DNA of 64,000 nt from Bispira polyomma (Eukaryota), in assembly GCA_965649765.1 (NCBI GenBank), contig OZ287756.1, positions 57,350,001-57,414,000 of the forward strand, read 5' to 3'. Positions 1 to 64,000 of this stretch are shown here, piece by piece. Both the position numbers and the translations under genes were made by a program. Positions within the stretch are counted from its first letter, which is position 1; each line of letters starts with the position of its first letter. The notes under the pieces were generated by a model. It was not told the DNA's origin, did not search any database, and worked only from the letters and a program-made list of their open reading frames with translations.

Positions 1-136
1 TCCATAACGAAGGAGTTGCAATGGAGAATGCTGTGGATCCATCCTTCCTGGTGGGTCTGACCAATGAAAAAGACAGCCTTAGAGGATGTTCTCATCAATA
101 TGACGCTATATATATATATATATATATATATATGTC

Positions 137-382
137 TCAATTTATTATTATTATTATATTTGCATGATTTTTCAATGGTGTATTCAATGGAATTTGGATT
201 TTGTTTTTCAATTTTTTACAATTTGTCAGATAGTTTGTACTACTGTGAATTTTACCTGATGTTTTATTTTTCTTTGTCATTGCTGTGTTAAAATCGCCCA
301 TCAATAATGAGTAATAGCTATCTGACATAAAATCATTAATACTTTCATTTAAAGTTGTTAAAACTAATTTTATTTTAGGCAA
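137..382 (-). pseudogene. LINE apurinic endonuclease (APE) remnant
   Basis: Contains the LLMGDFN motif typical of the non-LTR retrotransposon APE domain; short and degenerate. Confidence 0.45.
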
Positions 383-1479
383 CAGCTTACACCTCTCTTG
401 GTCACATTCAGTTCCTAAAATTTCACAATTTAATATACTACTTTATCCGCCTCTGGAATGTACTGAATATGTAAATAAGTGAATTACTGTACCACCCCAT
501 GTTCTATTTCAATCATCCACGAACACTTATAGTAATAACATTTATATTCTTTGGTACCATTTTTTAAAACTTTAAATTACCGATTTTTCATCTACCTGTG
601 TGGTTTTGGAGTGCAGAAAAAACATTGTACTGCTTTCCTTTACCAACTGCCTACACAGTCATTGAAAGCAATGTTAAAATAAAATGAATATAAAAGTTGC
701 AACCCCTTATGTTTGAAGTCTTTCTCCCCAACATACCCACTGATCTATGCTGCCACACTGTTAGCTGAAGCAACTTGTGCTGTAACAACAAGTGGATCCA
801 TTTTAAACATGACACCTATACCTTGTTGGTTATCAACTTCCTTGTAACCAAAGCAATGCACAGAAGTAAATCAAGCATATTAAGGAATGGGACCTGTTTG
901 GAGAAATGGGTCAGTATGAACACAGACCATATTATTATATGTTGTGACATATACCTGGGTTCTATGTAACTTTCTATATATGTGATATTCTAATCCTAAA
1001 GCGTGTGTTATATCAACAGCAAGATTGACATATCACTGATATTGTCATTAAACTTACATGAATAAGCTAAAAATCATTCAACTTTGTTGCCTATATGGAC
1101 AAAGGTAAGTGTGTATTTTAGCGCTTACCATGTGAGTTAATGAATTTTTAGGCTTCACCTCAAAACCGACTTGGAAACGAATGTTATATGTATAGAATAT
1201 TGTTGTTCTTGTTCCTGTAACAGCCTCAATTCACCTGATGAAATCAATTCATGGACATTTTTGCACTTTATTAAACCATTCTTTCGTACCTTATAATGAT
1301 TGTTTATTTTATGATCATAATGTCTTATCAAATATTCTAAAATAGTAGGCTTTGCAACGCCCATAAGCATGTCTTTTGCGCATTGCATAGTAGGTTGTTT
1401 ACACGGTTTCATCAATATCCCTTGACACTATTCCGTATTTCAATCAATAAATTAAGCTTTCTCACAATGTTTTCATGAA

Positions 1480-1860
1480 AGAGTGATAATAGTCCAAGAA
1501 ATACCATATTAACCTATATGTCAGTCTTATGCAGGACGCAATAGAGTTAGGGGTAGACACAGCTAAAAGGGACACAGCTTCAGGAAGCAGAAAAAGGTCA
1601 CATTACATGGCAAAATATTGATCTCATAGAGAAAATTAGGGCTAGAAACACCCAATGAGTGAGTCACCCTTCTTCTGAGTATAAATATAACCAGGGTGGT
1701 GTTACTTAGTCCAAAGTATGTACCTTGTTCAATAAGGACAGTTGTCACCTTGAAAAAGATCACATAACACGTGGTATCAAATATGAGCACTATTGCAGTT
1801 ATTGTTTTAAGGGTCGCAAGCATGACCACCTTATGTCAAAATGTGTTCGGCAAAAAATAT
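1480..1860 (+). pseudogene. gag: E2 gag remnant (C-terminal half with zinc knuckle)
   Basis: Frameshifted pieces NTILTY..LMQDAIELG..AK, QEAEKGHITWQNIDLIEKIRAR and CTLFNKDSCH..H..HYCSYC..H..C align with the E1/E3 Gag (LMEDA.DF.W..AK, EEGKVTW..LDRIRRA, C..F..G.C..H..H.C..C). Confidence 0.75.
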
Positions 1861-3835
1861 GGTAACAGGGAACAACGTGTTTAACAGAAAATTAAATAAG
1901 CCACAAAATGTTGACCACAGTTTTTTTACTCAAAGACTGTCTAGACAGTGGCTCGGGTGGTGGAAAAATTGACAAAAAGCAGATTTACAAACATGTAGCA
2001 AGGGTTATAACAAGAAGTTAATTACCATGACCAATAGTGTTGAAGTTAAAGGTTATGTAACTCTACGTTAGGAATAATAACGTACTTGTCTAAGTAAGCA
2101 GTACTAAATTAAATCCTATGGTAAATAGCTTTGTTTATACGGGTAAACGCTTCCCTGTCAATTTTAAAGAAAATGTTTTTGTATAATCAGATATAAGCAT
2201 AGGCGATGTAGCCTTTGTTAATTTACAGTTGAATCATAAATGTCAACATTCTATTGTTAATAGTAATGCACCCGAAATAGACACTGTAGCTACTAGCACA
2301 GTTAACATAAATATTATATATAATATAGGCAGTGTCGAGTTTAAAACCAAATCAAATGGTAATGACGGCATATTGTCTTGTATAAATAATATAGTCTTGA
2401 ATCCAAATGCTAAAACTTTTGAGTGCTTAAATACACATGGTTTACCCATGTTGGCTGCTGCACCTATTGGCAATACTAGTATAAATGATGTATTACAAAA
2501 CACGTGCTACATTAGCATAAATGGTTTTGCAAATAGTATTGAAACACACGATGGATGTTTTTCTAGTATAAATGAGGCATGCTCACAGACTAATATAATC
2601 TGTCATGTTTTTAATGTTATGAAAGTTAGTCCTTTGGGGAAAGTTCCTTTAATGGAAGTGACAATACTAACATGTATAATAAGAACTCGTATTATCCTGA
2701 AAAGACAAATGGCACTGATTATTACAATGAGCTAATTAACAGTTTCAGTAATGAAAACACACTAATGTTATAGCTGGGCTGGGTGTTAAGGTCATGTAGG
2801 CGAGTACAAAAGTGGTTGCTTTATTCATCACTGGAACCACCTTCAGGCGTGACTCTTATACTGGAAATGAAAACTGGAAATATAGTAATAGGAACTTGTA
2901 TGGTCAATTGAGCAATGATTGCTGAGAAATACAAGAATGGAAAAACTATGTCCCCTTGTATGAATGTGGGTATGAGGACATAGACAGTTACGTTGGTTTG
3001 GGCTATAACGGATCTAGTCATAACGACCTAGTACAGCCCTCTACCCTTCACAACTTCACAAGTGAGGTCAGTAATTATGTCAATTTTAGTAAAGTCTTCT
3101 TTTAGTAGTAACGTAAGTCATAATAGTTCAAACCAGTGTGCGAAATTTCCGGTGGCCCGTGGCCACTACTTTATGGGAAGAGCCACTTCCTTTCAAATTC
3201 CGGTGGCCCATTGGCCACCTTATTTCCGGGGCTTCGATTATTTTTTAACTACGCACGCCAACAGTATAATTTGAGTACCAGACTGTTTCATTTTTATTCG
3301 GAAAGCATGCCCAGACGAATTTTTACCATAAAACTTTTTCATTTTATTGAATAGGAAGGATATGGATGAGAACTCCTCATATTGTTAAATTTAAATATTT
3401 TATACATTTGTAGTAGTTTTGTATGTGATCTTTATATTTTCTAATTAAAAGCGAATTTTACACATATTTTACTAATTTCATCTATTATCGCCCAGTGCTC
3501 TCGCTGCTAACTGGCTAGCCTCGTCTTTGCTAGTGCTGTAATTTTCAAATTTTAAACCCATCTTGTGGCCCTTTCTTTGGGGTTAAAGCACCTAGCTTGC
3601 TTTTATTTTAAATTTCGAATTCAGTGCAAATTCAGTGTTTCACAGTTATCTCGAGCCCTCTGGCCTCTCATTCGAAATTAATTTATATAATTAAAACTAT
3701 TTTCGGCCCATCTTCTGGCCCTCAATTGGGGTTAAATGACTAGGCTTGCTCAATTAATAAATTTCAAATTCAGTGTTTCACAGTCAACTCGACCCCACTT
3801 GTCGAGGGACTGATAAATTTTTAGCCATTTTCTTC

Positions 3836-4390
3836 CAGTGCCCTACCCAAGTAAACTTGTATATGTGATGTAACACAGGAAAATAACAAGAAAGGTAGGT
3901 TTTGGGGATATTAGCTTTAATTTTACTATGTTATCACTAATAATTATTTACATACTGTGTAGTAAGGGGCCACCTTAGCCCCAAGAGTTTAGGAGAAGTT
4001 AAGAGTTTAAGGTGACCTTAGCCTGAGGACAACAGGCCAAAGTGACCAAAGGGATTTTTAAAATTTAAGGGGGGGGGCCCTAGCTTGAAAGTTAGGGCTC
4101 CCTAAGATTGAGTTTAAGGTTAAGGGTAGCCCCAACTTGGAAGTCAGGGTTACCAAAGATTGAAATTTTTAAGGTTGAATTTAGGGGTACCCTAACTTGA
4201 AGTTAGGGTACCCTTAGAATGAGTTTAAATTTAAGAAAAATGGTAACCTTAGATTTTATTTGAGGTTGCCAAAAGAGATTTAGTAAAGATGTAAAAGGAT
4301 TAAATTAGTATAAGGTAAGGTGGCCCCAAAATATTTATATTTAAGCATTATTATATTTTATTTGTATATAATGTATGTAAATAAAGCCCC
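3836..4390 (-). repeat. E1 split direct repeat B2
   Basis: Near-identical to 5487-6043 (a few substitutions/indels). Confidence 0.95.
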
Positions 4391-5291
4391 CAAAAAGGGT
4401 AAAATCGAAGTTAAAAACCATGGTACTAGCTAATAGACTAAAAACTGTGCTGCTCACTAATAAAGTCCATGAGAGTAGCAAAAACTCACTAGACCTTAAA
4501 CCCCTAGCATATACAATTACCATGGCTTACAGAGAACATGCATACAGACATGAGCAAAATATAAATCGAGTAGCTGTTGTCTTCCAGGAGGGCAGTGCTT
4601 GCTTGTATAGAGTTCATTCCTGACTGAGCCACAAGAGATCCATGAATCCCGTATGCCTGAAACTACATGCTTACAGTTCAACATGTGATCACAAAGCTAC
4701 CAAATGCACTTGCACACAACATGATGTGCAATGCATTGTAACGTTATACTAGCAACCACACCAGGTTGCGAAATACAAACATTTTACAAATCCAGTCCTC
4801 GTAACGAGGAACAACATTACTAGTTATACTTTACATGCTATTATAACAACAAAAAAGGATGCCACTTCACATACTGTATACGTATAAATCATGCTGCCTG
4901 ACGCAGGATATTTGACAACATTATCAATTTGATATACAACAAAGGGAACACCCTGAAGACAATAAAGTAACGTACAATTGATAACAACAAAAGGAGACGC
5001 AACCTCAGCAGCAAGCAGCTACCTACAAGAAAGTGTTGGCCCCTAAGGGCCCTGGTGTTACCCAGAAAATATGGGAGATAAGTCACCTGAGGCCCCAGAA
5101 GGCCCCCAAGGGCGAGGAACTGTGAAGGCCAGCAGTAATGCATAACTCGTGGGCCCACAGCCCCGAGCCCCCACCCCCCTGCGCCAAGGTGTAAAGTGAG
5201 ACTTCAGGAACCCCAGGGACTGCATGCAGCACTCCAGGGACGGACGCATAGCTGAAAACTACCGAGGAAGTAGAAGGGGCAAGTGGGTGGG

Positions 5292-5486
5292 TAATGTAAA
5301 ATATTAAAGATGGCGTTGTTGCCTACATGACTTCACAAGTATAAGTGAGGATTCTAGCTAAAAAGCGGGAAACAGAGGTTAATTAGTACACAAATCGCCA
5401 ATTAGGAGAGGGTTTAAAGGGCATGAACCCAAGGAGGAAAATACTGGTAGCACTGAACTTGCTATCCCCTACGGTGCTACCCCGCA
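5292..5486 (-). repeat. E1 split direct repeat A2
   Basis: 195 bp, appears identical to 10829-11023; directly abuts B1. Confidence 0.95.
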
Positions 5487-6043
5487 CAGTGCCCTACCCA
5501 AGTAAGCTTGTATATGTGATGTAACACAGGAAAATAACAAGAAAGGTAGGTTTTGGGGATATTAGCTTTAAAATTTTACTATGTTATCACTAATAATTAT
5601 TTACATACTGTGTAGTAAGGGGCCACCTTAGCCCCAAGAGTTTAGGAGAAGTTAAGAGTTTAAGGTGACCTCAGCCTGAGGACAACAGGCCAAAGTGACC
5701 AAAGGGATTTTTAAAATTTAAGGGGGGGGGCCCTAGCTTGAAAGTTAGGGCTCCCTAAGATTGAGTTTAAGGTTAAGGGTAGCCCCAACTTGGAAGTCAG
5801 GGTTACCAAAGATTGAAATTTTTAAGGTTGAATTTAGGGGTACCCTAACTTGAAGTTAGGGTACCCTTAGAATGAGTTTAAATTTAAGAAAAATGGTAAC
5901 CTTAGATTTTATTTGAGGTTGCCAAAAGAGATTTAGTAAAGATGTAAAAGGATTAAATTAGTATAAGGTAAGGTGGCCCCAAAATATTTATATTTAAGCA
6001 TTATTATATTTTATTTGTATATAATGTATGTAAATAAAGCCCC
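5487..6043 (-). repeat. E1 split direct repeat B1
   Basis: Copy of 3836-4390; begins a few bases after the YR stop. Confidence 0.95.
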
Positions 6044-6052
6044 AAAGCCCAA

Positions 6053-7099
6053 CTAGGAAGTAGTAGAAGGGGCAAGGAGGGCCTTGAAGGTGAGGGCGAC
6101 TTGGTCAGATGCATTGTGATCCTGTACAATATATTTCCACACACAATCAGACGTCCAAGTGCCATGGCTCTGGATATCTTGAATTGGGACATTATTGTTG
6201 AAGGCCCAGGTGGCACCTGAACGCCTGAAGGTGTGGAAAGAAATGTTTGATTGCTGGAGGCCAAGACGCCTCAAAATTTGGGTGAGATTTTGCCTAGCTT
6301 GGGTGTCAATCATTGGAGACCATTTATGGTGTTTTTTAAACTGAAAGAGAGGAGAATTTTTGTGTCCAGGAGTAATAGCCAGCAAGGCCCTTGTGGCAGC
6401 CACCGGACAGAGACTAGAGCCACTTAGGCTCGGTATTTTAATAACTTTTGCTACATTCTTTGACTGCATTGTTTTAGACCACTTTATTATGAGGTGGAGG
6501 CCAGGGGAGGCAAAAAGTACGTCCCCCCGGGCCAATAGGACAAGTGGAGAGAATTGAGAGACAGCATGTGGAAGTAAGTTAGATATTCTAAGAAAAGAAA
6601 AGAAGGCAATGAGGTACAGAGCCTTGAAGATCTGCCCCATGTACATGCTGTCACAGATTTGAGTAATTTGGAGCAAGAGGGGAATGTCAATAATAGCGTT
6701 AATTTTAGCCCTGAAGGGGCTATTGAGTGTAAGAGCTTTTTGGTAATACTTAATTCTAGGATCTGCAAATGCAGAGACGTCAAGGCCATAGAGGGCCAAT
6801 TTAGCTTTAACTGCCAAAAGGTAGTTTGCAATGGAGGGGGAAGAGACCTGATTAACCACTAATACTTCTAAGAAAGCCAATATAATAAGGGAGGAGATAT
6901 TTTGAGGCCTGACCTGAGCAAAACTACAATAGGCCAAGAATATCCTAAACATATTTGTATAGGCCCTTTCAGTGGCTGGTCTAAAGGCCTGATGGGCTCT
7001 GTATGAGGCTTGTGTAGCAATCTTTCTTAGCTTGGAAGGTACATCTGCAATTAGATAGACCAATCTATTTCTAACATTGTGTCTTTTACTTTTACCCAT
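6053..7099 (-). CDS. E1 tyrosine recombinase (probable exon start 7044, spliced to gag)
   Basis: Catalytic motifs LRISNL (R), WSKT (K), HTFRR (HxxR), HGTW and terminal Y (WKYI) are all present. Confidence 0.93.
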   Translation of the reverse strand: MGKSKRHNVRNRLVYLIADVPSKLRKIATQASYRAHQAFRPATERAYTNMFRIFLAYCSFAQVRPQNISSLIILAFLEVLVVNQVSSPSIANYLLAVKAKLALYGLDVSAFADPRIKYYQKALTLNSPFRAKINAIIDIPLLLQITQICDSMYMGQIFKALYLIAFFSFLRISNLLPHAVSQFSPLVLLARGDVLFASPGLHLIIKWSKTMQSKNVAKVIKIPSLSGSSLCPVAATRALLAITPGHKNSPLFQFKKHHKWSPMIDTQARQNLTQILRRLGLQQSNISFHTFRRSGATWAFNNNVPIQDIQSHGTWTSDCVWKYIVQDHNASDQVALTFKALLAPSTTS

Positions 7100-9501
7100 T
7101 TGGGATTCGGTACCAGTTGTAGTAACTTGTCCTTATTACTGGCCGTGATCTGCCATCTGGAGAGGAGATCAGCCACTGTATTAAGTCTACCTAAAATGTG
7201 AATGGTTTTAAGGCTGATGTCATGGGAGGCTACGGCCATGAAGATGTTTCTGGCAATAGCTGCCAAAGTGAGGTCTTTAGTTTTGCCTGAATTTAGGATA
7301 GTGACCACGGCAGCATTGTCGCATTGCAATATTAGCCTCTTACCTGCCCAGGCTGACTTCCATAGCCTAATGGCAACTAGGATGTTTAACATTTCCAAAT
7401 GAACTATCATGAAATCTAGGTAGCCTAGAGGAATTTGGAATTGGTATACTTCATCATTACAACGGCCTCCCAACCCTTGGAGGCACGCATCCAACTGAAT
7501 ACAATCGGTAGTGGGTTTGTGTTCAAAGAAGGCTTTTCCATTAAATGTTGGTAAAAATTTTTTAAACCAATTTACATCCTGATGAAACTCAGGTGTGAGT
7601 TTTACTTTTTGATCCGAGCCTACAGATCTTAGGACGTCAAGCATTCGGTTTAAGAAAGCACGTGAAACTCGAACACATTTGGATACATATAACAATTTAC
7701 CTAGCAGTGACTGCAACTCCCTCTTACTGCAGCAGTTTCTTAATTGCCAGTCTTGCACAAGTGTGTTTATTTCTAGTAGCTTTTCATCTGGCAATGAGAT
7801 TGTCAAGTCATTTGTGTTAACTAAGACCCCCAGACACGTTACTGACGTGCTGGGGTGAACAAGTTTCTTGTGACTAATCGCAAAGCCTAGTTCCTGGAGT
7901 AAGTTTAGCAATATATCAAATGAACGTTTACTTTCTATGACGTCACCATAGCCGATTACGTCGTCGATATAATTGGTGACGTCATGTCCGTGACGTTTCA
8001 TGATGTACCTGACGGCGTCACTTAATCGCTGAAAAATTGCGCTCCCGTGCCGAAAACCAAATGGGAGGCAAGAGTCGACATAGTATTTGTCTAATTTCAA
8101 GCCTAGTAGATTGTAATCGGCTGGATCCATTTTCACGTGACGAAATGCCCGACTTACGTCAATTTTATATAGGAGCGTTCCACGTCCCATGCGACAGACT
8201 TTGTTTGTAATTGTGTCAATTGTGGGAAGGGTTAATGCAAACGCAGTACCGAGATACTTATCCTTGACTACAGCCGAGTTCACAGAGTTGCCATGAGGAA
8301 AGCTTAAATCTATGATAACGCGCCTGTGTGCGGCACCTGGTTTTTCCCTAGTCATAAAGGGAGAAATATGGAGGTTTTTTATGGGGGCCTTATGGAAAGG
8401 GCCCAACATGGCACCTAACTCAGTCTCTTCTTTTAAATACGCATGCACATCATCTGGAAATTGTGTTGCAGATGAATGATTCTGTTCTGTATGAGATAAC
8501 TTGCTGTCGGGATTAAAATCGAGGGGAAACCCATATCTTATCAAAAAAGGGAGTTGTTTATCCCAGTAGTCAGTCAAGTACTTTTCCCATACATCTGGGT
8601 TCAACTCAGATTTCAATTGAACTTGTGCCCCCATATAATTTGGGTAGTTGTCCTTCTTAATGTGAGTGTGTAATTCTAACAGAGACTTATCCGACTTTAC
8701 TCGTTTATCCGTTTGGGGAACTCGGAGGTCATTTAGCGGAATAAACCCATACTTATCTGTAGTTTGAGTATCCCATTGCTGGAACTGAGGCTGGTTGGAA
8801 GCCTGTTTTATAAGTTCCCTGTTTTTCGATTTAGTTTGTAGCTCTAGGTCATATTTGTCTGATTTGATTCCCCCAGTAGCTCGAGAGAGTATTTTAAAAC
8901 CTTGACCCTGGTTACAAGTATCTGGTAAATGTGTGACAGAGTTGTCACTAATGTGCATATAATGGTCATTGTCACTCAACGGGGAAAACCTATTGTGAGT
9001 GGAAACGGGCCATTTGCCCTGCATGTCTAATTTTGTGATTTCCAGCTTTTGGCCAAATTGATCACCTTTTGTTGGAGGGAGTTTACCCATTTTTGACATT
9101 ACATTATGCCTCTGTACACTTGTGAAAGGAGAAGCATCTTTTGTGAAAGTTTTAACACTCACTCTGTGGCCCCGTTCATGCTTTGTGGACCCCTCTGAAA
9201 TTTGGTTGTTATTTAAACATGGTGAATATTTAACGTGGTGACTTTGCCACCTCTGAGTCACATTGGCACTTTGTACAGAAAACTTTATGGCAGCAGACCT
9301 GGAGGGAGCCTTTCTTTTAACCACATCAGCATAAGATCTATTTACAAATTTGGCCCAATCTGCCCTCCAATGTGTACTGGCAGTATTACATTTAAGACTA
9401 TTATACACGGTTCTAGTAGGACAACCTTTAGAAATATTTACAACTTTTTGTGCAAGTTTTTTCTTGACCACCTCTTGTGTGGAGGAAACATGGGGTGGCA
9501 C
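7051..9501 (-). CDS. pol: E1 Pol: reverse transcriptase and RNase H
   Basis: RT motifs KIDVSRAFRH, LPFG, YIDD, CLG; RNase H motifs DACLQG, HLEMLN, CDN, ADLLSR. Lies in the -1 frame relative to gag. Confidence 0.95.
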   Translation of the reverse strand: MPPHVSSTQEVVKKKLAQKVVNISKGCPTRTVYNSLKCNTASTHWRADWAKFVNRSYADVVKRKAPSRSAAIKFSVQSANVTQRWQSHHVKYSPCLNNNQISEGSTKHERGHRVSVKTFTKDASPFTSVQRHNVMSKMGKLPPTKGDQFGQKLEITKLDMQGKWPVSTHNRFSPLSDNDHYMHISDNSVTHLPDTCNQGQGFKILSRATGGIKSDKYDLELQTKSKNRELIKQASNQPQFQQWDTQTTDKYGFIPLNDLRVPQTDKRVKSDKSLLELHTHIKKDNYPNYMGAQVQLKSELNPDVWEKYLTDYWDKQLPFLIRYGFPLDFNPDSKLSHTEQNHSSATQFPDDVHAYLKEETELGAMLGPFHKAPIKNLHISPFMTREKPGAAHRRVIIDLSFPHGNSVNSAVVKDKYLGTAFALTLPTIDTITNKVCRMGRGTLLYKIDVSRAFRHVKMDPADYNLLGLKLDKYYVDSCLPFGFRHGSAIFQRLSDAVRYIMKRHGHDVTNYIDDVIGYGDVIESKRSFDILLNLLQELGFAISHKKLVHPSTSVTCLGVLVNTNDLTISLPDEKLLEINTLVQDWQLRNCCSKRELQSLLGKLLYVSKCVRVSRAFLNRMLDVLRSVGSDQKVKLTPEFHQDVNWFKKFLPTFNGKAFFEHKPTTDCIQLDACLQGLGGRCNDEVYQFQIPLGYLDFMIVHLEMLNILVAIRLWKSAWAGKRLILQCDNAAVVTILNSGKTKDLTLAAIARNIFMAVASHDISLKTIHILGRLNTVADLLSRWQITASNKDKLLQLVPNPKWVKVKDTMLEIDWSI

Positions 9502-9531
9502 TGCATCACTGCAGTGCCTTACTCGTTTTTT
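9497..9531 (-). promoter_or_regulatory. -1 ribosomal frameshift signal, E1 gag/pol
   Basis: A_AAA_AAC in the gag frame (9531-9525), 6-nt spacer, then hairpin GGCACTGCA-GTGA-TGCAGTGCC. The -1 frame runs directly into pol. Confidence 0.8.
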
Positions 9532-10493
9532 AACGGATATTTTTTACAGTCTTTTGCAGGGTGGGGGTAAGACCTCCCATTTTGAAAGCATTGGTTACAC
9601 ACATGACTATATGACACACCTTTGAATTTGTGATCCCCTTTTTGGGGGCAAGTACCCCTCTGGAAGTACCTACATGGGATGGACTTCTCATGACTTTTCC
9701 TGGTGTTGGTTTGATAATTACTACTTGCAGTCTGGCTGACAACCCTTTGGGCATGAGCCCGTCTAATCCTGTCCAACTTGTGGGCATCTCCCCAGGTTAC
9801 CTTACCCTCTTCCATTTTACAGAGTACAACGGCATGGCTAGCCTTAGCCGAAGTCCAGGAAAAGTCATGAGCGTCCTCCATGAGGTCAGTGAGATAGTCC
9901 AACATTTGGTTTTTAACGTCTAAATTACTTTCATCTCTAGCTATGCTGGCAAAACCAGAGACCCACTGGGCCATTGACAACGCGTCATACGTAACTCGTG
10001 TTTTGTTTTGTCCCCCTAGTATAACGTTCTGAGGCCAAGCCACCTTATTCTTCACCCACAGAGTGTCGGGACCCCCTCTTTGAGATTTTGACGTACCTGA
10101 CTCGTTAATGGCCACCAATTCCTTAAGACGTGAATCCACTGCAGTCTGTAAGGAGTCGGATGTACGTAGTGTGTGTAGCGTCGGAACCAGTAGCTCAGAA
10201 GTGGTTTGGTCCGCCTGTCTAGGTTGGGCTGCACTCCCCGGGCTCGACGCCGTCAAAGCCTGGGCTCCATGTGAACTGCGATAAACTTGCTGCTCAACTT
10301 GGGTCATACGCCCACTTAATGCTTTGAGTTCAGTCAAAATTTGTAAATTAACGTCGGCAGCAGTTACACCATCGCCAGTCACAGAGTTCTGCTGGGAGGT
10401 TCCCACACCGATATGCATTTTACAGTTTTCATCAACGGGCTTAACATGACTAGTTTCACACTTGTGACAGTAATATTGTTTCCTTGGGGCCAT
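9519..10493 (-). CDS. gag: E1 Gag-like protein
   Basis: N-terminal CxxC..H..C, coiled coils and C-terminal Cys/His zinc knuckle; homologous to ORF1 of E3 and E4. Confidence 0.9.
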   Translation of the reverse strand: MAPRKQYYCHKCETSHVKPVDENCKMHIGVGTSQQNSVTGDGVTAADVNLQILTELKALSGRMTQVEQQVYRSSHGAQALTASSPGSAAQPRQADQTTSELLVPTLHTLRTSDSLQTAVDSRLKELVAINESGTSKSQRGGPDTLWVKNKVAWPQNVILGGQNKTRVTYDALSMAQWVSGFASIARDESNLDVKNQMLDYLTDLMEDAHDFSWTSAKASHAVVLCKMEEGKVTWGDAHKLDRIRRAHAQRVVSQTASSNYQTNTRKSHEKSIPCRYFQRGTCPQKGDHKFKGVSYSHVCNQCFQNGRSYPHPAKDCKKYPLKNE

Positions 10494-10828
10494 AGCCTCT
10501 GAATAATATAAGAACTCGTGGCTTTGATACCTGCAACTATACTAAAGGAACTGTAACGCGATAATCTGAATTGAATTATGTAATCAGGCAAATAGCCGTG
10601 AATTGGATGCAATATAATTGATTTGACCACGTTCCTTTACCACCGCTCAAACGAGCATATAATCGCAGGACTCAAAGTAGAGTAAAACACAGGAATCCAG
10701 CACAAGCACTGCAGATCAGGTCCTCCTTAGTGTGTAGCAGCACTTAGTGAATCATTTGTTGCATTTCTTGTTTCCATCACACAGATAATAAAATCAGTGA
10801 AGTAAAAATAAAACACATAAAAGTAAAA

Positions 10829-11023
10829 TAATGTAAAATATTAAAGATGGCGTTGTTGCCTACATGACTTCACAAGTATAAGTGAGGATTCTAGCTAAAA
10901 AGCGGGAAACAGAGGTTAATTAGTACACAAATCGCCAATTAGGAGAGGGTTTAAAGGGCATGAACCCAAGGAGGAAAATACTGGTAGCACTGAACTTGCT
11001 ATCCCCTACGGTGCTACCCCGCA
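10829..11023 (-). repeat. E1 split direct repeat A1 (5' end)
   Basis: Matches 5292-5486. Confidence 0.95.
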
Positions 11024-11209
11024 AAATTACACAATATATATTTTATAATACATTAAAAATTTGGTTCTAAGTCGTATTCTGAAAAAAAAAATTATAGCTT
11101 AATCTTTCATTACAAAGTATTGGGCCACCTGATTCTAATCCGGGCAACCAAACTATAAAATCTGGTGGCCACCACACTTTCTCCGCAAAGTTTACACACT
11201 GATTCAAAC

Positions 11210-13570
11210 ACAGATGGTGAATATACACAACACCATGCCATGAATCTGACACATGATTTACAGCAAATGACTTCTATAGATGGAAGTAAGAACTTCCCTA
11301 ATGTATACAATGTAATATACGACCATTTTGTATCAGTATTTTGTAATGATATTTTAATAAATGATAAATACCATAAACAAGGTACCTTAAAGTAAATGTA
11401 ATGTCAATTCCAATGATTATCCACTGTACAATACATTTACATGTGCTGCTTACTATAAAATGGGTCAATCAATGATCCATTTCCATGCTAGTTATAGTAT
11501 AGAAGATAGTATTGCATTTTTTATGGGGACAAGTCATATTTACACCAAACAGCGGATTGGAAATGTGTTCCTTATATGGTTACAGACATTGAAACCACAG
11601 TGTACAAAAAGACATAGGGATATAGGACAGGGAATGTCCGGTCAATAACTATACTGACACTCCTACCCATAACAGGCCTATAGCAGTATCAGGAGTAGAA
11701 AAAAAAAGAGTATACATAAATGGGAACGAGTCACATTTACACAAAAATGCTGAGCATGTCCCTTATAAGGTAAAATACATTGAAAGATCATGTGAACAGA
11801 GAGTCAAAAGCACACATGATACAGAATGTCAGGTCAATAACTATACTGACAGTTGTAGTATACTGACAGCAACAAGTATACAGTAGTAGAGTTGATAATA
11901 ATTCCTTCAATAACAGGAATAATAAGGGTTGTTTAGTTAGACAGGGTTATAACTCTACCACCATTAATAAACCTGATAATGAGGTGGAAGCACGTGATTT
12001 TGGATTTATGCCACATGGGCCTTCTCCACTGGTAATTCCTTTGGGCTTTAATACTATTGCCTTTACACCTAATGTGACATGGTTTATAAAAATTCATAAT
12101 ATAGTTAAATCACAGCATTGTGCTAATTATAAAGGGGCACGGTTTACAGTTTTCTCAGGCTTAAATATCCCCTTTTGGAGATCCAAGATTAAAAGGTTAT
12201 ACTTTAGAAATATCAGGCGAATATGTACAGTTTGGATTTCCACTTAATGTGGACTATAGCATTTAATTATAATACAACAATTGTAAATCACAAATCAGCA
12301 TTATGTGCACCTGTAGGCGTGGATGAGTATTTCAAAACGGAAGTTGGCCATAGAGCAATGATTGGCCCAATTTTTGAAAATCCATTTTCGGAAATGCAGT
12401 TTTCGCTATAAATGGCTCGACCTAAACCAGATGGAGGTACTCGTGTTATAGTATATACGTCCTGGTCACCAGGCCAAGGTGTTAACAGCTGTGTTTCAGC
12501 TAATATATATGATGACATGCCTTTTACGTTGAAATATCCCAACATAGATCAGGTAATGTAAAAAATCAATTTGTTTGGTCATTCAACCAAACTATATAAA
12601 ATAGATTTACAAGGCGCATTCGTAACTTAAGGATAGATCTTTTTGATTACCCTGTTTTAGTACTTAAATGGAAAGATAATACATATGTAGATGTTGCATG
12701 ATCACGGAATTTGGGTAATGAATTATTTAGATGATTATATTGGAGCTAGCCCTCCTCACTTAGGTGAAAGTCATTTCACTTCCCTTAAAACCCTTCTTGA
12801 TAATTTGGGTCTCCCCGTCAATATGAAGAAATTAGTACATTAACTATACCTCTTAGTAAGATAATGGAAGTTAAAAAATTATGTACTAAGTGCTACTAGA
12901 AACCAGTTGCAAATGTTAACAGGCAAGTTATTATCCATACACAGGTGTTTAACCTCCCCGTGTATTTATAAATTGAGTTTTACAGGTACTCAGATCTGCC
13001 CCAACTAGAGTCAGTATAGTTCTCCCTGATTATTTCTATAAAGATATAGCCTGGTTCAACCAGTTTGTGGAGGTGTTTAATGGAGTCGTTGCAGTACAAG
13101 AAGATACTAAGGCTAAATATACAGTATATGTTGATGCCTCATTAGAAAAAGTCGGGGGTTTTCATAATAACTTGGTTTATTTTACAGATATTCCAATATA
13201 TGTAAAATATTGTAGATGAATTGTTCATTTGGAAGCTGCTAACATTTTGATTGCTCTGAAAATATGGTGTAAAACTGCAGAAATGCAAAAGTAGATATTT
13301 AGTGTGATAATCTGGCCGTGGTCTACGTATTTTCTTCTGGAAAATTAAAAGACCCTTGGCTCATGGCTTGCCTACGCTCTGTGCACTACCTGGCTGCCTA
13401 TAACATAGAAATATGTGCTAAACATAGACCAGGAGTAGAAAATAGATATGCAGACATACTGTCGCGATGGCATGCATATCAAGATTGTAACACAACAGAG
13501 GTTAAGTTATTCAAAACATGTAAGTGGGAGATAGTAAATGGATAAATGTTAATACCCAATTTTCATATCT
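11210..13570 (+). pseudogene. pol: E2 pol (RT/RNase H) pseudogene
   Basis: Fragments ANYKGAR..SGLNI..W, NHKSA, AMIGP, YLDDYIG, VDASL, HLEAANILIALK, CDN and ADILSRW, broken by many stops and frameshifts. Confidence 0.85.
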
Positions 13571-13682
13571 AGAAACCCTGTTATTATATAATATGTTACC
13601 ACCTCCTCTGCCCATCCCCTAAAGTGGGGTGGGACTGTCTATAAAGAGACATATACTGCCAAGATTGTGCCATGTATTTCAG

Positions 13683-14635
13683 GAACATCTATGGCGGCCA
13701 TCTTGGACAGAATTGCTTTACAGCGCATCCCCTTTGGCATGAGACCTCATTCAACCAAGGCTTATGACGCAACGTTTCGACTATTCCTGGCGTTCGTGGT
13801 ATACATGAAGTTTGCTGTACCTCACAACTTAAGGACCATCACCTGTTATGTGGAGTATCTTATACAGATTAGATTGAGGGCTGCCTCAGTAAACAATCAA
13901 ATTTCAACGTTGTCTCACTATTTTGGGTTGTATGAATGGCCTAAGTATGGCCTGTATTGCATGAAATTACAGATGCTAATTAAATCCATCAAAATCAATG
14001 CCCCTTTAAAACAAAAAATTAAAGGTGTTTTGATTATTACGTTGTTGAAAAAATTGATAATAACTACTACTAAGACTTTTCTAAATCATGAAAATTTATA
14101 CAGCTCTGTTCTTGAGTGCTTTCTTCGGGTTTTTCGATTGGCATCATTACTTTCAAATGCCGTAAAAGAGTAAAAACACAGGCTGACTTAGTGCTGGGGC
14201 CCCCAGGACCCCATGTAGTAATTACCTGCGCAAAAAATATGCAGAGTTCAGGACAATTTTATGTAGTGTAGTTACCTATTCTATCTTACAAAGACATTTG
14301 TCCCATCAAAGCATTGAAAACTTTATTGCAAAAGATGCCAAGTAACAGTGAATCGCCTCTCTTTCTGATTAAAACTAAAAGTGGAAATGTTCCTCGTACT
14401 GCTTTCAAGACTAGATCATTTCTAAAACTTGCTATTATAAAAATTGGCTTATAGCCAATAAGCTATGACTTTTATACTTGCAGTAGAAGCGGGGCTTCAC
14501 TGGCATTTGATCAAAATGAAGATTTACAAAATATAAGGACTCATGGAAACTGGAAAAGTGAGGCGATCTGGACATATTTGAAAGTCCACCCCTGAAGCAT
14601 AGTTCCTAAAACATTCCAAAAACTTTTACTATATA
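13683..14635 (+). pseudogene. E2 tyrosine recombinase pseudogene
   Basis: MRPHSTKAYDATFRLFLAF, FRLASLL, CPIKAL, RSGASLAF and HGNWKSEAIWTYL, with frameshifts and stops. Confidence 0.85.
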
Positions 14636-16139
14636 GACCAGTGCAACATATCTGGGGTTTGGCTCTTGTAAAGTTTTAACATTTTTAAAATATATACAAT
14701 TAGAGAGTTAGATCTCTTTTTCGGTCATTGCTAAGTCCATGGTTATCACACCATGGGTCACGTGTTACCGGCATCTTGGAATACCTAGATTATATATATA
14801 TATAAAGTATTAAAGACACTCTAGGAACGAGTACTGACTGTAAGTTAATGCTTTCTGCTGTGTTGTTGTTTAGTAGTATAACAAAATGTTAACAGAAGTA
14901 AAAAGTATGTTAACATAGACAAATAACTAACAAATGTAAATGCCATCTATAAACCTAAATATCTGAGCCGTTTCTTAACGGATTTTAGTGGGGGGAAAAG
15001 CACAGTAACGACAATAAAATAGGCTTTCTCCAGCAATTTTCAATGTCAACATTCCACAAATATTGATTATGTATGGAACGAAAAATGTACCTGTGATAGC
15101 GTTTTTCCAGCCATTTCTGTTTCAAAGTGGGTCAGTCCTCCCGATTTTTTCACTCCCTGACAAATAAAATCTGATGGCTCAACAGACGTCGGCCGACATC
15201 GGATCTGATCTGATGCAAATCAGCTAAAAGGAAGCACTTGGTAGTATTGTATACCGAGGGTAAAAATGTCGGACGACGTCTGCCGATAAAAACATGCTGA
15301 AAAGAAGCGTAGGCTAAATGTGTTTGACCTAAACATTGTGTCTTCTTCATATGTGTTCTCGTTTAAGCTAATAAGTACATATAACCTTGACTGTAATAGT
15401 AAATATGAAATGAGCTTCAACTCGGCGAGTCCATATATACATATGATATGGTATGTGTATATTATGTAATGTGTTTGGTGTTTGTATGTAATCCCAACCA
15501 CTACACAGAGAAATTTGTATTAAATAATCACGGGCCAGTCCCGCTCATATAATGTATAGAACCATATAAGTTCATTTAAAATGTAAGTAACCCGCCTTGG
15601 GTTTATTTTAAAATCTTATTAGGATCCATTTTATAATCTTGGTAACTACAATGTTAAGATATTCTGTAAATATTTACCTCTATACTAACATGTACAAAAT
15701 AAAATTTCAAACTCATCTTTTACTGACTTCTGTTCAATACCACTTTTAATATCATACTTGGACAACCTTCCTACATTAACCCCTTTTTTATCGACTGTTT
15801 ATTCACTGGTTAGACGTCCATAGTTATTCACACACTACTAAGCCATTACTTACGTTGGCTAAAAACTTCACCTTATTTTAAAAACACGGTTGACGATCCT
15901 GTCAAATCTTCTACCACTTGGCTAATTGTTTGAGAACTGAAAGGATACATTGCTTGTACAATTATATATAATAAAACGTGTGTAAATGCTATGTTAGTTC
16001 ATAATTTTGAATGGCATTTTTATGGCATTTATTTATATTTTTCATATTTTAATTTACAACCAAAAGGATATTAAATGAACAATCAAAAATATATTTTACT
16101 GAAACTTATTTGATTTAACTGTCAGACATTTGGGTGAGT

Positions 16140-16690
16140 ATTCAGATATATGCCTCCTGCCATCATTGAAGGCCTCATTAAAGACAACAGTCTATAAAGA
16201 TTTTGGATGTAAATTTATCCACTCGTCCGCAAAAGCTTGTTCCAGTTTACAGTATAAACAGATATTCCATTTCCTCTCTCAATGTGACTGAAATAAATAT
16301 AATTATCAAGGTAGGAGGGTTGTTGAAAGACAACAGCTTTGAAAGTGGTCACATAAATTTTATACACAATTTTATTATGAATGGAAAATTCTTGTAATTC
16401 TTTTAGGTATGAGGTGACATTTGTGTGAATGTCGAGACAAAAACCACATAAATAATCCTTTGGGGTCGAAATACTTTTTAGACCAAACAAAAGATGAATG
16501 CAGTAGTCTAGGCCGCTACTTGCAAGGGCATTACCCACAATAATAGCTGTTTGCAGTGACAATTAATTACTGACATATTTTGCTGATATGAATATCAACT
16601 GAGAAAGCAGAGTAAATAGTAATATCAATGTTTTTGACATTATCAGAACAAAGTATATTTTCCCCAATAATCAAATGTGGATAAACGATC
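16140..16690 (-). mobile_element. Degenerate L2/CR1-type LINE ORF2 3' remnant
   Basis: NALASSGLDYC..LL resembles the ALVxSRLDYCNSLL motif of L2/CR1 ORF2. Confidence 0.5.
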
Positions 16691-17434
16691 TAAGTACTCA
16701 CTGTGTACTTTAATGTAAAAAAAATTATCTGTTCACCCTATAAAAAATAAACATACAAATGGGTAAATGCATTTATCCAAAGGAGTAGCAATAATGACCT
16801 GATCCCCAGTGGCAGGCTAAAGATCCTTAGAAGTGTTGATAAATGATTACCTCCAAGTCTCTTTCTTCAATAAGGGGTATCACACAAAATACAATAAGCC
16901 CAGTCCTTGCAACCCTGGGGACCTCCAACCGTGCCTTACACCGCGGTTCTGCGTACAAATGCCAACACAAACTTTACAAGTTCTGGTAAAAGATGCTGCA
17001 CTACCAGCATCAGGCCAATCAACCGCCTACGGCGGCATTTATCACCACTATCGAAGGAGTAGCAATAATGGCCTGTACTGCATAGAATACCCAGAGTAAC
17101 CGAGTCACAGTAACCGAGTCACTAAAACACATATTACCATAATTAACCCATAATATTTTCAGACTGAACCATATATTTTCTTTAAATGTAACACTAGTGC
17201 TAACTTGAGGCACAAGCGCAATACTTGATCAAAGTTGAATAATGATAGAGGGGTGTTGACTCATTGCTAAGAGACAATGCACCTGTGCATCAGATGTGCT
17301 GTTCACTGTTATCCAATGGAATTGCTTTAGTTTTGTTTGGGGTTTAGCATCGTAAAACATATTGATTTCGCCAAAATTTATTGTCTATGTAACTACATGT
17401 ATATGTATGTTACCACATGTACTCATTTTCCAGA

Positions 17435-17596
17435 CAGGGGAGTAGCCAGGATTTTTCATCGGGTACTCCCAAATTAAACCAATATATTTTGTTTTTTTTA
17501 AGGTAATATTTTTTTTTTTTTTAATTTTTTTTTTTCTTTCTTGTCATTAAATTGATATGCCTGGGCATACTGGCGTTAATGGTAGCTACGCCCTTG
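17435..17596. mobile_element. Short TIR element (MITE)
   Basis: CAGGGGAGTAGC ... GCTACGCCCTTG termini with CCAGA on both flanks. Its right end recurs reverse-complemented at 62088-62145. Confidence 0.6.
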
Positions 17597-18022
17597 CCAG
17601 AGAAAACAATCGATGAGTTAAATTTTAATTCAAATTACCGGAAATGCAACTGAGAATTCTTGCTACAAACAAGTCGGTCGCACATTAACTTGTAGGTAAA
17701 CATATAGGTGACATTATGTCATTATTTTAATATATCCCATTTTTTTATCGGGTATGTATCATTTTCATTATTATACTAAATATACAGTCAGAAACGTTAC
17801 ATTAGTGTTTTATATTTTACACTAATATACCAAGTAAAAGAAGAAGGTACATTACCATTACATGATGCTACAATGTAGAATACAATGTAGAACAATATAA
17901 ACAAATATGTATGTAACAACTTTAACATTTGCCAACTTGTAGATCTGAATTTGTGAAATAAAGACACATTTGTTTTATTTAGTCTTCAATGGATCTCTTA
18001 TTAACATCCATTTATTTTTCAA

Positions 18023-18278
18023 GGGGCTGCGGTGGCCTAGTGGTTAGCAAGTATTGCGCTTCACAATCACTGGTCTCTCACCTCTGGGCGGCGTGAGTTC
18101 GAATCCCGTCAGTGCCTATGTGGGAAAGGTGGTAGTTCCTTGCCGCTGGTTTCTCTGCAGAACCTTGACTGACTGTATGCAGTGTTTCTCCAGCGTTTCC
18201 AACTACCCATCCCAATATAACCTACTAAAAGGTACTAGAGTGGACATTAAATATCTAAATTCAAATTCAAATTCAAAA
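18023..18278 (+). mobile_element. tRNA-derived SINE, copy 1
   Basis: A box TGGCCTAGTGG, B box GTTCGAATCC, (AAATTC)n tail, 15-bp TSD CCATTTATTTTTCAA. Confidence 0.92.
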
Positions 18279-19580
18279 CCATTTATTTTTCAATTGTTTA
18301 TTCCTAAGGATGATATTTTAAATTTATTATCGTCCCTCATATATTACTTAAATGGTGTACCTTAAGGTCAACAAACTTAGTTGATTTGCCTGTAATAGAA
18401 AATTGAATATATAGTGTTTAACCTTTGGAAAAATAATGTTTAAGCCATTATTATGTTCTTTTTAAGTAACAAGATATTGCCCATAATAATATCAAAGTTT
18501 GTACCTGTTGTAATATTTGCCCAAGCCGTTTGTTTTTAGAAAACTTTTGGTGCCTAGAATAACGTTTATTATTCAGTATTGTGGCCAAAGTAATTTATTA
18601 TCAAGAATGCCTTTGATCCAAATCTTGTAGATTATATTCCATTCATTATTGGCTACAGTTCAATTGAACATTTCTTCCTTAGGTTTTTCTAGAATCCAGA
18701 GTTGGGAGTTATTTTCTAGAAATTTTGACTGTGTTTAAATGCTTAAACTTAGAAGCCATACAGGTGTTATCATAGTTGTGGTTGGTTCAAGGTTATATTA
18801 ATTTAATCAGGCCGATCGTCAGTCTGTGATAATCTATAAAGTTACCATTAATATTGTATGATTATTTTAATGAATCTCTATTCCTTAATTAACTGTGGTT
18901 ATCATAGGTTTCAGATATAAATAATTCAGAAAAGAATAATGTGGCACCTTAGCAGCAACATGCACTGTACCAAATGTCCTTCTGGTTAATTGTGTGTTAG
19001 TAAATGTAAGTTTAGACAAAAGGCAATTAATTTACCGATTGATTTATCCCATACACTTAATAGTCTTCTAATGTTAATGATGGTTGATTAATCAGTGATG
19101 TCTTATGCTTATGACAATAAGCACGTTTAGAGATTGGATGATGGTTGATGATTTTCAGACATTAGGATTTATGATGTCAAAAATCAATCACATTATGTAG
19201 AAATGGCATGTAATGAGATGGCATGTTAAAGTGATTATACTCACTGGTGTGGACACACTCTAAAGTCTGCACACCTATAAAATTGCAAAATTCCAGAAAT
19301 AAATTGTTTTTATAACGCTTGTTAATAACTAAAAAAAGTCATTTGTATTACATATATTGTTTACATATATAATAAATGTTTTTTTTATATAATAATACAC
19401 CAAAACTCTTTGACTTCATGCTAAGGTTGAGTTTCAGTATATAAACATGTTAGTGAGTATCAGGCTTCCTTGGCGATGTATATATAAAGATACAGGTGAA
19501 AAGAGTAATTATAACGCCACCTTGCAAATGTTGACTACAATGTTCTGTAGATAATAATACACAATAGCAGAAACAACAAG

Positions 19581-19760
19581 ATGAATGTCGCTCGATTTAA
19601 TAATACTGTTGCAGATTACATGTCAACACCAGACATAAACATTGGGAACTTCAACTTGATTGTTATAACTGATGAAGCCATTTCATCGCCGAGGACACAA
19701 TAACAGATTGATTTGCATGTCATACAGAAGTACACGACAGGTTAGTTTTTGTCCATTGGT
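19581..19760 (+). pseudogene. 5' fragment of a GPCR paralog (pseudogene)
   Basis: EAISSPRTQ*QIDLHVIQKYTTG*FLSIG matches EAVSLPRTNEQIDLQVILKYTTGAFLSIG of the 44703 GPCR. Upstream 19200-19580 matches 45985-46380 inverted. Confidence 0.8.
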
Positions 19761-21816
19761 TTGACTCATGGATTGATCAACGTTCATTATTCGAGGTACT
19801 GCATCATGGGGAGCTTAGGAAGCCATAATTATACTTTTTTGAAGATGCATTTTGGGTAGTTTCATAGACAAAATATTTTCAGGTCATCTGGCATACTGTA
19901 TATTTCATTTTTTGCAAATATATCTTCTGTTGAAGTGTTTTTCTTATTTGTTTGTATTGAGACTACTGTTATACATATCGGTATAATTGCAAGAACAAAA
20001 TCTGATCTTCATTTTATCCATGAAATGTGTGATTTGCTATTAGACTGTGATCCGAAAACTGGTCTGTGTTGGTAAACAATTTGTGACATCATAGTATAGA
20101 ATGACGTTAACTGATGTGTTTGACGTAATTTGGGTGCCAGGCGTAAGACACTATATATATAGGTAACAGTACATTATTAGTAAGTGTATAAAGAGATATT
20201 GATAAGTCTTTTATTTATGTTAAAGCAGCATTGCCTCGAGGGTACAAACAATAAAATGAAGATGCATATAACTCTATGTCCGTAATTCATTTGCCTTGAC
20301 TCAGGTCCAGTTTTGCATAATTATATATTGATATTTTATACAATGAATCCAATAAATAGTGTTACTTATTTCAGATTGTAGGATTTTAACCTTGTGTTTG
20401 GAATTTGTATATGCACAATGACATTCATTTAATTGATTCACCAGTGGACAGTATTTGCACTTCACTAACCTGATGCAAATTTTTGGTATTGAAGGAGACT
20501 TGTTTAGATCTTCGTTAGGGTAGTAAATGGTAGTACTGGTTAATAGGTCTCTGAGATTTGTTAATGTCCTGTACCCTGTAATTGCTTTATTTTTTTAAAT
20601 TGGTCCAGAATCTGAGCTCTTAGAAATTATGTTCCAGTTATTGTCTGTTTCTTAAATATGGATTTCTAGGGTTGAAGTTTGTTACCAAAACAGGTGTGTT
20701 TTGGAGTCATTCTGGTTCAACTTCATGTATTAAGTCATCCTGTTAACTTGGGATTAGAAAATAAGACATTATGAAACAAAAATGGTTTCGTGTGTAGTAA
20801 GCACATGAAACAATATTTGTTTTACAATGTGTTACTTTGTGAAATAAATTATTTATTTTACAGTTTTAGGGCGATAAATGTTAAATAATATTTGTCTTTT
20901 GTGTACTCTTCATGCGTTATAGAATATTCAGTTCTTGTGTGTGCAATAGGTGTGCAAAATTATATTTATTATTATTGTAAATATTGAAAAGTACAAAAAA
21001 AAACATGGGAACGTTGTGAGTATTTTATATGTCTTCATTATGTGTCTCTATCTATCCATTTTAACATGACCATACTTCTTGCCATTGATCCTGTTGTACC
21101 AAAATATCCGCAGATATTCCATGACTGGCAATTATCCATTTATCTCCCAAATTCTAAACCAGTATAGGAAATATGATAGTAATACATATTGTGACATTGT
21201 CATGACTACTGAAGGTGAAAATTAATCCAGTTCCCAATATTTTAGCTTTTTATTCCACAGTATTATATTTCAGTTCAGTAAATTAATTCTTGCATAATGT
21301 GCTAACCTCCACCTGTTAATTGTTCATTGCAATATATTATGCAAATTGAATATGGTTTTTAACACCAAAGAAATGTGAAACATTTTCCTGAATCAGGAAA
21401 TAAAAAAAAAACTTATTATTTTAAATCAGCTATTAATAGTGGATGTTATACTGGTGTAGACATCCACACATAGATTAGGAATGAAATAGCATATTAAATG
21501 CAATGTTGCACCCAGAATGATATTTGTACATGGCCATACAAATTAGGTCTCACTTAGTGAGTCAACTGCTAACTTTCACGCATACATTCTTGGGGTAAAT
21601 CACTGCAGATATAGGGGGCGATAGTATTACATTTATACCTCCCACTCACAACTACCAGGATTACATAGTTTGGAGATGAAAGTGTTCGCTTTAAATCAAT
21701 CACCAAGGTCCCGTAGAAGTAAATGTAACAAATTGTTAAGGTAGAAGGGATTTTATTTTAGTGTTCAATTTTTATTTCAGAGAATCTGAATTGTGCAAGT
21801 CCAAAACATTCATTTT

Positions 21817-24800
21817 CTAAATAAAGGTATGCAAGAAAAATCCAGAGAAAGTTGTACGACTGTAACCGTATATTTGGTTATTGTTCGTTCGTGAGATGAT
21901 GCTCACCATCTGATCAGAATCACACTGGATCACAGCATAATTCCCACACTGGAGGGCTACATTAAGGACATTGTCATTCGAACAGTATGTATCAGCAATG
22001 TACCTACCATCAACGTATATGACCCCATTTAGTGAATCATCAGGTCCTATGTCATATGCGTACAACATGAAAGCAAAGAAATACATCCCACTGATGGGGC
22101 AGGTGAAAACACTTGCCGAGCTGTTATAGGCTCCCCCTTCATTGACAAGCACAGTGTTGAATGTAATGATTTCCCCCACTTGTGGAAAAATCCACCCCAG
22201 AGTCAAATAGGCAAAGAAGCTGATATTCTCATTGGCACTGTGTACTGAAAGTGACAACATGATAGCATTGTATTGTAGTGTATATGTTTATTGAGCGTTA
22301 TTAATGCTAGATATAATTTAAAGAGTAGCATCCAAACAAAATTAGCACAGAGGATTTTGCAAAAGTCATAAGCAATGATGTAGTTAGATGTCAGCTCAAT
22401 TGCAGAGGTTGTCACATATTTTGCAAATATATTTTTTGATGCAATACTAAAGGTGATATTTCTGGTATTCCTGATATGCTAATTTAGAACCCCAAATTGT
22501 CTACACACATGACAGATCGAGATTACAACCCTGGACTTTGGATGTGGGACCCAAAACACTGGCCACAGGAAATAATGAGTTACACATAACAGAGTCATAC
22601 CTGTGTTTTTTTAAGTTGCTACTTTCTGTTGATATCACCTGAACATCATCGCAACCATTTACGGTAGTCTCCCTGGTTACGACTTCCATCCGCCCACTAT
22701 TTTTGATTTTCGATTAACGTTTTGGGTTTGTTGCGCCTTAGAATTTGTTGTACAAAGATTAAGCGCTATAAAAGTACGACTAGATTAGATTAGATTAGAT
22801 CCTTCAGGCTGAGCAATTCATTCTTTATCAATGCCACATCCTTGACCACCTCTTGTAATACAAAAGTATAAAAAGTATTTTTTGATGCAGACTAAAGGTG
22901 ACACATCTGGTATTGCTGATATGCTGAATTAAAACACCTAATTGTCTACACAATTGAAGGATCAAGATTAGAACCCTCTACTTTGGATGTGGGACCCAAA
23001 AAGTTTGCTGCAGATGATAATGAGTTACCCATAACAGAGTCATACCTGTTTTTTTTAAGTTGCTACTTTCTGTTGATATCAACTGAACATCCTCCTCCAG
23101 GCTGAGCAATTTATTCTTTATCAATGCCACATCCTTGACCAAGTCTTGTAATACAACTGTGACATTACCTGGCTGTATGACTGGATTGATGGCAGTAATT
23201 GAACATATTTGGAGCAGAAAATTCACAGCAATGAATGACCAACACAGACCTGTGCTCTAAATGTATAAAAAATAAAATACAACAGCTTACTGGCTCTGAT
23301 CGCTGTTTGAATTATGATAATAATGTCATAAAGAAAAAAACATACAATAGTGAATTAATTAATGAGGTAAAAATAACAAAGGCATGCTTACAATTCCTTC
23401 TGGGGGGATATGGAATTGCTCCAATCTTCACATGTTATGTTTCTGCATTATTTGGTTACAAACCATGCAAGGTTTGAATCCAGGAATATTACAAAACAAT
23501 CAGAAACAATCCAATCAGACGATAGCAAAAAAGCAAAAAGGTGTTGTAACAGTGCCTAAAAGTTTAGTACTTTGAGGCAAAAGTAAAATAAAATAATTGA
23601 ATGATATGTATAATAACCAATAATGAAATATTTCTCTTTTATTTTAGAACATAAAAAGTATTGTGTTTTATTTATAAACAGGTTAATGCTTGAGACTTTT
23701 GCTTAAACACTTAAGACACTTCTGTGGTGAACGCCAATCCCGCAAGCCCTTGTTTATTCCCAAGATTTGCCTCTATTTTCAGGATCGCCCATTCGGTATT
23801 TCCTCAACTTCTAAAGTTTGAGATTTAGTCATTGCCATCCACGTTTACAGATGTAAACAAAACTACGTAAATCCTAAAAATAGAGTGAGGGGAGGGCATG
23901 GTGGATTTGGTCCAATGACCATGGGAAGGTTCTGGATGTGGATCACGTGGGGAGGCCACGCTGGATCTCTCTTTCTCACATTTGGAAACAAAGGGACTGG
24001 ACGTTTTGATCTGGATCTAAAATTAACTATAGTTTAATAAAGGCACCCTTTATGGGTAGGTGGACACATGGGGAACTATCACTATCATTTCATCTATTAT
24101 CAGCAGTTTGAACCACCACTCTGTTGGGCTACAACAGCCAAGGAATAGTTATTTCTAGTCCCAAGGAGGCAGGTGAGGAGCCGGCCAGATTCTTGGGGGG
24201 ACTAGCTGGGTTACCCCATATTGGTTGCCTGTCATTCATTTTGGTAGGTGCCTTGTAACTTTGACCTTGATCTGTAATCTCGTTGTACCCTTTTGTTCCC
24301 AGTCCAGGTATTTGCTGAACGTACCCATGATGTGGTTGGGAGTTCCAGGGGTTCTGTGTATACAGATACCATCCCAGGACTTTGCCACATGGTACAGTAA
24401 GGCAAGTATGGGAGGACAAATAAGATTGAGCACCCCATTCCAGTATAAGGTTGGGTAAGGTTTAAGTATACGGTAGGTTTCAGTTAATATATGGGAATAT
24501 GGGAGTTATGACGATTTCTTGTAGAGCAGTGGGATTTTCGTAGAACTTGTGTTATAGTATAGAGACATTTAAATATGCTTGAAAGATAATAAACTTAATA
24601 ATTGTAGTGTGTTATAGTATAGAGACATTTAATTAGACTTGAAAGAAAGTAAACTTATTAATTGCAGTATTTCTAAACCTACGGACATTCCCCCACTTGT
24701 AATTGATCAATATCGGTAGCAAGTACACCAAAACTGCAATTTGTGTGTGTTTTAAAATCACCTCTTGTAATTCCATTAAGGCTGTTTTATGTGTGTATAC

Positions 24801-25476
24801 AGTGTACATACCAGTTTAGCCTTGTGTATGGTCTAAATATGTTAAAATCTACCATGCAAGCTATATTACTGCTTAAACATAATTTGCTCATCATATGACG
24901 TGTGGTGTTTAGTATAGCTGTACACGGCTGCCTGTGAGCTATGTGCAACTTGTTATATAATGTTTTTGTCTTCACATATATTTACAGTGACTTTTATAAT
25001 ACAAGTCTAAAAGGAGGCATTTTAGGGTAAAGACTGGAGCCTTTCTTCCCATAGCCCCACAAGGACCTACTTCAGTATGAATATGTACCAGTGCTAACAA
25101 ATCTTAGATAATTAAGTGATATGACAATCTGGACACACCGTTCGTCTTTTGGGTAAAGTTTTAGAGAAAAAACGCGTCCGTTAGTGTCAAACTTTTCCCA
25201 GGTAAAGACATAGTTTTCCCATTATGGGTAACTGGAAAACAATGAAGAGCCTGATGGATATATTACAATTGGAATCTAATCCAGGCCAAGTTCAACCTGT
25301 GATGTGTCTACACATAATAACGTTACATCGTATTATTCTCAGAACTAAAGAATACACCTCTTATAGCTACACAGTTGGAAATAATACTATTCATCAGAGA
25401 CTTTAAAACTAGCAGGAGTAATAACATGTATGATATTTCTACTTACAATGTCTGATATCTTCCCAGCAACGACCAT
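21817..25476 (-). CDS. Secreted C1q-domain protein, paralog 1 (3 coding exons)
   Basis: Exons 25476-25447 (MVVAGKISDI|GTAAGT), 23256-23046 (hydrophobic signal and coiled coil) and 22244-21817 (gC1q: FFAYL, FNTVLVNEGGAY, FTCPISGMYFF, TTFSGFFL). Splice phases are compatible and exons 1 and 2 have the same sizes as in paralog 2. Confidence 0.88.
22430..22862 (-). repeat. Tandem partial duplication of the C1q exon 2/intron 2 junction
   Basis: Copy of about 22875-23155, interrupted by a LINE tail. Confidence 0.8.
22649..22800 (+). mobile_element. 5'-truncated L2/CR1-type LINE 3' UTR
   Basis: Nearly identical to 35462-35607, ending in (TAGAT)n. Confidence 0.85.
23723..24697. mobile_element. Unclassified GC-richer insertion in C1q intron 1, possibly a solo LTR
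   Basis: Absent from the short paralogous intron. TGTGGTGAA...TTCCCCCAC weak terminal inverted repeat; no clear TSD. Confidence 0.3.
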
Positions 25477-25959
25477 TCTGAATGATGTTCTTCACAATTA
25501 TGAACTCTGGAAAACCTGCAGCTTCACATTCGGTTCTAATAACCAGTTGTCCACTTATAGATTAGTCGAATTAAAATCAAGTTTAATAGATACGTAAAAA
25601 AAACATCAAATTGATGAGTAAAAAACATCACAATGTGAAATGACATTGGGAAGGTTGAATCAGCTAATAATACATTATATTGTGTGACTGCACGTACAAA
25701 CATAAGCTGTTGGATGGTTTGGGTTTTTGTGTGACTGCACATGCTCTTAAGGATGGTTTGGTTTTATTTTCTCAATTTTAAAAGATTAGTTGATGTAGCT
25801 AAAACCTTATGCTTATTATGCAAGTAGTTATACTTAAAGTCTTAAACTTGTAAACCTTAGTAATGCTAGTATGCCTGGTAAGGTCACACAGTTAAATGTC
25901 AAACTATACTGTTATGTCAACTATACATGTAACTAGATATATGATCTGGTCTATGTTCC

Positions 25960-26245
25960 CAGTTTTTCCCTGTGGCTGTTGGTGTTATTTTTGTTACCAC
26001 AATTGTACACTAAGTGACTGTCTGAATGTTCAAGTTCTGGGCATATTTGACAGCCGTTGATATTTTGAGTACAAAAAACTGGCTTAGTCATTTTAACTAT
26101 ACCAGGCCCAGTTTTTGCCTGTGACTGTTGGTGTTATATTTGTCACCACAATTATACACTACGTGTCTGTCTGTTCGACGTCTGGGCACATTTGACAGCC
26201 TGTGATATTTTGAGTACAAAAAAATGGCTTAGTCATTTTAACTAT
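25960..26245. repeat. Tandem duplication, about 145-bp unit
   Basis: CCAGTTTT..CCTGTG..TGTTGGTGTTAT...GGCTTAGTCATTTTAACTATAC occurs twice. Confidence 0.85.
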
Positions 26246-28429
26246 ACACAGGCACAATGTCTATTCTATATTTTATAGCTACAGTTGTACATGAGAAATT
26301 ATACATATGGTCAAACATGTCAAGCTCTAACTTTCTTGTAATCAATTGTAATCAGCTGCAAACGAGTTTCAACTGGCTTCAATTGATAGCAAGAGTACAA
26401 CATTCGAAAGGTCACATTAAACATCATTTAAATATGCAAATTTATAATAATAGAAGCTAATATTTCTGTCATGTCATTTATTAATCTAATAGATATGTAA
26501 ATATGTAGCAAAAAATCAGTTGTATATTAAGCAATACACTGTTCTTTGTATATTAATTTTTATAAATTTTCAATCTCTCATAAGCCATACTTGGCATGCT
26601 GTGTAACAGGTTAAAGTATGATAAAAAGTCTATCCATCTATCTATCACTGGGCTAAAATAAGTCTACAGCAAATAAAATCTTAACAGAGCGGTTAAACAT
26701 ATGGATGCCTTTATTGGCAATACCGGTTATTCAGATGAATAAATTATTATAATATTGTATATTTTATTGATTGCGTGTAATAGAATAATAGTACATCCAA
26801 CATATTAAATAGCTTCATAGAGTTAAGGCATGACAGGGTGAAAATGAATTCCCAATACAGTGCACATGATGCTAACAGTGCCCTAGTGTGGTGAGATTGA
26901 ACATGTGGAAGTACGACAGAATATGATATAAAGTTTGGAGGTTTTTCTGTACAAGTTAGTTTATCTATACCCAGAGTTACAGTGTGTAAAACAATAGATA
27001 TAAATAAAATCCTATAGGAGCTCACATACATATAATAATAATAGTTTATTTTCATACTAATAGTACATAAAAAAGATATAGATACAGATGAATAGAACAA
27101 ACATATAAACATAATTACATATCATTACAAATAAAGATAAATGAAAAAAAAATTTACACTATTTTATTATAACTTTCATCAATTAGTACACAAGAAATTT
27201 ATAATTTCAATAATTTTTTCCTTGCTAAAAGCCTTTTTACTTGCATATTTTGGTTTTCTGATGATATCAAACCTCACACCATCTTCAGCTTCACAATTTG
27301 ATAATACAAGGCATATCACAAGGTCTGACATCATATTTGAATATCCATGAAATCATAAAATGGTCAAAAACCAACCAAAACAGATTTAAGGGGCTATGAA
27401 CTTTACAGCATAAATGCGCTGCCGAGATATTATGCTGCATTTATTCGATTTTATTTTAGCCTATATATACTCACTTTACCTGCCTTATAACTATAGTTTA
27501 CTCGCAGTTTTAACCATTTTAGATGTAGAAACAATTTAAAACTTCAATATTGTATTGTGACGTCACATAATTTTAAATCTATAGTGAAACGTCATATTTG
27601 TAAACAATTCTCGCAGAGACATTTCTATCGTGATATAATATAAGTATTGATCCAGCATATATGAAGGTATTATATACACTACACAACTTTAAAATATGTG
27701 TATACTATTTTGAATGAATTACATTTTTAAATAGGTTTTCTTATTTTATATGAAAGAAGAATTGAAAATACTCTTTCTTTCAGGATATGGTAACTTATAT
27801 AGTTTTCTAAAAGAGACCCGGTTTTTGTATTTTATTTGAAAAAATATATTATTTAAAATAAAGCTGAAGATTTCCTTTCTCTAGTGATTTACAATACCAC
27901 AGTATTAATTCCTTCTTGTGTGTGAATTGTGTAACGTTTGTGAACCATGTTCTTACAAATGTTAACCATCTTTTTTTTCAAATTTATACACACTGCCATA
28001 TGTATTATATGTCCTAAAATATATATTAAAGTGAGTCATAAAATCTATAAATTAGCATATAATTAAAATAGTTTTTTTTTGTATTATTTCTACTGACAAA
28101 AATGGAAATATGTTATCTATAAATCGAGTTTAAGGCACAAAAATAAAAGTTGTGCAGTTTGTGAAAGGCTCCAACTGATGAAACGTGGGAATTGGCGATT
28201 AGTTTATGTGTTTACGTTTTGTAAGCGAACGCCCTCAGCGTTCGTGGCCTCAGTTCTGGGGTACCAGCCTGTTCTACTATTATGGGATGGTGTACGACTA
28301 TATAAGGCTCTCCTTTTTCAAATTCTCCCGCCTTTATCGTTTCGTCAGCAGAGCAACAACTAGTTTAAAATTTGTTTGGGTGACATTTTGTTTATGGTGT
28401 TTACGGTTTTATAATTTACAATATCTTAG

Positions 28430-29518
28430 TTGAAACACCATCTAGTCATGCCTGTCTTTGATTGTACTCAATGCTTAACCAAACATGAGCGTCCTGTCGG
28501 GCGAAATTGCGTTACTGCAAAAATTGTTGACTCTGTCTCTGGGGAGGAGATCGATGCTGCCTCAGACACTGAACCCGCAAACGGTGAGTCCGGCGATGCA
28601 GTTACCAATGCTATACTACTTCAACTGCACTCGATGAACGAATTAATGGTGAAAATGGACCAGCGGGTTCAGAGGAATGAGGCAGCATTGGCGACGAACC
28701 TTACCAGTAGTCAGGCAAGTCATCAGGTCCCCGTTCAGGCAAGTAGTAGTTTGATTAGTTCTAGTGTTGTCAGGCCTGCTAGTTGCTCTGCTGACGTAGG
28801 TAAGAGCCCATCTATCGCTACGTCCGACAGTATAATTCCTGGCATAGATTTTTTAAACCAGAATGCCCTAATACAGCTCCAAGTGGAGCAGAGATTGAAA
28901 GATCTCAAAACGTTGAATGAGACCACCTCGCAAGGTAAAATGAAGTCCCAGCGTAGTGGGGCGAATGAGGTATTGGTAAAGAAGGTCACCGCCTGGCCTC
29001 AAAATTATGTGCTGACGGGTAGTTCTAAGTCTCGGCCTAGCTACGATGAGTTAACCGTGTTGCAATGGGTGTGTGGTTTCGCTCGGATCGCCCAAGAGGA
29101 GAAGTCGATCGAAGTGAAGAATGCCATGCTGGATTACATGGGGGGTCTTATGGAGGATGCCCAGGATTTTTCTTGGGAGTCAGCTAAGGCCTGCCATGCA
29201 GTCGTATTGACAAGTATGGAGATGGATAAGTTAGGTTGGCTAGAGGTAGATAAGATGGATCGAATCCGAAGAGCCCATGCTCAGCGCCATGTGTCGAACA
29301 GTAGAAATTCCTCTGGGGCGAATGGACGGCTAGGTAACTCTAGTAGCAGTAAATCTGGCAGTCGTAAAGGTGCAATGTTTTGTCGCTTTTATCAGGAAGG
29401 AAATTGTAGATTTCCCAGCTCTCACAATACTGGAGGTCAGTTATATAAACATCATTGTGAGACATGTGAGGGTAGCCACAAGACTAGTGAATGTCATAAG
29501 AAAGGGGCAAAAAACTAA
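28430..29518 (+). CDS. gag: E3 Gag-like protein (ATG probably at 28448)
   Basis: CTQC..H..C N-terminus, WPQN, LMEDAQDFSWESAK and C-terminal zinc knuckle; homologous to E1 Gag. Confidence 0.9.
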   Translation: MKHHLVMPVFDCTQCLTKHERPVGRNCVTAKIVDSVSGEEIDAASDTEPANGESGDAVTNAILLQLHSMNELMVKMDQRVQRNEAALATNLTSSQASHQVPVQASSSLISSSVVRPASCSADVGKSPSIATSDSIIPGIDFLNQNALIQLQVEQRLKDLKTLNETTSQGKMKSQRSGANEVLVKKVTAWPQNYVLTGSSKSRPSYDELTVLQWVCGFARIAQEEKSIEVKNAMLDYMGGLMEDAQDFSWESAKACHAVVLTSMEMDKLGWLEVDKMDRIRRAHAQRHVSNSRNSSGANGRLGNSSSSKSGSRKGAMFCRFYQEGNCRFPSSHNTGGQLYKHHCETCEGSHKTSECHKKGAKN

Positions 29519-29543
29519 GGGGCCACTGCGTTGATGCAGTGGC
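29509..29543 (+). promoter_or_regulatory. -1 ribosomal frameshift signal, E3 gag/pol
   Basis: A_AAA_AAC, 6-nt spacer, hairpin GCCACTGCG-TTGA-TGCAGTGGC; the -1 frame continues into pol. Confidence 0.8.
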
Positions 29544-31938
29544 TAAAAGGGGTGAGCAAAAAAGTAGGTTTGTCTATAATACTAAATTTAAGGATGTACA
29601 GTTATTTGAGAGGTCTGTGTGTCAGAAAATGTGTAAATATGTGAAGGGCACCAGACCAGGCCTGAGCTATAGCCAGGCGTTGCAAAAGAATGGCCCAGTT
29701 CAAAAGTATGGGTGTGTAAATAGAAGTGTTAATAATGTACAGGTAAAACAGGCAAGGTTTGACAAGAGTAAGGTGAAGATAGTACATAACAAAAGTGACA
29801 CCTTGGTGAGGCCCCTTGGTACCTCTGTGAGCCAATTGACACCCATTGTGAAGCCTGACACGTGTGCGAAACAAGACAAGGGGATAACAAAGGAGGTCAA
29901 TTGTTCGAGATTGAATGGGGGCGAAGCGAGGCGGGTCAATGGGGGTGTGGCTGTCCTCCCTCTTGCTAACAGGTATACCGCTCTAATGTCGCTGCCGGTC
30001 GATGACAGTGAAAATGTTGACGAGCCCGTTCGATTCCTTTCTGTTACTAGTGACAAGCCCGTTAACCGAGGCAAGGCGAGGAGTAAAACTGCTTCCGAAG
30101 ATAGCCCGGGAAGTTTTGAATGTTCCGATAAATACGCTTGTGCTTTGAAACAGAAAGTAAATAAGAAAGGCATGTTAGCTAAGGCTGCCTCAAATCCTAC
30201 TTACAGAAAATGGCAAGCTCAAAGTCAATATGCATATGGATTCACTCCTCTCTCTGCTCTGGGCTGTGAGATTGCAGATCATGGTGGGGGAGGGCCCGAA
30301 CTTTCCATAGTGGAAATGCATGACTTAATTCGGGCTGATGGGAGACACAATTATGAAGGGTTGCAAATCCCTGTTCCCTCTCAATTAAGACCAGAGAGTT
30401 GGAAAAAATACCTTAAAAATTACTGGGATTGGCAATTGCCTCTCCTCATAAAATATGGATTCCCCCTAGATGTGGATCATTCAGTTAAACTGGAATCCAG
30501 TGAGATTAACCATAAATCGGCTGAGGAATATCCACAGCATGTAGAAGCTTATATGCAAGAAGAATGTGAGTTAGGAGCCATGTTGGGGCCATTTGACAAA
30601 CCTCCCATTCCGGGCTTGCATTGTTCTCCCCTTATGACGAGACACAAACCGAATTCAATTAACCGGAGAGTAATTGTAGACTTAAGTTGGCCTCAAGGGG
30701 GGTCGGTTAATGCGGGGGCATCTCCTTCCTCTTACTTGGGTGTTGAATTTTTGCTGTCTTACCCATCTATTGATAATCTCACTAGTGAGGTGGTAAAATT
30801 GGGTAGAGAATGCGAGATATTCAAGGTCGACATAAGTAGGGCGTTCCGTCACGTACCCATTGACCCTGGCGACGTTGACCTCCTAGGTCTAAAGTGGAAG
30901 TCCTATTATGTGGACAGATCTCTGCCGTTCGGATATCGTAATGGTAGCACGATTTTTCAGAGAATTTCGGATGGCGTGCGTTTCATAATGCACTCTGAAA
31001 ATCATAATGTCCACAACTATATCGACGATTTCTTGGCGATTTCTGTTCCCAGCAAAATTCAAAAAACTTACCTGAGATTGCAAGAACTGCTACAAGAATT
31101 GGGGTTGACAGTAAGTCAGAAAAAATTGGTTCCTCCCAGCACACAGGTTGTCTGCTTGGGCATAGTGGTGGATACCATTCGTGGTACTACTTCCATCCCG
31201 GTTGAGAAATTAAGTGAAATTAAATATAAGTGTCAGGAATGGAAATCCAAAAAATTCTGCACTAAGAGGGAGCTCCAGTCGTTACTTGGCTTGTTATTGT
31301 ATATTTCTAACTGTGTAAAGTATGCTCGTGTCTTTTTGAATAGGATGCTGGAACTGTTAAGAGATAATTACACCAGAAAGTATATTACCATCAACCCTGA
31401 ATTCAGGCGTGACTTAAATTGGTTTACTACTTTTGCAGAACAGTTCAATGGAGTCTCTTTCTTCATGCCTAAGCCCATAACTGGTGAGATTGAATTAGAT
31501 GCCTGCCTTACTGGAATGGGGGGTATTTTTGAGAAACAAGTGTACCAAATTAACATTCCTCCAGAAATGAGTGAGGTCAATATTGCTTCTTTGGAGATGC
31601 TTAACATCCTGGTAGCTTTAAAATTGTGGGTTCATAAATGGAAAGGTCATAGAATATTGGTCAGATGTGATAATCAGGCAGTTGTAAGTGTCTTACAGAC
31701 AGGGCGCACCAGAGATCCGGACTTAGCCACGTATTCTAGGAATATATACATGTTAGCTAGCAAGTTTAATATTGATATTGTTGTCATACATATTTTGGGT
31801 AAAGAAAATAAAATTGCAGATCTGCTGTCAAGATGGACTGAAACTGAAGCCAACCATTTGTTGTTATTTAGGTTAGCTGGGCCTGTCCAGTGGCTGCCTG
31901 CTTGCCACAGTTTATTAAAAGTTAACTCACTTATATAG
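29539..31938 (+). CDS. pol: E3 Pol: reverse transcriptase and RNase H
   Basis: KVDISRAFRH, LPFG, YIDD, DACLTG, LEMLN, CDN, ADLLSR. Confidence 0.95.
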   Translation: MAKRGEQKSRFVYNTKFKDVQLFERSVCQKMCKYVKGTRPGLSYSQALQKNGPVQKYGCVNRSVNNVQVKQARFDKSKVKIVHNKSDTLVRPLGTSVSQLTPIVKPDTCAKQDKGITKEVNCSRLNGGEARRVNGGVAVLPLANRYTALMSLPVDDSENVDEPVRFLSVTSDKPVNRGKARSKTASEDSPGSFECSDKYACALKQKVNKKGMLAKAASNPTYRKWQAQSQYAYGFTPLSALGCEIADHGGGGPELSIVEMHDLIRADGRHNYEGLQIPVPSQLRPESWKKYLKNYWDWQLPLLIKYGFPLDVDHSVKLESSEINHKSAEEYPQHVEAYMQEECELGAMLGPFDKPPIPGLHCSPLMTRHKPNSINRRVIVDLSWPQGGSVNAGASPSSYLGVEFLLSYPSIDNLTSEVVKLGRECEIFKVDISRAFRHVPIDPGDVDLLGLKWKSYYVDRSLPFGYRNGSTIFQRISDGVRFIMHSENHNVHNYIDDFLAISVPSKIQKTYLRLQELLQELGLTVSQKKLVPPSTQVVCLGIVVDTIRGTTSIPVEKLSEIKYKCQEWKSKKFCTKRELQSLLGLLLYISNCVKYARVFLNRMLELLRDNYTRKYITINPEFRRDLNWFTTFAEQFNGVSFFMPKPITGEIELDACLTGMGGIFEKQVYQINIPPEMSEVNIASLEMLNILVALKLWVHKWKGHRILVRCDNQAVVSVLQTGRTRDPDLATYSRNIYMLASKFNIDIVVIHILGKENKIADLLSRWTETEANHLLLFRLAGPVQWLPACHSLLKVNSLI

Positions 31939-31961
31939 CACGTGTTAGTCATGTTTTCCAG

Positions 31962-32947
31962 ATATACAACCTGTGGCCATCTCCTTGATGCAGAAAGCTT
32001 GTGACAGACTTGAACTTGCCTTCACCCCTGCCACTAACAGAGCCTACAACAGAATGTTCAGGCTGTTCTTGGCGTTTGGAGCCTTTATGTCATGGCCTCC
32101 TAAAAAGGTGACTGTGTTATATCTCCTAGCATATTTAGAGTTTTTAACGTTTAATGGTGTGTCGGCGAGTCAAGTTCTTAATCATCTTTCTGCCATTAAG
32201 GCAAAGTGTGTCCTCTTCCATATATCTGTAGACGCTTTTTCTGATAAAAGAATCACCTATTATAATAGAGCTTTGGCAATGCATAGACCATTGCAAGTAA
32301 AACTTAAGTCAATTTTCGACGTCCAGTTGTTGAGGTCTCTTATTATAAAGTGTGACAGCACTTACATGGGTCAAATTTTTAAAGCAGTTTATCTTACCAG
32401 TTTCTTTTCCTTTCTGAGGCTGTCTAACCTCTGTGCTCATTCGGTTGCTGCTTACTCTCCTCTTAAGCAGCTTGCAAGGGCTGATGTCCTTTTCAAGCCA
32501 GGGTATGCTGTCCTCATTGTTAAATGGTCTAAAACCCTTCAGAACAATAATGCCGTTCGTTTGCTTACCATCCCAGCTTTAACCAATTCCATTTTATGTC
32601 CGGTTCAAGCTTTAAAGAACATACTGTCTATTTCTCCCAAAGGGAAAGATTTGCCCTTGTTTCAATTTAAGCAGAATGCCATTTGGACTCCCCTCACTGA
32701 TACTAGGGTTCGCAGGCATCTTAAGAATGTCTTACTAATGCTGGGCCCGCAGTACTCTGGCTTGACCTTTCACGCCTTCAGGCGTTCAGGTGCCACGTTT
32801 GCCTTTAACAATAATGTCACCATTCAGGACATCTAAAGGCAAGGCACCTGGACGTCCGATTGCGTCTGGCGTTACATTTCGGATTCTGCCAATGCTGGTA
32901 CTCAAGTTGCCGATTCCTTCAAAACTATTCTACAGGATACGCACTAA
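31962..32947 (+). pseudogene. E3 tyrosine recombinase with a premature stop
   Basis: LRLSNL, WSKT, HAFRR, then in-frame TAA at 32834-32836 before RQGTWTSDCVWRY. The catalytic Tyr is lost; natural stop at 32947. Confidence 0.9.
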
Positions 32948-32958
32948 AATTTTTGGGT

Positions 32959-33502
32959 TTGGTGGCATGACTGTAACATCTAGTCAGTTTAACATTGCAA
33001 GTAGCATATTAATTACCTGTAAACTAAATGAATTAACTGTGGGCATAAGGTCCCCCTGTATTATTAAAGTACATATTGTACTCATGTAATTAAAGTTGCA
33101 CTTAAACCCTAAGTCAAACTTTAATTTGTTAATCTTCAAAGTCATATTTAAGTTTCAACTTAAATCAAATTTTCTAAATTCAACTTCTTTATTAGTTAGG
33201 GTTACTTAAACTCATTCTGGTTTAACCTAAAGTCCTAAACTCAGTTGAGTTAAGGGGACCTTATGCTCACACAAAGTGTATATCATGTCAAAGAACTGTA
33301 CATAAATATCTTAGTAATAGTAGCTGTAAATATGAAATAAAATATATTTAACCGCAGTATTGTCTTTCTATGACTTCTTCGGTTAATTGAGTTTCCTCAG
33401 GCACTACTATTATGGGATGGTGTACGACTATATAAGGCTCTCCTTTTTTAAATTCTCCCGCCTTTATCGTTTCGTCAGCAGAGCAACAACTAGTTTAAAA
33501 TT
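32959..33502 (+). repeat. E3 B1 and A2 internal repeats
   Basis: B1 matches 34243-34691; A2 matches 28274-28372; they overlap at CTACT (33404-33408). Confidence 0.93.
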
Positions 33503-34242
33503 CCCACCCTCCACTTAACCCCTTTTAGTTGGAATGTTGCTACTATTAGTACGAATATATTAGTATGGATGTCTTAAGAAATGTTGCATATATTGTTGTT
33601 AAATGCTACTGTAGTTAGCTATGTATTTTCAGACAAATGGGAGTCAGAATAACTTTGTCAAATGCCTCACTGCCTTGTTGGAGTCCACCACTGGGACCTG
33701 CCGTTTGTATGCGACATCAAGTGATTGTGTCATCAGAGTGTAGAACAGTCTGGCAGACTAGTGTCTGGGCCGGTGTAATATGTCAGTGGTGGACTCTGCG
33801 TAAAATATTATAATTTACATTATCTACATTTTACTTCAAAGTTTACCTTCTTTTATACAAGTTTACATTACATGTGTCAATTCATTGGATAAGGGGTCGT
33901 ATTATTCGATCACGTAAGGGCGTTGCGGTTTGAGCTAGATGTAATGTAGCATAATATGGGCTAAACGTATATATAAGTTTCTTTTAGTAATCATAATGTG
34001 GTACTTACCTGGGGCTTTATACATTATTGTTTATAAATTTATTGGGCAGGATGAAGTTTACATTGGTTTTAAATTCCTCAATCATAGTGCATGAACTATT
34101 TTATAACATTTTACATCTTTTACAAATTATTGATTGTAACTTTTGTTATTAATATTTTAAATATCAGTCGCAACTGAGTTGCTACTGGGGTTCTGATGTA
34201 CTATGGTTGCGGTTCTGTGATATGCATGATAGAGTATGCGGG

Positions 34243-34702
34243 TTGGTGGCATGACTGTAACATCTAGTCAGTTTAACATTGCAAGTAGCATATTAATTAC
34301 CTGTAAACTAAATGAATTAACTGTGGGCATAAGGTCCCCCTGTATTATTAAAGTACATATTGTACTCATGTAATTAAAGTTGCACTTAAACCCTAAGTCA
34401 AACTTTAATTTGTTAATCTTCAAAGTCATATTAAGTTTCAACTTAAATCAAATTTTCTAAATTCAACTTCTTTATTAGTTAGGGTTACTTAAACTCATTC
34501 TGGTTTAACCTAAAGTCCTAAACTCAGTTGAGTTAAGGGGACCTTATGCTCACACAAAGTGTATATCATGTCAAAGAACTGTACATAAATATCTTAGTAA
34601 TAGTAGCTGTAAATATGAAATAAAATATATTTAACCGCAGTATTGTCTTTCTATGACTTCTTCGGTTAATTGAGTTTCCTCAGGCACTACTCCGAGGAAC
34701 TG
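34243..34702 (+). repeat. E3 split direct repeat B2
   Basis: Near-identical to B1, plus an 11-nt terminal CCGAGGAACTG. Confidence 0.93.
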
Positions 34703-34854
34703 ATAGCCCCTTAAACATGCTAAAAAAACATTTAAAAAACATGGAAGTTGATAATCTGATGCAGCTTGGACATATTTAGAATCCACTTCTAAAACTGCAA
34801 CTATCATACCAGATGCGTGTTCAGCCATCATTCCCCCTCTTTTCAGTTTGGCTT

Positions 34855-35032
34855 TGGTAGTTTTAAATTTTTAAATTCTATGAAAAAATTGTATAGATAT
34901 ATACACAAATTGCAACAAACTTTGTAAATAGAATGCTTCAAACTAAATCTGACTTCCCAACATTAAAACCTAACTTCAACTGAAACTTATTAACTTCTTA
35001 AAGGTCACAGTTACAAAATTTTGATGAGACTG
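34855..35032 (+). repeat. Dispersed repeat, second copy at about 42459-42650
   Basis: Shared GGTAGTTTTAAATTTT...CCTAACTTCAACTGAAACTTATTAACTTCTTA...TTTTGATGAGACTG. Confidence 0.75.
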
Positions 35033-35077
35033 TTGAAATCAATGCAACAAAGGCATGGCTCATCAGTCCCTAATATT

Positions 35078-35607
35078 GTGACCAAAACTTCTAAATTTTC
35101 CCACATTACTCCTGTACTCAAGTCACTGCACTGGCTCCCAATAAAATATCGTGTTGCTTTCAAAACAGCAACAATGATATATAAATTTCTAAATTCTGTA
35201 TTACCCATCTATTTCAGCCCCCATCTATCCAAATATGCATGCTCAGTCAGGACAAGGCGCAGTAGCCCTGATAAATTATACCTTAACATTCCCACTTTCG
35301 ACCCTCGCATCCACAAATCCAAAGTTCAGTTCAATCACTGCCTAGCTCATGATGGCCCCCTCATTTGGAACAGCCTACCTGATCATGTTCGCCTGGCTCA
35401 AACTTTCTTAGGAGTAAGCTGAAAGCCTACCTTTTTGAACAGGCTTTTCCACCTTAGCCGTCGCAACCATTTCTGGTAGTCTTCCTGGTTACGGCTTCCA
35501 TCCGCCTACTATTTTTGATTTTCGATTAATGTTTTGGCTTTGTTGCGCCTTAGAATTTGTTGTACAAAGATTAAACGCTATAAAAGTACAACTAGATTAG
35601 ATCAGAT
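35078..35607 (+). mobile_element. 5'-truncated L2/CR1-type LINE
   Basis: ORF2 C-terminus SHITPVLKSLHWLPIKYRVAFK..IWNSLP, 3' UTR, TAGAT tail, approximate TSD TCCCTAA(T/A)ATT. Confidence 0.88.
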
Positions 35608-36048
35608 TCCCTAAAATTTAGATGTTTACGGTATTGCATAGCTACGAAAGCTATTCTTTCATTGGAAAGCGAGCAAGTAGCAGCTCAGCAAACATTTCTC
35701 TCCCTCTTTCCCTAAGATTAAAGATTTGTCTTGTTTTTTGAAGTTTGAACCCATAACCGAGTAGGGGAGGGGTCCAGTTCTCTTAGAATAGGGGTGTTGG
35801 GGAGCTGGACTCTGCCCTTGCCGGGCCGTTCGGTGTCTAAGGTTGTGGGTTCTTAACTTTAAATTATTAGGATTTTCCTGAAAAGGGGATGGAAATAGAA
35901 GTATTTTAACACATAAAAGAAAAATTATGTATGATAGGTGAAGATTGATAGAGGTACCCATCCTGTATTGATAACGGAAAATTATAAACGATGATATAAT
36001 GTAAGGGCAATAATATTAGCCCTATAGCTATATGTGCAATTTTAAGGT

Positions 36049-36234
36049 CAGTTTGCCCAAGTAAAGGTAAGTCAAGGTCAGGATATGAAGAGAGGTACTA
36101 TATGTGGTTGGAAGTGATGTAATAGGTTAAATGTTTGAGAGAATTTATTTTCTATACATGTTAGAATCTATTTACAAAATAATAGTGGGTTAAAACCTAC
36201 TTTTAAAAGTTATAAAATAATTTTTAAAATGCCC
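36049..36234 (-). repeat. E4 split direct repeat B2
   Basis: Matches 36899-37084 with a few substitutions. Confidence 0.93.
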
Positions 36235-36680
36235 CTACCGTTACAATATTATGACAGTATACAACAATAACGTAACTAGGAAGACACCTTCTAACAAGCA
36301 TTCAGTAAACCGTCACTGTATCTTAATACAGTATATCATCAATAATACATAGTGCTTAAAATTTTTATATCAATGCAGTTGACCCATATGTGTCACTGAT
36401 AGTAGATTTAACAGCAATTATATGCTAAACCACGGACTAGCCGAAATCGATTGCTCGACCCCAAGGGGCGAGTGAGAAAGTTGCAATTTGTATAACACGG
36501 CCCAGGAGGGCTAGGGCATCCATCGCCTGGCAAGGGTAGATCCAGCCTCTCAGAGCCCATTTTCAACCCTGGCTCCCTAGGCGTGATGCTCAGGGGTGGG
36601 TTAAAGAAGACTGTATCAAGCCCCCACTCGGCCTCTAAGGCAAATAACTTAATCTAGTTGTGGTAAGGGGAGGAGGTGGG

Positions 36681-37084
36681 CAAATTAACGTGTGTATGCT
36701 TCAGTATCAAGAAGCTTAATGGAGAGCTTCTGGAGGGAAAATGTATTGTTGCTTAACACAAAGAACTGGCTGGGTGTATGGTTGGATGGACAGAGCGAAA
36801 GAAACCAATCCATTCGCCAGGGGTTTAATTAAGGTAGTTTGTAATATAGTGTGTGGGGTCAACTGAAGTATCAGACCCCTTTAGGGTCTTGATGTCTACA
36901 GTTTACCCAAGTAAAGGTAAGTCAAGGTCAGGATATGAAGAGAGGTGCTATATGTGGTTGGAAGTGATGTAATAGGTTAAATGTTTGGAAGAATTTATTT
37001 TCTATACATGTTAGAATCTATTTACAAAATAATAGTGGGTTAAAACCTACTTTTAAAAATTATAAAATAATTTTTAAAATGCCC
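36681..37084 (-). repeat. E4 A2 and B1 internal repeats
   Basis: A2 (218 bp) matches 42165-42382 and abuts B1. Confidence 0.93.
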
Positions 37085-37092
37085 AAGCCAAA

Positions 37093-38069
37093 CTAAAGGA
37101 ATTTAGGGATAGAGGAAGCAAAGGTGAGGGGGACTGAGGAAGCTGCCTTTGAAGTCTTCTGGAGGTAAGTCCAGACCGCAGACGACCTCCACAGTCCATG
37201 TGACATTATATTTTGTAATGAAACATTATTGCTAAAAGCAAATGTTGCTCCAGAGCGCCTGAAAGCATGGAAAGTGTGTGATTTTTGTGGAATGCCAGCG
37301 TATGTTAGTATAGAGGCTAGAGCAGAGCGAATGTGTGTGTCTACTATGGGTTCATGAGGCAGTGTGCCAGACACAAATAAAGGATGAGTGTCTGGAAGAA
37401 CCCTAGAAGTTAGTAAGTTTTCCAGTGCTGTCACTGGACATAATTCTTTATTTTCTAGTAGAGGAAGTTGAATGATATGGACCTCACCCCTAGTTTGTAA
37501 GTTTTTGGCCCATTTGATGATGACATGAGCTCCTGGAGGGCCAAAAATGATATATTTCCTTAATAGGTGTCGGGTGTGATCAAATTGTGCCCTGGAGTGG
37601 GGAGTAATGTTAGAAATTCTAAGGAAACCAAAGAATGATAGTAAAAAGATGGCTCTGTACAGTATAGGATCTTGTAGGGAATTGCATGCTTTAGATATAA
37701 GTAGTAAGTGTTGGATTTCAAAGATTCCTTTTGGTAAGGGGTTAAATTGAGAATTGTGGGCTAAGCTGCGAATGAACATAGCTACAGTGTTGTTCTCGAA
37801 AATAGTGGTATCTAGATGATATTTTTTAGCAATAAATTTTATACCAGCCAAGTAATTGTTAATTGCCCCTGTAGATGTACCATTCTGTACTAAATATTCC
37901 ATGAATGCTATCACCACATTGGTAGTAATAGTAGGAACCCCAGCAAAGCAGGTGAATGCTAAAAATGTTCTAAACTGTTGCTTATATGCTGACATGGTCT
38001 TTGGTCGTAGTGCTGTGTTAATTCTTTCCCATGCTGAGCCCACAAGCTCCTGTGTAGCCTGAGTGGATC
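37093..38069 (-). CDS. E4 tyrosine recombinase (probable exon start 38069)
   Basis: LRISNI, WAKN, HAFRR, HGLW and WTYL are intact. No ATG at the ORF start; TTTCAG acceptor present. Confidence 0.9.
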
Positions 38070-38081
38070 CTGAAATTCAAC

Positions 38082-40736
38082 AGAAATGTCAAAATTAAAG
38101 AAATTAAGTGGGATTTGTTGCCACACGAAATCTTCTCTTGATAAGACATTCTGTTCCTTAACTGAAAAGTGTTCAGAATAAATTCTAGAAAGTGCATCTG
38201 CTATGCAATTTTTCTTCCCCTTAATGTGATCTATTTGTAATGTGATGTCGAATTCTGCTGTAAGTAACCATATATTCCTAAGACATAGCGCTAAGAATTC
38301 ATCCTTAGTCTTATTAGTACCAACGACTAGTACCACCGCCATGTTGTCACAAAATATGTTAATAGTGCTGTGTCTCCACTGTTCACCCCAGACTTTGAGA
38401 GCTATCAAAATATTTAACATTTCAATGTGTACAATGGTAAGAGGCCTATTGTATACATTTTATAAGGGAGAAGCGTAGACCTGTTGGTTGTAAATTCCCC
38501 CTATACCTGTTAAGCAGGCATCTATATATACGATGTTAATATCAACATCAATTTTCGAATTTATGTAAGTTATTCCGTTATAGCGTTTAAGAAAAGTAAT
38601 AAACCAGGCAATGTCTGCCTTCATAACTGGAGTAATTTTGAACCGTTTTGCTTGAGGGTTACCACGGAATGCCATAAGAAGTCTATTAATGAAAACTCTA
38701 GCAGGTCTAACACATTTGTGTATATATAGTAGTTTACCTAACAATGATTGGAATTTGCTGCGAGATATCCAGTGTTTATTAAAAATGTCAGTACATAACT
38801 GGTGAGTCTCCCCAATCTTTTCTTTGGTTATACTAATTGTACCTGCAATTAAGTCAATGTCAATACCTAGACAAGTAATTTTGGTGTCAGGAGCTGATAA
38901 TTTGTCAGCATTAACGGGAAGTCCCAGTGACACGACTAAATCATGAAGATCTTGAAAAGCTTTGTCTGCTGTATTTTCCTCCGATATACCTACGTAATCA
39001 TCAATATAACAAAATACCTTATGATCAATTTTTTCCATGGCATAGGCAATTATGTCTGAGCAACGCTGAAAGGCCGCGGAGCCGTGGACCCAGCCGAACG
39101 CGACCGCTGGATCCACGTACTTACCGCCTTCAAAACATATCCCTAGTTTCATAGCGTCCACCGGATCAACGTGCAAATTTCTAAAAGCCCTAGAAACGTC
39201 CAACTTAAAGATTCTCGGATTTTTGGTAATACGTATTTGTTGTACTATATCGTCTATGGTAGGAAATTTTAATGTAAATTGGATACCGTCAAATAGAAGT
39301 TTATCAACATTATCATTAAGTGATTGACCCTGTGGGTGTGATAGGTTCAATATAACTCTACGTTTATTTAAGTCTTTAGGACGAGTGAGGAGGGGCGAAC
39401 AGTGGTACAAGTCGCTATGTATATTCTCTACTGGCCGGAACATGGCGCCATTGACTTTTTCTTTCTGCAGATAGTGACTAACTTCAGCCTTAAACTGTAG
39501 AGCTGAGTAATGATTGTTAGCCTCCTTAACCTTGAGAGAAGTCGGGTCATTCAAGGAAAGAGGGAAGCCGAATTTTAAGTATTGTATAAGTAACTTATCT
39601 GGGTGATCTGCTAAGATTCTTTCCCATTGTTCAATGTTAAGGCCTGAAATTAAAGGAATTTGTGCTCCTTTATAGTTGGGGCAACCTGTGTCCCTAATAA
39701 TACTGGCTACGTAAGCCATTTGGTCAACAGAAGAGATTAACATGGGAGCCCTGTCTGGACCTGTAAAAGTAAAATTTGAGTTGGATAACATGAGAAAACC
39801 CCTATTCTTATCAGGTAAGTTCATGTCTGTAATGTCCTTATTGCCCTTAAGAACTTGTGACTGAAAATGTGAGGTTTTCCCGAAGAAGTCGGTGAACGAC
39901 ACCAAGACATTATCCTGTTGCATGCTTACTGGCTTAGCTACAGTCACAGGCTGAGCAGCCAACACTGACTGATCATTGTCATCATTTTCTATGATCATGT
40001 CAATAATATTAGTTATAAATTCTGTATAAGTACATAGATGGCTCCTAACTGAGGCCATGTCTTTGTGATAATTTCCAAAAACCTCATGGGGGCTAAGATC
40101 CCCCTGTGAGTTAACAACAGGGTTGAGACACACAGACTCCTGGTCACCTTGTATATATGATACCAGAACAAAAGTTTGAAAAGTTTGAATTATACTGATG
40201 GGACCCTCTGGAAGGACATCACATCTGATGTAATCATAGTTTTGATTATCCGAACTTGGCTTCTGAAAGAAAAAACCTGCAAAGTTACCTTTGACAGCCC
40301 TTAGATAAATGATAGGTAAGGTTTCAATGTTGTCAAAGAAGCAATGTGACCAATTGGTAATTTGAACAATTACTTCACACATGTGTGACCTAATGTCTGT
40401 GTACGTCTTCCCTGGAGCATACTGCATTAGTCCATTATCATTACACATATATACACCATTATATGAGGACCCTGTACTGGTGTCCATGATAGCTGCAGTA
40501 TATAGAGAATTGAAGTCATTTTGTTGGAATCTAAAATTGACCCCCTTATTATCATTAGTATTACACGTGCTGCCTTCACTCTGGCAGAGCACTTCAAATT
40601 CTTTATCAGTACTAATATTGACATGACTATATGTAGGTATGAAATAATTTCGACTCTTAGCTATATTCTGACTAATCACACTCAGTTCCCTACAGTACTT
40701 CCCCAATGTGCGTTCAGCTAGTCGTTGGTTACTGTC
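38082..40736 (-). pseudogene. pol: E4 Pol (RT/RNase H) with an in-frame stop at 38460-38462
   Basis: KLDVSRAFRN, AFG, YIDD, DACLTG, then after the stop HIEMLN, CDN, ADALSR in the same frame. The 3' limit is approximate because this frame stays open to 37959. Confidence 0.88.
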
Positions 40737-41921
40737 CTAACTATTATTGCTTTTATTGTCCTGCTGTTTGGACGAATTCGCCCTGTAACACTTAAATTCC
40801 GGATGTAATGAGTCCTTGTGTAGGACGGTAGCGCAGTGCCAGCAAACGTGGCGGTACTGGCCGTGGTCTGACTTGTTAGTACACTTTCCCGTGTTGAAGA
40901 GCTTGCAAATAGTTCTCGCTGACTGTGAATTATGTGAGCCGTGGGCGTTTAATCGGTTAAGCGCCCACTGCGTTTTGTCAGCCCATTGGAGTCTGCCCTC
41001 TTCTACCTCATGCATGTTGTGTAGCCATGCAGTTCTTACCACCTCCCATGGGAAAGATGCAGCGTCTCTTAGAGAGAGGATGACCTGTCGCACCATTTCT
41101 CATGATGTCGACGAATCAGACACTTGTAAGGCGTTAGCCAGTTGTCCCGCCGCCCACTGTGGTAACGATAGTTCGTCGAACGTCGGACGCTTTCGTCCCG
41201 TGTCGTCCACCCAGCCTTCGTTGGCCCATCTAAGCTTAGGGTCAGATGTGGGTATATCAGTGCTGTTAAAGCGCCCTGACTTTTGTCGAACAGGCTTACC
41301 TTGAGTGAACGTGCGGTGCGCCTGTGATTCATATTCAGCCAATCTCTGGTTTACAATGGCTTGGACCTCTGGAATGGATTTGAGGACACCTACTTTAGGC
41401 ACCACAGCTTCCTTTGTATAATCTGTGTATTGGAAGCGCTGAGAGTGTGGCTGCAGTACTGAAGCTGCCCCCAGTGGGACATATGGGGCCGTTGTCGCTG
41501 GTCTGTGTGCATATAGATTGTGAGATGGAGATCTGACAGGGGTAGATTGTGGATTCTCCCTAGCTTCCATCCGGTCGAGCCTGCAAGTTAGCGCTTCATT
41601 TGACTTCTCCAGTTTCTCGAACATGGCCAGCATCGCCGGCATCATTGTACTGTCAGCACTAGAAGTCGGGATCGGCCCTTGATTAAATAGGGGATTCGTG
41701 TGACTAGCAGTAGTCGTCGGTATCTGTTGGCCTAACTGGGGGGATGCAAACTGTGCGGCATTCTCTGGGTACAAGGGTAGTCGTAAATTTGTTAATAAAC
41801 TGTCATTTACCTGCCCCTCTGTGATCTTTTTCTTTGAAGATTTTACACGTCCAGTACTTTTCTTAGATGTCCTGGTCTTTACTCGAGCTTCCTCTGAAGG
41901 TGTCTTTTTTGGTTTCCCCAT
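40737..41921 (-). pseudogene. gag: E4 gag with an in-frame TGA at 41100-41102
   Basis: ORFs 41100-41921 and 40737-41096 share a frame; TFDELSLPQW, EVEEGRLQW and the zinc knuckle are present. Confidence 0.85.
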
Positions 41922-42164
41922 TTCGTTACCAGGTGCAGATTCACTAAATCACTAAAACCACTAGTGTCGTGAATACATTCAGTTAATTAATAAACACTGC
42001 TATCGTCCATAACACGCACTAAAATCAACAAAAATAAAACCCATAAATGCACATTCCAATTATTCCTCGCCACATAAAATACTTCACACTAAAACATAAA
42101 ATAATTGTAAATAAAATAAGAAACATAAGATGAACAAGTTTCTTAATTCCTTTCCTCAAATTTC

Positions 42165-42382
42165 CAAATTAACGTGTGTATGCTTCAGTATCAAGAAGCT
42201 TAATGGAGAGCTTCTGGAGGGAAAATGTATTGTTGCTTAACACAAAGAACTGGCTGGGTGTATGGTTGGATGGACAGAGCGAAAGAAACCAATCCATTCG
42301 CCAGGGGTTTAATTAAGGTACTTTGTAATATAGTGTGTGGGGTCAACTGAAGTATCAGACCCCTTTAGGGTCTTGATGTCTA
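42165..42382 (-). repeat. E4 split direct repeat A1
   Basis: Matches 36681-36898. Confidence 0.93.
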
Positions 42383-44102
42383 GACAGTACTTTACAAAAA
42401 TATAGTTGAAAAAGACAAGAACCTTGTATTAATAATGTCCTTATGTCATGTAACTGTATGGTAGTTTTAAATTTTAAAATTCTATAAAAACTTATTTGCA
42501 CAGATATTTTTAGAAAATCTAACGAATTTTATAAATAAAATGCTCCAAACTAAATCTGGCTTTCCAACATCAAAACCTAACTTCAACTGAAACTTATTAA
42601 CTTCTTATGTGACCTTCACAGGTCACATTTTCAAAATTTTGATGAGACTGTACATAGTAGGTAATACAATGCCAGTACAAGCATAAAAGGACTAGTCTGG
42701 TTATAATTACACAGTTATGCCATTACCTCACAAATAAGACGCATTACAACAATATGTGTTATACAGCATAATGGAAGCTTAGTAGTGTAACCCGACTAGG
42801 ATTAGCTCATGAACTATGTGTTGAAACATAATAATACATTAAAAAACATTGAAAAAGTTAGCCAATATGAATAAGGTAAGAGCTTACAAATGAAAAAAAA
42901 AAAAAAATTGAGGAAAAATCCGATGGTGGCGGAAATGCAATTTCCAATGTTTACTGTTTGGAATATCATTCAATACTGTGCCTAATTACACACGAGCTAA
43001 TTAAAAGAGGGGTGATTGGTTAATACAAGAAAGGGGGTTCGACAGAAGAGGGAACAATAATAGATCTATTACCAAGAATTTAGGTGGGATAGGGAACTGA
43101 CCCAGCAGGCTCCACAAGTGATTGTGCTGGATAACGTTCCATAATGTGGGAAGACAGAAGGAAAATAAAGGGGTGAAGTAAAAGAGAATGTAATATAAAA
43201 GTTTATTTTGTACAAATTAGTATATTTATATAAAGAATTACAGTGTGTAAAATATTATATTTAATTAAATTTAAAAGGCAAATAAAATATGCAATCAACC
43301 TAAACCCAAATTACAGAGATAAAAGGATGATAGTGGAGAAATTGGTAGGGATGATGGAAGCAGCCTGTGAGTTGGCCCTAAAGTATTTCCACACAGCACA
43401 ACTATGCCTCTATCCATGTGAAATGATGTTTCAGGGGGAAAATGTTATTATTTATAGGTGGTGTAGCCCCAGATCTACGGAATGTATGAAAACCATGGAT
43501 TGAATGCTCAATCCCTATATTTCAAGTAGACTATAGGATAATGATGAAGGGCAGCAGAAGGGAGGTTACTAGAGCTTTATTGCAGGTTGTTACACTACAT
43601 GCAAACTTGACCTATAATTGCTTGTTCTTTACCCATGTTATAATGATGTGGACATCAGGACGACAGAGTAGCATTATTGGCGTATGGAGGAAAACTCCAG
43701 ATTAATCGATGGCTGGAGTCAGTAGAACGCTCAACATGGTTGACTTGCAACATTTTGTAACTGCACTATGTATTTTTATTCAAACAGAGATAACACCTGC
43801 CAATAATAATATAAATATATGAACAACTTGTCATAGAAAATTGCCCTTGTGAATAGTTTGTGGTGTTTACATTTATTGAATAGCGTTGGCTTGGTTTGAT
43901 CCAGGTAAAATATTCCACCCTTTTTAATTTCAACAAACTTTAATGTGTATGTTAGAATAATTACCACATTTACCACAAATTTCACAGCTACATCAATGAC
44001 AATAAATAACCAAATTAACATATCAGGTAAAGCATGACAAATGTTAATTTGTAAACTGCTTACCCTGCAATATAGAATTATGGGTATGGACACAGGTAGG
44101 TC

Positions 44103-44690
44103 ACACTTTAATTTGTAACACCATAATCCAAGAATTAACACACATATTGATTCGATGAGGTACATGTACAAGTATAGGTTTGCTTTTGGTCAATATTTTC
44201 TTCATAAACAATTTGCCACAATTATAACTACTGCAGTCATTCTGTGAATAAGTCAATATTAACAACCTATTCATATAATTAACAAGTAAGATAAAATTAC
44301 ATACCTCCTCCAAAGAGAAACAGTACTGAACAAAAACATTTCAAACATTAAGTGTACTATCTGCACCAATATTTAGCTATTTTAACTATGCCATAAACAC
44401 TTTAATTTGTAACACCATAATCCAACAATTAAAACACATATTGATTCAATGAGATAGGTTTACAAGTATAGATTTGCTTTTGGTCAATATTTTTCTCATA
44501 AACAATCTGCCACAATTATAACTACTACAGTGACTATGTGGATAAGTCAATATTAACAACCTAATTATATAATTAACAAGTAAAATAAAATTACATACCT
44601 TCTCCAAAGAGAAACAGTACTGAACAAAAACATTTCAAACATTAGGTGTACTATCTTTACCAATATTTATTTTTTTTAACTGTGCCAAAA
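44103..44690. repeat. Tandem duplication, about 294-bp unit, downstream of the GPCR
   Basis: ACACTTTAATTTGTAACACCATAATCCAA...AAACATTTCAAACATTA occurs twice. Confidence 0.9.
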
Positions 44691-44702
44691 ACCTTGCACA
44701 CA

Positions 44703-45662
44703 TTATTTCTTACACAAATTCATTATAAGTCTTTTAAACTCCTCCCGAAAAACATCATATTTTGCAGTATAGATAAACGGAATCAAGCCGCAGTTTAAAT
44801 ATATTGTGAAACTTATGACATCTAAAATGACCTGTGGTGTATTGGTGGTAAGATTACTCGTTGTTTCTATTACCAGTAGAATCACGGTGGGGATGTAGCA
44901 AAGGATGAAGCAGAAAGAAATCAGGGCCATGGTTTTCAGAATATTCAGCTGTCTCTTGGATATACCATATTGTGACTGATTCCCCGGGTTGTAAGTCCCG
45001 ACCAAGCGGTTTCTTTTCCTTAGCTCAAAGAAGATCTTGGTGTAGATGATTATGATGACTATAATTGGCACAACCACCAGCACCAGAGATCCAATCAAAC
45101 CAATGGCTGTTACCATCCAACTTTGTATGATTAAATGATTAAATGGTATGCATCTGCCACAGAAGATGCCACTCGTAAGCGGAAACTGCAGTGAAATATA
45201 CACTGCAAAGATGGTGACACCCAACACACTAGACCAGGCCAGCTTCTTGCTGAAGTGCTTCATATGGAGAACTGGATGCACTACTATGAAGTACCTCTCC
45301 AAAGTGAGTAGCATCAGGTTGTATGTGGAAGCTATAAAAGGCACCAATACAAAGAACTCTGATGTCAAGAGCTTGCAGACAACCTGGTTGATGAAGTTGT
45401 CATGGATCAGTTGGAATGGTAGCTTGCAGAGTATCAGGAATAGTCCACACAGAAAATCAAACACAGTTTGGCTGGTGATAAATATGTTGACCTTATCATT
45501 CCGTATTTTGGTACTCTTCAGCATCACATACATAACAATGGCATTGCCAATGGACAAAAACGCACCTGTTGTGTATTTCAGAATGACCTGCAGATCGATC
45601 TGTTCATTTGTCCTCGGCAATGAGACAGCTTCAACAGTTGAGCAGGAGTTCACAATGTCCAT
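44703..45662 (-). CDS. Intronless class A (rhodopsin-like) GPCR; ancestral start at 45982 separated by a SINE
   Basis: GN in TM1, ERY..VVHP, TM3 Cys, CFILCYIP, and a PFIY (NPxxY-like) motif; seven hydrophobic segments. Confidence 0.9.
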   Translation of the reverse strand: MDIVNSCSTVEAVSLPRTNEQIDLQVILKYTTGAFLSIGNAIVMYVMLKSTKIRNDKVNIFITSQTVFDFLCGLFLILCKLPFQLIHDNFINQVVCKLLTSEFFVLVPFIASTYNLMLLTLERYFIVVHPVLHMKHFSKKLAWSSVLGVTIFAVYISLQFPLTSGIFCGRCIPFNHLIIQSWMVTAIGLIGSLVLVVVPIIVIIIIYTKIFFELRKRNRLVGTYNPGNQSQYGISKRQLNILKTMALISFCFILCYIPTVILLVIETTSNLTTNTPQVILDVISFTIYLNCGLIPFIYTAKYDVFREEFKRLIMNLCKK

Positions 45663-45675
45663 CTCTGGTGTTGAT

Positions 45676-45931
45676 GGGGCCGCGGTGGCCTAGTGGTTAG
45701 CAAGCATTGCGCTTCACAATCACTGGTCTCTCACCTCTGGGCGGTGTGAGTTTGAATCCTGCCGATGCCTATGTGGGAAAGATGGTAGTTCCTTGCTGTG
45801 GGCCGCTGGTTTCTCTGCAGAACCTTGACCAACTGTATGCAGTGTTTCTTCCAGCATTTCCAACTACCTGTCCCAATATAACCTACTAAAAGGTACTAGA
45901 GTGGACGTTGAATATCTAAATTCAAATTCAA
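45676..45931 (+). mobile_element. tRNA-derived SINE, copy 2
   Basis: Same family as 18023; 13-bp TSD CTCTGGTGTTGAT. Confidence 0.93.
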
Positions 45932-48099
45932 CTCTGGTGTTGATATGTTATCTGCAATTGTATCAATAAATCCAGTTGACATTCATGTTGTTGTTTCTGC
46001 TATTGTGTATTATTATTTACAGGACAATGTAGTGAACTATTGAAAGGTGGCGTTTTAACTACTCCTTTAACATGTCGCTCTATATATACATCGCCAAGGA
46101 AGTTTGATAACCACTTGCATGCTTATATACTGAAACTCAACCTTAGCATGAAATGAAAGACATTTAGTGTATTATTATATACTGCACATTCAGTATATTT
46201 ACTTAGATTTATACATCAATCGGTATTTTAGTTATAGTAAGTGTTAGAAAACGATTAAGACTGTTTTTTTTGCAATTTGTAATTTTATAAGTTTGCATTT
46301 GTGACTTAACAGTGTGTCCACACCAATGCGGATATTCACTTTATTATACCATCTCACAACATGCTATATCCACTTACAGTAATTAATTTTGGACATAAAA
46401 AACAGAAAAAACCCAATGTGTTCTAAAGAATTCCTAACATTACAAACCATTATGAGTCATTCTCTAAAAGTGCAAATTTTGATTAGCTGTTAATGTGAAT
46501 GCCACTCATAAGGCATCCTTAATAAACCAAATGCAAATTGCCTGTGGATAACTCTTTGTTGTATAGAAAGTAATGAACCCGAATTGTACTTGGTACACTA
46601 CATGTGTGGCATTAGAGTATCAGATTATGAAATTCAAGATTGAATCTGCCTTTCTATCCAGATATACAACAAAATATAAGGAATTATTGGCTGAAGATAT
46701 ATTTTATGTGAATTGTTTAAGTAGTATTTCTGTACTCCGACTAACGAGCAACCACATATAAACTAAACATAAATTGCTGGATGAGGCAATGTTTCATCTA
46801 AAACATCAATATTAAACACAAACCCAGTTTAAATTTGGAGGTGAATTGTATAATATGTTTAGAATTATAAGGACACATCGTAAAATTTTGTCACATTTGT
46901 TTAAGATTCTGATATAAATTATTTATTTGTGGAATGATACTGTATAAAATAAGGATTGTAACCTTAAAAGGACAATTAAAAAATAAGAACCAAACAAGAA
47001 ATAAACCAAACACTTCTAAATTAAATCCAAAGAGCATTTAACAATGAATATACTGAATATGATAATGTGACAGCCCACAGTTATAATACAGAATGTCCTA
47101 TTGTTTTGTCATTGAAATTATATCCTATGGAAATCCTGCCTTTCTTATCACTGACATATGTACACTGGACATGTGTAGACTGAAATATTCATGAAGTAGC
47201 AAGTAATGTGCAAAACTGCCAAAAACTAAATTGCCATGTAGAGTTACCAAGATATATATCCTACAAGTTCCCTGGATTGACTGGCTTGCAAATAACGTAA
47301 ACAATGATGAATTTATATGCAGGTGTCAGGTAAAATGTGCAAATATATAAAGGTGCATTTAATAAGAAGTAGCATAATCACTATGTTGTTTTAATAGTTC
47401 ATATATTCAATTAGCACTTAATGGATTTCAATTTTGTAAAATCAGCTAAAAAGTATATTAATTTATTGTTCAGGACATAGGACTATACAATTTCTAGCTC
47501 TAAATGTGAAAGTTGAATTAAATCAATGTAAATTTACCTCAAATTGTTGTATTTTTCTATTTTATATGCAATTTTTTTCTTTCACTTCTAATATCTCAAC
47601 CAAAATTTGCAAAACAGTCAACAAGTGCATTTATTTATCGTTTTGGACATCTAACTTTACAGTTTTGATCTCTAATGATAACCGATATATTATATTTTAA
47701 TCAATTTTATTCAATGTTATACATTAGTAATATAGTGCAAAATGTATACCCCTGAATACATGTTGTTTGTTCTATATTTGTTTGTGCATTTTTCTTTATT
47801 GTTGACTACCTAGATTGTGTGTAAAGTATAATTATTACTCTATTATTTATTTTTGCTGTATCTGCTTTGTAAATATTGGTAAATTAAAATTGGAAATAAA
47901 ATAGAAAAAAAGAAAGAAAAAAATTACAACATTCATTCCTTTTATAACATATTTACAATATTTCTAATTGAGATGCTTTGTTTTTGTTTACCAAAACCGT
48001 TTCCTGGTATATATTTTTGACCAAAGCTATAATAAAGCTTCTTAAAATATTGGTGTGTGTTTGTTAAGTGATATGGAAGGCGAAAGTACAGGTTCATCT

Positions 48100-48840
48100 A
48101 TACCACCCCATCTACACACAAACAGATACAGAGCTAGAAGGTGAGACTGTTAGCAATGTACCACCCCATCTACACACAAACAAGTACAGAGCTCGAAGGT
48201 GAGACTGTTAGCAATGTACCACCCCATCTACACACAAACAAGTACAGAGCTCGAAGGTGAGACTGTTAGCAATGTACCACCCCATCTACACACAAACAAA
48301 TACAGAGCTTGGAGGTGAGACTGTTAGCAAAGTATTACTCCATCTACACACAAACAAGGGGCCGCGGTGGCCTAGTGGTTAGCAAGCATTGCGCTTCACA
48401 ATCACTGGTCTCTCACCTCTGGGCGGCGTGAGTTCGAATCTCGTCGATGCCTATGTGGAAAAGGTGGTAGTTCCTTACTGTGGGCCGCTGGTTTCTCTGC
48501 AGAACCTTGACTGACTGTATGCAGTGTTTTCTCCAGCGTTTCCAACTACCCGTCCCAATATAACCTACTAAAAAGTACTAGAGTGGATGGACGTTAAATA
48601 TCCAAAATTCAAATTCAAACTACACATAAACAAATACAGAGCTAGGAGGTGAGACTGTTAGCAATGTATTACTCCATCTACACACAAACAGATACAGAGA
48701 TTAGAGGTGAGAGTGTTAGCAATATACCACCATATCTACACACAACCAAATACAGAGCTTGGAGGCGAAAGTGTTAGCAATGTATCACCCTATCTACACA
48801 CAAACAGATACAGAGCTTGGAAGTGAGATGTTAGCAATGT
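48100..48840. repeat. 58-bp minisatellite, about 8 units, interrupted by a SINE
   Basis: Unit TACCACCCCATCTACACACAAACAAGTACAGAGCTCGAAGGTGAGACTGTTAGCAATG. Confidence 0.92.
48358..48619 (+). mobile_element. tRNA-derived SINE, copy 3
   Basis: Same family; TSD CTACACA(C/T)AAACAA. Confidence 0.92.
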
Positions 48841-49206
48841 CCCATCCAAGAACACGTAACTGATAATATGCAAAGCAACACTTTATATAGATTAATGGAA
48901 TTTTATTATTCCATTTATTGTTTAAGTATTTAGGATACCAAACACAACGTTTTTCATTGTAAAATTTAATTGTAGATGGGAACTGATAATGTCTCCATAT
49001 GTCTGTGTTTCAAGTTTCAATCAATAAAGTGATACATGGACATCAGTTTTCGAGTGGAGAGAACCACTGTGTTAAGATTACTGTATTGGAAACGTCACTG
49101 GTCTTAAACAAGTCTACTGCCAAAAATTCAACATCTTAGGGCTGCAATACATATGTATACATTCAATGGCAATACAGGCCACTGTAAATTTCACAATAAC
49201 ACAATA

Positions 49207-50056
49207 CAGGGTTGGTGCTAGGATTTTTTAAAGTGGGGTTTTTGGGACCCCACCTCTCATAAAAAGTGGGGTCCCGGAGTAGCTTCCATGCATCCAATAG
49301 ATATTTATCATTATAGTGACAAATACAGTAATTCAAATATAATAAAAATATACTGTTGTATTTTTACACTTATCAAACAACAGAATATAATAACATAAAA
49401 TATGAAAATTTGAGTCAAACACTACAAATGTATTATTGATACTTCTACATCCAAATATATAATTTAACAACAAACAAACCAATGTTAGCCATGAGATATA
49501 AAAATGTAAGTCAAACTCCACAAATTAAATATTTGTACATACAAATATATAATTTAACACCAAACAAACCAATGTTAGCCATTAAATTATAACAACATCT
49601 AACAAATCAGCTGTAGCTTAAAATAGAAAAAAAAATTCTCCCCAAAAATAAGCTGTGGCTTAGTGGTATAATTGGATAAAACATGTCGATTGTGAAGCCT
49701 TATTGACCATTAAGTTTCATAAATATAATATGAAATAAAGTTTAGATACTTGAATTGTTAATTAAAATAAGTTGGGCAATTCGTATCACCCAGCCCCTAA
49801 CAGAATTTCAAACGAATTACTAACGAGTTTTAGAAACTCCCCATTCAAAACGCCATGACCGGAAACACTAAATCAAAACATCGAAATCTGCCATGACCGC
49901 TAGAAACTTTAAAATATATAAAAATTAAAAGGGGAAAATGGCGATTTTTACATTAGGATTTCTGCGTCCTAATGGACACATTGTATATTTTAATTTGCGT
50001 CCGCTTACGAAAATTACGCATTTTTAGATGCTCGGATGGCGTAAGCGCGAACCCTG
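49207..50056. mobile_element. Non-autonomous TIR element
   Basis: CAGGGTTGGTGCT...AGCGCGAACCCTG termini, with ACAATA duplicated on both flanks. Confidence 0.6.
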
Positions 50057-51581
50057 ACAATACCATATACTTCAATATTTGTGTGACAGTGAAAAGAGCA
50101 ATAGTACATATAAAATCTAATAACTCTAAAACTGATGCTCATTGTAATAAATAATAAATGTTCCAGGAAGGATTCCAAATTGTAGTACATTTTGGGTTGT
50201 TTTGGTCTTCAGCACGCCCCTGTTTTATTTTGTACAGCAATTAATGATGAAAGAATGTATTACTTATTCACTGTGTGATTTGTATTATGTTCTCATTGGA
50301 ATTGCTTATTGTGTGTCTATTGATGTGATGGCGTACTAGGTGTACATATTTTTGCTCGAGTATGAAATAAAGATGTACATGTATCACTTCATTGGTTAAA
50401 ACTTAAAACTGATATCATTTTAAATTGTATTTTGCATTTTAAACTGTTGTTGTGCATCTTCTAAATCATAACAAAATAATCAATTAACCAAAATGTATGC
50501 AATGAAAGAACCATTAAGCTGTTATATTGCTTCAGTTACTCGCAATAGAAAATGATTACGATATATACTCCTGTATCATAAAAATCAAAACATTCTTACT
50601 GTAACTGTTAAATACATGTGTGTGTACCTGTGTATATAATCTATAACACATAATCAAAAGGGTCTGAGTGGCCCAAAATTTATTACAAGTGAGCAAGAAT
50701 TAGACTCAAGTGAACATATGTGCAATTTGGCACACCATATGGTAGCTCTCAGATTAGACATAATTACTTAGGTATCTGCCTTATCATAACAGTGTGTATA
50801 CATAATGATACTGGCTGTAGTTTTCTATTACATTGTATCAAAATTCATAATCAGCAACCTTCATTCTGAACGAAGAGACAGTATTCGGTGAACGGCAAAC
50901 AAATTAATTGATGCCAGTTCAAACATGTTCACAGCTGAATATAATTGATTGCTAGAGAGTAAGAGCTAGTCATTGTGGACCATATGTATAATTTCCCATA
51001 CACGACTGTAGTTGTTAGATATAATTTATTCATAGTTCCTGGGTATATTTCATCAAATAACTTAACAATTAGAGGGTCACTAAGTGTATAATTAAGATGA
51101 TGACAAATAAGCAGACGGTCATAGGAAAAAACATAACCAACTGGGCAAATACACAATAATAACACAGCATGATGCTCAAATAATCCTACATCATGCTGAA
51201 ACCATTGATTCACAAAAAAAATAGAACTGGAAGTCACAGCAAATTTTCTGTAAATGTCATACAATTAAAAAATAATTGCAATTTTTATTTCTCTCTCAAA
51301 GGGTATACTAATTCAGCAAATTAAAAGATTTAGATTGAAATTGTCCTCATCAAACAGCTTGTATTAGTACATGGAGCCACACACCTTCTCACACAAAATA
51401 TCTTATCTTATCAAACTGAATCATCATCAATGTCATTTTACAATATAATGCTGTACTTACCAAAAATTCAACCTTGATGGCAATTCATCTGATAGGCCAA
51501 TAACTGACTAATTGCTCATACATATCTAGTATAGAGCTGCAGTTTTCTAAAAGTTTACATTTGTGTACAATATCATTCAGA

Positions 51582-53631
51582 ATGGTCGTTTGTTGCAAAG
51601 CATCGAGAGTTGTAAGTATATATATAGACGTTTTATTGGAATAGCTACTTCTAAACTATACAATGTATATCAATTTTAACTGTGCGACTATAAGACTTGT
51701 ATTATTTAGTTTACAAGCAAAATGTGACTGGATAAATATACTTTATATGTGTATAATTATATGTTTCAGAGGAGACTGCCATACAGGGAAGTTTCAAATT
51801 TTAGTACATTAGGTTCCAATTGCGATATCTCAAAATTACAATGTTACATAATTTAAGTCAACTTGTGTTATCTTTACATCATTGAATAATTTTGCATTAT
51901 GAAATAATCATTGATTAATATATATTTAACTTTTGTGTAATAATAGCATAGCCATAAATCAGTACCTATAATCGATTATGTTATTTTATCACTTTTAGAG
52001 CATAGGTTTGTGGGGGGTATTTTTTGCTGTGAATTTTCTGCTCCAAATATGTTCAGTCACTGCAATAAAGACAGATATACCGCAAGGTGATGTCACAGTT
52101 GTATTGCTAGACTTGGCCAAGGACATGGAATTTATGAAGAATGAAATGCTCAGCCTCAAGGAGGATTTTACGGTGATGTCAACTGAGATTGGCAACTTGA
52201 AAAAGGCAGGTATGATTGTGTTATGTTATCAGCTGTGGAGAATTTGTTCAGAGAGGGTATTGGTGGTGATAGTGTTGGTGGTAACACAATCGCCTCCAAC
52301 ACTTACAATCTAGGGTTCCAATCTCAGTCCTAGCATGTATGCAGAAGATTTGCAGTAGATTTGGTCATGGAATAAAACCTTGACAAACTACTCTACTCTC
52401 ATTTCCTCTGAGAGTAGTGAAACATCAATACAATCATTTAGTAAGAAAGTAGAGCTTGGGTCCATTGTTTAGAAGGGATGAAGTTATGATTTTGCAGACT
52501 TCATCGTTGCTGAGTATTCTGAATTTAGTTAAGGTAAGTGCTTTGTGTGGAGCAGTAGGAATGTCCAGGGAGGTGGATATTGTGATAGTCATACAAATGT
52601 TATCAATATTTTTAGGAAAAATAATGTCTAAGCATAATTGCTGCATCAGTAAGGCTGTTACAGTCCTGTGGAACAGGATCAATAACTTTATGGAGGATCT
52701 TTTTTTAGTTATTTTTAGCATTTGAATTAGCCTATTATAATCGTTGACAGTAGCACTGTAATGTGATCTGTCTTTGCTAGATTTTGTAGGGCGCTATATT
52801 TTCTCAAGGAACCTTTTCTACCTCTTTGACAGTTTGCCCACTATATACATGTAAGACAATTTAATGTAAAGACTTTTGCTAAAATTCAGTCTGCCACGAA
52901 TGATTCTACATAGAAAAAAGAGTCTGTCTCTGATTTGTCAATATGAATGATAAAATCAGCTGTGATTTTTATCGCATAAACGAGTATTGCTAATTTCCGT
53001 GTCGTCATTACAAACCTGAATTGTTGAAAACTGCATAAAAACATTGAAATCTTTGTCATTTTACCACATTAAAACAATATAATTAAATGCTAATTAAATA
53101 ATATTTTGTCTTAAACTTTTGTACACCTTTTGGTTTATGTTTAATTGACGCATATGACCGCAATTCAATGATATGCTGTTATTACTTTCAGTACACAGTG
53201 CCAATGAGGGGGTAAGCTTCTCTGCCTATTTGTCACTGGGATGGATTTATCCAGAAGTCGGGGAAACCATTACATTTGACAGAGTGCTTGTCAATGAAGG
53301 GGGAGCATACGACGATGCGGCAAGTGTTTTCACCTGCCCCATCAGTGGGATGTATTTCTTTGCTTTCATGTTGTACTCAAATGACTTAGGACCTGGTGAG
53401 ATACTGAACGGGGCCATAGATGTTGATGGGGTGTACATGGCTGAAACATACTGTGCAAATACTAATGACCTTGGTGTAACCCTGCAGTGTGGTAATAGTG
53501 TTGTGATCCAGTGTGATTCTGGTCAGATGGTGAGAATCGTTCCTGAATGGGACAATAGCCAAATATACGGCAGTGGTCTCGCTCACCGCCGAACAACATT
53601 CTCTGGATTTTTCTTACATAGCATTCTTTAG
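51582..53631 (+). CDS. Secreted C1q-domain protein, paralog 2 (3 coding exons)
   Basis: Exons 51582-51611 (MVVCCKASRV|GTAAGT), 51999-52209 and 53192-53631 (gC1q motifs). Phases 0 and 1 are consistent; AATAAA at about 53684. Confidence 0.9.
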
Positions 53632-54224
53632 GCAATGTATCATTGTGTTCTTGTTACATTAATATTGTGAAAGGAAATGGACTAATAAAACCTGCACCCT
53701 AAAGAAATTGTTGCATCTTCTCAGTTCTTTTTCCTGTGCTGTAAATAGGTGATGTAGAGGTATCACTGTCAGCACCAAGCTCTGTAATCATGGTTCTTCT
53801 ATGTGTGTTCTGCAGTGGTATATAGGGAATATTCTCACCATCAAAAACAACTTAACAAGATATATAGCAACTTATAGCATGCTTACTTATTTGTAATAAA
53901 TCAACATTATTGTTCAAATGTACACAAATGGTGAGTGATAACATTTTCAGAAAATTAAGCAGATATATAAATCCTCTGTATAACTTTATCACATAAGGCC
54001 AACAGTTAAAAATTATTTGATAAGGATCAAACAAAAATTTATTGCTTTTTGGTTTGGTGTACTTCGAGAAAAGAAACATTTTTGAAAATTTGACCGTTTA
54101 TAAAATTAAATAACCTCACTGCAACTGCTGCTACATGCTTGTTTGGGTCCGATTTTACTATAATTTTAACTACTGCTACATATTCCTTGTATTCATATCT
54201 GTTTTATACTTTACGAGGCATTTT

Positions 54225-54440
54225 TGCAAGATAACACAACAACGTTAACAGGGTCAGTTTTGGGGTACCAGTCAGATCACTATTATGGGATGGCTGGCCG
54301 AGTATACAAGCCATCCTCCTTTCAATTATCCCCCCTTTTTACTGCCTTTTTACTTCATCGTTTACCAAATAGAAGTATAAAAAAATATTTATCCTTTGTG
54401 TGACAAAGAGTTTGTTGATTTTATTGGGTTTTATTTACCT
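54225..54440 (+). mobile_element. 5' (A repeat) remnant of an E3-related Ngaro element
   Basis: TGCAAG..(30 nt)..CAGTTTTGGGGTACCAG..ACTATTATGGGATGG..TATACAAG..TCCTTTCAATTATCCC parallels the E3 5' end. Confidence 0.65.
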
Positions 54441-55039
54441 GTTATGACTATTTTACTTGTTATAATCTCACTCTTTTGGTCCTGCATATGGCATTCTTTG
54501 TTTATCGCACTAAGCAATCAACATGACCAAACTGAAGGGTGTCAGTCACATAGTGCACTGATGTCTTTTTCAAAATACAACTCTTGTTATCATATCTCCC
54601 GCCATGACAACAATGTTTTAATATGCTATGTATCTGAACCACATACTCTTGTGTAATATTATACATGAAATAATATACTAATCACGTCTGAAAAGATTAG
54701 TATTCTTGGTTTTTTTTGTACACTAAAACTACATACATAGTACAGACATATGCAATTATGATATGACTATGATAGATTAATTGATGCTAGGCATCTTCCA
54801 AGGCTTAGAAAAAGTGCCTAAAATCAAATCCTTTTCCAAAGCAAGTTCCGGATCATGAAGGTGATGTAAACAAGTACATTTCTATGCAGGGTAAGCGAGA
54901 TTGAAGGGCTGAGTTTGAAAATTGCTTCTGAAATTGGCTGGCAAATTGTTCTGTATCGTAGGTGCTGCAACAGTGAAGGCATACAATCCAAACCGTTTAC
55001 TAGTTTTAGTATTAGAGTCCGAGATTTTGTTTTGCCCAG

Positions 55040-56475
55040 TAAGCCTGCTGAAATACAGCAGTGAAGCAAAATATGGGACTGATTAAAATTTACAGCTATA
55101 TTTGTACTGACTCCCTGTATATTAACAAAGAGAAATATAAGTTGCAAAAAATAACATATAACATTAGTAGGCATACTTCTTAATTATAATTCGTTTCTGC
55201 ATTGTTTTTTTACCTAATTTGTTTGCATATACATTGCAAATCGACTCATCATATACAACTGTCTTGATCACAACATTCGCAAAATAACTATACAATTCTA
55301 GCCACATCAACATGGGTAGACACTAATATAAGATGTTACTTATATTTATTATTCAAATTATACTCCTTACAAACAAACATGCACATACAATGGATTTAAA
55401 TGTACCTCAGATAAAAATTGACTGTATCATTTTCTTTTTTGGCTCTTTAATATTTGTCAGCAAAAGCCAAAATCATCAGGCCTCTCACCAATCTGGGTTT
55501 GAATCCTGCTCTCTTATTCCTGGAAGAAAGTATGCCAGGTACTTGCTGTAGGCCAATGATTTAAATAATGCTTCAGCACTGGTTCCTTCCGCCATGTTTT
55601 CTGCGTGCAGACCACCGAAACACAGTCGTGTCCAAGAAATAAAACTCTAAAATTTCTTTGGTTTCAAGTCTAGAGTGATGTGGGGTGACTGTAAAAGCGA
55701 TGTGGGGTGACTTAATGACAGAATATAGACGTTTCAGATGAAAATAAAGGAATTTTTGCCAAATAAATCCATTTTTTGTCAAGTGATTTAGGTGTGTTTT
55801 CTGCATGCAGACCACCGAGACGTGGCCGTGCAACAGAAATAAAATGCTGAAATTTCTTTACTTTCAAGCCAAGTGATTTGTGTGTGTTTTCTGTGAGATT
55901 CTGTTTTCCCCCAAAAAAGCCTGTTGAAAAACAGCAATGAGGCTAAATATGGGGGCAGACTAAAATTTACAGCTATATAACTACCGACTCCCTGTTTATT
56001 AACAAAGAGAAATGTCAGTTGCAAAAAAAAAAATAAAACATTTTCAAATTCATTGTGTTTTATATATTGAATCAAATTTAAGATTCAACATACAATTACA
56101 ACTTTCACATCATTTCAGTTTTAACAAAAAATTAACAATTTAATTTTAGTTGCATTTATGCAAACCATGTAGATATGTAACAAAATGTAATTGGTGATAG
56201 GCATACTTCTTAATTATAATTCTATATACTTTTTTTTGCACAAACATTGCAAATCAACTCAGATACTACTGTCTTGATCACAACATTCGCAAAAAAACTA
56301 AACAATTCTAGCCACAGCAACATGGGTAGATATTAATATAAGATGTTACTTATATTTATTATTCAAATTATACTCCTTACAAACAAACATGCACATACAA
56401 TGGATTTAAATGCACCTCAGATAAAAATGAACTATATCATTTTCCTTTTTGATTCTTCAATATTTGTCGGCAAAA
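55040..56475. repeat. Diverged tandem duplication, about 1 kb
   Basis: 55040-55160 resembles 55915-56030, and 55168-55465 resembles 56198-56475. Confidence 0.85.
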
Positions 56476-58999
56476 CTCCAACTTCAATGGATCGCAGACG
56501 TGTCTCTGTCTTACGCAGTAATGACACATTTGTATGATTCTAATGTCATTTGTATCACCATCTCTCTTTGATAGATTCGGTCCTGGGAGGATTCTTTCTT
56601 CTAGCAAATCAAGGTCATAGTCGGCATACCTGGGGTAACCTGTTTAATTGAGAGTTGTTATTTTAGGCAAGAAACACAATTTATGAAGTGCTGTTTGGAA
56701 TTGGTATAGACAAACAACGTCATAGTACCATCAATTAGATAAAATATGTTTTAATTATTCTGGGAAAATGATATATAAATAAATCACGAACAGCTAATAA
56801 ATCACTTAATTTAGTTGAATATTTTAACTTGCAAATATCAAAATTGGAAGTTTATCACAGTGATATTTTAGAAAGACTTGAGTGTGAATTTTTATGAAAA
56901 TAACAATTTATTAAAAGCTGAATTTGACTGCAAATGAGTTTGTCCTATTTGTTTCACCAAAGCTATCCTTGTATACATCTAATATAGCTTATACCATATG
57001 TTATACCTGTCAGTGTCATAATGTATTGTACTGTTGAGTATTACATGTTTGTCTGTGAAAATTGTGACTATGTATATTGTAAAAAAAGAGAACAAAAAAA
57101 GACAGTATTTCCTTACTATTCATCAATGTCATGTTAATGTGCCACCAATGATAGCTCACAATGACAAATGCTTACTTGTACAAAACCGATTATTTAAGTT
57201 GATGACATGCAAGCTTTGCTATGTATCTGCCAATCCTTAAAGTGAAGCTAGTTGAACATTTGTACACGATTACACATTGTATGAATACAACATAATGCAC
57301 TCTTACAAATTGTGCTCTGTTGAAATAAGTTATGTAGTTTGTGACATAAAAAAAACATAAATAAATAGATATTTGTTGTTTTCCTATGCTCTCAAGTTTA
57401 GAATCTCAGCAAATATGCCATCCAGCCGGTCTGAATGCCTAAACAACCCATTTAAAGTTGAACATAAATTATGTATAAACAAGCTACCTCAACATATCCA
57501 CATATAACAGTTGTATCAATGTTATACCATTACATGCAATTCCCTTATCATTTGTCAATATCCTTTTTGTCTCAACCTGTAACTGGGGGTATGACCCAAA
57601 ATGACAGAGGACACAATTATTTTAAGACTGGAATTTATTATCAAAGTTCTGTGCCTACCTGCAAATGTTCACATTGCCTTACAACAACTTAGGTCACATC
57701 ACAACGGCTTGATTTCAATGCTTAAGCATTGTGTAAATCACCGGTTTACCTCAAGTACCTGACATACTTTCGCACATGAAAGAGAGAGCAGGATTCAAAG
57801 CAACATTGGTGAGAGGCCTGATGATTGTAAAATTGATTGAAAAGTGATTGGTTCAGAGACCAGTTGGAGAAGACACTTGCATAGGAAGTTGTATGGCTCA
57901 GGTTGTAAACCAGTTTGTGGCCCCCAGGTCTTACATCAAATACACAGTAGTGTTTTTATATGTCACCACTTGGTCAACACAGATACCTGACCTGTGGAAT
58001 ATGTAAGGTAATTTAATAATGCAGAGTTTAGTTCATTTAACTTTAGAGTATTTTTGAGCCACTGAATCCAAGTGGATAGGTAACACATTTGCTTAGCTGC
58101 TATGAAGACATATCGCCCTAGGTTTGATCCCATCCCAGGGATCACATACATGCCTTATTAACTATATGGCAAACTTGGGATACAGCATGGATGTGAACCG
58201 TATAGCATTGGGTGTCTGTACCAGGTGTTAAGTAAAACATGACAACTTGGTGATTACATGGTGAGGAACTAACATGTTAATGGCAAAATGTGGTCAATGG
58301 TTTATTGTCAAGTGTGGCCTTGAAAATAAAACACTACTTTCAAAATATAGAAGACCTGTTTTTTTTTATCCAAACTACCTTGAATATCCTACATGCATAA
58401 AAACCTTCAGTCAAGCTATCTTTATTCATTTCAATGTCAGACAAACAGGTATTAGTGACTAAAATGTCCAATATTAAATGTATGAATTATTAAATATCCA
58501 TATAATTTAGCACAGTTAATCCATACATTGAACTACTTTTTCATTGATAAATAAAACAGTGAACTAATAAACTTATCACAAGTTGAACGATTATCACATT
58601 GTATTTTAGTTTTTAAGAAGACAAATCTGAAAAGTTTTAAAATAAATTTTACTGTATCAATTCCTGTTCAAACACTGAAAATTATATTTAAAGTTGAAAA
58701 CTATCATTACAGATGTCTTTGAACTTAAATCTACCTCTAAAATGAGTTAAATTCACTTCCACAGTGCAAGTTCTTAAAATATGGTATACATGTTCTTAAT
58801 ACTTTCCTTTTTATGTAAAAACAAAAACAATGTCACATACTTACCCTTGGTGTGTAGCATTAACATACTGGTGATTATAAGGAAGGTCAAGGTCAATACA
58901 CTAAATATGTTCTTCATTTTCTTAATGTGGCTGAAAATAACCCAATATAACATCTATTTAGTTTCATATACGAGACCTTCTGTTTCCTCTGTTGAACCA

Positions 59000-59270
59000 A
59001 TCAGGAGGCCTAGACCTTAAGCTTTCTGAATTGCTGTGCCTATGTTATGGAATAATCTCTCAATTGAGCTTAGATCATTTGGAAACAATTTCTGGATTTA
59101 GGAAAAACATTAAAAAACCTATATCACTTCAAATTCGCTTGCCACCCTTTAGTTTGTTCATCGCTGAACACCACTACATCCTTCCTTACGACTTGGCTTC
59201 TCTGTTGGTTTATTGATTCTGTTTGTTGCACTTTAGAAGATACCTCACAAGGCAAGTTAAAAAAGAAAAA
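59000..59270 (+). mobile_element. Old LINE 3' end remnant
   Basis: W N..L..L..GFRK..LK.Y...PP-like C-terminus and a UTR resembling 35370-35560. Confidence 0.35.
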
Positions 59271-60447
59271 TACCTATAACCTACTAGTGCCAAAAAAGTG
59301 AGAAAAAAAAAGAACTCCGGATTTAGCGTTCTACTCCGATGTACTTCAACATTTTTTTTGTTTTCCCTTCATAAAATTTAATGTAAAGATACAAGCAAAG
59401 TGGCCAAGACATTACATAAATACTCAATACACCACTGTCAATTATATTCTAAATTTAAAATCATAAGGAATGGAAACAAATATATATCCATTAATGTTTT
59501 TTCGTGTCACAAACTACATAACTTATTTGATTTGTTTATATTGTATTCATAGAATGTGTACTCGTGTATAATTGTTCAACTAGCAGTATTTTCTAATATC
59601 TGCAACCAAAAGTATCAAACTCCTGGATTACACTCATTATTAGTACTGAATTAGTTTAATATTACACTGTATCCTAACATTATAATAATTTCTTATTGAT
59701 GCAAAACTCAATATTGATTCACATGCCAATTAAATCACTTTTAGTTACTATAATTTAATTGCTCTCAAAACGATTCTGGTTTGCCAAGAGATAAATTTAA
59801 ATTTTATTTTTACATATACTGATAAATTCTGAAAAAGATCATGCTCTTATTTGTTATTTGTTGATATATACCACTACTTTGTTTGGCTTTTTCACTTTTA
59901 TCTGGGTTTTTTTCCTCCCAATAACACGTCAGTGATGGTTAGTTTTCAAAGACAATATTTATAACAAATTAATATTTCTATTTAATCATTTATCAAATAT
60001 ATATAAATACAATCGAGATATTTGGATATCAATTTGAAGATGAAAACACATCAGTTATACAGCTTTATAGATACCAAATATCAAAATTGAACTTACTTGA
60101 AATCTCCAAAATAATCACGAACAAGTGAAAATATCAGCTTTCATCCACCAATTGCAAGTTGTGAACATGGGACCAATTTATACTGCACAGTGACTAATTA
60201 CATCCTTAAAATTATATGCACAAAAAATTCCCCCCTACCAACCCCTTTACGCACAATGGAGAATCACCCCTGGCTTAGCTTTCTGTGACATCATACTTTT
60301 ATCCCTGATTCATTAAGTTATTAACTTCCCACATCAGGATGTTGTAGTACAGATGCCCAATGATGAGCGGTGGAGAGGTGTTGGGGGTGGGGTATTGTTT
60401 ATGAACACACACAATGAAAAAAATCTTACTGGCACTACTATAATTAA

Positions 60448-60856
60448 CCCATTCGTGCCTATTCATTTGTTTCCCTTTTAGTTCCTTGTAATAGAAAATT
60501 GTTAGTACAGCAGACTCCTTTGTTTAAAATAATTATACGCAAGGTTGTTATTCCGTGTTGAAAGGAGTGTGTGGTGTGTGTGTCAGTGACTCCAGCTATG
60601 TGTAAGCTACCATGGAAACATTTCCTTTGGTTTCTGATGATAGTTTTAGTGACTCCAGCTATGTGTGTAAGCTACCATGGAAACATTTCCTTTGGTTCCT
60701 GGAGATAGTTTTAGTGACTGTAGCTATGTGTAAGCTACTATGGAAACATTTCCTTTGGTTCCCAGTGATAGTTTTAGAGATACCCGCTATGTCTAAGCTA
60801 CAATAAAAACATTTCCTTCAGTTACCGATGATAGATTTATCATAGGGTCCAAAGGG
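60448..60856. mobile_element. piggyBac-like MITE with an internal tandem repeat of about 65 bp
   Basis: TTAA|CCCATTCGTGCCTAT ... ATAGGGTCCAAAGGG|TTAA; four units at 60584-60830. Confidence 0.7.
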
Positions 60857-61148
60857 TTAAGCCTATGTATTGCAAACCACTGATTGAAATATTTAATGTG
60901 GAAAATTTAAAAAAAAATTACATGTGGTTTGCATTGAGTAGTTGTTGTTTTTTAGTTTTTTTTAAATAAAATTAGTTTATTAACCGTAGGAACTAATTTT
61001 TTCAGGCACCCTGTGCAGTGAGAAGAGGTTGCAACCCGCTCAAAGGGACATATTGAGTATTTATGAGTAGTTTGAGTATTGCTTAATTTTGTAGAATGCT
61101 CACCGGTTGACATAAAATTGGCAAAACAGGTACTATTGTATTGAAGTG

Positions 61149-61518
61149 TAGAGCTGCCATTGTTTGTTTTATTATTTTCCTTTTTTTTAAATTTAAATAA
61201 CCTGTATATTCAAGCTACTAAGTCGTATATTCGAGTTACTAACTGGAATATTCAAGATAATAACTTGAATTTTCAAGTAAATAGCTTGAATATTCAAGTT
61301 ACCTAACTTGTATAATCAAGTTATCTAATTTGAATATTCAAGTTATGTAACTTTAACATACAAGTTAGGTAATTTGAATATACAAGTTAAGTAAGTTAAA
61401 TATACAAGTTAAGTAACTTGAATAAATGACTTACTAACTTGAATATACGAGTTATAAACTTGAATATACTAATTATTTTTTTCTTAATTAGAATAATAAA
61501 AAAGCATTGGTAGCTCTA
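61149..61518. mobile_element. Foldback/MITE with internal AACTTGAATATTCAAGTT repeats
   Basis: TAGAGCTGCCATTG / CATTGGTAGCTCTA terminal inverted repeats; internal array of about 22-bp palindromic units. Confidence 0.7.
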
Positions 61519-62441
61519 TGTTGCCGTAATTACTTTTGAAATTAGCATATTAGGAAAAAAAAAACATACAGCATGATGTGCTTGTAAACATACAACTGTT
61601 TAAATATCTTTCCAAATTTCTGTCCAAATTCAAAAGCTTCATTTGGTGACATCACCAGATGACTGGGAAATACACTACCAAGCTTGTTATATTAAAAGGT
61701 TTAAAGTAGGAATCAGACCCTATGGTTTGAGCTAATGAAACAGGAAATTACACAAATTTAGGGGGAGGTAGGCCAATAACTACCTTTTAGAGATAAATCC
61801 ATCTATTCGAGGGTTATAATTGATAATATTGTGTTTCTTTTTTATTTATTTTTTTTATTTTACCTGCCCATATTTGCTTCCGGCAACGAGGTAATGTTTT
61901 TAGCTGTGTACTTTTTTCGGATATTTGGTCCCTAAAATTTTGCGTAAAGCTGTGTGGAGGGATTGGGGCATAGTCCAAAATGGAATGCGAGATATTGCTA
62001 AAAAGCACAGCTTTTATTTAAAAGTGTCGCTTTTTACATATGTAAAAATAATTTAAACACATTGGTACAACAAATTTGAATCAGGAACAGGGGCGTAGCT
62101 ACCGTTAACGCCAGTACGCCCAGGCGTACCAATTTAATGACCAGAAAAAAAAAAAATTTAAAACAAAAAAATAAATAAAAAATAAAAATTTCTCCTCTTT
62201 ATTCAGTTTGTTTTAGTAGTAACATAGATTTATGATTTATGCTATGTTATTATATTTCACCAAACCCCCCTAAATTCTACTACACTTAAAAATATTTAAA
62301 TTATTTTGCTTTACTCTGGAAACTATACAATTATAATTACTAGACTTTAAGAATCACTATAGAACAAAAAGGTCTCAGTTGTTCCTACCCTGTACCCTGT
62401 TCCTACCCTGTACGTTTTGATAAATTATCGTAAAATTTTAG

Positions 62442-62535
62442 TGACGTCATCCTTCACTATTGTGACGTTAAAGAAACAGTAAACATTTTGTAAGACGTAT
62501 AATGATATGACGTTTAATCCATAATTACGTCACAT
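62442..62535. promoter_or_regulatory. Cluster of CRE/ATF-like sites
   Basis: TGACGTCA at 62442-62449, plus TGACGTT twice and TTACGTCA, 150-240 bp upstream of the ATG at 62681. Confidence 0.45.
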
Positions 62536-62680
62536 AGGATTTGCGTTAGTTACAGTTCATATAGAAACTTCAATAGTCGCTCTGACTTGCAACGGTTTGC
62601 TTCACAAATAGAAGTTGTGGAATTGTTATAGCTTTGTTATAATTAGACAGACAGGAGTAGAATATAGTGCATCACAGAAG

Positions 62681-64000
62681 ATGGGTTTCAGAATAAAATT
62701 CTGGACACTAATTTTCGTTGTCTTCCTTCTCTGCAGCAATCCTGCTGAGATGAGAGAAAAGACGACATTTACCAAGGTGAGTGGATGTAATTTGTCGATG
62801 TAATCTTCATAATGACGAGTTCTAAGATACGACAAAAAATAACTGCAATATATAATAACAATATACCAAAACACCAGCTAGATTTTATTAACATAGATTA
62901 TATTTTAAATATGCAGCTTTATAAATTTGTAAATAACAAAAGCAGTTATGTATAAATAGAAATAAGGTTTCTTTGTATACTAATATATGTGTAGGCAATT
63001 AAAACATATATACCTGTGCTGTTTTAAACCAATATAAATCAATGAAATCACTTGATTAAGAATACACCTAGATTTTATAAATACTCACTTTTCTATTTCT
63101 GCCAAATATAATGATTCTTGTTTGTTTGTTGTCATTTCAGGACAATTTTGAAGTACACAGGGCCATTCTGAAGGAGCATGAAAGTATTCCCCCAATTCCT
63201 TTGAGGAGGGTGAGCCCCTTAATCCAGAATGGTCCACTTATGATGATGATGATGATGATGATGATGGCTGGGATGTTCCCACTTGGTCATTGGATGATAG
63301 CATGGATCAGCAATTTGATTCACTGGATGATGGCATGAACCAGCAATTTGATTCACTGGATGATGGTATGGACCAGCAATTTGATTCACTGGATGATAGT
63401 TTGGACCAGCAATCTGATGAGGAATCTGATGAACCATTCAAAAGATTTGTTGACGTCAGTGAATATATTGATGATTTTGATTTCTTGAATCAAGATCTGT
63501 ATTATGTTTCTGAGGAGGATGAGCAACTTTTGAACATTAAACAACATGACAGAGCAGAAATTAGGAACAGGAGTGATATCTCAAGCAAAACTTCAAAAAC
63601 TTTGCAACTTGGCAAAGGTGATGAGTTTGAGATATTTGACATCGACACCACCAAAGATGATGGCAAACTAAAGTTTAATGACAAACCATCCTTTACCCAT
63701 AAAGCCCAAAATGCTGTCTTTGTCACAAATACTGCAGAAGGTACTGGACAGTTTAAAAATATGGACGATACTCAACTTACTGGTAAAAAATTGGAAAAAG
63801 AAGCCAAAGAAGATACGCAACTTACTGGTGAAAACTTGGAGAAAGAAGTCAAAGAAGATATACTTGATAATGTTTTATCTCCTGTGGCAAGCACAGTTTT
63901 AAATAGCACATCATGTATAACAGGATTTATGGACAGTACAACTGATATTAAACTGGGTATTCTTTTGGATGCACCCCACTTTCTGATGGATTTTACACAA
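62681..64000 (+). CDS. Secreted acidic (Asp-rich) repeat protein; partial, with an apparent 1-nt frameshift
   Basis: Exon 62681-62776 encodes a signal peptide and ends AAG|GTGAGT; acceptor TTTCAG|63141. The Asp-rich frame is open from 63182 to the window end. Confidence 0.65.

Follow-up and report, generated by a model that had tools for sequence, protein, structure and literature searches.

A complete Ngaro-type retrotransposon copy of average age, from a recently active family with predicted frameshift, splice and junction-hairpin signals

The 64,000-nucleotide stretch of Bispira polyomma DNA analysed here (the window) contains a Ngaro-type retrotransposon that occupies positions 3836 to 11023 and reads on the minus strand. 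It raises the questions of whether this copy could still move by itself and of how elements of this type express their recombinase and integrate. As for the latter, there appears to be no experiment in the accessible text of the publications that a literature search found. The same search (including PMC6681497) revealed in this text no spliced fusion of Gag with the tyrosine recombinase (YR), no junction hairpin and no Ngaro assay; note that Goodwin and Poulter 2004 and the review of Poulter and Butler 2015 may already cover some of these signals. We read the element as complete but of average age, one copy in a Ngaro-type family that was active recently; its three genes are open, and it likely has a recombinase defect of its own. 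Gag-Pol would be made by frameshifting and Gag-YR by splicing, the ends would be rebuilt from an internal junction, and insertion is predicted to proceed through a hairpin. We give this reading as a whole a probability of about 0.7.

The element has the order A1-ORF1-RT/RNase H-YR-B1-A2-spacer-B2 (Table 1). The initial annotation had described three open ORFs with all catalytic motifs of RT, RNase H and YR, identical A repeats, nearly identical B repeats, an intact B1-A2 junction, frameshift and splice signals in place, and no target duplication, and all of this was found again. A1 and A2 are equal at 195 of 195 bases; B1 and B2 are 99.1% identical, with two substitutions and one 2-base indel between them. 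The B1-A2 junction has precisely the sequence that results when both ends of the element are joined. The longest frame in the spacer (104 aa) has no Pfam match, and an Rfam search returned no match. When the spacer was folded in four families, 3 of 72 pairs were changed on both sides, although these counts are spoiled by a stray row of 10 bases.

Table 1. Features of the Ngaro-type element and its flanks in the window. A slash marks a splice site or a joint.
Feature	Position	Strand	Remarks
Repeat A1, 195 bp	10829..11023	-	Element 5' end, starts with TGCGGG; 100% identical to A2
Unique leader	10494..10828	-	
ORF1, putatively Gag-like, 324 aa from ATG	9519..10493	-	Cys/His clusters at both ends (sequence reading), coiled coil 45-76, helical domain 174-256
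Predicted phase-1 splice donor CAG/GTACGT, ORF1 codon 133	10091..10099	-	Predicted intron start 10096
Slippery heptamer A_AAA_AAC, ORF1/ORF2 overlap, -1 frame	9525..9531	-	
9-bp hairpin, 6 nt downstream of slippery site	9497..9518	-	
ORF2, 830 aa: linker, RT (D462, YIDD 525-528), RNase H (D685, E717, D742, H782, D792)	7051..9543	-	
Predicted phase-1 splice acceptor CTAATTGCAG	7045..7054	-	Final intron base 7045
ORF3 (YR), open frame, 359 aa	6053..7132	-	
Tyrosine recombinase exon, 330 aa: R182, K220, H300, R303, H323, Y334 (stop-to-stop numbering)	6053..7044	-	Cre-like fold (model)
YR codon 106, private substitution	6815..6817	-	N-terminal domain, fourth helix of model
Repeat B1, 557 bp	5487..6043	-	Holds all three repeat differences of this copy
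B1/A2 junction hairpin	5450..5492	-	GCACTG (B end) pairs with CAGTGC 31 nt into A; element end is the inner edge of the stem
Repeat A2, 195 bp	5292..5486	-	
Non-coding spacer, ~900 bp	4391..5291	-	First 340-370 nt ~80% conserved in three related families
Repeat B2, 555 bp	3836..4390	-	Element 3' end, closes with GCACTG
High-copy host repeat split by element, left part (outer limit unmapped)	3136..3835		
High-copy host repeat split by element, right part	11024..11200		Paralogues align across site, 29/29

ORF2 and ORF3 match the Pfam families RVT_1 (E 3e-11) and Phage_integrase (E 1.8e-6), respectively. Every catalytic position checked is present (9/9 for RT/RNase H, 6/6 for YR), and these positions are held by 91-100% of 117-120 homologues. 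RT and RNase H share a single ORF, the YR gene lies downstream of pol on the same strand, and there is no DDE integrase. The best fold match of the YR model (pLDDT 89) is Tre/Cre with a TM of 0.68, while IntI reaches only 0.47. The ORF1 product is putatively Gag-like, with a position and Cys/His clusters that fit, and is under purifying selection. It has no Pfam family and no clear match for its fold, capsid or other: Foldseek found nothing at E ≤ 0.001, the best Z was 5.4, and the Atlas clusters matched are all unnamed. The proteins of the element have hundreds of relatives, the closest of them 50-63% identical.

The combination of split direct repeats, RT/RNase H and a downstream YR without a methyltransferase corresponds to the structural definition of Ngaro elements, as given in the accessible text of PMC4157794, PMC9210276 and PMC3783388. 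The lack of a target duplication is Ngaro-like as well. A Pfam search of the element frames found no methyltransferase domain, and ORF2 stops 38 aa past the last RNase H aspartate, so there is no space for one. Inverted terminal repeats with an ICR, a feature of DIRS1-like elements, were not found in the element. The Ngaro label, which is also that of the initial annotation, is supported on structural grounds.

The first search of the own genome revealed 11 full-length copies (95-100% identity) and 10 copies ending at the end of B1. Pooled searches of this genome provided a sample of at least 44 copies with cores, 24 with the internal junction and 20 short ones (A-ORFs-B) from which A2-spacer-B2 is absent. 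Furthermore, the genome possesses many related families, some 25 of which were set beside this one. In 42 copies (the two most divergent being excluded), the ratios of non-synonymous to synonymous changes in the ORF1, ORF2 and YR frames are 0.94, 1.10 and 0.52 for changes common to several copies, versus 2.71, 1.84 and 2.52 for singletons, with a neutral value of ~2.7 (Fisher P 0.002, 0.007 and 8e-7). The lower ratios of the shared changes imply that the three genes were under selection while the family moved. Recent activity of the family is likewise supported.

No early ATG exists in ORF2, which lies in the -1 frame relative to ORF1; the two overlap at the slippery heptamer, and the 9-bp hairpin comes next. 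This signal is kept in 13 of 17 representative copies, whose YR sequences are 38-85% identical to that of this copy (L124 and L126 are close kin), and the stem changes on both arms. The four exceptions are three broken copies and one from a clade with an in-frame TAG. Such conservation makes it very probable that Gag-Pol is produced by a -1 frameshift.

A different signal precedes the conserved part of YR, namely a phase-1 YAG acceptor present in all 17 representatives and in 19 of 20 further loci. In-frame stops are often situated few codons upstream of it, and the conservation of YR begins well before the next Met. The matching phase-1 donor at ORF1 codon 133 is found in 15/15 aligned representatives (donors were scored with splice-site frequencies). 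At this codon, GGT is used in all 15, and the next best of 41 columns with conserved Gly reach 11 and 10. In more distant loci, a donor lies at this column or at most two codons from it in 10 of 13 aligned rows, and none was found at the aligned column in 3 of the 13; seven further rows are unaligned there. Another donor-like site, within the RNase H region, is not conserved and was rejected. Removal of 10096-7045 (10097 joined to 7044) is predicted to leave an open Gag-YR frame of 462 aa, in which YR follows a Cys/His cluster, the coiled coil and the helices up to residue 130. Large deletions in family copies have no GT..AG ends, so no spliced copy was found in the family. With donor and acceptor so widely kept, we are highly confident that a Gag-recombinase fusion is made by splicing, and this fusion would carry YR into the particle.

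Both A repeats of an element evolve in concert, and so do both B repeats. Within a copy, the mean number of differences is 1.3 for A and 2.2 for B, compared with 9.8 and 13.0 between copies (19 full copies). Variants common to several copies occupy both repeats, with three exceptions: one B boundary position, at which B1 and B2 differ in each of the 19; the final base of A, in two copies; and a C-to-T change at A3 that recurs singly. In this copy, private alleles at A41, A91 and A151 occur in both A1 and A2. Paired alleles of this kind are predicted if both ends are copied from a B1-A2 template, and it is likely that the ends of the element are rebuilt from this internal junction. The homogeneity of the repeats is not proof of a double-stranded circle. 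In DIRS-1 the internal template sequence is essential, most of the cDNA is linear and single-stranded, and a circle could not be recovered by inverse PCR, as the accessible text of PMC7192593 reports. Note also that the B2-A1 sequence of a circle equals the genomic B1-A2 sequence; outward PCR is therefore ill-posed unless the primers are placed in the spacer and the leader.

The same junction appears to contain a further signal. In 16 aligned junctions (related sequences, element E2 being left out), the last B bases pair with bases 30-33 nt into A, and the end of the element is the foot of this stem. In the alignment, 89% of the cells are paired and 17 cells are changed on both sides; none of 500 shuffles scored as high, and slid controls gave 19-50%. 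These values suggest a covarying hairpin with the B-A junction at its foot, the arms of which would pair on one strand with compensatory changes. The folding energies are modest (sense-strand z of +1.0 to -3.0 in 11 junctions, -1.3 in this copy) and three of the eight pairs never vary; furthermore, the main change affecting both sides separates two clades and may thus be a single event. The stem was not seen in E2, the second element of the window.

At the outer ends, all copies start exactly with TGCGGG and finish with GCACTG. Target duplications are not in excess: of 43 complete sites, 29 lack one, versus 25 expected from shuffled flanks. Empty paralogues join without gain or loss, in the case of L076 at 99.4% and, for this copy, in L093 and L097, which belong to 29 paralogues with a T run of variable length. 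When 43 5' flanks and 51 3' flanks were scored (two segmental duplicates being left out), the bases counted were A at -4 (27/43), T at -2 (34/43), G at -1 (13/43), A/T at +1 (46/51) and G at +2 (22/51). The targets loosely resemble the junction ACTG/TG, with a mean match of 2.63 of 6 versus 1.50. Repair that copies element bases into the flanks could partly contribute to this resemblance; in the case of L015, four of five empty paralogues have AT in place of the TG at the filled site.

What the hairpin does can be understood in two ways. Its arms are too distant for a duplex core site, the spacing of which is 6-8 bp in tyrosine recombinases. The recombinase might recognise the folded single strand and, like integron integrases acting on attC, cut it at the stem foot; we consider this a serious possibility at somewhat less than even odds, and the hairpin fits an attC-like folded substrate as well as the single-stranded cDNA of DIRS-1. 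In the classic model, a double-stranded circle recombines with the target via a short shared core near TG, and the inverted repeat would be needed for another step, e.g., the joining of cDNA ends. This model was proposed for DIRS elements (PMC3266345, PMC7192593), TG ends 13 of 43 5' flanks and starts 10 of 51 3' flanks, and the YR model has its best fold matches in Cre/Tre. However, a strictly shared core was not found, since 20 of the 43 sites agree with the 6-bp junction at no more than two positions, and the distance between the inverted arms also argues against a duplex core. The mostly linear, single-stranded DIRS-1 cDNA is a further objection; the circular double-stranded intermediate, which the initial annotation regarded as established, is only a model. 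On this evidence, the chance of the classic model, too, falls slightly short of one half.

The origin of the short forms has likewise two candidate explanations. They are scattered over the tree (13 changes versus 14.8 ± 1.8, P 0.24), and their clustering, not being significant, gives no support for short forms copying themselves. Their share is flat with end-branch length (6/14, 7/15 and 7/14), and a constant share fits better than loss at a constant rate (lnL difference 3.6, bootstrap P 0.001). This test has little power, as the length of end branches is a poor guide to the age given by the repeats (Spearman 0.15, P 0.55). The flat share favours loss of A2-spacer-B2 at or soon after birth, as by RT template switching; according to PMC3187697, retroviral RTs delete such repeats at 41% to >90% per cycle. 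Since B1 and B2 form direct repeats of 557 bp, about half of the insertions come to lack A2-spacer-B2, and such insertions are probably dead ends. The short forms may also arise after insertion via B1 x B2 recombination, for which we see an even chance. Indeed, C2 carries six identical 1656-bp tandem units while older parts of its locus differ at 4/1399 positions, B2 equals B3 in C10 while B1 differs at five sites, and the tandem units of L123 are identical while A1 and A2 differ at three. These tandem A-spacer-B gains are younger than the insertions, hence DNA-level recombination between B repeats also occurs, and the reciprocal product of unequal crossing over is a short form. Relics that consist of a solo A-spacer-B (L085, L086, L088) point in the same direction. 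The flat share, within the limits of the test, and the deletion rates of retroviral RTs speak against this post-insertion route.

As for this copy itself, it is complete, average-aged and not special within its family. The initial annotation called it fully intact and young, both of which go too far. Over 752 bp, three events separate its repeats, which is also the median value for the 19 full copies (0-9 events), and its end branch of 0.53% is the 33rd shortest of 44 in the tree. Compared with 41 sibling copies, it has 18 private codons, nine of them non-synonymous, including all three in YR. One of these is residue 106, at which 97% of 117 homologues have the residue of the sibling copies and 1% that of this copy. 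It sits in the core-binding domain of YR; in the model, it falls on helix four of the N-terminal domain, which contacts DNA in Cre. This change likely weakens the recombinase of the copy. A search for near-identical copies was proposed in the initial annotation; 11 full-length ones at 95-100% do exist, but the nearest of the 43 other sampled copies (L058, L070) are ~1% away, so no sampled insertion descended recently from this copy. The matches listed from three DNA contig sets (two samples, one study) comprised only paralogous empty sites and no exact 3835/11024 joint, and such contigs drop rare variants.

That the copy is a fully functional, autonomous source element, as the initial annotation had considered, is nevertheless conceivable. 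Its frames are open, its catalytic residues and cis signals are all present, and A1 equals A2. It is not unique in this, as 5 of 24 junction-bearing copies have three full-length frames and a sixth falls 3 aa short. The private substitution at YR residue 106, on which 97% of homologues agree, and the lack of a sampled descendant make autonomy doubtful, and the three repeat differences would imply ~14 post-insertion changes across 7.2 kb. We therefore regard a functional source element as unlikely, whereas the cis signals stand. Still less probable is that the element is not a true Ngaro but a PAT-like element that lost its methyltransferase domain. A lineage with such a loss was described in C. 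briggsae (PMC4157794). Against this reading, Pfam detects no methyltransferase domain here, and gene order and end position are constant in families down to ~40% RT identity, so the loss would have to be old.

The preferred reading thus remains that of a Ngaro of a familiar kind, with family-level signals that are well supported by comparison, and the value lies in the family (>40 close insertions, ~25 related families) rather than in this copy. It gives exact predictions for a splice junction, a frameshift site, a hairpin cut at its foot and a target consensus, each of which is open to RNA-seq and oligonucleotide biochemistry. A more far-reaching and speculative proposal, which we hold to be rather improbable in its entirety, is that in animal Ngaro elements the spliced Gag-YR would be loaded into the particle and the single-stranded cDNA would integrate via an attC-like hairpin that forms only at B-A and is cut at the stem foot, at targets resembling ACTG/TG, with the long B repeats leaving about half of the progeny junction-less at birth.

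The closest known systems are Ngaro-like elements of the order DIRS (Xenopus DIRS-53_XT, Cafeteria Ngaro1-4 and an amphioxus element; PMC9210276, PMC8547959, PMC2632668), which have the same arrangement A1-ORFs-B1-A2-B2, a gag-like ORF (putative in the present element), RT/RNase H and a downstream YR, and no methyltransferase. Solo AB repeats and forms without ORF1 have been described for them as well (PMC8547959). In contrast to these, the present element has no SGNH hydrolase ORF, and its A2 and B2 are separated by a 900-bp spacer; the accessible descriptions of these elements mention no frameshift signal, spliced Gag-YR fusion or junction hairpin. PAT-like elements share the split direct repeats but carry the methyltransferase domain that is lacking here (PMC4157794). 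DIRS-1 of Dictyostelium likewise has RT plus YR and an internal sequence mirroring the joined ends, but differs in its inverted repeats with an ICR and its methyltransferase domain; a traceable reporter assay for a YR retrotransposon already exists for it (PMC7192593). Finally, the likeness to integron attC x attI recombination, which uses a folded bottom strand (PMC8876359), is that a folded single strand would join two distant inverted arms into a recombinase site. The difference is that the YR model fits Cre/Tre far better than IntI, and the use of the hairpin in the present family is a prediction.

At a composite locus elsewhere in the Bispira polyomma genome, an A-ORFs-B part is followed by six identical A-spacer-B units, a further A repeat, a partial spacer fused to the end of ORF2, a tyrosine recombinase (YR) gene and a final B repeat. 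The two YR regions of this locus differ at 4 of 1399 positions. Placement of spacer upstream of ORF2, as found here, is specific to circles and head-to-tail dimers. Three further loci (L085, L086 and L088) are solo A-spacer-B relics whose ends are clean, and all three belong to the older relatives (72-90%).

Positions of the features (window coordinates unless a locus is named)
Feature	Position	Strand	Basis or remark
Composite tandem locus L052-L054	G000:C2:3422363-3440649		
Host repeat receiving the first element	3136-3835 and 11024-11200		
Initial 340-370 nt of the first element's spacer	4912-5279	-	G+C-rich
Palindromic units within the first element's B repeats	4182-4216 and 5835-5869		
Second split-repeat YR element	28274-34691	+	
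Third split-repeat YR element	36049-42382	-	
Remnants of related genes (RT, YR, ORF1), older and broken	12286-14580 and 1434-1844	+	
Remnants of related genes (RT, YR, ORF1), older and broken	27234-27368 and 43414-43518		

Within the first element, the beginning of the spacer is ~80% conserved across three related families, versus 68-73% for the repeats, and a search of Rfam with this conserved stretch gave no match. The palindromic units are conserved in related families at B 162-222. The host repeat that received the element contains internal repeats of 138-149 bp, and three DNA runs all cover it very deeply.

The second element, whose YR is 51% identical to that of the first, has open ORF1 and ORF2 and shares the predicted splice donor and acceptor as well as the slippery site; its YR frame is interrupted by a stop at 32836, upstream of the catalytic tyrosine. 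The junction hairpin was not seen at its junction. In the L137/L157 family, a single open frame of 1174 aa, a length found in at least nine places, spans RT, RNase H and YR, and the splice acceptor is retained.

The third element is more distant (38% YR identity to the first); its YR is open and both ORF1 and ORF2 are broken. In its clade, ORF1 terminates with TAG followed by G in all 16 loci listed, and in the third element itself this TAG is in frame with ORF2, which suggests that stop-codon readthrough operates in place of a frameshift.

Follow-up and report, generated by a model that had tools for sequence, protein, structure and literature searches.

Tyrosine recombinases cut a DNA strand 3′ of the bound arm (5′-arm/spacer-3′; here and below a slash marks the break), leaving a 3′-phosphotyrosine. 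Recombinases of the Tn916 and Tn1549 type insert duplex circles without homology. For retrotransposons that carry a tyrosine recombinase, the use of the internal junction as template for the ends is an accepted idea, and their integration is still a paper model. The arms of the usual tyrosine recombinase core sites lie 6–8 bp apart (PMC3212892). The circle junction of DIRS-1 is self-complementary (PMC7192593), and a 3-bp junction was described for DIRS1-like elements (PMC3266345). Throughout the literature searched, Ngaro elements were described by their split direct repeats only; the search returned no link of Ngaro to a palindrome, hairpin, cruciform or attC, and no defined Ngaro recombination site. 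An earlier mention is possible in the founding Ngaro papers (Goodwin and Poulter 2004; Poulter and Butler 2015), which lie outside the literature searched.

The window analyzed here, a 64,000-nt stretch of contig C9 of a 1.04-Gb animal genome, contains three full Ngaro-type elements: E1 (3836-11023, minus strand), E3 (28220-34702, plus strand) and E4 (36049-42382, minus strand). In each of them the open reading frames follow the order gag, RT/RNase H and tyrosine recombinase, as expected for Ngaro (DIRS order), and the Pfam domains RVT_1, RVT_3 and Phage_integrase or its SAM-like N-domains were located in Ngaro order. Split direct repeats with the Ngaro layout A1-ORFs-B1-A2-B2 were identified in all three using repeat families (D3, D10 and D17 in E1; D5, D11 and D16 in E3; D6 and D12 in E4) and self-BLAST, with A2 and B2 parted by a unique spacer in each element. 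The long inverted termini and internal complementary region of DIRS1-type elements were not found; the termini are direct repeats, with only short inverted arms. Between the elements lies a host gene, an intronless 319-aa ORF (44703-45662, minus) with a full rhodopsin-family 7TM domain (E 1.8e-29). The window also contains tandem repeats at 48054-48886, 60580-60855 and 63254-63451 with periods of 58 nt, approximately 64 nt and 33 nt, respectively, the last of which seems to encode an acidic repeat.

The B/A junction of E1 was located at 5446-5498 on the minus strand, where the initial annotation proved right on the arms, on a spacer of 31 nt and on a break directly behind ACTG, which is also the boundary of the A and B repeats. 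Ten base pairs make up the inverted repeat, which has a bulge of 2 nt; in element sense the junction reads GGTAGGGCACTG, break, 31 nt, CAGTGCTACC. The 5′ arm (5487..5498, minus) is the last 12 nt of B1 and ends in GCACTG; the break is at 5487/5486. The spacer (5456..5486, minus) is the first 31 nt of A2, starts with T and has a weak inner hairpin at its 5′ edge, and the 3′ arm with which the end of B pairs, CAGTGCTACC (5446..5455, minus), is nt 32-41 of A2. The break is set by the repeats, A at 5292-5486 (= 10829-11023) and B at 5487-5871 (= 3836-4218), and both termini of the element adjoin unrelated flanks at the same bases. At the 3′ terminus (3836..3847, minus) B2 ends in the same 5′ arm and unrelated flank comes next, while at the 5′ terminus (10983..11023, minus) the spacer and 3′ arm stand at the start of A1, with unrelated flank before them. 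The E1 hairpin is the weakest case in the series, with DNA fold z-scores of −1.7 (sense) and −2.1 (antisense), marginally beyond shuffles. A second hairpin in the A repeat of E1, in which nt 7-16 pair with the 3′ arm, was rejected as E1-specific and absent from the conserved layout. A perfect 9-bp hairpin at the gag-pol boundary (window 9508-9550; L048:7268-7303; L049:2693-2728) surfaced through the junction covariance model; it contains GGCACTG/CAGTGCC (here the slash separates the two strands of the stem), the core of the E1-group junction arms, and may be a coincidence.

The internal B1/A2 junction of E4 (36854..36910, minus) has the arms and the 33-nt spacer quoted for it in the initial annotation, with 12 nt in each arm and the break at 36899/36898. 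The arms are paired at 10 of 12 positions and the spacer carries a 9-bp inner hairpin. For E3 the junction had been reconstructed from the two ends of the element. The 3′ terminus (34688..34702, plus) provides a 15-nt 5′ arm ending in GAACTG at the end of B2, and the 5′ terminus (28220..28263, plus) provides a 31-nt spacer with an 8-bp inner hairpin, followed by a 13-nt 3′ arm. The start of A1 was confirmed by sibling copies, and the reconstruction was upheld by five of these (on C1, C4, C5, C8 and C10), in which the B end and the A start are exactly adjacent; relatives of E3 and E4 in this genome were judged from match coordinates only. At the internal B1/A2 junction of E3 itself (33399..33408, plus) a deletion of 65 nt between two copies of CTACT has removed 11 nt of the B end and 54 nt of the A start, and with them the whole hairpin (33403/33404). 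The palindrome was present in E1, in E4 and in the ends of E3, and missing from the internal junction of E3. Its loss between 5-nt direct repeats looks like slippage across the hairpin, as would be expected of a single-strand structure. E3 is a young copy (its repeats are 99-100% identical) whose termini still carry both arms despite the loss of the internal hairpin.

Searches of the same genome gave more than 12,000 candidate recombinase matches, and 20 E1-related loci were sampled from it. Elements from genome assembly ENA ERZ22147071, reached by protein searches, served as the second source. Repeat-defined junctions were obtained for nine lineages (E1, L036/L041/L042, L037, E3, E4, L051, L052, L053 and L055) with recombinase identities to E1 down to 39%; the position of each junction was set by the A and B repeats alone, independently of the palindrome. 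All nine lineages, from two genomes, share a common layout in which an arm ending at the break is followed by a spacer of 30, 31 or 33 nt and a complementary arm. Counted from the break, uninterrupted Watson-Crick pairing is 5–9 bp long, with an empirical p of 0.0005–0.027 per junction against 40,000 random window positions; the per-junction values multiply to about 1e-17 as if they were independent, a figure that is overstated because the lineages are related. Across seven core pairs in eight aligned junctions, 98.2% of cells were paired versus 82% in shuffles, none of 500 of which reached the observed value, and slid controls on the same alignment were 21–52% paired. Four of the seven core pairs have changed on both sides. 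Position −5 is C-G, A-T or G-C among the eight aligned lineages (T-A was seen only in the unvalidated candidate L058), and in L052 the pairing ACTG with CAGT is replaced by AATG with CATT, a compensating change.

These data bear out the initial description of the junction as a structure-conserved imperfect palindrome, the arms of which vary and yet remain complementary, and of the two features that it proposed to compare across Ngaro families, arm covariation held in eight aligned junctions and spacer length in nine lineages of two genomes. Two of its details were too strict: ACTG precedes the break in 8/9 lineages (AATG in L052), and A starts with T in 8/9 (with G in L053). TG opens six of the nine A repeats, and the 5′ arms are G-rich. 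The non-coding DNA that flanks the junctions is past alignment in divergent lineages that keep the arm geometry. Beyond the 6-bp core the arms of one element differ by indels of 1–2 nt, and bulges and mismatches vary in position and side among lineages, with no extrahelical bases at conserved positions.

Among more distant relatives, no significant hairpin was found at the junction of L056 (recombinase 34% identical). L073 and L077, two metagenome contigs with recombinases 30–32% identical, have 9-bp arms of quite different sequence, spaced 30 nt apart and with an inner hairpin, and a repeat-defined break that lies away from the arm edge. In L073 and L077 (L073:4120-4200, L077:3596-3676) the last 8–11 nt of B resemble the first 8–11 nt of A, with single mismatches, which is the pattern expected of a canonical 8-bp crossover shared with the target; each of the two contigs is without one end. 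An unanchored scan for inverted repeats 3′ of 17 distant recombinase genes gave p < 0.02 for three and p < 0.1 for seven, and nothing for about half. Three candidate junctions were rejected. The ACTG-based candidates in L058 and L059 were unsupported by the covariance model and had stronger unrelated inverted repeats nearby, and the minimum-energy fold of L054 did not use the arms, despite a covariance model E of 0.004. Most contigs in the metagenome search were too short, as were five of twelve contigs looked up, and a search of viral contigs yielded no relatives. From these comparisons the hairpin is a general feature of a broad clade, and is not proven for all Ngaro elements.

Every junction folds into the predicted hairpin, with DNA z-scores extending from the −1.7 of E1 to −6.0. 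In E3, E4, L051, L053, L055 and, weakly, L052 the spacer alone comprises 5–6 unpaired nt, a 7–9-bp stem with a 4–5-nt loop, and 4–6 unpaired nt; the whole fold in these six lineages is an outer stem, a symmetric internal loop of about 5 x 5, an inner stem and a small loop. The E1 group departs from this pattern, with an inner hairpin that is weak and shifted to the 5′ edge of the spacer. Both strands fold about equally well as DNA, and the wobble pairs, counted symmetrically, number 14 G.T versus 9 A.C and leave the strand undecided. Position −7 is G.T (G.U) on the sense strand in five lineages, a hint of sense-strand folding. The initial annotation had called the site attC-like. The nested fold of 6/9 lineages, with the break where the 5′ arm meets the spacer, brings it closer to attC than was stated; the bulge positions, however, vary among lineages, and the recombinase model resembles Cre.

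Two of the elements, L041 and L040, lie within a 189-nt satellite, and in comparison with intact units no base was gained or lost on insertion. Sixteen insertions had no target-site duplication and all ended at the same two bases; their targets are AT-rich around the break, with a weak WT/RRA preference and no similarity to the ACTG/TGCGGG of the element. When B ends were collected by BLAST without reference to A, 19/19 of those adjoining a flank stopped at ACTG. TG, which is also the first two bases of A, came next in 4/19, suggesting an overlap of at most 2–3 nt, and after ACTG only 1–3 bases ever matched the start of A. Neither these 19 B ends nor further terminal B ends included an insertion with shifted ends. 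The satellite pair and the 16 insertions agree with the earlier claim of insertion free of target-site duplication and with little target homology.

Several features of the copies themselves were recorded in addition. The 189-nt satellite holds three of the 20 sampled elements (L038, L040 and L041), each with its own position and orientation; this may reflect a preference for satellite DNA or simply the abundance of the satellite. A short form, A-ORFs-B, accounts for 10/15 E1-like copies (L032-L035, L038-L040, L043, L044 and L047); it ends at ACTG against the flank and has no A2, spacer or B2. Recombination of B1 with B2 could account for it, and so could a circle with a single junction that integrated. 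Tandem arrays of a 1656-nt unit, A-spacer-B, were found at C2:3427825-3437941 (at least 7 units) and in L031 (C10:4722147-4732137), and each unit boundary in them is a complete B/A junction.

The tyrosine recombinase ORF of E1 (6053..7099, minus; 348 aa) is intact, and the catalytic R, K, H, R, W and Y columns are conserved. Its predicted structure (pLDDT 82) has a Cre-like fold and matches Cre over both domains (TM 0.70/0.75). Cre and its engineered variant Tre took all of the best 32 places among the structural matches, with Xer, lambda Int and Tn1549 Int ranking lower; integron integrase (IntI) was not among the 50 best structural matches, and a sequence search of solved structures gave no match. 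As the initial annotation had pointed out, the arms are too far apart for the usual recombinase core site. A canonical site, with arms of 11–13 bp and a homologous crossover of 6–8 bp, was not found; the spacers are 28–33 nt long, a distance that a Cre-like duplex synapse presumably cannot span, and there is no target homology. Taken with the polarity of cleavage by these enzymes, the break after ACTG implies that the sense strand would be cut, beside the 5′ arm. If the other arm, 28–33 nt away, were cut symmetrically, insertions with shifted ends would result, and none were seen; had an antisense hairpin been cut in the canonical way, the ends would lie at that other arm. The single-stranded cDNA of DIRS-1 is antisense (PMC7192593), and since the polarity of the recombinase points to the sense strand, the earlier suggestion that a folded site would suit a reverse transcription product does not follow directly.

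In six of seven families (E3, E4, L036, L051, L052 and L055) AATAAA or ATTAAA precedes the end of B by 53–101 nt, E1 being the one whose B has no poly(A) signal within 400 nt of its end, and a TATA box is located 80 nt into the A repeat of E3. This placement suggests that the internal hairpin is the only one in the transcripts, the terminal arms being left out, which would fit the internal junction as template for the ends.

On the anatomy of the junction and its conservation, the hairpin is probably the attachment (recombination) site of this Ngaro clade, cut on the sense strand. The B/A junction is a nested imperfect palindrome of about 55–75 nt, in which a 5′ arm of 6–20 nt ends exactly at the break (...N-ACTG/T) and a spacer of 28–33 nt is closed by the 3′ arm (CAGT-N...). 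The internal B1/A2 copy would be transcribed, the terminal arms probably would not, and the internal copy would be the template for the B2/A1 junction of a replication intermediate. There the Cre-like recombinase would act at the junction, cutting the sense strand where the 5′ arm meets the spacer and joining it to a near-arbitrary, weakly WT/RRA target, with precise insertion without duplication as the outcome. The distance between the arms, the absence of shifted ends and the nested symmetric fold favor a site that would be read in a folded form, as a hairpin of the single sense strand or as an extruded cruciform, and not as plain duplex, with exchange of the sense strand only. The more specific proposal, that the recombinase uses a folded sense single strand, that this is exchanged with a duplex target and that replication completes the insertion, is possible but doubtful.

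Other explanations were weighed against the attachment site. The hairpin may act at the level of RNA or of cDNA synthesis, guiding packaging, priming or the template switches by which the ends are rebuilt; in one variant the G-rich 5′ arm would resemble a polypurine tract, with plus-strand DNA starting at the first base of A. The G.U at position −7 in five lineages points in this direction, and with RNA parameters the sense strand was 6–13 kcal/mol more stable than the antisense strand in 5/8 junctions, although the composition-corrected z-scores showed no consistent sense bias and no Rfam family matched the junction. Such a role would also agree with poly(A) and TATA signals that keep only the internal hairpin in the transcript, with the six A repeats that start with TG, and with the relationship of the DIRS-type RT/RNase H to that of Ty3/gypsy (PMC3266345). 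The purine runs are short and interrupted, however, and the base-exact match between the integration break and the boundary of arm and spacer is left unexplained. We consider an RNA-level role to be unlikely as the principal explanation; it and a DNA site are not mutually exclusive.

Slightly less likely still is an ordinary duplex site in a double-stranded circle, in which the arms would be distant binding sites bridged by bending or by an accessory protein and insertion would be homology-free, as in transposons of the Tn916/Tn1549 type. The Cre-like two-domain fold, with the Tn1549 integrase among the structural matches, the spacing of 30–33 bp (about three helical turns) and the AT-rich targets are all in keeping with it. 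Arm covariation fits a protein reading both arms, and compensatory changes in the arms would be just as expected if one protein bound both arms as duplex. Against this, indels of 1–2 nt beyond the 6-bp core are hard to reconcile with a duplicated binding site, no obvious role would remain for the nested inner palindrome and its symmetric unpaired flanks, and a staggered exchange of two strands should yield insertions with shifted ends, of which there were none among the B ends examined. That the inverted repeat is functionless, whether it arose by chance or is what remains in A and B of decaying inverted terminal repeats of the DIRS1 type, appears very improbable. The fold of E1 that barely exceeds shuffles and the distant L056 without a hairpin would be expected of a functionless repeat, and the long inverted termini of DIRS1-like elements make common descent plausible (PMC3266345). 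The geometry and the compensatory changes nevertheless persist at 39% recombinase identity, where the non-coding flanks can no longer be aligned, and the product of the per-junction p values, overstated by kinship as it is, also stands against chance.

As a putative attachment site, a conserved and precisely placed hairpin offers a defined 60-nt substrate with which integration can be tested. It predicts that the sense strand is cleaved after ACTG and that compensatory mutations restore the function of disrupted arms; a genome with thousands of young copies bearing intact recombinase genes supplies the parts for such tests. The hairpin also connects Ngaro, through its short inverted arms, to DIRS-1 and its self-complementary junction. 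Use as a folded single strand, if true, would make it the first tyrosine recombination site of eukaryotes to be both single-stranded and structure-specific, and it could serve as a sequence-independent integration module.

In comparison with known systems, the Ngaro junction shares with loxP, FRT and dif inverted arms of about 10 bp, a break at the inner arm edge, the polarity 5′-arm/spacer-3′ and a Cre-like enzyme, but its arms are 28–33 nt apart instead of 6–8 bp and there is no crossover homology between element and target. Like Tn916 and Tn1549, Ngaro has a tyrosine recombinase and would insert a circle into varied AT-rich targets without homology or duplication. Those transposons differ in having inverted ends that flank a 5–7-bp heteroduplex of carried-over flank, whereas here the ends are constant and the arms distant. 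In the forked hairpin of CTX phage attP(+), inverted half-sites tens of nucleotides apart pair in a single strand to form the recombination site and one strand is exchanged, as may be the case here; that system, unlike Ngaro, uses the host XerCD, a fixed dif target and a naturally single-stranded phage genome. The DIRS1 junction belongs to the same retrotransposon order, its internal copy templates the ends, it is self-complementary, and insertion causes no duplication (PMC7192593, PMC3266345). It differs from the Ngaro junction, which has split direct repeats, an inverted part of only 6–20 nt per arm with one arm 28–33 nt inside the 5′ end, and no visible 3-bp overlap with the target. Integron attC, recombined by IntI, differs in that Ngaro is a eukaryotic retroelement with bulges at varying positions, a Cre-like recombinase and diverse targets in place of a fixed attI-like partner, and in that single-strand use is hypothetical here. 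The two sites are alike in being palindromes conserved more in structure than in sequence, with a short core beside the crossover. The attC succession of a paired box, an unpaired central part, a second paired box and a variable loop may have its counterpart in 6/9 lineages, weakly in L052, but not in the E1 group. In both, the crossover is on the inner side of the 5′ arm in the strand that is exchanged, presumably the sense strand in Ngaro, and the sharp boundaries of the Ngaro insertions fit exchange of one strand.

Follow-up and report, generated by a model that had tools for sequence, protein, structure and literature searches.

In the literature that we reached, no study shows how tyrosine-recombinase (YR) retrotransposons produce Pol. 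The 64-kb window analyzed here (the whole stretch of DNA under study) contains two elements, E1 and E3, whose pol lies in the –1 frame with respect to gag. In both elements, a 35-nt cassette occupies the end of gag and the start of pol, and it offers a defined, mutable candidate signal for Pol production.

The elements that carry this junction were characterized together with a third element, E4. E1 spans positions 3836 to 11023 on the minus strand, with split repeats A1 (11023–10829), B1 (5871–5487), A2 (5486–5292), and B2 (4218–3836); these repeats are 99–100% identical, indicating that E1 is young. Its gag-like ORF (9519–10493, minus strand) encodes 324 aa from the first ATG with a Cys/His-rich C-terminus, and is followed by pol (7051–9543, reverse transcriptase and RNase H, –1 frame with respect to gag) and the recombinase ORF (6053–7132), both on the minus strand. 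E3 spans 28274 to 34691 on the plus strand, with repeats A1 (28274–28372), B1 (32956–33408), A2 (33404–33502), and B2 (34240–34691) and plus-strand ORFs for gag (28430–29518), pol (29500–31938), and YR (31949–32836). The E3 recombinase ends early, at 295 aa compared with 379 aa in its relative L131. E4 spans 36049 to 42382 on the minus strand, with repeats A1 (42382–42165), B1 (37084–36899), A2 (36898–36681), and B2 (36234–36049), belongs to a readthrough-type clade, and is interrupted by premature stops near 41100 (gag) and near 38460 (pol). Pfam profiles RVT_1, RVT_3, and Phage_integrase were matched in E1 and E4, while the E3 recombinase had no Pfam match but aligned with the others.

In all three elements, a gag-like protein is followed on one strand by RT/RNase H and then by a tyrosine recombinase, within split direct repeats arranged A1-ORFs-B1-A2-B2 and without inverted terminal repeats. 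This ORF order and repeat arrangement resemble Ngaro elements (order DIRS) as defined in the available portions of PMC8547959, PMC4157794, and PMC9210276. The ORFs gave no Dam methyltransferase match, and pol ends soon after RNase H; since PF05869 matched nothing genome-wide, this negative has no positive control, and the search supplied no outgroup for the trees. Papers draw B1A2B2 as contiguous, whereas a unique stretch of 0.45–1.1 kb separates A2 from B2 here (5291–4219 in E1, 33503–34239 in E3, and 36680–36235 in E4). As our trees included no named Ngaro reference, the elements are called Ngaro-like. Strong hairpins of 13–14 bp were also seen in or beside the B repeats of E1, at about 4072–4103 and 5725–5756 on the plus strand and near 4229 and 5882 on the minus strand.

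The E1 cassette begins with the slippery heptamer A_AAA_AAC, in the gag frame, at 9531–9525 on the minus strand. It is followed by the 6-nt spacer GAGTAA (9524–9519), which contains the gag stop codon (9521–9519), and by a hairpin of 9 bp with a 4-nt loop (9518–9497; stem 9518–9510, loop 9509–9506, stem 9505–9497). The E3 cassette (29509–29543, plus strand) consists of the heptamer at 29509–29515, the gag stop at 29516–29518, and a hairpin at 29522–29543 with stem arms at 29522–29530 and 29535–29543. The preliminary description had placed the heptamer at the gag stop or one codon before it, and this was confirmed: in E3 the heptamer runs straight into the stop, and in E1 one codon lies between them. 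The 6-nt spacer was found in both copies, as was the G-C/C-G swap between their stems. In both, AAA AAC is read in the gag frame and the –1 frame runs into pol without a stop, again as described. The two hairpins have a predicted folding energy of –16.3 kcal/mol each, and 55-nt segments at the E1 and E3 cassettes gave folding z scores of –3.2 and –4.3. AAAAAAC occurs 40 times in the window (21 on the plus and 19 on the minus strand), and only the E1 and E3 sites precede a stem of at least 8 bp at a distance of 5–9 nt.

Conservation of the cassette was evaluated across a 1.04-Gb genome. A strict cassette pattern gave 372 matches compared with 0 in the reversed control, and a looser pattern gave 1,297 compared with 1, these counts being of copies and not of independent events. 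Selection of copies by gag protein only provides a stronger test. All 30 close copies of E1 had an exact in-frame heptamer no more than 30 nt from the gag stop, as did 15/20 copies at 64–89% gag identity and 17/20 at 60–74%, both sets of 20 being hand-picked from 150 listed. The 19 core bases were perfect in 26/40 and carried at most two changes in 34/40. Inside the bodies of 14 gag ORFs, no in-frame A_AAA_AAC was present at any of 4,808 codon positions. Among 39 copies with a gag match, 31 had the heptamer in the gag frame, and 24 of these 31 had a –1-frame stop within 30 nt upstream, so that any shift is confined to the heptamer site.

The gag sequences of 12 family representatives provided the background rate of change. 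The third base was kept in 0/33 columns with an invariant amino acid, and identity at 4-fold sites was 0.31. In the cassettes of the same representatives, the codons AAA, AAC, CAC, and GCA were unchanged in 12/12, and TGC and GTG in 11/12. Synonymous sites in gag are thus saturated while the cassette codons are fixed, indicating that the constraint acts on nucleotides. The junction is known as DNA from one genome only, and evidence from outside it is at the protein level; no relatives of the gag alignment were found in the scanned metagenome and viral contigs.

The stem was analyzed in an alignment of 42 diverse copies, in which 40 loci were hand-picked for diversity from the first 100 of the 1,297 matches. 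The pair at the base of the stem core, left free by the search pattern, was paired in 41/42 copies (CG 24, GC 14, and AU, GU, and UG 1 each). The covariation score was 0.156 compared with 0.048 for shuffled alignments, and none of 500 shuffles reached it, although this test ignores relatedness. Pairing was 89% in the true register and 16–47% in slid registers. The six core pairs showed almost no covariation in this alignment, where the search pattern had fixed or nearly fixed them. Because the G-C/C-G swap follows the split between the E1 and E3 sub-clades, it amounts to roughly a single event, to which one A-U case is added. The outermost pair held in 15/42 copies (mismatched in 27/42) and the loop-closing pair in 30/42. 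The conserved element is thus a stem of 7–8 bp; the 9-bp stem with tetraloop described earlier is correct for both copies in the window but not as the unit conserved across the 42 copies. The distance from the heptamer is 6 nt to the 9-bp stem and 7 nt to the conserved 7-bp stem, and the constant length of the spacer is partly forced by the reading frame. No pseudoknot signal was detected at the –1 site (loop-to-downstream pairing of 4.23 compared with 4.20 shuffled).

The start of Pol was compared next to the cassette. The absence of a nearby ATG in pol, claimed previously, holds for E1, whose first Met lies 145 codons past the slip site, and is weaker for E3, where the distance is 41 codons. 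The start codon is not conserved across copies; the position of the first AUG varies between codons 13 and 161, or there is none, and some relatives, E3 included, have an in-frame AUG 13–47 codons into pol. The Pol N-termini had also been called unalignable. E1 and E3 indeed align over the cassette peptide only (E 0.34), but a motif of the E1 N-terminus is conserved within its sub-clade. This motif, at codons 39–73 (about 9415–9310, minus strand), precedes the first AUG, which is codon 145. At E ≤ 1e-3 it has counterparts in 30 of 120 outside Pol proteins, and it has no Pfam match. Because it is conserved ahead of the first AUG, the region must be reached without an AUG. The peptide is short and aromatic/basic within an otherwise variable N-terminus.

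A sister –1 clade was reached through an outside Pol protein, and its loci were selected by Pol protein. The exact heptamer was present in 16/20 of these loci, and pol lies in the –1 frame in most copies. Their stem differs, with GCUGY...GGCAGC arms, 7–11 bp by eye, and a long loop. A core A-U pair is replaced by G-C, and the His/Ala-Val (HC..AV) peptide encoded by the cassette is lost. With the core pair compensated and the peptide lost, it is the structure and not the peptide that has been kept. The gag stop can be as far as 28 nt downstream, within the stem, and yet the heptamer and stem keep their distance. In one family of this clade (L243–L246), a run of C within the stem after the heptamer measures 6, 7, 8, or 9 nt. 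Owing to the length of this run, a long intact pol ORF is in frame 0 or +1 in 3/4 copies, reflecting either assembly error or slippage at the run.

The cassette is likely a programmed –1 ribosomal frameshift signal predicted to give a minority Gag-Pol fusion, a reading to which we assign a probability of about 0.88. The preliminary description had proposed such a signal, and this proposal is supported, since every computable feature was found and nucleotide conservation goes far beyond synonymous drift. In the predicted mechanism, a ribosome stalled by the hairpin would hold Lys- and Asn-tRNAs on AAA AAC, and both tRNAs would slip back by one base in tandem. A few percent of ribosomes would then continue into pol, and the remainder would stop and release Gag. 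According to the portion of PMC5009743 available, A_AAA_AAC is one of the heptamers on which mammalian ribosomes shift most readily. The accessible text of PMC3203594 reports, for another system, efficiencies of 3.5% for a 6-bp hairpin (–13.1 kcal/mol) and 13% for a 10-bp hairpin. A shift-prone heptamer combined with these hairpin efficiencies leads to an expected Gag-Pol level of a few percent. The short stem, its frequent outer mismatch, and the lack of a pseudoknot sign suggest that the efficiency may be low.

The cassette resembles the hairpin-type Gag-Pol –1 signals of retroviruses (e.g., HIV-1) and LTR retrotransposons, with which it shares an X_XXY_YYZ heptamer, a spacer of 6–8 nt, a stem-loop, and pol in the –1 frame. 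Unlike elements with retroviral –1 signals, the host elements have no protease or DDE integrase, and the gag stop lies in the spacer. The stem of 7–9 bp is also shorter than the 10–12 bp given for natural hairpin stimulators in the part of PMC3203594 seen.

Four other explanations were considered, and none of them accounts for the heptamer, the spacing, and the pairing together. Pol could be obtained through splicing of the conserved gag donor to an AG within the stem's 3′ arm (GCAG|TG); the product would be a Gag(N)-Pol protein, and the cassette would be an acceptor. In E1 and E3 this AG is in phase 1 of the pol frame, matching the phase-1 gag donor, and the retention of YR splice signals in these elements is clear. 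However, the stem AG has no pyrimidine tract (pyrimidine 0.42 and T 0.16, compared with pyrimidine 0.65 at the YR acceptors), other AGs occur just upstream of it, and the corresponding AG of the sister –1 clade was in phase 2 in 6/6 loci checked. Splicing into the stem would also leave both the heptamer and the pairing without an explanation, and we consider this route improbable.

Pol could instead be translated separately, by reinitiation or by internal or non-AUG initiation past the gag stop that the hairpin would enhance. The position of the gag stop in the E1/E3 clade, 0–1 codon past the heptamer, would suit this arrangement, and several copies have an early pol AUG. It is nonetheless unlikely to be how Pol is made, since no start codon is conserved and, in the sister clade, the stop moves while the heptamer-to-stem distance stays.

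It is highly improbable that the motif is kept for a reason unrelated to pol expression, such as RNA packaging, a reverse-transcription signal, or the peptide itself (the K-N end of Gag or HC..AV of Pol). A peptide constraint draws on the recurrence of HC..AV in outside proteins, where HCxxAV or a close variant was found in the first 15 residues of 7/120 Pol proteins (six regex matches plus P0046 by eye). The core stem is also nearly invariant instead of freely covarying. Against this, synonymous positions are fixed at the cassette where gag is saturated, the sister clade loses the peptide and keeps the stem, and the motif is absent from clades with pol in frame 0 or +1. Both –1 sub-clades retain a Cys in the Pol frame, and some protein constraint may contribute. 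Slippage of RNA polymerase on the run of six A's present at the site, adding one base so that some transcripts have gag and pol in frame, is scarcely credible, since productive polymerase slippage usually takes longer runs than this short one and the final C and a hairpin at ribosome-footprint distance are conserved as well.

The programmed –1 frameshift predicted for E1 and E3 is one of three junction types in this genome. A second type, absent from the preliminary description, was found in E4, where gag and pol share one frame across a UAG. The E4 junction (40718–40739, minus strand) consists of an in-frame UAG-G and a conserved C/A-rich motif and is a predicted readthrough site. In the E4 clade (L061–L090 and L141–L150), UAG-G was present in 24/30 gag-selected loci and in 10/10 full-length loci. 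The linear motif RC_CRA_CNA_CYA_G starts 8 nt past the stop and had 275 genome matches compared with 17 in the control. Within about 125 nt downstream of the E4-type UAG, the local consensus structure contained 0 pairs. The in-frame UAG followed by G is shared with type III readthrough (UAG-G in gammaretrovirus and luteovirus), as described in the available text of PMC3542737. The E4 clade, however, has a linear motif and no local 3′ structure, and we do not file it as type III.

A third clade (L151–L200), with pol in the +1 frame, was found through a recombinase remnant at 13592. This remnant belongs to a decayed fourth YR element at about 12285–14580 on the plus strand, which retains remnants of pol and recombinase and has its nearest recombinase relatives in the +1 clade. 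In this clade gag ends with GUU, then UAA, UAG, or UGA, and then a pyrimidine, and a conserved Gln-Arg/Lys/Gln codon pair (CAG-NNN) precedes the GUU. GUU_stop with the next ORF in +1 was found in 26/30 gag-selected loci, 15 of these 30 being from one young family. GUU_stop was also found in 10/20 YR-selected loci, six of the latter having no gag end. The base after the stop was C in 5/10 YR-selected and 0/26 gag-selected loci, and U otherwise. The part of PMC3542737 at hand describes a +1 slip in the P site, GUU to UUU, at the stop for the closterovirus GUU_stop_C, which the GUU_stop_Y of this clade resembles, likewise with the next ORF in +1. The clade consists of animal retrotransposons, in contrast to a plant virus, and often has a 3′ U in place of C, and we do not equate the two sites.

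Gag is homologous between the –1 and in-frame clades, with 23–27% identity, and a joint profile of the two finds the gag of the +1 clade. A tree of 43 selected RT/RNase H sequences resolved three clades with one junction type each (ultrafast bootstrap 96, 100, and 100). At least two switches of junction type are implied by this midpoint-rooted tree without outgroup, which does not give their order. In the other two clades, the same problem of the Gag:Pol ratio would be dealt with through UAG readthrough in one and a +1 slip at GUU_stop in the other.

The recombinase is predicted to be expressed by a different route. All three clades keep two phase-1 splice signals, a donor within gag and an AG that closely follows pol, and these signals predict a spliced Gag-YR product. 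The predicted sites are a donor GT at 10096–10095 within gag and an acceptor AG at 7046–7045 in E1 (minus strand, both phase 1), a donor at 28935 and an acceptor before 31962 in E3 (plus strand), and a donor at 41299 and an acceptor before 38069 in E4 (minus strand). An automated count found donors in 27/35 copies and missed five at the edge of the search window; the acceptor count of 42/42 used a loose window and overstates. None of 15 joints, out of 22 on E1 in three DNA-like contig runs, linked donor to acceptor, which is uninformative on splicing. The recombinase would come from a separately spliced RNA, with the N-terminal half of Gag fused to YR. Poulter and Butler 2015, as quoted in the available part of PMC13003380, proposed programmed frameshifting for the Ngaro YR ORF. 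In the elements analyzed here, the YR junction instead has splice signals, and the likely frameshift signal sits at gag/pol. A frameshift proposed for the recombinase is now placed at the gag/pol junction.

No description of a gag/pol recoding signal in Ngaro or DIRS elements was found in the literature searched, much of it available in part; supplementary annotations (e.g., in PMC9210276 and PMC3266345) could bear on novelty. DIRS, Ngaro, and tyrosine recombinase had 0 occurrences in the part of the PMC5009743 text searched. A suggestion of gag/pol frameshifting may already be contained in Poulter and Butler 2015 and Goodwin and Poulter 2004. The mechanism is canonical; what is new is the setting in which it is found and the exchange of three recoding modes at a single junction. 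Ngaro elements probably follow a retrovirus-like expression strategy without protease or integrase, in which Gag comes from unspliced RNA, Gag-Pol from recoding, and Gag-YR from splicing. The recoding step would be swapped among three classical modes, namely a –1 slip at A_AAA_AAC with a hairpin, UAG-G readthrough driven by a C/A-rich motif without structure, and a +1 shift of closterovirus type at GUU_stop; clades with all three modes, each recently active, would coexist in a single animal genome. Since the junction is homologous, the translation system is shared, and natural variants number in the hundreds, the three recoding modes enable a comparison of how one signal replaces another. With the GUU_stop clade, the closterovirus +1 mechanism would become open to tests in animal cells.

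Outside the YR elements, the window contains two C1q-domain exons (21817–22287 and 53158–53631, both on the minus strand) and a single-exon rhodopsin-family GPCR (44703–45689, minus strand); these genes mark the DNA as that of an animal. Tandem repeats of 58 nt and 63 nt, together with an acidic ORF that has a 33-nt coding repeat and runs off the window, are located at 48054–48886, 60580–60855, and 63182–64000.
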